A stretch of 64,000 nucleotides of DNA from Tubulanus polymorphus (Eukaryota; Animalia; Nemertea). The notes beneath the pieces were generated by a model. That model did no database searches. It was not told where the DNA came from and worked only from the letters and a program-made list of their open reading frames with translations. This document shows positions 1 through 64,000 of this stretch, piece by piece. The DNA lies in contig NC_134036.1 of NCBI RefSeq assembly GCF_964204645.1, positions 9,589,859 through 9,653,858 of the forward strand, read 5' to 3'. The stretch's first letter is position 1. Each line of letters begins with the position of its first letter. Position numbers and translations under genes: made by a program.

Positions 1-338
1 GCTGGCCCATTTCGCTTCCACCTCTACACTGACTATTGATATTCAAGTTGCTTAATTTGGATTTATGGTGAAATTCATAGATAATAACATTTTGATTTTA
101 CTATATTTACAGATTTACTACAATACAAGTTTTTAATCAGTCAATGTGGAATTATCTTTACAGGATTTTCTTAACGGTGAGTGTTTGATGCACACCTGCC
201 TTAAACCAATATTCCAAAATAAGCAACTGAAATTATCCCCTGGCCAGTGTAGCGGGCGGGAGAGATTTAAACAGAAGGAATGCTGGCCCATTTCGCTTCC
301 ACCTCTACACTGACTATTGATATTCAAGTTGCTTAATT
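1..338. repeat. Direct duplication: 1-57 identical to 282-338 (281-bp period), downstream of the RAG1-like transposase ORF
   Basis: gctggcccatttcgcttccacc...gttgcttaatt occurs at both positions; the first copy is cut by the window edge. Confidence 0.85.
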
Positions 339-451
339 GCGTATTCACGGTTTCATAACTACTATCTATATACTAATCAAGGATTTCAATTCATATACCA
401 TTTTCATTTACTGTATGAAAATTGGTTTTTAATTGTTGTATTTTGGTAAAT

Positions 452-1112
452 CTATAATTTTGCAATTTTCTTGCAGATTTTACAAACTCTAGCTTCATTG
501 GTTTTTTTATAGAAACCTCCGCATTGACATTTTCTTTTTATAGCATCGATCTTCAGGGTTTTAGTTGTATACAATCCTTGATTGATGAATAGTAGTTTGG
601 TTCTGAAGATGTTGTTTCGTATTGTGCAATAAATCCGTGCATCTCTGTTTACACTTGCATGTTTGCACTCTAGGCCCTGTTCGCTAAACAGGCCTAGAGA
701 GCCCCATAATCTAACAAATCTAGGTACATGAAACAGAAGTATGTGGAGCTTGGGTGTGATGTTAGTTTGGGGGAAGGTTTTAGGGAACCATGATCCAAAT
801 GTATTGCAAAGATAATCTAACTGATCAATTTCCTGAGGGGTAAGCATCCGGTTGGCTGTATATAAGCTGTATAAATGATGGAATTTCTCAAACAGAGAAT
901 AGAATTTATGTTCCTCCTCTGGGTGCCCGGCAAGAACTTTGCATAATTTCTGAGGGTTGTTTACATCCGACCTTTGATCTATATACAGTAATTTGTGGAT
1001 ATGATTTCCTACAAAGGAATTCGAATGATATGCCTGTTTATCGATTCCTATTTCTTTAAGTATTTCATTCAGGCGTTTCTGCAGTGGACCCATCTTAGCG
1101 TTGACTCTTTCG
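452..1112 (-). CDS. C-terminal part of RAG1/Transib/Chapaev-like DDE transposase (split by LTR retrotransposon)
   Basis: TPKLHILLFHV (cf. RAG1 H937/H942 Zn ligands), GLFSEQGLE (cf. RAG1 E962 region), C-terminal CxC...CxxC; in frame with 7147-9287 once the LTR element and one TSD are removed. Confidence 0.85.
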
Positions 1113-1117
1113 AATAC

Positions 1118-1334
1118 TGTCGGGAATTGTTATATGTCAGTTACCAGTAACGCACTCCCCTCAGTTCATGTAACCCCGCCTATGTAAGCCCCGCATGAAC
1201 TTATGCTGTAGCGAGTAGATAAATAAATCAGAGTTTACTTAGACACCAAACATATTGGTCGTTGTTCACCTCTCCGGCGGTCTTGCTTATTTTACTCAAA
1301 CCTGGACCATTTAATGTGGCAATCATAGCCCACA
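1118..1334 (+). repeat. 5' LTR (217 bp)
   Basis: TGTCGGG...GCCCACA, no differences from the 3' LTR seen by eye; contains AATAAA. Confidence 0.95.
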
Positions 1335-1337
1335 TTT

Positions 1338-1355
1338 TGGTGCCGTGACCAGGAT
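1338..1355 (+). promoter_or_regulatory. Primer-binding site complementary to the tRNA-His 3' end
   Basis: TGGTGCCGTGACCAGGAT is the reverse complement of invertebrate-type tRNA-His ...ATCCTGGTCACGGCA-CCA; 3 nt after the LTR. Confidence 0.9.
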
Positions 1356-1410
1356 ATACAAGCAGTAAATTCAGAAACTCAGCCAAGATGCCGTCGAAAG
1401 AAGAGATATA

Positions 1411-4400
1411 ATGCGAAATGCGCAAATTCGACAGATGACGAAACTTTTTGATCAGGCGAGGGATTTACTTCATTCGGAAAGTGACGAAAGCCTAGACAAA
1501 TTGTCTGGCGTCATAACTAGAATACGTACAAAATTGGAAGTTATCGCAGGATATGATTCGGAACTGATTGCGAACGCAGAGTTAGGGAAACTCGAAGACC
1601 TCGTATGTGAAACCGATGATTATATGAACGAAATAAACATCGAACTATCAACCTTCATCGGATACCTCGAACGGAAAAAGAATCAAATCGAACCGACAAC
1701 GCGCATGAAATCCGAGCAACAAAAAACTGCGAAAAGACCGATCCAGTTGCCGAAGTTATCTTTGCCAACATTCGATGGCGATATTCTGAAATGGCAAACG
1801 TTCTTCGATGGGTTTTTCTCGGCAGTTGATAGTGATGAGAACTTAACGAATATCCAAAAGTTCCAATATCTGTCCGCACAGCTAAAGGGCGACGCAGCAA
1901 AAACGATCGAAAACCTGAGTTTAACAAACGAAAATTATAATCAAGCTTTGGAACTTTTGTTAAACCGGTACGGGACACCACACAAAATTGTGGCCGCATA
2001 CATGAAAGCGTTGTGGGAGCTTTCACCACCGAGTGATCGCGACAACTCACTACGGAATTTCTATGACTCTCTGGAATCTTATATTCGTGGATTAAATTCA
2101 CTCGGAAAATCCGAAGAATCGTACGGAGATCTGTTAGTACCCATCATAATGGAAAAACTACCGAGCGGAACTAAACAACAGATTACCAGAGACCACGGTA
2201 ACAATGCTTGGAGCCTGACTGATCTAAGAAAGTCACTCCTTAAAGAAATTGAGGCCTTCGAGGCTAGTATCGAAAGCCTTACGATAGAGGATGATTTTCC
2301 CACCAACTCGCCGACCGTGGGAGCGTTCGCAGTTACGGCGAAAAACAGACATAATTTTTCACGGGAAAACGATCGAAAATGTGCGTTCTGCAAAAAGATC
2401 AATCACGTTGCGGTGGACTGTAAAACGTTTCCAGATGCTGAAAAACGCAGAGAAATTGTTGCTAGGGATAATTTATGCTTTAATTGTCTCTCGAGCGGTC
2501 ACAAATCGACGAAATGCTTATCGAAAAACAGATGCAGAGTTACAAACTGTGGCAAAAAGCATCACACATCAGTTCATTTAGATGCAAATTCAACCACACC
2601 TGTGGCCGCAAAATCAACCGATGAGAAAGCTGACAGGGATTGACATCAGTATCTGGGCGCCGCCGATGGAACAGTGTTATTAAAAACAGCTATCGCGAAC
2701 GCAAAAAGTCGCGAAGGCGTAACGACTAACGTAAACATCTTGTTCGACGAGGGCGCTCAGCGGAGTTTTATTACTCAATGAACAGCCGAAAGATTATATA
2801 TAAACAGTGAAGAAACCGAAACTATATCGATCAACACATTTGGCGCGAAACAATCAAGTGCGCGGTCACTGATTGTTGCGAACTTTACACTATGTTCTGA
2901 TGAAACCGACATACCGATAACGGCGTTAATTGTTCCACAAATTGCGTCGACAATGCGAAACCAAACCGGCAGATCTATCAAAGATTTACCGTATCTGACA
3001 GGTTTGAAATTAGCGCATCCGTTTTCTACCGAATCACACTTCGAAATCGACATTTTAATCGGTGCCGATTTCTATTGGTCAGTGGTCGGTAACCACACAA
3101 TCCGCGGAAATGGACCCACGGCAGTATCTTCGAAATTAGGGTATCTTCTCTCTGGACCGTTTAGTGATTGCGATCCAATAAATACTGCACGAGTTTACAA
3201 CGTGGATGTTACGTCACATCGTTCGGAGGAAGTCAACCTCCAAAAATTCTGGGATCTCGAATCCATAGGCGTAACTGATGCAACAGATGCGGCTTCAAAA
3301 GAATTCAATCTACTCGACTACTGTCAATCAAGCCTGACGACATCCGACACGGGACGGTATACTGCGAAGTTGCCGTGGAAGAGTGGACACGCCCCCCTTC
3401 CGACAAATTACTATGTTACTCGAAACATAACACAATCGATGATTCGTCGGCTATCGCCGCAAATTCGAAATGTTTACCACAACATTATCATGGATCAATT
3501 ATCGCGAGACTTCATCGAAGAAGTCACAGATGATGACCGAAACATAGGTCATTATTTACCGCATCGCGCGGTCAAGAAGGAATCGTCAACAACCCCTATC
3601 CGTATCGTCTATAACGCGTCTTTATCGACCGCGGGAAACCCTAGTTTAAATGATTGTTTGGAGACCGGTCCGACGCTGCTGAATGACCTCGGTTCAATCC
3701 TGATCAGATTCAGGTTGCATAAATTCGGATTGTCGGCGGATATCGAAAAGGCGTTTCTTCAAGTTGGTCTGCACGATGATGATCGCGAGTATACGAAATT
3801 TCTATGGTTGACTGATCCTAAGAATCCAGAAAGTGAACTCAAAACCTATCGCTTCAAGGTTATATTGTTCGGCGTGGTGAGTTCACCCTTTATATTGAAT
3901 GCTACTGTTCGTTTTCATCTAAATAATTATAATAACCATGTATCACGTGACTTAGTTAAAAATATATATGTCGACAACGCGATTAGTGGATGTGAATCTG
4001 AGAGCGATCTCATGAAATACTATACGAATATCAATAGCATAATGAAAAACGGCGGATTTAAACTTCAGTCTTATGCTTCTAACTCTTCGTTACTAAAGGC
4101 CAAAGCAGATTCCGATAATTTATCGGACGAGAAAACTATTGTTTCTACGCTCGGACTCCAATGGGATACGGTGAATGATACGCTGTCATTCAAAAACAAA
4201 CAAGCGTTCGCCAATCCTGACTTGATTACCAAACGCGAAATCGTTAAGGCTGTCTCGAGCCTTTATGACCCGTTAGGATACGTCTCGCCTGTCCATATTA
4301 AGTCGAAGATGTTCGTACAGCAGTTGTGGACGGAAGGTTATGAGTGGGACGAAACCCTACCCGAGCGCGTAGTCGAATCGTGGATCTCGTTGATAACGGA

Positions 4401-6667
4401 ATTGCGTGAAATTAGCGAAATACGCGTTGATCGACGCTACTCGAAATCGGAAGCGAAATCGGAAGCTAAGTACGAATTGCACACTTTCTGCGATGCGAGC
4501 CAATTGGCATACGGCGCTTGCGTCTATCTAAAACGTGGAGATGGTACTCGTCATGTCTAAATCGCGTGTGGCACCTGTTAAAAAACATACGATACCGCAG
4601 TTAGAATTAATGGCCGCGTTGATTGGTGCTAAATTAACAGATTACGTTCGAAACAGTCTGATTACTGAAATAGTCATAACAAAGTGCGTGCTCTGGTCAG
4701 ATAGCCAGATTATGTTACACTGGATCAACTCCGAGAAAAAGCTTCCCGTCTTCGTAGCTAATCGCGTGCGTCAAATTAAATCGGTGACAACTATCGGTCG
4801 CTATAAATATTGTCCGACGAGTGACAATCCGGCTGATATGTTAAGCAGAGGAATATCGTGCGAACAAATTACGCGATGCACGCTCTGGTGGAATGGCCCT
4901 AGCTGGCTTAGCAACGGTAATTATCCCACCTGCGACACGATCGATCGAGCAGTTTTGCTCATAACCGAAATGGACGAGGACAAACAGCCTGACGAAAAAA
5001 TCTGCGAAAACAACGAATTCGGAATATGTAACGTAATAGATCAGAACGATTTCACTTCGTTAACAAGGCTATTACGCGTAACCGCGCTAGTTCGACGATT
5101 TATTAAAAAGTTAAGACGCGAAAACCATGAATCGGATGAAATAACTGCTAACGAAATAGCAGAATGCGAAGATCTATGGAACAAAGGTGTTCAATCGAGT
5201 TACTTCAATGACGTGAAAGTTAGTTTAGAACATAAATCTAAGAAAAGGCCATCACTTGTAAAGAAACTTCGTTTGTTTTTAGAAGATGATATCATTCGTG
5301 TTGGAGGCCGTCTCCATAACGCGCCCATCGGATACGATGCAAAGTTTCCGATATTGTTACCTCATTGTAGATATAGTGAATTAATCGTACTGGATTCCCA
5401 TAATAAGGTCAAACACCTCGGTACAGAATCTACTATAACCGTAGTCCGACAAAAGTATTGGATTACTCGTGTTCGTCAAGTGGCTCGGAAGTTGTTGAGA
5501 AAATGCGTCATATGCAAATATATCACCGGTAAACCGTACTCGTTACCAAACTGCGCTCCGTTACAATCTTCGCGTTTGAAAGAGGCTCCACCCTTCACCG
5601 TCTGTGGTTTAGATTTCACCGGTGCACTACATCTTCGGTCGAAATCCGGGGAGGAGTCACTCGCGTATATATGCTTGTTTACTTGCGCGAACACGCGTGC
5701 CATCCATCTGGAAGTGGTAACGGACATGACTACGTCAACATTCCTACACGCGTTGAGGAGAATGGCTGCCAGACGTTCGTTACCGCAGAAAATAATATCG
5801 GACAACCAATCAACCTTTATTGCGAGTAACAATGCTATCAAAAAGATATACGAATCGATCGAAACCCGAAAGTACTTCAGCCTACACCGATCAGAGTGGG
5901 TCATGATAACTCGTCGAGCCCCCTGGTTTGGTGGATTTTACGAAAGGCTAGTTGGAATAACAAAAACCGCGATCAAAAAAGTTCTGGGGCGTGCGCGAAT
6001 ATCCCTGCTGGAATTGATTACGATCGTATCAGAGACTGAACAAGCTGTAAATAATCGCCCGATATCGTACTGTTCATCTGATGTGGACGACCCAGAACCT
6101 TTAACCCCGTCACATTTCCTTCACGGTCGCGTTCTCACGAGTTTACCGCATCTGTTCGTAAGTTACGATGAACTGACCGACCCGACGCTTGGAAATATAC
6201 CGTCAGAATTTGAAAAACGTTCGGTGCGAATCGGTTCATTAAAACAACATCTGTGGAAACGTTGGGCTGAGGAATACGTAACAGCCCTACGCGAAAGACA
6301 CATCCAATTTAAAAGTCGCGGATTAACTGGAAATACCATCAGAAAGGGTGATGTCGTGTTAGTACACGACGACAATCATAATTCGCGTCTGAAATGGAAA
6401 CTAGCACTGGTCGAGGAACTCGTTCCGGGGAACGACGGCTTAGTTAGAACCGCTAAGATCAAAATTTCGAATGGCAGAACTAATCGACCAATTAGCAAAC
6501 TCTACCCTCTTGAAGTGCGCGCCGCAGATCCCTCGAACACGTGCAAACCGGACTCAAACGTAAATTCTGCACCTGTCACACGTCATTCGACGAGAAAGGC
6601 AGCTGCCGAGGCTAGAAATAACATCAGTAGATGGGCTAACGTGCTGTCTGATACATGTCGTAGTTAA
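1411..6667 (+). pseudogene. BEL/Pao gag-pol polyprotein (DUF1759-type gag, three Zn knuckles, aspartic protease, RT, RNase H, integrase) with two nonsense codons and one frameshift
   Basis: LPKLSLPTFDG; CAFC/CFNC/CGKKHH knuckles; LFDEGAQRSFI protease; ADIEKAF and YVDN RT; FCDAS RNase H; GLDFTG, SDNQSTF, GGFYER integrase. In-frame TGA at 2641-2643 and 2779-2781, frameshift near 4545. Confidence 0.93.
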
Positions 6668-6922
6668 TTAATTGATAACCGCTCAGGTCAACGCTAGGTC
6701 ACTCGGACCTAAACAACAAACACAACGCAATGTAGTAGACTTTATAATCTTAGTTTTAGAATTAATTTCAATTATACACATCTTTTTTAGTTGTCAGTAG
6801 TTCCTTATCTGACTATCATAAATTTATAACAATATACATGCATCATTTATTCGAATATCGATATTATTTAGTTGTAGTAACATTTTTCTTAATTACATCT
6901 ATCTAGTAATTTTCTGTCGCCC

Positions 6923-6929
6923 GGGAGAA
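6923..6929 (+). promoter_or_regulatory. Short polypurine tract
   Basis: GGGAGAA abuts the 3' LTR. Confidence 0.7.
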
Positions 6930-7146
6930 TGTCGGGAATTGTTATATGTCAGTTACCAGTAACGCACTCCCCTCAGTTCATGTAACCCCGCCTATGTAAG
7001 CCCCGCATGAACTTATGCTGTAGCGAGTAGATAAATAAATCAGAGTTTACTTAGACACCAAACATATTGGTCGTTGTTCACCTCTCCGGCGGTCTTGCTT
7101 ATTTTACTCAAACCTGGACCATTTAATGTGGCAATCATAGCCCACA
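6930..7146 (+). repeat. 3' LTR (217 bp)
   Basis: Direct repeat of 1118-1334, followed by the TSD AATAC. Confidence 0.95.
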
Positions 7147-9287
7147 AATACTTTGTTGAGTAGAGTTTGGGCTTCACCTATTTGTGATTTTGTGCTATTT
7201 TGTAGAGTTTTTAAATCATTGATGTATTTCACACTTTGTTTGATTATAGAATCTGCTGATGGTTTCTTACCAGTGACACATTCGACACAAATGAAATTAT
7301 CTACATTATCGATACACTGACTGTGATATGGAGCCTCACATTCTTTACAGTAAGTATACTGATGAGGCTTTGCCTGTTCAATGGTTCGAATAATACATAT
7401 AGGTGCCGTGCAGCTAATTGGTGTTCTTTTTTTCTTCTTGGCAGTCTTTAACATGTCTAATACATCATTACTACTGTTGATTTCTAATTTCAATGACTCT
7501 AATTCAGCGGTTAATCTTGAAAGATTTTTTGAGAGATCCTGCCATTCGGCGTTGAGATCAGGATCTCGATCTCCTAACGAAACTCTATCTATGTCTTTAC
7601 ATTTGTCTTCCAACATGTTGAAAAAGAAAAGACCGAGGCCTAGGGATATATGTAGTGGAGGGGGGACAACATGATCCAAGTCATCAGGCATTATAAGCAT
7701 TGGTGCGCATACATTTTCAGTTTCTGGTCCAGGCTGAATTTCATTCAGCCTGCCTAGATTGTCTTTGTACTGTGCAATTGTTCTCTCTGTGAACTTGCAG
7801 GATTCCAAGTTATGTGGCAAACTATTCTTTTTCCTGATGTCCTCTAGTTTGACAAGGCACCACACACAAGGATACGTAGCAGTAGATCCTTGGTGACCTA
7901 GGCACTGACATAGAAAATGATAGTCGCCGATAATGAAAAATCGAACTATTACTTTCTTTTCTTCATTTTCAATCTCTACATCGATGTAATTTGTTGCGGA
8001 CATTTCATGTCTGAAATACCCAAATATGCTCTCCATATTTACGGTAGAGTCAGTTCCTTCGAAATATCCTAACATTTCAGCTTCGTCGGGATTATTACCC
8101 ACCCTGCTGTTAACGATAGAATAAATCATCTTTGTACTCCCACCCCCTTTGTCAATTCCAATCTTAACCCAGATTTCCCCGTGAAATGCTTCTGAATCAA
8201 TCAATTTGCCAGATCTTATTAACCGTGACACAGTCCTTTCAAGCTGATGTTTAACATTGGATATTGTTGCATATGGGGAAATTTTTATCTCGTGGGTGCG
8301 ACTATTCACCTCTAGTGGTTTCTCTCCGACCGATATGTAAGGAGCCAATTTCCTGCCACGCATCTCAATCTCGGCTCTAATTTTGGCTATTGCAGGAAAT
8401 ATATTAATTTTGTAGTATCTTAGAACCTGTATTAACTGAAGCAAACGAGTCATCGTCAAGCGTAATCTTAATTTTAGTTCGACCGCTTCTTCTGGTGTGA
8501 GGGTTTTTGAAACAGCATTGAATCGAGCAATTTTCAATGCATTGTTAGCGAGATTTTGATATTGATTCAGAAATTTAGCTAAAGTAAATGAACTATTTTC
8601 TATTGTAGGTTTTTTCGCTGATGTATAATCTAAAATGGTTTTCAATTTTGCTGCCCTCTTCTCTACTGTTTGTTGACTGGCTGAAAGTGATGGTACAATT
8701 GGTTCGTCTAATTTAGTGAAAGTGGATGTGTGCGCGGATGATATAAGTCGACCTTTAAAGATTGGATCATTGATGGTATAGCTATCAGGAAGCTGAACAA
8801 TATTGGTTGCGCCAAAAACAGAATCCATGTGCGACTTTATGCTATTAAGACTTTTGTTTTCGGCCTGAACAATTTCGATTTTCTTGTCTTTTTCGAGTAA
8901 TATGTTGTTTTTTTCCATCAATTGTTGGTTCAATTGAACGATTGTATTGTTCAACTGTTCAATTTCTAATTCCATTTTAACTAGCTGACCATCTCTTTGT
9001 TTTAGTTCTTTCTGTAATAGGGATATGTGTAGATTAACTTTTCCTTCTTCTACGTCTGTTTGAGATTCCTGATGAACTTTCTGAACTAATGGGGTAAATT
9101 GAAGGGGTGTTTTAAATGAATTCAATGGAACAGTGGGATGGATAGGACTTGATGTTGCCAGATGTAGAATATGTGATGAATCTGATGAAAATGATGATAA
9201 ACTTTCTGCATCTGATGATGTATTCGAGTACGAGTGGGCGGCAGAATTTTGGAGATCTTCACTACTGTTCATGTTAGTTGCTTTCAT
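7147..9287 (-). CDS. N-terminal and central part of RAG1/Transib/Chapaev-like transposase with coiled coil and internal PHD finger
   Basis: KIGIDKGG (first Asp, 8151-8153), FFIIGDY..LGHQG..ATYPCVWC (second Asp 7923-7925 plus CxxC, cf. RAG1 D708/C727/C730), PPPLHISLG, C4-H-C3 finger at 7278-7412. Confidence 0.85.
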
Positions 9288-9428
9288 GTTTCCTTAATCA
9301 AATCAAAATGAAAACATAAATAAAACATTTAAATAAAAAAGGTATTGCTACTTGCAAGTATTAAGAAATGAAATAAAGTGCATTTTGCATCTCGCATATT
9401 AATAAAGCAATGTATTGAAGTTCATTAA

Positions 9429-9709
9429 AGCGTGATCACACAAAGTTATTTAGACTGGTCTAAATTTGGCCCGGTCCAACTTGGACTGGACCAAAGCGTG
9501 ATGAGTTTAAAACTATTGAATTGAACAATTTTGATGATTGCAGTATATTATATAATATAATAAACTGCAATCATCACAATTGTTCAAATATAAAACTGCA
9601 AGTCATTACAATCTGGAACCAATTTAGCAACGCGTATGTGAACGCACACTCAGTGATTTGATCCAATCCAAACTAAACCGGTCGAACTAGTGGTAGTGTG
9701 AATCCAGCT
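9429..9709. mobile_element. Degenerate PIF/Harbinger-like MITE
   Basis: Imperfect TIRs agcgtgatcacac / gtgtgaatccagct. Confidence 0.4.
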
Positions 9710-9751
9710 TTGAATTTACACAAAATATGTGATCATTTAATCTTTAATATA

Positions 9752-9895
9752 CAGTTAAACTCGCTTCAGTCATCATCATATATGTCACATAACAAATGTT
9801 ATCTATATTTTAGTCCCAATTTCTATAGGACTAAAATTTAGTAAGTCTTCATCTGGATTACATCATGATCATCCTGACTTAAGAGAGTTTCACTG
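9752..9895. mobile_element. Tc1/pogo-like MITE
   Basis: TA-cagttaaactcgcttcagtca ... tgacttaagagagtttcactg imperfect TIRs. Confidence 0.5.
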
Positions 9896-10565
9896 TTTAG
9901 ATTTTTATTAGTACATGAAACAACCATTGTTAGTGTAACAAATTAACTTTTCAGAACTTTTGAACTTCACGAAATGTATTGCCATTAATATATTTATTGA
10001 TGACACAAACTGATACTTGATATGTTGGCAAAATTGTTTTAATATAATAAATGACTTCATTTCATGTCGGTGAGAGAATAAATTATATAATTTACTACTA
10101 TAAAACTTACCCTCCAGTGTGACTTCAATTTTTGGTGGTTTATCAACACAAGGTGGCAATATTCTGAGAAAATCACAGAACTGGAACTCGGTCTAACACA
10201 AAAAAATCCTCTCGGCAGTCCGCAATAGTCACGTCATGGGAAAATCCATTGTAACGTCATTGGAAAAATGCTTTTTGGAATTTACAGTCTTACATGTATT
10301 TAAGTCTTCCTTTGATTATCGGGCCTGTTTATTTTATTAAAGAACTTCACAATTTATTTTTGAGAGAGTATACTTTTTGGTTGGAGATAATCAAAGGAAG
10401 ACTTAAATATGAGTTAACTATACACGATTGATTTTAAAACTGATGAAAATGGAAAAAAGAATCACGTAATAATACATTAGAGCTTTTATTGATAACACTT
10501 AATTGAAATAAGAACACTAACATTAACAGTAAATTCATATGAAAATAGGATCATAGAATACTTAC

Positions 10566-10686
10566 TTGATTCTATCATCTTTTTGATTTTGTTTTTCTTT
10601 CCCTTTTTATTCCCTCCAAAATAAAGTTTTCTTTTTCCTCTCACACCCTTTGACTCGAGACTCCTGTTTACATTTTTATCCGCCAT
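10566..10686 (-). CDS. Putative first coding exon of the RAG1-like transposase (basic, NLS-like)
   Basis: MADKNVNRSLESKGVRGKRKLYFGGNKKGKKNKIKKMIES then A|GTAAGT donor; phase 1 joins in frame to an AG acceptor at 9294-9293. Confidence 0.45.
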
Positions 10687-11153
10687 CGTGAACATAGATA
10701 ATTTAGATCAATACTGCTGATTTCCGTTCCTGGAAGTATCATCAGCCGTTATAAAGCAAAGTAGATAATTTCAATTATTTGGTTTAGAGATAAAGGTTTA
10801 ACTTACACTTACATTACCCGTAAGATTTTATAGGCCTACACTGGTTCAGCAGCTCACGTCGCCGATCAAAACAACTTGGGATACCTGGACCACTGTGCGT
10901 TCCGATCTAGAATATAATTAAACATCAGTATAAAAAACAACCTAAGAATTAGATGTACTGCAAACTGAGAATATCTGATTTTTAAATGCAGTCTGATCTT
11001 CCTAGTACCAGTATGCGGGTTTTCTAGACCCCCCCCCCATTTGTTAAAAGTTCCACTAAAATGAAATCAGCAACCCCCCCCCTAATTCCACCCACCCTAC
11101 GGCCTGCTGGATTAGGAAGGCCTATGATAATTAGTATTTAAACAGCTAATTTG

Positions 11154-13544
11154 CGGTTCCTGAACTTCGCTGAAAAAGCTGAAACACTGAAAACCTGAAA
11201 CGCTGAAATAAAAACGCTGAAATTTCAGGGAATTTCCGAAAAACGCCGAAATTTCAGGGAATTCCCGAAAAACGCTGAAATCGTGCTAGGTACCGACAAT
11301 ACACGTTTTGAAATGTTTTCCGGGCCGGTGTCCGCTGACGAGTCCTGAACCGTGTTTTATGCTCTACCTTCGGTAACAGAGACATGCCCTAAGGTCGTCG
11401 TCATGATCGACTTGATCGATTGCGGATTGCGTGGATTGTTAGATGTGTTTTTTGCCATAGTTTTATGTGCATATACCGGTACGATCTAACAATGAAGTTA
11501 TCACTGCATCTGAATAAATTCTTAATCACAGTAATATTAATTCACAATATTTTTTCTTATGTTTGGTGATTTCTTGCAATTTATCATTGCCAAGTCTCAT
11601 ACAAGTAGTAGCTGAATGAAAGTACAGTTGAAAGTACAGTTGGGTTATCAGGCTGAACCTGATAACCCAAATTAAGTGCTAGCATGGAACTAATGATTAT
11701 TTTGATTCTATTTTCGGTGTCATTGAAATTCGTTAATAAAGGTTCAACCGTCATAGTATACTGTACTTAGCATTGCTACAATTGGGTGCCATATTTCTAC
11801 AATTTCTACAAGGAGGAAGGAATCTTTAAGTGTCTTTGTTCCCGGGTAGGGTACGGGGTAAAACCTGGTTTACTTTCTCTTTCGACTTGCCGGAGACTAC
11901 TATCTGCAATGTATTGCATGCTTTGATGTGTCTGGCCTATAGGAGTCGAACGATATTTTCTTCCCATACACAGGCATGGCTTTAGTGTAGATGAAGGCTA
12001 GGCACTGCACATTGTGGATTGACTGGAACTCTTAACTCACAAAATTAAACGAGTCAACAAGAAAGATCCAATAATTGGACATTTGTCTAACTATATTATT
12101 TAACAGCTTGAAATAATACATAACACATTCTGCAAGAGTATACAAAGGAAATCAGTTCTTACATTATATCAGAATCAATAGTTCGCTTAACTAGAATTCT
12201 GGTTCCATTGCTTCATATTCTAATGAAATCCACTAGTATACCTTAGAATATCGCTTAGCTTAAGACTAAAAATTTGGTACCAGGAAACAGGGAAGAAAAG
12301 TGGGTGTACTTTCCATCCGCAATTGACTTATTTCTCTCTGGTTGAATCAAGTTATAATTGAAATAGCATTCGAATAGCCATTTTATTTTTAAAAATTGTG
12401 TCGTTCAGCTATCCTGCTGCAAATTTCGCAGTTGAAGTTTACTGGTGCCATCTGATTTCTCAGTATCTCAAAAAATTTGCACATTCTAAGCCTGAATCTA
12501 AAAATAAAAAAAGGTGCATTTTAGTCGGATATAAAAGAATAGTGGCTAATACACCCTGGACTATATAGCCTATGGGGTGGGCCTAGTTTGAAAGCACTGA
12601 GGTCCGAGAGAACAGCACTTAGTAAATAAATACTGAAATTAAACTTACAAAACACCCAGTACTTGAGATGATGTACTTGACAAGAAGTGTCACCAGCTAA
12701 GCAAATCAACTTTGTCTATGACTCCTCCTTTTATAGATTCAGTAGTAGTCTAAAAATAAGAATCGGTACATTTTTCTAACAGTTGGTATGTCATTTCTTC
12801 AAAAAAACTAATTATTATCACGCCACAGCAAATAAATTATTCACAGTTGTTGAATGGTTAGCCCGATTTAGATTAATTGGTTGACGCTAATCAGTATGAC
12901 CCATACGTAGGGGCCTACTGCATGCCATTGGCGTCAATCCATTCCATTCCATTCCACAGTGAATTAAAAAGAAATTTAGTTAGATCCCTTTTGTCTAAAA
13001 GCTGCATCATTTATATAACTAGCTGTCAAATTTAATTTACCTCCTTCAGAGAATACCATAGTGACATAGTCCGTCGCCCATCAACGTGTTGACAAAAGAA
13101 AAGTTGCTCCATGTTTTATACATGAACGTTCAAATAAGATATTTTGCGTCTTGCAGGGAATATTGAGCTTAGTGTTTAAGTTGGCTTGCACGGTTTGTGA
13201 ATGGGTTTTCCTCATTATGCTGCCTGTATGCATTAAAAATCCGGATTTCAAGCGAATTAATTTGTCCAACAAGTGGCCCTCTAAAAGTATACTCCACACA
13301 TACTGTCCATGCGTGTCTCTGTAACCGAAGGTAGAGACTAAAACACGGTTCAGGACTCGGCAGCGGACACCGGCCCGGAAAATATTTCAGAACGTGTATT
13401 GTTGGTACCTAGCACGATTTCAGCGTTTTTCGGGAATTCCCTGAAATTTCGGCGTTTTTCGGAAATTCCCTGAAATTTCAGCGTTTTTATTTCAGCGTTT
13501 CAGCGTTTCAGTGATTCAGCTTTTTCAGCGAAGTTCAGGAACCG
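11154..13544. mobile_element. Non-autonomous Mutator/Foldback-like DNA transposon, about 230-bp TIRs
   Basis: CGGTTCCTGAAC... / ...GTTCAGGAACCG TIRs with internal GCTGAAA repeats; perfect 9-bp TSD GCTAATTTG (11145-11153, 13545-13553); no long ORF. Confidence 0.9.
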
Positions 13545-14270
13545 GCTAATTTGGTACCGGGCCGGGGGTAGGCCTAAGGGCGTATTAGGCCTACTCGATC
13601 CACATCAGGACCTACTTTGTTTTGGTATTGAAATTTACATTATTAGGCCTAATGGACTCAAATTTCATGTCATATGATAGTTCAAATAATAACTATCCGG
13701 ATATTCTGAAACGATAACATCGCTTTTTAGCATGTGGGCTGAGGCCTAATCCGAGTGGCATCTTTTTGTAGAAAATCCCGGACGCGGATTGCAAAAGTGG
13801 TCAGTCAAAATTTATCGTAATATAGACGTATCGTATATCAAATTAAACGTGGGAAAATTTTCTTCTTCGAGATGTTTCGTTTTATTTTGTATATTTGATC
13901 ACTGAGAAGAAATTAGTTTATTACCAGCGGCTTCCGCATGCGTGGAAAAATCCAGAATATCCCAAGTTTTTGCGCCTGTATAGCGCGAAAACTAGATCAC
14001 TCAGCGAAAAAGTAAAAACTTGACGAAGTTGAGATGGGAACTAAATTTATTTCCAAGGCACGAGGGGATGATATACGTCATCATTGAACCAGCAATAAGG
14101 AAACCCGTCCACAACCTCCGTGCTATCCTTTAACCATTAGCTCGATCACGTGATAGCGGCTCAGCTATTTTTAGCGAGAGGTCGAATCCCGCCAATCAAT
14201 ACAATTGTTGCGGGTCGCCGAGCGTTACTCGTTTTCGCGTGTTCGCGTACGGTCGTGCTGGAACATCGCT

Positions 14271-16185
14271 TCAGTCTTGGTGAGGCTTGTAGTCAGTCCA
14301 AATGCTTTTGCTGCTGCAGTGAACCTGAAGCTGGATTTCTTCCGGGGTGTGAGCTGACAAAGCGCAGTCATCAACGAACAGTAGATCGCGAATGATCATC
14401 TCGAACACCTTTCGTTTAGCAGAGAACCGACGGAGATTAAACAGTTTGCCATCGGTTCGAACTTGCAGGAAGACACCCGTGTCCAGGTCTTTAAAGGCAT
14501 GGTGTAACATCAGTGAGAAGACAATCCCAAACAGGGTTGGGGCTAGGACACAGCCCTGTTTGGTACCGTTTCTTATTGGTTGAGTCACGGAAGGTTTTCC
14601 AGGCATCTTCAATTGTGTTAGATGCTTCTATGTCTTCAAGGGATGCGATATTGTTCTGAAGGGCTGTGCGCTTTTCTTCATCCTTCAGGACCTCTATACC
14701 TAACTTTCTTGCTGCAGTTTTACCCTGGTGACGCTTGGGTTTCTCTGTCCGTGGGAGTTTGACATTGCTTCTAATGAGAAGGTGATCGGACCAACAACCA
14801 CTGCCGCGCAGCGCTCGGGTTATGCAAACATCCTTTAGGTCTTTTTGGCGTGTGATGATGTGGTCAATCAGGTGCCAGTGTTTAGACCTTTGGTGCATTC
14901 AGGACGCTTTGTGTTTTTTTTTCAGGGAGCTCAAAGTAAGTATTCGTCATTGCAAGACTATGCTGAGAGCAGGTGGAGAGTAGGAGTGTACCATTGGTGT
15001 TCGAGTGGCCGATTCCATGATGGCCCAGTACCTTAGGTCATGTGGCATGATCACGTCCAACTCATGCATTGAAGTCGCCCATGAGAAATAATCTGTGGTT
15101 TTCAGGGGTTACCGTAATTATTCTGTTTAGCCCATCGTAGAACTCCTCTTTGGTGTCCTCGCTGTGCATCATTGTGGGTGCATATGCGCTCAGAACGGTC
15201 ATGTTATGCGAGCCCGACTTTATGCGTAGTACCAATAGACGTTCAGATATCCCTTCTGGGGCTATCTCTAGGTCTTTCATCAAGTCGGTTCTGATGGCAA
15301 AGCCAACTCCAGCATGCCTTGGGGTACCCCCTGGTAGACCTTTCCAGTAGAAAGTGTAGCCAGAATCTGACAGCTTGCCTTCCCCACTAAATCTCGTTTC
15401 ACTTAGTGCTGCGATGTCGATACTATACTTTTCTAGTGTTTTAGCAATGATCGCTGTTCTGCGTTCTAACTGACGATCATTTTCGAGTAGTGTTCTGACA
15501 TTCCAAGATGCGAAATATAGTTTCTTCTGACCGTTTCTACCGCATGATTGGATAACTAACCAGGCGCGGCTGCCTGATAAGTTTAGGTGTGACAGGCGAT
15601 GTTTGAGACATGTTTTCTAGTCTCTTCCTCATTCAAGGAGAGCAGCGTTAATCCTAAAGAGGCCTGCTCTGACATCTGGACAGGATACGAATCTGTCACG
15701 ATTCTTGGCTGAGCGACCATCCTATCCAGATCGCCTTTCGTGTAGAGTCTTGCCTTGTAGCTTCCAGCAGTATTCCCACCTGCTACCGTCAGTATTTCTC
15801 CATCGCCGAAGGACTTGTGAAAAAAAGCTTTGAGAAGCTGTTGACCTGCACGTATTGTAAGTGGGTGTTGTTTGTGCAGAGCAAGACCCACTCTCACGTC
15901 TGCAGCAGTCATGGTCCATCTGGTGCCACTGGGACCACAAGCTGGAGGCTGGAGCAGATGCAGATCAATTGCCTTGTAGCGCTTAAGGATTTGATCTATC
16001 CTGGTTTTGAGGTCGGTGATGTCCTTCACTTAGGAAGGCTGCCATTATCCTTCCTGCCCAGGTTTGAAATCAGTGTTTTCCGTCACCTAGGAAGGCTGCC
16101 ATTATCCAAGGCTGCGACCCCTCCCTGCCCTGGGAAGATGCCTTGCAGGGCTTATGGTCCCTTTCCTGAACAGGTTTTTGAATAA
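14271..16185 (-). mobile_element. RTE-clade (BovB-like) LINE remnant: 5' leader, APE endonuclease, internal deletion, RT fragment, 3' truncated
   Basis: FASWNVRTL, DIAALSETR, GVGFAI, SAYAPT, GDFNA, WHLIDHI, WSDH (APE); GTKQGCVLAPTLF, RTDGKLFNLRR, LFVDDCAL (RTE RT); EN joined to RT near 14580. Confidence 0.92.
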
Positions 16186-16919
16186 CGTTATTAGCAATGT
16201 CTCTATTGGAACCGCTGGACCGTAAAAATGCCTCTCTCTCTATCTACGTCTCCGCTACCGCCGCTTCTGCTACACATTTCAGCGAGTCGAAAATACTTCA
16301 AATATCTTGCAGTAAAAATACGTGCGTAAATCAACTCAAGAAAAAATGATTAAGCAACCGAAATTCACGTGTTTGCAGTTATCCTCGTTTAAGTTTGTTC
16401 ACTGATTGCTATATATGTTATGAGGTCATCTTACCATCGAAGCTCATACACTCGACAAAAGCGAGTTAAATACGCGCGGAAATATTCAAATCCAAATTTC
16501 CAATTTAATGAATATTCATCGTCAAACATGTATTTTTTTCTGTATATGATCGCCAATATACTTTATGATCAAAGATTCCAAACACCCATATAACATTGTT
16601 AAGTGTTCGGGGATTTTTGAAACGTTGGATTCTAATCAATTTTGAATCCATAGCTGCGTAGAAAGGAGCGTTGTTATGAAACGTGTTAATAAAATAATTT
16701 GATCACAATAAAGTTTTTGATATTTGCATTTTTACTACCACCTAACTATACTGGACGCGCTTCCGAAATTGTATTTCACGCTACTATAATTACGCAGGTC
16801 CCATGCTGAAAGTCATTAAATTAAAATTGAAACCGCAATTTATTTATTTTATATTCAGAAAATGAAACTTAAATCAAATTCAATTGAACATAGATACGCC
16901 TATCTGATATATTCCTCAG

Positions 16920-19900
16920 CCTCCTTGCAGAGCCATTCACCAGAGATTTGGATGTTCAATTCTAAGGTAAATCATATTATATATAATGCATGATATATTA
17001 TATAATGCATAGGTAGTGATTCGTGCAAAGTATCGCGTAGTGTCGTGTTTTTAGACAATCTGTATGCCTTATTTTGTGATTTAGAGAAAAAAAATATTTG
17101 TTTGAAAATCAAGATTTATCATCGACAGAATCTGAAGATTGCGTTGGATTCAAACTACTTTGGTTATAAGGATCTAGCACATCCATTCCTATTTGAAATA
17201 TCCTGCATATTTCAGCGTTTTTTTAGAATCGACTGTCACTGAAAAGATACTGAATAGATTTTACAGCAAGGTGTATATGTTAAATGCCTCACGTCGTTCA
17301 GAACATATGTTTCATGCATGCTTCCATATCAGATTTACTCACGAGGGTTTTGCGCGCCACAGTCTTTTGAAAAAAAGCAAATTGTTAATGCATATAAATC
17401 ACGATATCATTCTAAACCTAATGTTGATATCATGTAATGTACGAAAACATTTATTAGTAGATTGGAAAATGTCTTAGAAGGTGGTCACGCTTTGTTCCTA
17501 GCGTGGGAATCTTGTATGGTTATAGGCAGCAACGATTGTCTCCTTGGAATAAGAATTTGAAAATATGTTTTGGATTATAATCGATTATCCATGTTGTATT
17601 GAGAGAGATATAGTTTCATTTCTAGGAGGGAAAACCTTATTCCTCGGTCTTGCTAGTCTCCATTCAAGGACCGGTCGCTCAAAATTTGGTAACAGTCAGC
17701 CAGTGAACAGTTGATAGTTAAAGTTCATCATTACTATGCTATTCATCCGCCGCATATCTTTAACCATTTCTTTTATCTACTTTGAAGATTTTGGGATTTT
17801 TACCTCGGGGATTTCTACCCTGGGGATTTTTCACTTCATCCACATACCAGGCTGGGCAAAAATTAAGTTTATGACCCGGGTGACGGTCTAGATCACGCGA
17901 CTATAATTGCGACTGTGCGTGATGTCTGTATAACTATGGTCTACGGTATTTATTCGCCAGTCAGGACCGCGCCCAGTGGTCGACAGGAATACGCACAAGT
18001 TCACTTTATGATCGCAGATGTAAGAACAGAAAAACGGTTGGTCACTCATCAGAATGATGTATTCCACATACAGGCACCGTAGATCAGCGAAAATATTGAA
18101 ATATACCGTATGAAAAATTGATGTTCAGAAATTCTAAAAGGGGACAGCTCAATAAATAAAACGACTGTCCTTGAGTGACCAAACTAGAAAAACACTTTGC
18201 GCGAGTAAATAGTGATGTGCGCGTGGGTCGATTTTGAAATGCCGGGTGCGCATCGATTCGGCTCGACAAAACACCGATATAGATTTCACGCAATATCAAG
18301 CTGTGCAATCATTGGTTTAATTTATGAACTATTTCGCACAGCGTGTTTTATTCTTTTGCTGAATGTTCCTGCTCTCTAGCGACGAGATATTTTCATTTCG
18401 AAAGTTGAACAGGTTAGAAGAAGGTAAGCCCGGCGATGAAATATTATTCAATTATTTCCTAATCGAACGTTCGTTGTCAATGTATGCAGAATCAAAGTAT
18501 CATGAGAAAATTTTGATTATGGATTTTATGCGTCGTAATTAAAATACGTTCCACGACGGCCTATCGAAGACAAGTCCACGAATTGTATAGAGTTAGAAAG
18601 GGAAGAGCGAGCGGTGTGGGCGAGTGGTTTCGTTCCGAAGAGATCATTTCCTTACAGAAATATTTACTTTTCGCCGGGGCTCCGTTAATTGGAATCACGA
18701 TCCACACTCGGAAGGGTTTCGGTTATATTTTGGTCCCAATTCCAAAATTTTGGTCAAGGGGTGTGGAACACAGCTTGAGCGTATAGTGGGTTCGAATCCA
18801 TTGACCGGTGAAGATGATGGTTCTGTGGCTTTTCTACTCTTGATCCTGTCCCATAGTTTTAATTTGACATGGGCGAATATGTTCATTAGTTAACTGGATT
18901 ATATTAGGGCCTGAATTTTCAGTAAAATATATCGGACGAAATAGTTTCATATTCCAACCGTTCTCACTCTTGATTCAAGTACAAATATTAACAGCTGTCA
19001 TGTTAAGAGAATTGAATTGAAATGTGAATAATGTATAAAACGTATTAAGTGTAAAATGGATGAGCGAATTTTCTACATAAACTTTCCTATATTGAATACA
19101 GCAGCCGAACCTTCGGCCAGACCCTAAGTAAATAACATACGTAGTGTTAAAGCATATTTATGAGGATCATTCATTGTCGTGTCACTGATCATACCTTCTA
19201 AGTAACATATTCTGAGTATTTCTACATTTAACCAAATGAAGACATTAGATTACACAATCTCGTGTTTTAATGATAAGATACGAATTAACGATGATTACCT
19301 TTATTACATATAACGCCTATTCAACCAAAAATATGTGACAGAAACTAGTTTTCGTGTTTCTTTGATGCCCGTCCGCACTTAGGGCCAGGCTACAAAATAT
19401 ACAGCGTATGTCATTAAACTGACTTCATTTAATCTAATATTTCAAACAAATAATTACTGAATTAACCATTAAATCGGCGGGTTTTATTCTCACCGTTTCG
19501 AACTGATGAGGCTAATTGTGACCAAACTCTCGCTTCAAAGTACGACATTCAAATCAACAATGCAGAAAACCCGTTATCGCTGCATTACAAAATATCTTAT
19601 ACCATTTTTTCTGAAGAAGCATTATTTTAAATCTGCTACATTATGTAACATGCGATTGGTTTACTGAGACCTCATTGAAAACTGTTGGTTAATCAGAATT
19701 TGGGATTTTCGAAATTGTCAAATTATATGGCTATAGGTGAAAATCCCCTAGGTAAAAATCCCCAAATATTCAAAGGAGGTAAAAATCCCCACTTATTGCT
19801 CTCAAAGCAAACTGTTTAAATGTTTTAATTCAAATAGTATATCTATCGGTTGTATGGGCCTGATATCGTCGATGTTGTTCCGCAGTAACGTATGAATTAA

Positions 19901-20490
19901 TTGGATATATGTATCAATAATATGAATTATTTGACCTTGAGATCGTGTCTCCTTACATTCAATTCAATTCGTAAAGGAAGGCGAGGTATTTTTACCTGCT
20001 TCGAAGAATTGGGGACTTTTACCAAGGTGCTTTTACCACTTACCAATTCTTATATTTCTTATTCAACTGTTAGGCGTTGAAAATGCTTGCTTACTTAATG
20101 ACTCGTGTATGGGCTGTTGTTGTGGTCGTGGCCAGTGGCGCGTCATTTGCAGAGGGTGAGTAACGACTGGGGAAATAATGCATATATTCGTAGGTTTTCA
20201 ATATTAACATATATCGAAGTGACATTAATCGACGAATCGATTTGTTTGTCCGAATGGTCGACATAAACGAGGCTAATCGTTCGTCCTCATCTTCAGGATC
20301 AGCGCCGGCCCTACGTCTGGGCGAAGGTTCAATTACTCATTCAATTAAGTTTAAGTTAAAACAATTGACTCATCACACATTAAATGTCATCTTCTTTTTA
20401 AGTATAGGTTGCAAGTCATCGGGTTCTGCGTGTAGTGATTTCACTGAGTGTTGCAGCCGGTCCTGCACTATCATAAATGAATGTTGCTAA
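16920..20490 (+). CDS. Putative spliced precursor of a secreted cystine-knot (ICK) toxin-like peptide; exons 16920-16966, 18380-18423, 20403 (or 20408)-20490; no intact signal exon found
   Basis: AG/GT-bounded, phase-compatible exons give SLQSHSPEIWMFNSK|RRDIFISKVEQVRRS|IGCKSSGSACSDFTECCSRSCTIINECC*; C-x6-C-x5-CC-x3-C-x5-C; AATAAA near 20643. Confidence 0.6.
18608..18810 (+). pseudogene. tRNA-derived SINE or tRNA pseudogene remnant, apparently interrupted
   Basis: A-box-like TGGGCGAGTGG near 18617 and B-box GGTTCGAATCC at 18789-18799, about 160 bp apart. Confidence 0.3.
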
Positions 20491-23400
20491 TCGTCGGTGG
20501 CAATTTGGTTTCCTATTGGATATACTTTTGGCGATTTTTGAAATATCCGATTATGAAACTGAACCGCATTCAGGTAACTGACTGACTGAATTGAATTCAT
20601 ATTTGTAACTCAGTCGTCAAATATCGTGTTATAATTAGATTAAATAAAGCTGCGAGTAAATAAATGAATTATCGGGTTGTTTACTGTTTATAATTCGTCG
20701 GTGACGATTTCTAAAGTTACAAATAGGATGCACCGTTCCATCACCGGCGACGAACGTCAATCGTCCATTCAAGTAAAATCGCCAGTTTAAAGATTCAACT
20801 TCTTATCCTTGTACTTGTTATCTGCATCACCTAAAGAAAATTAGTCAAATAGATTCTTATTTTATTGTAGGAAATTCTACTGAAAACTGATTTTGAAATG
20901 AATTATGTGTCGATTGATCCAGATGAAATAATTACAGCTAAATCAACTGACGATAAACAAGGTGGAGTTTTCATTTATCTTCGGATAATTTGTCTACCAC
21001 TGATGATACAGGCATTTTCGCGACATCTTTTGAAACCTCAACGCTTTATCTGCACGCGTCAATTAGTCGGCCACAGTCGATTTTCATGCCATCTGACCTC
21101 TTTCCACCTGTAATTAAGCAATCTAATGTAACAATTACTCAGTTATGTAATATAATAGAGGATTGAAAGAAAGTATAATAGATATTTAAATCGTGCGTTT
21201 GTCGTGAAACATCTATTACTACTGTCTCGCAGAGCATAGACACCCACCGTTAAGCCATGTGGAATTGGTATTTTAAGGGCTATTCGGTTTACTCCAAAAC
21301 AAGTCTCTGTTAAACTTTTAAAAGCTTCATATCAAGGGTATATCGTAGGACTCTTGATGCTCGTGAATTATTATCCCATAATAACAATGAATCCAATTCT
21401 GCATGTACACTAGCACGACTGTTTGCTATGACCGTCGATTATATTGTACATGTACGTATGCCCACATGGTGTAGTTGATCACCACTTAAGTCTCCTGGTA
21501 CAGCCGTCCGTTGTAGCGTTAGGGTTTGAATATTAATGGCATAGAGAGTTATAACATACTTTACATTGTTTGCTTTTCTATTCGCGATAAATTCGTAATA
21601 AATGATTTAAATCATTCAATGCATTATTCAGAATCAAATACTTTCACCATGAGTGGAATTCCGAAGTTCTAACTTGAGAGTCTTCATTCTGTCAATGTCT
21701 CTGTCTTTAGATGGGTTAGGAATTGGTCTGAACGAGAATTAGGGTGAAGTTGCATCTGTGTCTGCGTTTAGTCAATAAAATACATCAATTTGATTTAATT
21801 GCTGATCTATAGTTCCATAAACGAAATTAATGGTCACTTTAAAACAGCAATTTGTACTAATTTCTATTAAAGTTATCATTTTACTATAAAATCCACACTT
21901 ATTTCGGAGGAGGGGTGGTTCAAGCAACATTACGGGAATCGCAAATAGAAGTTGGCAGCACTTTATGGGCTTATCAACTAGGTTTTAAATCTATCAGTTA
22001 GTGTGACGGGTCGCTGTTTCCTACGTGAGGTTTTCCTCCCATGAGTCACAGTTAAATTTGGGGTCCTGGAGATACGGGCGCCGGGCGACCAACTGCTCGA
22101 CGGAGCACTCTAAAAACAAAAACATATTTGGAACGCGTAGAACGCGAAAATAGAACACATAAAATGGGACACATTTTAGAACACTTTTTCTCCAGAACAC
22201 CAGATTTAGAACACGATAGAACATTTGTATGACATCAAGAACACTTCTATTGAACAGATTTTTCAGAACATATTTCGGGAACACTTCTAGGTCTGAACAA
22301 ATCCAGAACAGGAATCGACCACTTTCAGAACACATGAAGAACAAATCTAGACTTTTCCTGGATCAAATAATTTTCCTCCAAAGCAGAAAAGAATCAACCA
22401 TACACATAATACAAGATATCAGAAAAGATACAAACACGTTATTAAATTTTAAACACATTGTGTTTGATTAAAACAATATAACAATTGCTTTATCGTAACA
22501 AAAACATTAAACCGAGACCGGTTATACGTGTATCTCTCGTGGAGATCGAAAAGATTTAATACTTTTTAATACCTCTCTGTATTCAAATACTGTAATTAAC
22601 GAAATACCACGTTAGTATATAACTGTATAAACTAAATCTATCAGGATAAATCATGATAGTCCAAGAAATGTGCCTGACGAAATAACCAAAATGAGAAAAT
22701 TCTTACTTAGTTCACTTCAATACTTAGAAGTGAAATATCATAAAATAAATGTTACTTAGAATTACATTAGAAAGTGTAAAGCTAATATCAGCTCAACAAG
22801 TGATCAAGGTCCATTTAGTAAAAGATGCCAGATGGTACCAACTTTTTCACGGTTACTGCATTTGACAATGTTCATACCGGACACATACCAAATCTGAAAA
22901 CTTGCAAGATACCAAACAAATATCGCTGTACTCCAAAAGTTGTAGAGCTGTAATAGGCAATTGCTAGTAACACTTTTAGAGTGGTACTACCTCTGTACAT
23001 TTTGTGACAGCCCCTCAAACTCAAACATGTATCATAAAAAGCCCCTTAAACTCGAACAGAAAAAAGCCCCTTAAACTCAAACATAAAAAGCAATCATCAT
23101 AAATTGAAAAAATTCAATTTTTTGAATGTTTTTCAAAATGATTCCAGTTCAAGGTATCAAAAGAGATAATAATAAAGAGAGTAAATATTGAATTTAAAAA
23201 AAAAATCTTTTTAATTGCTATACTGAGAAACTCACCCTGAAATCTCTTTAAAATTTCTCTTTAAAATGGCTACATATTATGTATATATACAAGTATCAGG
23301 TATACAAATGGGCAATCTATCTGACTTCTGTTGTCAAAACATAATGAAAAAATAGCTAAATCACAATAAAACCAGGAAAAAATTAATTTCTGTTAGTTGT

Positions 23401-23580
23401 CCCAGTATAAGGAGCTTGTAGAAACTTTCAGTCTAAAATAAGTTAAGACTACATCTGTATTGAATTCACCTGAATTAAAATTTACCTGATATTTATACAT
23501 ACGCCAACCTATATAACCTGTTACAAAATATTTTATATTCTTACACGATTTCTATAGATTGATAGTCTATCACGCCAATT

Positions 23581-26500
23581 TCAATTTTTGGAAAAGTATG
23601 CAGCAAGAAATTTCACAAGTTTTGGCTGCTTCTTCGTTTCAATCTTCGCATTCAACAATGCAACTTGTAGAAAATTCAAAATTCGTGCGAACTGTCGCGG
23701 ATAGTTAATGTCAAATACATAATAACATCCGAAGAGATCATGCAAAGCGCCACTAGTGTTTTGTTCTATGCACTCAATCATACGTTCCGCGGTTTGAATG
23801 AAGAACTCCAAATTGTGGTTGTACACAATCCTTGGGAACTTCAAAGGATTCTTTACATCAGCAGCCTAGGAATGAAAGATTAAAAGTCTGGATTACAAAG
23901 TGATGACATGTATCATTTGATCAGAGAAAAGATAGAAACAAGAGCCCCATGGGGCACTATGGCCAGCCTGTCGCTTTTTCATAAATAATGCAATCTGTGG
24001 GTTATATTTGTCAAAATACACTTCCCGCTCAACATAATGAGGCCCTTTTTCAATATTCGGCTTCGTAGAAATTGGAGAACGGATAATGCTTGAATGCATG
24101 AATTGTATGAATATATGCTCAGTTGCACAATGAAAAAGCCTTTCAATGTATCTCATTTGAATTGGGTAAACTCTTAAATGTCTTTCCAATGGCATGTATT
24201 TAACTGAATTTGCTATTTTCACTGGATTCTCCAGTTATTCTTACATGCATTCAGATATATGGATAGCTAAGCTTTATCTGACTGTAAATAGAAGAACTAG
24301 TACTACCATAACCAAGCTGATCTTCTATTCGCTGTATCAGACTGATGGTTTCGATGTTCTGAAAAAATATCAAATCAGATACTGAGAACATAAGTTTTTG
24401 GTTACTCAAGATGTTTTCAGTGATTAGTGGTAGTCAGTAATGGTTGGAAGCTCTGCCGCTTTATTCGATATAACCATTATCGATATCTTAAATGAAATGA
24501 AATTAATTTAATGAAAACTTATAGAAAATTTTTACTAACACTGCCATTAAAACTTAAGGAAGGGAAAGGATTTATTTCACCCCTTAAGCTTTCAGGCCAT
24601 ATTGGAGCTAATAAACAAAATCTAATATAAATGTAACAAAGTATACAAAAATACTGTATTGCTAAATACCGTTAATTGCTGTTCGATGTTAAACATCAAG
24701 GAACACTGCGTAGTCATCTCTAAGAAACGCTTATGAAAGCATTCTCTTTCTGTTAAATTTAGCATTTTGAAGTCATGCATAATCTGAAGGCAAAAATTTA
24801 CAGGATACCAAACTAATAGACGAATGCTTAACCAGGTGTCCAGGGTCACAGTGCCCACTTGGGAAATAGTATTTGTTTCAAAGTTTTTTTTTAATGGCCA
24901 ACCGTGTGTACGTATTTGCTGCGTATTTGAAAGTTATTTTTTGCTGATTTTAGAGGGCCAAGAAAGATTTAACCTTGACTGTGGAACAAGCGTGAAATAG
25001 GCAAATTGCATATAATTCAAACTTCAACTCCCCCTGGTGGCGAAAACCTGGGTAACACCAATTCCACGTGAGATGAATACTACAACAGTGATACTATTTA
25101 TTAAATATCAAGACTAACTATTTGGAAGCTACAGGTCTTGGAATTGAGGGCAAAAATGACCTTTTGAGCACAAAAAAGATCACACGACGGCCATCTTGGG
25201 TCCGATCGACCCAATTTTTCTCATACTGATGCATCATAGGGGGAAACAAACATATGTGAAAGATCAAGATAATTGTTTAAAGCGTTTTCAAAGATGTATC
25301 TAGGGTAGATACATGTATAACCTAAAGATCAAGAAAATCCATTGAAGCGTCTTCAAAACTTCTCAAAATAACTGGACGGACGACGGACGAAAAGTGAACG
25401 CAACAGCCTGCTGGGACTTAAGTCCCAAGTGGGCTAAAAGGGATACTACAATTGTGGAATCAGGGTTGGAATCATGAGCATAAGATGAAGATGATTGGTT
25501 AGAGATTAGGTTTCTTAATGACTTACATATTGCATGAAGTCGAAAAATTTGTATTTTCCAATTACAGCGTCTTTGTCACCAGATTTCATCATTTCTTTCT
25601 TTCTCGCCTCAAATGTCTTCTCCATCAATTTGTTTATTCGTGGTCGATCTAACGGCATACTTTCACCAAGTTTTTCAAGGAGTTTCATGGAAAATGCAAC
25701 TAAAATACATATGAAGCAGGCTTGTAAATGCATTATATTTCATGATTGACCATATAAGCATGTTCTTCAAGTCACAGAATCTACAAGTATCTTTATTACA
25801 GGAAAAGCCAAAGTTCGATCGAAATGTGGTAATACACTCATGACACTATGAGAGACAACTTTCCAATTTGGCGAAGACCAAGTGGGCGAAATACCAATGA
25901 CTTTGGCACTTTTTTACTGAGTGGGCAGAATTTGCCATAGACGAGCACCAAATATCAAATATGTTTAAGCAATTACAATTGTATTTCTAGAGCCAGGTAA
26001 ATTACCGTCTTTAACGTCAGCATTTTTGGTAGAATCTGAATCCACGACATTGTCCCAACAGATTGCTGGGTCTTGGCTGTTTCCCTTGTCATTTTTATGC
26101 TCTACTGAATGATTTTGTGACGTTGATGTAGCATTACTAGTACCTGCTTGAACACAATTTTCATCAGAAGGGTCTTGTGGTTCAACTGTTGTGCAAGATA
26201 AAGCAAAATTAGGTAAACTATTTCAGCTTAAAAGCAAAGAGAAACGATTAGAAAGATTGATTTGGGAATGTAACAATACTTTTACAATTTGTAATTCATT
26301 CTCACAAATCTTTTTCTATCAAACAATATATTTTGACTCAAGATATCAAGCTATTAGATTATTTTCTGAAAACTTCAAGAAATCTGTGTATTAGAAAACA
26401 AGATATTCCTAGGAGATTGATTGAGAGATGCACCTACCTGTAACTACAAAGGAAGAATCCTTCACAGCATTCGGTGTTTTGCAATCATATCTGATATGTC

Positions 26501-28571
26501 GGATTTTCTGTGATAGACTTTTTTTAAAAGCCGCCTAGAAATGCAAATTGAAATTCTAAAATATAAACAAGCGAATAACTGCTTAATGAAAATATAAAGA
26601 TACAAAATGCTTAATTCAAAAGCCTGTAATTATTTTATCTAATTTACCAAGTTTTCCATTGAGGCCATTCTTTTCATCATTATATGAACAAAATATTTAG
26701 AGAGTGAAATTTGGCTCAATTACTAATGGTGCAATTACATAGGTTACGCTGGTAAAATTTCACTTGGGTTTTCTATTGTGAATATCCCAGTTATGTATTA
26801 GCATTATCAAAACATGCCAAACAGATGAACTTATTGTATGTGAACAGATGAACTTATTGTAAGTTTTATACCCATGGTTTTTCTGCCTTCTGTCTTTTAT
26901 TTTCATCCTGTTTCACATCATCTCTCTTCAGATTTGGATATTTCTTAACAATCTCTTTGCAAATCAGATCATATTCAGATTTCCTCCGTATGTCTATCTG
27001 AGCTAAAACACCGTAGGCAACTTCTGCTACTACATTATCCCAAACAGCTATGGCAGAACTGCGTGACTTTAATTAACTTTCAGATAACGTATTACTAATT
27101 ATAGGAATCTGAAAAACGAAAAATAAAATAAGCATAAGGACGCCTCAGCACAAAAACTACCTTGTTTCTAATTATCAGGGAGTGGGTGAATTAAAATGAG
27201 AATGAAATCCAGATTTTCTCATATTTTTTAAGAATAAAAAATGATAGAGGGTGGAGGTTAGCTCATATACTTTGTTCATTAGTCCTTATAGAAATTTTAC
27301 ATTTATTTACTGGCACATTGACATAATGACATCAGGGCCGTACTAGCATTTTAATTTGGGGAAGGGGGCAGATATAACCGAAAAAGGGCGGTTCTATAAG
27401 ATGTAACAACATTTGCAAAAAGGACACTTTTCAAAAATTATCTCATTTACTGAATAACTAAGGGAATAACACTAAGCATCATACATATGATTACATACTT
27501 ACAATCAGCATAGCTAGGGAGGGTCGAAGTTTGGTACCTATACAATTGTGTCATACCTTTTGTATAGAGAAGCTAGGAGTGTTCAAAACAAAACAGCTTC
27601 TTTTCTAGGGAGTTTAAAAGTTCAGTAAATCACATTTTCAAACGAGCATTATATATATTACCTGAAAATTAGATTCTCCAGTATCAGAGGAATCATCATG
27701 AAGCGAAGCTGTATCCGATGACGATGCTTCATCCAAACTTTGTGATGACGAGTCATCCAAAAACGAGTCAATTTTGCTGGTGATGTTTAGTTTGTTGAAT
27801 GAACAAGATGAACCTAGATATAGTGGCAGAAATACAAAATTTTTCAGGACCAGGAAGTTTTATTTTGTACCCTACCTTGCAAAGTGGTGGTTTGGTGTAT
27901 ATCAGGTATGCTAACTTGCATGGGTATCCAACCTTTTCTTATCAACAATTTTCAATAGACATTTTGGTAAGATTACTCATATCACCAATTCCAATATTGG
28001 TTAAAAATCATATACAATAATAAGTATGGCAACTAACCAATATATTTGTTTCCAAAAATATAACTACGTATTGGCCTATAGAAAAGGGTACAAATCTAAA
28101 CACTTAAAATTTCTTACGATGATTGATAGGAATAAAAAAGATGCCTGTCAATTATAAAGAACAATGTAGGCCCACCTGCCATTGTGATTGGATCTTCATT
28201 GCAAATATAATATGCGTCAACTTTCAAGGCGCTGAACACCTCCTCATCTAATATCTCTGCTCCATCACTGGTGACAACCATCGGCAAGTGCAGATATCCA
28301 AACTTAGTCATAGCTGTAAAAATTAAAATGACATTTTTTAGTTGAGTTTTCAATAATGATGAATGATTTGCTGTAAAATAATCATTGTAAGTAAAGAAAT
28401 TAATATTGAATGGCTAACTAGAGATGCAATAAATCCACAGAGGATCCAACCAAGGAAAATACCTAAAAATAAGCTCATACCTTTCTTGCGCAAATCATTG
28501 AAGGTTGTACAGAAGATCCAGACCTTTCTTTTAGTGGCTTGCTCGATACATTTTACTAATCTATTCTCCAT
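23581..28571 (-). pseudogene. EnSpm accessory multi-exon gene: N-terminal CIDE-N-like domain, C-terminal SAMD3-like region
   Basis: Exons 28481-28571 and 28176-28313 give NRLVKC..KRKVWIFCTTFNDLRKK|AMTKFG..VVTSDGAEILDEEVF; further exons at about 27662-27812, 26872-27108 (in-frame TAA), 26439-26534, 25526-25697; last exon LFGCYYVFDINYP...FLQ. Confidence 0.7.
24830..25437 (-). mobile_element. Helentron-associated non-autonomous element (HINE/DINE-1-like)
   Basis: 5' TTAGCCCACTTGGGAC with short inverted repeat, CGTC microsatellite, 3' TCCCAAGTGGGC sub-TIR plus hairpin; T-rich flanks; same family as 50270-51052. Confidence 0.7.
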
Positions 28572-28885
28572 TATAAGCTGGGGTGAAAGATAATTATGTG
28601 CAACATTAACCTTGATGTAACTGCAAAATTCATTGTTGTTTATGGTTTTCATTATACATACAAGTAATATGATCAAGTCCTAATCAGGTAATATGATCAC
28701 ATATATCACTGACACAAACTGTTCAATTATGTAGCTAAATGTGCTGCTAAATTCAGTTAATTCCACTGATCCCATCAATCTGAGTAAAAATGTTTTCATG
28801 TATTAGTATTAGAATATTTGTCCAGCCATTGCAATCGGCCAAAAATATATCCATTCAACCAAAAATTCATGAATTTTTGATTCAA

Positions 28886-29106
28886 CCCATTAGCACTCAG
28901 GAATTTCACTATGTAGTGTCTATTACTCCACAGAAAATTCAAGGGAAAATTCAAATTTATTACGATACAGAATAGCTCATTCCCAGTTTATTTTCATGTA
29001 TTTCAAGTTCGTGTTATTTTGTAGTAATATATACCACTATAAACGTTTTTGTGTAGCAGACGAAAAAAGTGTCAGGACGGATTCGGGTGGCTTGAGTGCT
29101 AATGGG
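28886..29106. mobile_element. piggyBac-like MITE
   Basis: CCCATTAGCACTC / GAGTGCTAATGGG TIRs; TCAA/TTAA flanks. Confidence 0.7.
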
Positions 29107-29271
29107 TTAAAATTTCAAATTAACCAGTGCTTGATCCTACTACTATGGTGGCTGATTCGGGCCACATGAAAAATAAAATAAAAATGAAACTAGCTCACCA
29201 CCAAAAAATTGGTGGGGACCAAGTGTCATCTTAAAAAAATTTTTTAATCAGCCACCATATACTACACCTTT

Positions 29272-31770
29272 TCATGCTAAATTAACAAGCGGCGAATACA
29301 GCAACACATAGCATGATTCATCAATGATAACCTTGGGTAGTGGCCAAGGGAATTTCAGCTCATCTGCGCATAACATAAGTATATGTTCGCCAGGACGAAC
29401 TTCGTATGCATTGCGAGATAGACTGTAATGTTGAATATCCATCTTACAAACACAAAGATACTTGGTATCTTTGTAAACTAACACATGGACGATTCTGACA
29501 AAACACGGTAATTCTTCTTCAAAGCCAAAAAGGAGAATTTCATTTGGCATGTAACAATGTCCATTTGCTAGAACCCTTGGGCTCACCATGGCCCTATTTA
29601 TTGTGAAATCTGGATCCTTTGCCATAAGGTATGTTCTCATAATATCTACATGATTATGTACATTGATATCTAACATAGAACCCATGCAGACAGTATCGTG
29701 TGATTTGAGAAAATTGCTACTAAAGCTGTAAGTGAGCCACCGCTGATGTTTGACAGCCATTGATTTGGGGATATTTTTGAAGTTTTTCCATCGAAGTTGC
29801 TTGAAGTAGGCATGTTTAGCCTCGAACCGCATACACCAATGGTTTCGTAAGGGACCAAACATAGCCATTTGTGATGGCAAATGCAGCAAATAGTGCATTT
29901 TAGGAGTAATGTTAATAGCTGGGTATGAGTCTCGAAATCTTTGATTATGCTGAGTAACAAGAATCTCCAAAAATGTCATGGTATCCTCCGATATTACTGG
30001 AGATAAACAAAGAATTGTAATCTTCTGTAACCGCAGCCAATTTTTCCAGTACTCATTGTGACTAGGTATGTCACTAATAAAAGGTAAAATAAACATAAGA
30101 ATTTTCATTTCCTGTGCACTTTGACCAAGCTTTCCACTAGTTTGATTGTTAAGGAGCTTCTTGTCAATTGCTTGAGGCTTGTCTTTTTGATCTAAAAAGC
30201 TATATTCAAAGTTTTCAATAGCACTGTTTAATGCACTTAGGGAAATAAGGTTATCATCTATAAGCCTTGAAAGAAGCAATTTCGTTTCCATTGGGCAAAC
30301 ACCCTCTAATAGATGCATCACATCCATTACCAAGCATTCCGTGACTCTGAACCCTTTAACATCTAAAAGAGTAGATCTAGAGTTTATACCATACTCTATA
30401 CTCATTGCTTTCCTTTCCTGCCCATCAAGTTCCTCAAGATAATCACACCTTGCTAGGTGTTCTTCTTCATCTCTTTTTTCTGAATCATCAGCATGGAAAC
30501 AAGTATTTAGATTTTCACTTTTGATTTCACATATTCTACAAGGCTTTTTGGCACCACCCACACCCTCTTTAAAACCTCCTATCTCATTTGAGGCTGGAGT
30601 GTCTGCTGAAAAGCAAATTAAAGCCCCATTAGTTCGGTATGGTCCAGTTTTTAGAAGTAATGTGTGCCCATTATATAATACATTTATATCACGCACAAAA
30701 TTGGCTAGAAGTTTCTTAAAAGTTTTGTCAAATTTGTTTATGTCTTTCCTCTTTGCCGCTGCAATTAACATTATATTTGGTAATTTGGAACGCATCTTTG
30801 GGGGAATATTGCACAGCATTAGATAAAAAAGAACGATTTTGTGCTATTTAGTCCCAATGGGATTAACAATTTCTATGTCATCATCGTATGCAAGAAAAGA
30901 CAATGTCTTTCGATTTGCAATAAAAACAGGATGATTTTTCACAAATTTTCCATCACACATATCATGTAAATATTCATTTGCACTATCATACGGACCAGAA
31001 TCTACACATTGCTTTACATCTGACTGATTGAGTAAATTTGTAAGGGTCTCGAGTAATGGTATATAATATCCTATTGCAGGTACTCTCTTATACCGAAACT
31101 TCCCTTTGAATTTAATTTTTCTTAATTGATAACCTAAAACAATTCCAATTGGTTTTACTATATCGAAAACCTCAGAAAAGTATTTATCCTGGTTATGAAT
31201 CGATCTTAAACCTTCAAAAATGTTTTCTCTATCAGCAAAACATCCACTGACAATATCTTTTTCCTCATCAGTCAAATTAGGAAGTTGATTAAAAAGGTTT
31301 TCTTTTATAATGAAATTCATATCCTGCAATAATTCTTCCACATTTTCAATAACCCTTAGGGTAGCTTGATGGCTCAATTGAGCACCTTCACGTAAACTGA
31401 GCAAAAACTGCCCAATACGCTTTTTGAAATTAGCATCCTGCTCAACGTCAGCATTATAATTGTCTATTTCCATCCCCTCATCTTCATTGTGCATACCAGC
31501 ATCATTAACAGATTCCAGTTCATTCACATTATCTTGTTCTACTCTATGGTGCCTGCTTACATGAGTACGATAGGATGAAAAATTAGCATATGTGGCCCCA
31601 CAGAATTGACAGTTTATTCTAAACTTTGGAGCATTTTTGTGTTTCGCCAACAAATGTTTTTGGAATTTATAAGGATCCCTGTTAAAGTAATTGCAGATGC
31701 TACAATGCCACAGCATTTTATGGAATGTTAAACTTACCACTTTAGGCTTTGTTTCTAATCTGATATTCAC
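29272..31770 (-). pseudogene. EnSpm/CACTA transposase with two N-terminal C2H2 fingers; single nonsense codon
   Basis: YDDDIEIVNPIG, SADTPASNEIGGFKE, CRIC, DVMHLLEG, TPKMHYLLH, WCMRFEAKH; TAG at 30844-30846 separates two same-frame ORFs (NPIGTK*HKIVLFY). Confidence 0.9.
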
Positions 31771-32640
31771 ATCTCAAGTGTGTAATAAAGTTTATCAAAA
31801 CACATAGATCTGTATATGACCACACACGTATCACATTATGGCTATTAGGACACAAATAGTCAGTTACATCAAGAGATAAATATGCACAAAACTCTAAGGC
31901 TTTTATAAAATCGTTTGAGCGTCTGAAGTGAATTTCTGCACCCATTGGTAACTACGTAGAAGTTTATTGTTTTTAAACATAAGAGCAAAGCCCTAAGACC
32001 TGAAATATCAATGATGATTATTAAATTTTGACACTGAATTCTCACTTTGAGCATGCTTGATACAAGAAATTTGGAGTCCACCGTCTAAACGAATGGATTT
32101 TGAGCATACAAGTATCCTAAAAACCACTTTCAAATCTTAAAACAAACAACTGCAAAGCTCATTTCATGGCAATTTAGGCAATGTTGAATACTTTATTCAA
32201 TCTGCTATAGACCTATTATACTGTAAACGTGAAGAAATGGGGTTAGGGTTGGTTCAAAATATGATTCAATTACATTTCACAAGGGTTCTCAGCTGGCCAC
32301 GATGGTTCAGAGCAGCGTATGCCATTTCTTAGATATTATATCCTTTAGGTTCGAATCCGATTTTGATATTTACCATTACCAACAGTTCATGTTTCAACAT
32401 TACCCAACTTGCCATTTCATGTAGGTAGGCGCATTTGTTTAAAATCAGTTTGTTAAACTCAAATTGTTTCGGTTTAGGCCTAGGCCTAGGAAAATAGATG
32501 GGTTTTTTAGACTGCACAGTTTAACTGTGGTTGTATTAAAAAGACTGAGGAGGTGGTAGGCCTATGACTATGTGTTCATAAGTATTAATAAATATTATAA
32601 TAAATATTCCCAAAAATCAATGTAAGGCCTATAGAAGTAA

Positions 32641-33022
32641 GGTATCAGTTTACCGTCACCCCATAAGTCAAAAGTTGATACTTAATAACATCTTTAATTA
32701 CCTAGAATTTTAAAAATGACAGCTTCAATTTATGTTTGATAGATGGCGCTAGTGGTAGCTCAGCTGTCAAAATAAAATAGATGACAAGGCATTCATATTC
32801 CAATAATAATCTCTAAATTTCAAGATATAAACATCGCAATCCAAACTTCTAAAGCCAATCTACATATTAAATATTGCTTTAAAAAACTTTTTATCAATGA
32901 CTTTTATGTGTTTGGTGCATTGTGTTCATTTTCTGGATATTAGAACATAAAAGATGAAAAATAATGAAAATTTCCATGCGGGACCCGGCCATCTACGTGG
33001 GCGGTGACGGTAAACTGATACC
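32641..33022. mobile_element. Kolobok-like MITE
   Basis: 20-bp perfect TIR GGTATCAGTTTACCGTCACC; GTAA/TTAA flanks; inverted related fragment at about 54405-54570. Confidence 0.75.
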
Positions 33023-34521
33023 TTAATTCCATAGGCCTAAGATAAAACATTATCTTTGTCTCTTTAAGTCTAGGGCCCTCTAGACTCCAGCCTATAGCCT
33101 ATAATAGTATTATACTATAACTGAACGCTAGTAGGCCGCCGGGGGGGAATTTTTTAGCGTCGAGTCCCTGTCATTCTCACTCGATTCGATGATCATTTAC
33201 TGCCGTGCCGGCGAAAAAATAAGTCACAGCATAGGCCTAAACGTAAGGCAAGGGGAGAAGATGACAGAGAGACAAAACTTACCGCCCTAACCAAAATATT
33301 CTCGCTGACGAAAGCAAAAGTTCTCCCGACTGCACAATGGCGTCCTACAATCACGTGACTTTTGAAAAATGTTCAAGCGATGTTCTGTAACTGATCGGAC
33401 ATTTTGAGAACACGGCTCATTCATGGGTCGGTATATGGAAGCGCTCAGAACACATTTACAAGATGTGAACACGTTCTTTTAGTGTAAGCATGTTCATTAA
33501 GTTCGAAATATGTTCCCTGTTTTTAGAGTGTGGTACTCGCTGTGTAATACTGAACACGTATATACCTGTAGATATTGATCGTACTAGCACCGGTTTTAGA
33601 TAGCGCGCGCGCTGATCGGTCTTAACACTTCTCGGAACTGCTGTGCTAAATGCTGAGAGGCCGAATCTATGCGCAATCATTTATTGGGCTCGTCACATTT
33701 GATAGTGAATGGATAAATAACCGGTGTCAATGACGGTCGCTACTCCCGATCAGTATAACTCATCAGTATAAGAAATAATTCTTTCGAGTTTTTTTTTCAA
33801 TCCCCGAAGTTGTTGTTACAATGTTGACCTCGCCGTATTATAAGCTTACCAATGATTCTTCTAGTATTTGCAGGGTCACAAGACATGACGAAGTCGCGAA
33901 GTTTTGTACAAATTTCACGAAACAAACAATTATTTAGGCGGCACCTGATCTATTGATTAATTATGATAAATATAGTTTATTTCATTAAAAATTTGTTTTA
34001 TTCAAACACTACTTTCATCGCACATAGCGTGATCGGTACTATTCTACGGTAGGCCATGGACTCTTTCATGGGTAGGCCTATTACAAATGATACAATCCGC
34101 GCGTCCGTGAATAAGTGACACGTGGCGGGGCGGGTTGTGTCAGCAGCCGGCCTGTAATGCACTCATCGTTGTTGTGTTGTATGATTCTCTCTGGATCTAT
34201 CAAACACTTGTCAAGTCAAAGATTCCCATAACCAATCTTTTGAAGATATCATTCAAGAATTATAATGAGACTGCTGGTAAATATTCATTCTGTTCCACTT
34301 GGCCGATCGTTAGACTAGCTGTAGGCCCTAAGGGTACAGCTAGCGGTTGGCCTTAGGTTCAGTCTGTGAATAGCTTCAAAACAACCATGTTGACACATGG
34401 ATGTGAAGCTTGTATCCCATGGACTGCATGGTCATTGGCCTATGTCATGGGTTATTGGCGATTGTGCCGAGAGCAGACTGTATCCGGTGGTCATGGTAAG
34501 TACTTGATAACCTTGATAGTA

Positions 34522-35568
34522 CCCCGCAAACAAAAAAACGTTCAAAGAACGTTTTCTAAAAGTTTTTCACTAACGTTTTAACGTTAATGTTGAACGTTCG
34601 TGCAACGTTTGTAGAACGTTTTTTTGTAAATGTATTTTAAGGTTCACAGAACGTTTTTGATAACGTTGACTGAACGTTACTTCACAACCTCTCTGCAACC
34701 ATTGAGCTTGATAAAAACGTTCCAATAACGTTCGTATGACGTTACATTATAACCATGATGTCCTCTTTCACGAGCTCGAATAAATCCCTTTCAACTAACT
34801 AATATTGGAATTATTTACCTAACTTTTATTTTGTAACTACGTATATATACATGTATAATATCGAAATTATTCACTCGTAAGTTAGTTCTCCAGTGCACCA
34901 GTCGTCGTCGTTACAGCGTAGCTGGCAGCCTTTGTGATTCCTAAAATAAAAAGGAAATGATACAGAAACTTTTATTTTCATGGTTGTGTTAAGCCTTGAA
35001 GTTCATTTCATCCATACACACAGGGATTGTTATGCTTGTTATTGGAGAACAACAGTTAGGTCATTTCATCGATATAGGCTAAAACCCGACGAAAAGGTCT
35101 CTAACGTGGGTTTCTACATAAAAGATTGTTTCAAAAACATTCTATCGGTATTTTTCCATATATTGAAAGTATCAAAATTTGTGGATTGAATAACGTACCT
35201 TAGTAAATAAACGATTTTTAAATCCCTTAAACACGCCGCTTAAAGCTGATTGATGAACAATGGCGAACACTTCCTGCTTTGATATGTCACGATATCCATC
35301 GGTTTCGAATCCCATATTTTTCTTTACTCCCGAAAGTTTGAATCTTGCTTTCAAATGGTATTAAAATGTAGGAATCCACGTCGGGATTTGCTAAAAACGG
35401 ACTATATTGATGAGTTCTGACTTAACTAATAATTTGCTGCAGGCTCTTGGATGATAACGTTTAGAAAAACCTTCAGAAAACGTTATCGCCTGAACGTTAC
35501 ATTATAAACTATCACACAACTTTCACGAACGTTTCCGAATGTTGTATGAACGTTGTGTGCTAGCTGGG
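34522..35568. mobile_element. Non-autonomous CCCAG-type EnSpm-like MITE
   Basis: CCCCGCAAACA... / ...TGCTAGCTGGG termini, many AACGTT subterminal repeats, TA on both sides. Confidence 0.75.
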
Positions 35569-35888
35569 TATGGATTATTATGGCTAAAATGATACCCTTG
35601 TTTCTCAACCCCTCTAATCGTATCTAACATACCAACAACGATTTTGTTGATTGAGCTTACATATTTTAAGCCTCATGACCTTTGGTCCTCTAGTTTTCAA
35701 ACTTGCAGGGATGCCAACAGCCCCGTTTTGCCTTGAATCTTGCATACGTCAGTCACTTGTGAAAAATGAATTTGCAGTCAGGTCATTATCAAGAACGTAC
35801 ATGTATATAGTATTGATTGTGCGTCCATGTGCGAGTCAATCATTGGGAAAACCCATTACCATGCATATCATCAAAGTTGAACACGCTT

Positions 35889-36497
35889 CAGGGTTTCGGT
35901 AATGGTTAAAAATGTCCATTCGTCATTATTGGGGACAAAATTATACAAGCGTGTATCTATGCCAAATGAACACTACAGGCATGAAGACCAAAGGGGGAGT
36001 TTTGTGGATTTTTGGAGCCATTTTTAGTGCATTTTAATGTTATCATGTGGTCTATACTGTAATTAAAACTACCACAGAGTGAACTTCATTCATTCATTGA
36101 AGCGTCACACACAGAGAAAACACTGCCTATACACAGTTTCATTGGCTAATGTGTATGGACTATACCATTATGGAAAATATCGTGGGTAGGAGTATCATTG
36201 ACTTACTTTCTGGGTGATTACACTATGGTTTGTAGGGAAGGTAGATATGGCTTATGCTACCTACTACATTACTTTTACTACTACAATACATCGTCAGCCA
36301 CACATTTTCTTATTAAAACAGATGGTTACATTCAAATTAACTAAAATAAGAATGCTATAACATCTTCAGAAAATGAATAATAAATTTCATTTCACAATTC
36401 CTCAGGAATTTTTCAAGTTCTAGGAAAACTAGGACCCCTTTTGGCTTGGGGAAAATGTCCGTTTAACGGTTAAAAAAACTTCCTCACGGAAACCCTT
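35889..36497. mobile_element. hAT-like MITE; diverged inverted copy at 54887-55456
   Basis: CAGGGTTTC / GAAACCCT termini; reverse-complement similarity along about 570 bp; no TSD visible. Confidence 0.6.
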
Positions 36498-37094
36498 TTA
36501 CACAGTGCAAGGTTTCATCCCAGGACAAATCAATTCTAGTGCTCAGAAGTAAAATGCAGTTGACTGGACCCATGGTCCTTAATAAGATGTTTTCTGCTTC
36601 ACTTGAACATATCATATGTTAAGTCAGTTTTTCCGCTTCAAAGAGTTATAAACTAGATACAATTAGAAGCTGACATCCATTTACTCTTAATGAGAACTTA
36701 CGTACTGATGTTTTACCTTGATAGTGTGGATTGAAAAGGCACCTGGTTAAAATGATATTGGTACTTTCATTTCTCAAAATTATCATTCCTTCTAATCGTA
36801 TCCAATCTCAATCCATACAGTGCCTAATTTTTCAACAAGCTTTTATATTTCGAACCGCAGGACTGTTGGTCATCTAGTTTACAAGATAAAGTCTACAATT
36901 TCTTGCCCCCTTATTTTTTCTTCCCTCGGAAGACATACATGGGGTTACCACATTCTAGTTTCATTGGTACTATAGGCTCAATGAATGACTCCTTGTCTCT
37001 TTTCTTTTCAGGTTAAACATTGTAGTAACATTTATTGTAAGATAGATCAAGTGTTGTAGTGTATACGGATAAACTGCGTGGTAAGTATTTACAG

Positions 37095-37370
37095 AACTGA
37101 ATATATTTCATACAATATACTGAAGAAGAACTGACACTGAAAATATTGATACTGAATGAACTGAAAAAAATGAAATGAACTGAAAGTACTGATACTGAAA
37201 ATACTGAAACTGAATACGATATTATATACTGACACTGAAATTACTGACACTAGATACACTGAAAATACTGACACCAAATACACTGAAAATATTGACACTA
37301 AGTCCACTGAAAATACTGACACTAAGTACACTGAAAATACTGATTATACTCATTAAAGTACTGACACATT
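37095..37370. repeat. ACTGA-rich minisatellite (about 24-bp unit) upstream of the Helentron ORF
   Basis: Repeated cactgaaaatactgacactaagta variants. Confidence 0.8.
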
Positions 37371-37380
37371 TTCTTTCAAA

Positions 37381-39385
37381 ATGGTATTCAAAAAGAAAAA
37401 GAAAAGTTATGCACAGAAAAGAAGACAAAGAATAGAGTCATACCGAGCTGATCACCCAATTCATGTCTTTGGATCAATGAAGCAAAGTTCTGAAGTTTTT
37501 ATGTATGCAGCTGGCAAACAATGTGTTTGTGTATCATTTGTTTTTTTGGTTAAGGCATCTATAGTCAATCCTAGCAGTTTAACGTCTGTATGTATAGATA
37601 CTATACTATATGAAGCTTCAGAATTATATAATGATTTACAGAAGGTGCCATTATCTCATGAATATCTTCTGTGTAATGACTTGCCATTGGTATACAAATT
37701 TCAAAACATTGTATTTGAAAGAGTTCTCAAAGATCCATTTTTTGGGTCTCCAGGTAGTGAAAATGTATTTCCCTGCATGACATTAGAAAATGCTGTTCAC
37801 GTATGTTTTGAAGAAAACGAATTTGCTTTCTTCACAATAGGTCCTAATTTTTCCAGCAACGAGTTAGCCAATTGGAGTAATATTGCGAGTTACACCTCAG
37901 CATTAGTTTCAACGGCTAATGGTTTTTACATATTTGATTCTCATGCAAGAAGCAAGCAAGGTACCCCGGATCCTTTTGGTAAAGCTGTTATTTTTTACCT
38001 GCCTAATATCATGGCTGTGATCACCTATCTCAGAAGATTGGTTGACTCCCTTGGTTTATTTTTGGGTTTCTTTGAAATAACTCCAGTCAATTTTCTTAGA
38101 AATTATCAGACACCCTCATCTAAGGATGACTCTTCTCTGAATGACTGTAATGAACAATCACTCTTGAATGCTTTCTCTTCATACCTTAACAACCAAATGG
38201 AACAAAGACATGCCAAAAGGATATCACAGCAAAAGCTACGTTCTAATCAAACAATATAGAGATATTGAAAAAGTTAGCGACTGTGCTCAAAAGAAAAATA
38301 AGCGTTCTGATGAAGAATATAGGAATAAAGAAAGACTGAGTAACAACCAACAAAGAAAGAGAAAACGTAGCAATGAAGAATATACAGATAAAGAGAGACT
38401 GAATGACAAACGACAAAGAAAGAGAAAACGTACCAATGAAGAATATAGAGATAAAGAGAGACTGAATGACAAACAACAAAGAAAAGGAAAACGTAGCAAT
38501 GAAGAATATAGAGATAAAGAGAGACTGAATGACAAACGACAAAGAAAGAGAAAACGTACCAATGAAGAATATAGAGATAAAGAGAGACTGAATGACAAAC
38601 GACAAAGAAAAGGAAAACGTACCAATGAAGAATATAGAGATAAAGAGAGACTGAATGACAAACAACAAAGAAAAGGAAAACGTACCAATGAAGAATATAG
38701 AGATAAAGAAAGACTGAATGACAAAGAACAAAGGAAAAATAAACGTACTGATGAAGAATATAGAGAAAAAGAAAGACTGCAACAGAAACACCTAGAAAAA
38801 GAACATACTGACGAATACCTTATTACTAAATTCCATGATATCATTTCTAAAGGACCTCTTTATATTTGTTGTTCATGTGAACAGCTTTTTTATAGACATA
38901 GTACAGTTACTATGCAAAGCCTCTATAGTGACCACAACTTGGATCACATCAAACAGAATTGCAAAAATATACCTAGTGTCAACAATCGTGAATGGATTTG
39001 CCTAACCTGTGCCAAGTATTTAAAGAAGCATGAAATTGCTCCTTGCTCATCAGTGAATGGCGTCTCATTTAGTGAGCTCCCTGCCATCCTCAAAAACTTA
39101 ACACCTTTAGAATTGAGATTGCTTTCACCAAGATTGCCATTCATGCGTATTCTACAAGCGTCTTTTGGAAAGCAATTTAAAATGAGAGGTAACATAGTCA
39201 ATGTTCCTTCTGATGTTGTCCAAACTGTTTCATTATTACCAAGAATGCAGCATGATGATGCTACAATTAAGGTGAATTTAAAACGTAAACTGCAATATGC
39301 TCATGCAGTTGCAACAGAAAATGTTAGACCTGAACTTGTCAGAAAAGCTGCTCAGTGGCTCACTACCAATGGATGTTTATTTAAC
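37381..39385 (+). pseudogene. 5' part of a Helitron/Helentron RepHel ORF (herpes-tegument/C76-like cysteine protease, basic repeats, DUF6570-like region), truncated before Rep
   Basis: AGKQCVC and YIFDSHAR; GPLYICCSCEQLFY; LSPRLPFM..GNIVNVP..LKRKLQY; 1-nt insertion near 38250; homologous to 56302-57850. Confidence 0.85.
38300..38780 (+). repeat. Coding 60-bp tandem repeat (about 8 units, RTNEEYRDKERLNDKRQRKRK-like)
   Basis: Directly visible period-60 repeat. Confidence 0.95.
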
Positions 39386-39392
39386 GAATTGA

Positions 39393-40946
39393 TTGCCGAA
39401 AGATTGCCGTACAATACTAAAAAGACCTAGAAATGTTGAATCTTTTCATAAGTGTGGTGGACAGTATGTGTATTTAGGCATAGAAACCAATGTTACCAAG
39501 TGTTTGGCTGATAATATACAGTTTGTCAATGAAAATGAGATTATTGAATTAAAAGTGAATGTTGATGGTCTACCGCTGTTCAAATCGAGCAAGAGCCAGT
39601 TTTGGCCTATTCTTGGATATTTTGCAGAATTTAATCCTTTCATTATTGCATTGTTCTTAGGGAATTCGAAACCTAATGATGTGCATGAATACCTATATGA
39701 CTTTCTTGAAGAATTCAATAACCTGAAAATATCTGGTATCCTGTACTCGGGAAAAAACTTCAGATTCAATATAAAAGCCATAGTTTGTGATGCACCAGCA
39801 CGATCTTTCTTGAAATGTATAATTGGCCACAACGGTTACTATGGATGCGAAAGATGTAAAATACGTGGTCATTGGAATGGACGTGTTGTATATCTTAGCT
39901 TGCGCTTACACACATTAAGAACCGATGAGAAATTTAGTGACTATAATTATAATGTTCACCAAACTGCGCGGTCACCATTAATTGATTATGGTATCAGTTG
40001 TATCTCTACATTCTGTCTTGATTACATGCATCTTATATGTCAGGGTGTAGTTAAGCGGATATTGTCATTTTTAAAGTCTGGTCCCAGAATATGCAAACTA
40101 TCCAATTTACAAGTGGAACAAGTTTCTCTAGTTTTGGAATCATTCAAAAATAAATTTCCCAGTGATTTTGCCAGACAACCACGTGGACTAACTGAGCTAG
40201 ATCGATGGAAAGCCACAGAGTTGCGTCAGTTTGTCCTATATTCTGGTCCAATCTCATTACGTGGCGTGCTAAGACCTGGCCATTATAAACATTTTCTCTG
40301 TTTAACAGTTCCTCTTTTTATCATGTTGAATCCTGACGATGCTCAAAGGAATGAGTTATTACCATATGCTAAACAGCTTCTGGATTATTTTGTAAAAAAA
40401 TGCCCAATGTTTTATGGCACCACTTTCTGTACGTACAACGTTCACACATTAATTCATTTACATGAAGACGTGGAACACTTTGGCTGCTCCCTGAATGCTA
40501 TATCTGCATTCCCTTTCGAGAATTTTCTGCAGATTTTGAAAGGGCTTGTACGCAAATCCCAGTCCCCACTAGTTCAAGTTGTAAAAAGGCTTCGGGAAAG
40601 TGAAATGAACAATGCATGTTTATACAGAACGAAAAAAAGACAATCGCCCAGGATATCTGATGATGACAAAGATAGTGTATTTTTGTTGAATAGTTCTGAG
40701 TTTGCTATTGTCAAGGAGATTCGCCATGATACTTGTATGTGTAATGTTATTAAGATTAGACAGATGGAAAGTTTCTTTGATCAGCCGTGCGATTCAAGAA
40801 TTGTGAATATTTACTTCATAGCTAATTTGGAGCAGGGGATTAGGAGAGGTCTCATCGAAAAAAAAGATTTGAAATCCAAGGCAGTATGCCTACCAGTACC
40901 TGATGGAGGTTATGTGATTGTTCCATTATTACATGGATTAGAGTAA
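39393..40946 (+). CDS. EnSpm-like transposase core, N-terminus lost
   Basis: LPKDCRTIL, VNVDGLPLFKSS, CDAPARSF..GYYGCERC, LDYMHL, WKATELRQF, YNVHTLIHL, SAFPFEN. Confidence 0.9.
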   Translation: MPKDCRTILKRPRNVESFHKCGGQYVYLGIETNVTKCLADNIQFVNENEIIELKVNVDGLPLFKSSKSQFWPILGYFAEFNPFIIALFLGNSKPNDVHEYLYDFLEEFNNLKISGILYSGKNFRFNIKAIVCDAPARSFLKCIIGHNGYYGCERCKIRGHWNGRVVYLSLRLHTLRTDEKFSDYNYNVHQTARSPLIDYGISCISTFCLDYMHLICQGVVKRILSFLKSGPRICKLSNLQVEQVSLVLESFKNKFPSDFARQPRGLTELDRWKATELRQFVLYSGPISLRGVLRPGHYKHFLCLTVPLFIMLNPDDAQRNELLPYAKQLLDYFVKKCPMFYGTTFCTYNVHTLIHLHEDVEHFGCSLNAISAFPFENFLQILKGLVRKSQSPLVQVVKRLRESEMNNACLYRTKKRQSPRISDDDKDSVFLLNSSEFAIVKEIRHDTCMCNVIKIRQMESFFDQPCDSRIVNIYFIANLEQGIRRGLIEKKDLKSKAVCLPVPDGGYVIVPLLHGLE

Positions 40947-41096
40947 TCATAAAGGTAGATTTGGTGAGTGAAGTGCAGTGTGTAGTGCTTTTCTCTAAGC
41001 GACCATTCACGAATTACAACCTGTCTGTGTTGTGAGAATCTGAATTATAGTTAAGCATTAAAAGGATAGAAATTGTTGAAAAACGATCTGAGTTAA

Positions 41097-41741
41097 AGGG
41101 GAACTGCAGTGCCAAAACTATAATTTGCTATTCATTTCTACTCTTGTTGTTGTTTAGCATAATGCTAGTTAAAATTTCCAATTCTCCCTAATTAACCCAT
41201 ACACAACAATTTTAATACTGTTATCGGCAGAATTTAAGGCAGAGAGAGCCGCCATATTTAACCTCCAAAGCGAGGCTTGTAAACATAGATGACGTATCCC
41301 GGCCCATCACATGCGGGAGTGTGTACACAAATACATACACTCATAGATACAACTGAGAAGAACTCAGTTGAAAATCCCGATTTAAACACTCCTGTTGGGC
41401 TTTCAGTGTCGTCTCTGATTTTATTTATCTACCCACTGTGTGAGACATATCCAAATAATTGCTGATGCAGCATTATGCTGCATTTTAGAACTGTTGTTTG
41501 ACTTCAAATGATGAAAACACTATGAATAGCAGCAGTAACACATATCGCAGTTGGGCCGGAATACGTCACAGCTGAGAGAAAGCGTCTGCTACGCAGAGAA
41601 AATGGCGGCGGCCAGGAACTCTACGAAAAACTTTTTTTTTGCAAAACTATTAGATAGAATGTTTTTCTGTTTTCGCGAAAGTGTATTTATAGAGGTTTCA
41701 AATGCATATAGATATCAAAAACTTTTCACTGCAGTTCCCCT
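41097..41741. mobile_element. Kolobok MITE
   Basis: 15-bp perfect TIR AGGGGAACTGCAGTG; TTAA TSD on both sides. Confidence 0.85.
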
Positions 41742-41872
41742 TTAAAAACGTCCAAATGCACAAATAGTGGGACCTCGTTTAACCCGTTCAGTGCTGAATA
41801 ATTAACACGCTCCAAAAGTGGTTGAGATAATTAGAAATTTTTTTCTAATTCTCCAGTGTATAACGGGCATAC

Positions 41873-42054
41873 CACTTAGTGCGTCTTCACAGTGGTGCGG
41901 TGTATCATTTGTTACTAATATTTTACTATGTTTGACAGTGCTGCCATTTTCCAATAGAAAAAACAAATTACTTATGACATCAATGCATCACGATGCGGTT
42001 AGCAAAGTCCATCACTGATTTATACACCGCACTGCAGTGTAGACGCACTGAGTG
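41873..42054. mobile_element. Harbinger-like MITE
   Basis: Imperfect TIRs of about 35 bp: cacttagtgcgtcttcacagtggtgcggtgtat / atacaccgcactgcagtgtagacgcactgagtg. Confidence 0.6.
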
Positions 42055-42163
42055 AAAGGGAACAAATTACAGGGGACTTTGTCAGGAATCGTTTCGTTGG
42101 TTTTCATGATTTGATAATCATACTACATGTACATCCATAAATCTATGTATATTATTATTTTAG

Positions 42164-45100
42164 CTCTGGATTTGTGCCGTCTGGCTAGAAGGGAAGAAAG
42201 AAATGGTGGGCACGGTGCCGGCCTGCTGGATGGAAGAAAACATGTTAAGATGGCCTCCTGCAATAAATGCAGAGGAGGATTTCGAGAACCACACAGTTCC
42301 CGATTTTAAATGGAGGAGATTCAAAATCATAAAGATAAAAGTTAAATCCGGTATGATACTTTGACATTATATTAATTTCTGAAACATACCAATGAAATGA
42401 TTCAACTTGCAGTAGGAAAGTCTAGTGTTTGAATGCTTGTTAATGAATTCATGGTGTTTTGAGCACGGCACTAATCTCTGTATCCAGGAGAGTTTGTGGT
42501 AGGACTGTAACCTGATCAAATAAACTTAGTGACTGCCCAACTTAAAGGTAGTTGGATGAATCCTACTAGTTGTGCTCAGTTTTTAATTCATACGATTAGG
42601 AACTGTTTTTCTATAATAGGAAAATTTATGATACCCCATATTGCTCATGCTCTGAAAAATGCTTAAGTTTCTGTTTCAGAACTTGTTTTCTAATTTTATA
42701 TTTGATACCTGTTTCAGCCAACAGGCAGCTCTGCGATAGTCAAGAAAATACAGACACTGAACCTGATGAAAGTCGAAAACGAAAGAAAATTTGTTACGAA
42801 GACTATGTAATGGAAGAAGATACGGGTAATTTAGCTTATAAATGTTGACGGTTAACGAAACCCAATTTTTCACCAAGAAGTTCATGTTCACAATGCTGGT
42901 TCTCATTCAACAATCCAAAATTTCTTTTCAATTGCTCATGGAGAAAGAGATTTGGGGGAATTTATAGTTCATGGTCTATGATTTTCGCAATTAATTCAGA
43001 GCTGCCAACTTAAAGTTTAAATTTTCATCTTTAGTTGCACGCAATATCCTGCAATGGTCACAGAGTAAACATCTAAGAGATAGCAGTTTTCCTGCATTAT
43101 GGAGTTGGTTAGGACTATATGGGATTGGCTATATATATCATAAAACCATTAAAATTGTACCTTCAGATCCATGTGAGGAAGGTAGTGCATCGTCTGGCGA
43201 TGAAGAACCAGCTGAAGCGATCGGTGAGTATTGCGTTATCCAGTCTCAAGATTGAGTAATATAACATTTGATTTTTAGCGAACCTATGGTTCGCTTTTCC
43301 TACCACTAGCTGATGACGTCATGCTTCCAATTCATTTGCCTATTGCGAAAAATTTCAGTAAAACGGTGGCACACTTTTTATCTATAAGGTCCTGAGATCT
43401 GATTTTTTCATCAGTGGTGTCATATAGTATCTATTTTACGATCTAAACATTTCTTATAAATTTGAACTCGCGTTTTTGTGAAATAATCGAAAATATGCCA
43501 AAATTGAAGCAAATTGCCGATCTTTTCGTATACACGCGTTACTGTGAAATCAAAATAGACCCGGACTGCTAGTACTATAAAATTTCATACATTTTCACAT
43601 AATTTTCGCTGAAAAAACTTCTAGATTTTCTCCCAGGCCTGTCTAAACGCAGGGGTCCCACTCGCACCTAACTCTCTAATTAACGTGGCTTGACCTTTGA
43701 ACTATTGTTTCTTGGATATATCCAAGAAATATGGTAGCCTATTAGGAACATTTTCAAAATTCAAGTGTGGATGCACCGAATGCATATCCGTACACTGAGA
43801 CACAGTGCGCGCAATTCAACCGCGCATTTCCTGGTTTATTCACAGGTGTATTTACACGGTATTTCTGCTCATTGAAGGTAAGATTTTCTATGAATATGAT
43901 TGTCATTGGTCTAAAATGCTCCGAAATGTTTACTACAGCGAGATGTTTGTATGGGACGGACAGAATTGTAAAACTTCTCTCTATTTGTTACGATGATTGC
44001 AATTCAATGCAATTCAATTTTGACTTTATTGATCTTAAACATTGTTTTACAGATACTGGTACAACGAGAATGAACCACCGCCGCCTTGACTCATCGAAGC
44101 AGACAATTATCAGTTTTTCTCAAAAATACATTTCAACTAAAATATTGTGAGACAAAACTTCTGATATGATCTAGGGTGGCCTAGCTAGCTCCTACCATCG
44201 TATCTTTTGTCGTTGATATGAATATTATTGTCTAAAAATAAATATGATTATTCATATTGAAACAGAGTTGCCGTTTGATTTTGATCGCTCCTCTGAAGGT
44301 TTGAAAGGCAATGTGTTTATCGATTTTCCACTTCCCCTCTTGCCACCGGTCCTTGGACCAGCGTCTAATACATTTTTAGATGTAACAAGTCTAAACTGCC
44401 TATTAGTTAATGGTCAGGTGAGCTACAAGACCATTGGTCTTTTATTACTTCAGTCAGGACTGGGCCATGAAGAGTTGTCCTTTGATAATGAAGTATACCA
44501 ATTAGTGGATAATGTTTCCTTATTCTTTCACTGAAAAGAATTTTAAGCCCATTTTGGAACTATATTTTTAGCCGCAATCAATTGCAATATATTGTAGTCA
44601 AAATATGTTCTATGATTTTGGGGAGTTTCAAGGTCATTGATTATGAAATTATCAGATTGTTGGGCATTTCACCAAATGTGCATGTTGTCCCTGGACCCTG
44701 ATTTCAGACATGTCTCCCATGTGCCTAATCACTTGAGAGCGTAGCAGTGCTTGTTAAAATTGTGGTTAGGTTGTAGCTATATATAAAGTACTGAATGATA
44801 TTTCGTTTTTACTTTCCTTTCAGAGGACATAGGTTTACCTCAACCTCCAACCGTATCCGCCTTTAAATTACCAGCCACACCGTTGCTGCGTAAGCAGTGT
44901 AGTTTCATTCAAATGCCCGATGCCCGCGAGCATTTGTCACGTCAAATTCGATCACTTTCATCTACATTGCTCAGTACACCGTCCGTGAAAAACCGAAAGA
45001 CCGCCGAGTCCGAGCAGTTTTCGCGTGATATTCGATCGTCTTCGCCGCTCAGTACACCGTCCGTGAAAAACCGAAAGACCGCCGAGTCCGAGCAGTTTTC

Positions 45101-48100
45101 GAGTGATATTCGATCGTCTTCGTCGCTCGGTACACCGTCCGTGAAAAACCGAAAGGCCGACGAGTCCGAGCAGTTTTCGAGTGATATTCGATCGTCTTCG
45201 CCGCTCGGTACACCGTCCGTGAAAAACCGAAAGGCCGACGAGTCCGAGCAGTTTTCGCGTGATATTCGATCGTCTTCGCCGCTCAGTACACCGTCCGTGA
45301 AAAACCGAAAGACCGACGAGTCCGAGCAGTTTTCGAGTGATATTCGATCGTCTTCGCCGCTCAGTACACCGTCCGTGAAAAACCGAAAGGCCGACGAGTC
45401 CGAGCAGTTTTCGCGTGATATTCGATCGTCTTCGCCGCTCAGTACACCGTCCGTGAAAAACCGAAAGATCGACGAGTCCGAGCAGTTTTCGAGTGATATT
45501 CGATCGTCTTCGTCGCTCAGTACACCGTCCGTGAAAAACCGAAAGACCGACGAGTCCGAGCAGTTTTCGCGTGAAATTCGATCGCCTTCGCCGCTCAGTG
45601 CACACTGGAAAAACCGAAAGGCCGACGAGTCCGAGCAGTTTTCGCGTGAAATTCGATCGCCTTCGCCGCTCAGTGCACACTGGAAAAACCGAAAGGCCGA
45701 CGAGTCCGAGCAGTTTTCGCGTGAAATTCGATCGCCTTCGCCGCTCAGTGCACACTGGAAAAACCGAAAGGCCGACGAGTCCGAGCAGTTTTCGCGTGAA
45801 ATTCGATCGCCTTCGCCGCTCAGTGCACACTGGAAAAACCGAAAGGCCGACGAGTCCGAGCAGTTTTCGAGTGAAATTCGATCGCCTTCGCCTACGTCTT
45901 GCCTCAGTACGCAGTCCTGGAAAAATCGAAAGGCTGACGACTGCGAGCAGTGGTTGCGTGAAATTCGATCACCTTCACCTAAGTTGCTCAGTACACACAG
46001 GAAAAATCGAAAAAGTGATGCCCGCGAGCAGTTGTTGCGTGAAATTCGAATGCCTACGTCGCTCAGTACACCATCCGTGAAAAATCGAATGGTTGCCGAC
46101 CGCGAAAAGTTGTCGCGTGAAATTCGATCGCCTGTGGCGCTCAGTACACACTGGAAAAATAGAAAGGCTGACGACTCTGAGCAGTTGTCTCAAATGCAAT
46201 CACCTTCGATGTCCTCCAGTAAATTCCTAGAAGACAGCATAGAGCCGAGTCAACGATCAACTGATCCATTCCCACTTCCTGATGCGAGTAAGTACATACA
46301 AATTTTAAAAAAAAATTAAGTCATTGATGAATAATTGACTGAAACCCAAAAATTGTAGTCCGATTTAGTGCAGTTGTTTTGAACAATAGGCTAAGAATAA
46401 TATCTACCTGAACAAATGATGTATGATTAATTATTGGTCTCAACAATAGACAGGATGTTATTTAAAAAGAATCCAGGGAGAAACACACTAGATAATTGGA
46501 AGGTTATATATAACAAAGCACTGTTGGTCTAGGGGTCTGATGAGTATTAGTGTGATCTGTGTGCATTTTTGGCCAGCACACAGATATCACAACAATCATT
46601 TGTCAGTCAATTAAATATTTAGTGATGTTTAATTTGTCAGTCAATTAAATATTTAGTGATATTTAATGCGGCATTATTCCTGTTTACTGTATTTAGTTTT
46701 GTGGAAAAAAATAGTTTAAATTCAGGTACATTTTGTTATTCCAGAATTTCAGAAGAAAGTACTTCACAACCTTATGGAAATCAAAGATCTGATTTGTCGA
46801 CGAAATCGGGAAACCGTTGAACCCATTGAACAGGTTGACACGATAGAAGAGCTGCAGGAATTTGAAGACAAATTAGAAAAAGAAAGTTCAGAAAAAGAGA
46901 ATTTGGTAAGTGACGAACAAGGCAATATAGTTAACTCTATGGATTTTTCAATGCTAATTTTCCCTTGCTTAAGATGAAAAACATGGTTAATTTAAAAAAG
47001 GAACCATTTAACTTATTTGTGATTTGGATTTTACTAATTAAGAGAAGTTGAGGCATTCAGTAGTCAGAATAATTCAATAAAAATATGTTGGTTTGTGTAG
47101 AATTACATACAGTTAAGGCTTACATGTTGTTCAATCACATTCCAGCTCGGGCAGTTAGAGAACATAGGCGGTGCCCATTTTGCAGATTTCATAAGAAGGG
47201 CTTTGCAGAGGTAAGATTCTACACACATGCAAGAGCTATAATAAAATGATTTAATTCTGCAATTTTGAAAGAAAATCTCATCATAAACCTTTCCCTATTT
47301 TTCCCTAATATGACTCAAAAATCGTGTAACCCTAAAATCACTAAAAAAAGTAGTGCGATCCTATACTTATGTACATACAATTAAAAACCTTTATTTCTAT
47401 TTTTTTAAAACCTTTTATATTTATGTATAGGAGGACTTATAATAATGATATAGAAATCTCGATTAAGCTGATGAAAAAGTTTGACCGTAGATGGGCCCTA
47501 TACGCCAATCCCTTTAGAACTTTTATCATTATTTTCATTGTTAAAACCATAATATCTATTTCAAGGCACAGTCAAAATTAAGAAGTACTTTTTTCTCGAG
47601 TATTCTGAAAATACTTCAATGCTGTAAAATGAGGATTGAAACCTGTCAGTGACCTGGTCTTTGCAAAGGTTGCATGCCTACTGATAACCGAATCATTTTT
47701 ACTGTTGATTAAATGTTGTTATTTTTTCATCTTTCTAGGTTACTCACAAACAAGCTCATGTCGCATTTTAACATGCATGGAACGAGGGGGAAATTTGGTT
47801 TTACGCTCCTCAAGTTATATGCCATTTTGAAAGGTAATATAATTGTTATTAAAAAATTGGATCATTCATTTATTATGTACGCATAAAATTTGAATTTTTC
47901 AACCCTTCTGTACGCAAAATCGGCCATTTTTTTCATATACATTAAGCGTTACAATTACACAATTTCACTTACCCCTCCCCTAATGCGTACGTATTTAATG
48001 AACGACACATATGGGAATAATTCCCTTAATCTAGGTAAATTCCTTTTGTACAAATACCCCAATTTAAAAGTCATCCATGGAAGAAATATGCCAATTGGGA

Positions 48101-48558
48101 TATTATCTGGGCAATTGTTACATCGGTGTGTTTCTTTATATTGGCAACTTTTTATGCTGCCTGTCATGTCCACACATTTTTCGCGGTTTACATTGAAACT
48201 ATGGTACACAAAATACTCAAAATATCATGCCACTGCAGACGAGCTACCCATTTGATTTACTTTCAATCATATTCTCAAAATGTGCTGGAACTGCCTATGC
48301 ATACCATTTGCATTCTAATATGTAACGTTTAGGTAGCAAAGGTGCTTGCTTCACTTGGTTTCTTTAGCATGGGTTCTAATTGTATTCAAGTAAAGATATA
48401 TTGATTGCTTTGTTTTCACTGAACTTTTTTTTATTGTAGAAAGTGCACTCAAATTGTTTGTTGGTACAGAATTTAATTTCGACGAGGTCTGCGCAACCCA
48501 CCTAAAAAATGCGCCCGACAGAAAAGGTGGAATTAAAAGAGGTCGCGACGTAGACTAA
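42164..48558 (+). CDS. EnSpm accessory protein (DUF4806-type); exons 42164-42350, 42718-42825, 43167-43223, 44824-46287, 46745-46905, 47146-47210, 47739-47833, 48440-48558; start exon missing
   Basis: All junctions GT-AG and phase-compatible with no stop; WICAVW..VPACW..LRWPP N-terminal motif, IGG, FNMHG.RGK.GF, LKNAPDRKGG. Confidence 0.85.
43272..43750 (+). mobile_element. Possible HINE-like intronic repeat
   Basis: T-run then GCGAACC-TAT-GGTTCGC hairpin at the 5' end; palindrome TTCTTGGATATATCCAAGAA near the 3' end. Confidence 0.35.
44930..46190 (+). repeat. CpG-rich coding minisatellite (63-bp units, then 60-bp units)
   Basis: Units encode SSSPLSTPSVKNRKADESEQFSRDIR-like and SPSPLSAHWKNRKADESEQFSREIR-like peptides; degenerate at both ends. 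Confidence 0.95.
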
Positions 48559-48640
48559 AAACTATTCTTGAAGAATCTGATTCAAAGTTTGAATCGGGAC
48601 TTTCTTTGTATTGTATTTCGTTTATCGTCCATATCATTAA

Positions 48641-49564
48641 CCCTTAGGTGCCTGAGGGGTCCGGCCTGTAAATCCGCTAATGTGCCTGAGCATTCCTATT
48701 GTTTCTATGAATGACGAAGACGACTGATAATGAAATTGCTATTACTTTTTTATTTTTGGTGCTACAGTATTCAACCAAGTATCAAATTAAAGGTATTTTC
48801 TAGCATATTTAGAATCCATTGTCATAAATTATACATCTAGTAATGGGGGCCAGCTAGAAAATTTCAAACAACCACCCCAAAATTTTGGTTAAATTTATTT
48901 GGTGAAATTCTGAAAATGGAACTCTCTCTTTAGTAAAGTATCTTGCCCTTATCAGAATAATCAATTGCAGGTGATTCCATAGACTGTTTCTAACAACATA
49001 TACAAAATCAGGGCAAAAGACTTCAAAATAAAAAAGTTAAAGCAATTTTTCCTCAGAATCCAGATTTCAAAATTTTGCACGCACTGAAATGTCAGAAAAT
49101 CAAAATTGAAGTTACCAACAAGTTTTATTCATTTTAGCTTATAAATGTGTGCAATTACAACCTATAATATTCCTTAGTTGTCTACTCTCCTCCTTCCTCT
49201 CTGAACTGATTTTCGCTATATCCTCATTTTCGGTATCAGTGTTCGTAATAGTCATTAATCAGGGCTGTTTCCGCTGTTATTTTGATTAGAATAGTCACCT
49301 TCTAAGTTGCTATCACCTGCCCCTTCAGAATTTCCGGAGTCCTCATGACTAGCTTCGCTTGGACTCCGTTTAAACACACTAAAAAGATTTTTTTTCATGC
49401 ACGATTCGTCATTTAGACATTCACTTCCGTGTTAGTTCTTATTTTAACCACCGATGGCAGCACTAGCTGGTTGGTAGTTTTATCGGTTCCACCTTAAACT
49501 TGCAGGCACCGATCGGCGCTTAGCGCCGTTTTTACGCATTTTGGCGCCCCTAGGCACCAAAGGG
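48641..49564. mobile_element. piggyBac-like non-autonomous element
   Basis: TTAA-CCCTTAGGTGCCT ... AGGCACCAAAGGG-TTCA. Confidence 0.8.
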
Positions 49565-49614
49565 TTCAATATACATTTTTCATTGCTTTTGACAATCTAA
49601 TCCTATTATGATTA

Positions 49615-64000: not shown

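Follow-up and report, generated by a model that had tools for sequence, protein, structure and literature searches.

A Chapaev-type transposase gene of Tubulanus polymorphus with a PHD-type finger on a predicted helical stalk

Background

To our knowledge, the way in which DNA transposons choose their targets in chromatin is still a largely open matter, and Chapaev elements, close cousins of RAG1, have been little studied mechanistically. The hallmark ends of Chapaev are terminal inverted repeats, 5'-CAC...GTG-3', with a target-site duplication of 3-4 bp, and a passage of PMC3985635 equates the domain DUF1280 with Chapaev transposases. Transib is defined as a core-only transposase without added domains, with a 5-bp duplication (PMC4411706). 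In the RAG recombinase the PHD finger is supplied by RAG2, and loop N-O/helix O (residues 816-832) of the RAG1 ZnH2 lines the flank-DNA site and contacts this finger (passage of PMC11844651). In KDM5A PHD3 the cage is made of two Trp and is accompanied by an acidic R2 pocket (passage of PMC9172573), and RAG2 needs the equivalent Trp453 (passage of PMC10462144).

PHD-bearing transposases of the Mutator type, Rehavkus and others, are known from passages of PMC6446971 and PMC1702500. There, as at the locus described here, the PHD is on the transposase chain, but the superfamily is another one; the finger is C-terminal in the passage of PMC1702500, and neither passage gives a stalk or a RAG1-type core.

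Results and discussion

A transposase reading frame split by a BEL/Pao element

The window, that is, the whole stretch of 64,000 nucleotides of contig NC_134036.1 that was analysed, is dense in transposons of other kinds. The transposase ORF lies near its start, in two parts separated by a retrotransposon:

7152..9287, minus strand: 5' part of the transposase ORF, residues 1-712 (DUF1280 match)
452..1117, minus strand: 3' part of the transposase ORF, residues 713-933 and the stop (ORF)
1118..7146, plus strand: BEL/Pao LTR retrotransposon, 6029 bp (LTR pair, duplication, domain matches)
1118..1334, plus strand: 5' LTR, 217 nt (sequence)
6930..7146, plus strand: 3' LTR, 217 nt, identical to the 5' LTR (sequence)
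1113..1117, no strand: target-site duplication AATAC, left copy (sequence)
7147..7151, no strand: target-site duplication AATAC, right copy (sequence)
1369-2643, plus strand: BEL/Pao gag-like ORF (ORF list)
2782-4560 and 4532-6667, plus strand: BEL/Pao pol-like ORFs, in separate frames with stops between (ORF list)

The insert is a BEL/Pao element, with a pair of LTRs (both with TG...CA ends), a 5-bp duplication, and inner ORFs that match the DUF1759 (gag), Pao peptidase A17, reverse transcriptase and integrase families; the insertion is young. When the element and one duplicate are excised, a stop-free minus-strand ORF of 933 aa remains, from the ATG at 9287 to the stop at 452-454. This rejoined frame had been proposed in the preliminary description, and its joint, 1112->7147, is also found in reads: the unsplit allele is present in three of four sequencing runs, with 36 reads (24 starts, local depth about 40) in DNA run X7 and one contig each in runs X1 and X2. 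The insertion splits the ORF in the assembled haplotype and is absent from other individuals. An assembly artefact was rejected on the unsplit joint in three runs.

The 5' part contains, in order, an S/T-rich start, an N-terminal coiled coil, the RNase H-like core, a CxxC, an LH motif, the stalk and the finger, and the 3' part contains the end of the stalk, a GNH motif, H837/H842, E858/E862 and a C-terminal CxC...CxxC. A possible splice acceptor, read from the sequence, lies immediately 5' of the ATG, so that 933 aa is the length of the ORF and not a proven protein length. Because residues 1-250 are free of Cys, the ORF encodes neither a Chapa nor a RING domain, an upstream exon being possible.

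A Chapaev-type transposase with the RAG1 fold

The motifs quoted in the preliminary description are all present where it placed them. The following catalytic and zinc-site residues were located, with conservation counted over aligned full-core relatives:

8151..8153, minus strand: D379, first catalytic Asp, in IGIDKGG (113/121 rows)
7923..7925, minus strand: D455, second catalytic Asp, in GDY (116/121 rows; aligns to RAG1 'GtgyDEK')
7857..7868, minus strand: C474-x2-C477, first half of the CMC/RAG1 zinc site (alignment)
728..745, minus strand: H837-x4-H842, second half of the zinc site (alignment)
680-682, minus strand: E858, as conserved as E862 (120/121 rows)
668..670, minus strand: E862, putative catalytic Glu (119/121 rows; aligns to the Glu of RAG1 'GNES')

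The window protein is a Chapaev-type (DUF1280) transposase with a RAG1 fold. It matches DUF1280 (PF06918) with 78.2 bits for a cut-off of 25, and it has the DDE triad with C(2)C, LH (L545-H546) and H(4)H in the stretch that separates the second D from the E, the set by which Chapaev (CMC/CMCT) is recognized. It also shares a D[KH]GG motif and a helical hairpin with a sister clade of Chapa/RING-bearing Chapaevs (n = 58), in which Pfam scans found RAG1_imp_bd (Chapa-like) in 8 members and RING in 7. What sets the finger-bearing clade apart is that the window ORF and 54 clade members are without Chapa or RING (0/54 for both families in the Pfam scans), and that a PHD block is present at the tip of the hairpin. 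Both Cys of C474/C477 are kept in 35/55 finger-bearing and 64/66 finger-less rows.

The preliminary description had called the protein a RAG1-family transposase, and this holds for the fold but not for the family, since the protein is far closer to the Chapa/RING Chapaevs. A profile of the finger-bearing family matched the sister clade at E 7.9e-98 and RAG1 at E 7.7e-13, the two values coming from different programs. Only this family profile reached RAG1 among solved structures; the window core, searched against them as a single sequence, gave nothing under E 0.48. With the RAG1 Pfam family the window protein gave no match, and one of 54 clade members did (E 0.0055). The fold itself was seen in AlphaFold2 models. 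That of an intact relative, P0008 (pLDDT 91), superposes on RAG1 with Z 26.9 (rmsd 3.6 A, 433 residues) and on HzTransib with Z 24.3, and that of window residues 250-712 (pLDDT 92.9) on RAG1 459-822 with Z 15.7 (rmsd 6.2 A, 287 residues).

Overall fold, zinc-site motifs and catalytic order are thus common to the window protein and RAG1, RAG1L and Transib, but identity is 10-15%, and a stalk of about 150 residues plus the finger stands where RAG1 has the short N-O loop. Having these within its core, the protein is not core-only as Transib is. Unlike in RAG, the PHD is on the same chain; no RAG2-like partner, which in RAG1/RAG1L is a convergent gene, was found among the window ORFs, the window holding only 451 bases beyond the transposase stop.

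A finger at the tip of a predicted helical stalk

Three features were mapped in the insert between the two halves of the zinc site:

7431..7562, minus strand: outgoing stalk helix, residues 576-619, predicted (AlphaFold2, helix 327-370 of the model)
7278..7412, minus strand: C4HC3 PHD-type finger, C626-C670 (alignment, 8/8 ligands)
7152..7256, minus strand: returning stalk helix, residues 678-712, cut by the LTR element, predicted (AlphaFold2)

The helical stalk read earlier from the sequence agrees with the models, in which two long helices flank the finger; the returning helix is whole in the P0008 model (425-466). The hairpin matches the coiled coils of SMC and CHMP4B with rmsd 1.4-1.6 A over 77-82 residues. 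The lists returned by the fold searches were filled by core and hairpin matches, and the lack of a PHD among the matches listed is not evidence against a PHD fold. The stalk is, however, not peculiar to this enzyme: it is common to finger-less Chapaevs as well, where the hairpin is about 100-170 residues long, and 61/66 finger-less rows have it (insert of at least 85 residues). In a profile alignment with the sister clade, the finger appears as a block inserted in the middle of the hairpin.

The stalk departs from the core near RAG1 residue 822, a position read from the end of the structural alignment range and not from inspected coordinates. By correspondence with the RAG1 loop, its exit would lie at about the target-DNA site. 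As this loop lines the flank/target-DNA site, a nucleosome adjacent to the target would be within reach of the finger.

The finger in this copy

The ligands of the finger are C626-C631-C647-C650-H655-C658-C667-C670. A PHD rather than a RING finger, as first proposed, agrees with the C4HC3 order, with the matches of the family profile to PHDs (BPTF, KDM5B, KMT2D and PHF2, E 1e-8 to 1e-6) and with Pfam. The RING reading was rejected on ligand order, which is not C3HC4, and on the absence of any RING family among 54 members scanned with Pfam. With a finger profile from which the window protein and P0002 had been left out, the window finger scored E 7.6e-7, and no finger-less relative fell below E 0.27 (71 proteins scored).

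With KDM5A/KDM5B PHD3 and the BPTF PHD the window finger has in common the C4HC3 ligands and the widely spaced first pair. It differs from KDM5A/KDM5B PHD3 in a shorter last loop (8 residues) and in having Tyr, Lys and Pro where these have Trp, Asp and Trp: the cage positions are Y644 and P653, and the acidic position is K648. The hallmark of H3K4me3 readers, a Trp placed two residues ahead of the zinc His and paired with an aromatic residue or Met, is therefore absent from the window copy (P653). Pro occupies the second cage position in 3/3 Tubulanus relatives too. Many relatives of the window protein carry the WVQCD...W-x-H of the KDM5/BPTF readers, and the substitutions at 644, 648 and 653 make the H3K4me3-reader proposal fit the lineage better than the window protein. 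The built-in chromatin reader of the preliminary description is accordingly plausible for the lineage, where 16/55 keep both cage Trp, but doubtful for this copy, whose finger we predict, from its residues, is likely not to read H3K4me3.

We also weighed a non-canonical cage in this copy, formed by the tyrosines Y644, Y646 and Y654, through which it would still read H3K4me3. Like BPTF, this copy does have an aromatic residue, Y644, at the first cage position, and the pattern Y-x-Y-C...A-P-[YH]-H recurs in Tubulanus relatives (41-45% identity), which therefore points to a kept variant and not to fresh decay. We nevertheless find such a cage very improbable: Pro replaces the Trp that RAG2 and KDM5A need according to the passages cited above, Lys replaces the acidic residue, and the finger alone, searched against solved structures, gave no significant PHD match (best E 1.0, DPF3).

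The finger across the lineage

A finger with at least 6/8 ligands is present in 55/121 full-core relatives, which span nematodes, cnidarians, echinoderms and ribbon worms. They fall in a 60-row group (SH-aLRT 78) that includes five rows without finger, so that a single gain of the finger is a tentative reading. Pfam PHD matches at E<=0.01 were obtained for 12/54 clade members, and RING family matches for 0/54. For P0008 the best solved match is the KDM5B PHD (E 5e-4), with WVQCD and W-x-H aligned.

The pairing with DUF1280 is lineage-wide and already annotated automatically: PF00628+PF06918 on P0004, and an Atlas cluster named 'Zinc finger PHD-type' with DUF1280 in 51% of its members. Nematode DUF1280 proteins named 'Zinc finger PHD-type domain-containing protein' have the same finger at the corresponding position; three named Caenorhabditis proteins, whose label is automatic, belong to the finger-bearing group but to a separate sub-branch. 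Whether the family had been described was left in doubt in the preliminary description; no paper describing the PHD+DUF1280 architecture was found in the literature searched, a scope to which Repbase is external.

Counts at the cage come from one alignment in which some rows, such as P0018, are visibly shifted. The first Trp is kept in 27/55 relatives, the second in 21/55 and both in 16/55, these last (hereafter W/W relatives) being spread over both main sub-branches; the full reader hallmark described above occurs in 18/55. The second Trp is missing from 34/55 finger-bearing rows, including 15/15 in the branch of the three Caenorhabditis proteins, and H3K4me3 reading therefore cannot be what keeps the finger everywhere.

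The last observation bears on a rival explanation, that the finger is nowhere in this lineage a targeting reader, stalk and finger serving instead to clamp flank DNA, to make dimer or host-protein contacts, or to inhibit the enzyme itself, with the Trp as leftovers of a captured host domain. It accommodates the kept ligands beside a mostly lost cage and the 61 of 66 finger-less rows that have a stalk, and it has precedents in the RAG2 PHD, which also blocks the target-DNA site (passage of PMC11844651), and in the cross-brace finger of piggyBac, which binds DNA (PMC5861402). Against it, the W/W relatives keep the two Trp together at a mean identity of about 25% and on several separate branches, and the family profile ranks PHDs of H3K4me3 readers first. 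We regard this rival as rather unlikely.

It is plausible, from sequence, that the finger of the W/W relatives binds H3K4me3, and the account that we hold to be probably correct is that of a Chapaev-type gene of RAG1 fold, split here by BEL/Pao, whose stalk-tip PHD would bind this mark in W/W relatives and steer insertion, though not in this copy. By analogy with RAG1 and Transib, a transposase dimer would cut the element ends and join them to target DNA. A KDM5-PHD3-like finger would have been acquired at the tip of a helical hairpin that finger-less Chapaevs also have and that came first; its arms are modelled at about 42-46 residues each, or roughly 60-70 A. W/W fingers would then bind H3K4me3 and direct insertion toward active chromatin. 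In many branches, that of the window copy included, the cage would have been lost; since the zinc ligands stayed, the window finger likely keeps a contact independent of the cage, which could be with the H3 N-terminus or another partner.

More tentatively, and with somewhat more doubt than belief, we suggest that a large, animal-wide lineage of RAG1 fold, whose KDM5-type PHD is built in and borne by a 60-70 A stalk at the loop that contacts the RAG2 PHD, may guide insertion to H3K4me3 chromatin free of RAG2. Equally tentative is the suggestion that this one-chain solution would be independent of that of RAG2, with cage-less variants (window copy, nematodes) as natural controls. If true, H3K4me3 guidance of a RAG-fold enzyme arose twice, and the stalk is a natural arm for attaching targeting domains. 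Whether a built-in PHD redirects such an enzyme is directly testable, by comparing finger-bearing with finger-less sister clades and intact with lost cages. The window locus is itself modest: a near single-copy gene, interrupted in the haplotype, whose finger is of the least promising type.

Element ends, copies and transcripts

No terminal repeats of the transposase element, and with them no 3-4-bp target duplication, were found in window positions 1-16000; the best of 686 CAC/GTG pairs matched at 10/14 bases, and the left end may fall outside the window. A long inverted repeat at 11154-13544 is a separate high-copy element (depth above 1000). At metagenome loci, neither convincing inverted repeats (6/19 loci) nor CAC...GTG ends (6/19 loci) nor a target duplication were seen, and two end alignments fixed no boundary. 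Near-identical members of the lineage form clusters of 68, 61 and 25, which suggests mobility of the lineage, and read depth suggests that the window copy is one of only one or two close copies.

Domestication as a near single-copy host gene would be compatible with either view of the finger. It would account for the lack of terminal repeats in 1-16000, for an even-depth X1 contig (8613-10694) in which the 5' half continues into the flank, and for an ORF that is intact in other individuals with all catalytic residues kept. We think it unlikely, as the assembled haplotype tolerates an LTR insertion that disrupts the gene, X7 reads lie about 1.3-2 times as deep here as in the flank and minor variants point to a second copy, four of the six common ORF differences among those listed change the protein, other transposons crowd the window, and the only spliced RNA seen is antisense. 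The run contigs carry no strand, so that sense transcription may also take place; the antisense exons are the following:

112..176, plus strand: antisense exon, bounded by AG and GTGAGT (spliced transcript)
7250..7349, plus strand: antisense exon over finger codons 647-680 (spliced transcript)
8609..10079, plus strand: last antisense exon, over the transposase start, ending at AATAAA 10077-10082 (spliced transcript)

The longest frame in these three exons does not exceed 65 codons. A second copy of the first, 112..176, lies upstream in a contig of run X5.

An LTR element splits the transposase gene

The minus-strand transposase ORF is interrupted by a BEL/Pao element with two identical 217-nt LTRs, flanked by a 5-bp duplication (AATAC).

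1118-7146: BEL/Pao LTR element, 6029 bp
9287 to 452, minus strand: transposase ORF, 933 codons once the LTR element and one duplicate are removed

The ORFs of the LTR element resemble the DUF1759, Pao peptidase, reverse transcriptase and integrase families. The preliminary description had claimed that removing it restores a single ORF, and this was borne out by an unsplit allele in three of four public runs of the same species. In the DNA run X7, 36 reads with 24 different starts crossed the unsplit joint, where depth was about 40; X1 and X2, whose DNA or RNA type is not on record, gave one unsplit contig apiece. The insertion is thus young and not fixed, and the window protein is a real allele. 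The PHD-type finger lay exactly where it had been placed, at 7278-7412; the observation made from the sequence was real and correctly described.

Depth in X7 was 31-48 across the gene compared to 22-32 in the right flank, where minor variants were seen as far as about 9335; a contig from X1 starting at 8613 continued into the flank with even coverage. This indicates a single main gene copy, perhaps accompanied by another. The species also has a more distantly related member of the family, which matched at 8110-8186 and 7239-7283. Among the best-supported ORF variants listed, four of six common, one of five minor and five of twelve distant-relative variants changed the protein; as these lists are incomplete, the counts are no measure of selection. 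A search for terminal repeats gave none: of 686 CAC/GTG pairs, the best agreed at 10 of 14 bases. As only 451 bases follow the stop, the left element end may be outside the window. A pyrimidine tract and TAAG ahead of the ATG (9290-9345, minus strand) resemble a splice acceptor, and since full-length relatives have a longer amino terminus, an upstream exon is possible.

A Chapaev-type transposase with a RAG1-like fold

The window gene is a Chapaev-type transposase from a widespread PHD-bearing lineage. The 5' part of the ORF matched DUF1280 at 78.2 bits (cut-off 25), a family which the available text of Majorek et al. (PMC3985635) equates with Chapaev transposases, in the same clade as RAG1. 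The closest named proteins came from Tubulanus polymorphus, the ribbon worm itself (36-60% identity). Searching with a profile gave 3560 cluster representatives at E ≤ 0.001, with the top 150 listed. Of 160 proteins, 120 covered the first Asp through the Glu and 40 shorter ones were excluded; with the window protein, this made 121 rows. D379, D455, H546, G749, K835, H837, E858, E862 and H865 were near-invariant (113-121 of 121 rows). The CMC/CMCT clade is marked by C(2)C and H(3-4)H (PMC12730594 and PMC4079192, available text). One or both cysteines of C(2)C were gone in 20 of 55 finger-bearing rows (often S-x-x-D; P0007-P0016 and others), compared to 2 of the 66 without a finger; from the alignment, part of the finger-bearing lineage seems able to dispense with the RAG1-type zinc site.

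When solved structures were searched with the finger-group profile, RAG1 ranked first (E 7.7e-13), followed by RAG1L and PHD fingers. The model of P0008, an intact relative (pLDDT 91, pTM 0.84), matched RAG1 with Z 26.9 over 433 residues (3.6 A), BbRAG1L with Z 24.8 and HzTransib with Z 24.3, the next unrelated structure scoring 8.9; this supports the RAG1/Transib-type fold proposed beforehand. The model of residues 250-712 of the window protein (pLDDT 92.9) matched RAG1 459-822 with Z 15.7, and its residues 575-712 resembled hairpins of two helices, such as the SMC arm and CHMP4B (rmsd 1.4-1.6 A). Because the RAG1 alignment stops at 822 and the profile resumes at the following helix, the modelled stalk likely stands in place of the ZnH2 N-O loop. 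Residues 816-832 of RAG1, which comprise this loop and helix O, line the flank/target-DNA site and contact the RAG2 PHD in the signal-end complex (PMC11844651, available text). Stalk arms of 42-46 residues would span some 60-70 A at 1.5 A per residue.

Distribution of the finger

At least six of the eight finger ligands were present in 55 of the 121 rows, and at most two in the other 66. The H546-G749 spacing was 167-327 residues with a finger, compared to 40-171 without (at least 85 in 61 of 66). In a core tree built without the insert, the 55 finger rows, with five finger-less ones among them, fell on one side of a branch; given its SH-aLRT of 78 and these five rows, a single finger origin is not proven. 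The window protein belonged to a 40-row subgroup (support 95). Named members of the finger group came from Caenorhabditis, Romanomermis, Hydra, Clytia, Amphiura, Antedon and Tubulanus.

In the finger-less sister group, RAG1_imp_bd, which we take to cover the Chapa region, was found in 8 of 58 members and RING in 7 of 58; a Pfam scan found neither in 54 finger-group members. Profile-profile comparison joined the two groups at E 7.9e-98, the finger forming a block midway along a common helical stretch. The Chapaev layout of Kapitonov and Koonin is that of the sister group (PMC4411706 and supplement 5, available text). Their tree legend includes C. elegans, which has no row in part 1 of 2 of the Chapa alignment in that supplement; this fits nematode Chapaevs whose sequences would lack the Chapa domain.

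Two proteins, P0006 (from the red alga Porphyra) and P0005, had the same core with the stalk absent (40-54 residues), possibly the ancestral state. Metagenome contigs L001-L004 held intact members of 911-997 aa, with fingers reading WIQC...W-V-H; CACAGC occurred in both L002 and L003 near the start of their similarity, where element ends are not fixed.

Finger chemistry and H3K4me3 reading

The ligand order was C4HC3, and 12 of 54 finger-group members matched Pfam PHD at E ≤ 0.01. The top PHD matches of the group profile were BPTF, KDM5B, KMT2D, PHF2, MLL and KDM5A (E 1e-8 to 2e-6), and WVQCD...W-x-H of P0008 aligned with the KDM5B finger. Two cage positions hold H3K4me3 in reader PHDs; Trp453 of RAG2 is presumably the second. 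In the available text of the respective papers, KDM5A PHD3 holds K4me3 between two Trp, with R2 in an acidic pocket (PMC9172573), and RAG2 requires Trp453 (PMC10462144).

Among the 55 finger rows, Trp occupied the first position in 27, the second in 21 and both (W/W) in 16, with Trp-Asp-Trp in 7. Trp-cage rows lay in many branches, which suggests an ancestral cage lost repeatedly. The second Trp was missing in 34 of 55 rows, including all 15 of the branch with named Caenorhabditis proteins, and this counts against a simple reader story. The window finger has Tyr644, Lys648 and Pro653 where KDM5-type readers and many relatives have Trp, Asp and Trp; the Pro was common to 3 of 3 Tubulanus relatives. 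Searched alone against solved structures, it gave no significant match (best E 1.0); a leave-out family profile recovered it at E 7.6e-7. Judged by its residues, it is a homologous, retained, cage-less finger. The suggested role as H3K4me3 reader is thus more plausible for the lineage than for the window copy.

We propose that the transposase would act as a RAG/Transib-like dimer, by cut-and-paste, with the stalk on the target-DNA side; W/W fingers would bind H3K4me3 and bias insertion toward active chromatin. This last step is tentative, its chances a little short of even, while loss of H3K4me3 reading in the window copy is very probable. The account as a whole, that loss included, we somewhat favor; it builds on what was observed: the match in fold, the catalytic and zinc-binding residues, the ligands of the finger, how widely the family is spread, the changes in the cage and the intact allele.

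Previous descriptions of the family

The preliminary description had left undecided whether the family was already described. Automatic annotation does pair PF00628 with PF06918 on the related protein P0004. In the Atlas, a cluster labelled 'putative Zinc finger PHD-type domain-containing protein' has DUF1280 in 51% of 94 members, most of them from nematodes (TM 0.55 to the relative P0003). A full-text literature search found no description of a PHD in the Chapaev core in titles, abstract openings or available text, although a mention may exist in Repbase or Repbase Reports, in Yuan and Wessler (2011), in journals behind subscription or in supplements beyond those of PMC4411706. The available portions of PMC3985635, PMC7642931, PMC4411706, PMC4079192, PMC12730594, PMC11662393, PMC7917558, 10.64898/2026.01.24.700457, 10.1101/2021.09.26.461848 and 10.64898/2026.08.26.747230 do not describe it. 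The lineage thus seems undescribed in print, yet visible in databases. PHD fingers are known on Rehavkus and other Mutator-type transposases (PMC6446971 and PMC1702500, available text), and Chapaev-2 of C. elegans is a piRNA target (PMC7917558, available text).

Antisense transcript and other elements

A spliced transcript antisense to the transposase was found in two runs of one study.

112-176, plus strand: exon
7250-7349, plus strand: exon overlying the finger, its splice donor spelled by the T645-Y646 codons
8609-10079, plus strand: exon

Its GT..AG joints were absent from those listed for other runs; it ends with AATAAA, and these exons hold no frame above 65 codons. It may be a silencing RNA or a host transcript, possibly a chain of non-coding exons. 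A 64-nt exon occurs twice in it, so a tandem duplication probably extends beyond the left window edge; the same 58-nt stretch is seen at 1-58 and 282-339, 281 bases apart.

Other elements of the window were as follows.

About 9428-9711: small multi-copy element with raised read depth and short inverted ends, enclosing a 33-nt palindrome (9521-9587)
11154-13544: element with 234-nt inverted ends, very high read depth (>1000 in X7)
63099-63874: second copy of the latter, near the window end
14271-16029, minus strand: broken LINE, endonuclease and reverse transcriptase pieces
29272-31773, minus strand, and 39393-40946, plus strand: two ORFs resembling transposases, both with motifs of the C(2)C and H-x-x-x-H type
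37357-39430, plus strand: Helitron-type element with a Herpes_teg_N-like ORF, 63-nt repeat array and DUF6570, interrupted by the ORF at 39393
56302-62249, plus strand: Helitron-type element, Helitron_like_N and helicase-like pieces
44799-46319, plus strand: Ser/Arg-rich ORF built from tandem repeats of 78 and 75 nt, GC 54%

The two transposase-like ORFs gave no Pfam transposase match at E 0.001; we take them to be EnSpm/Mirage-like.
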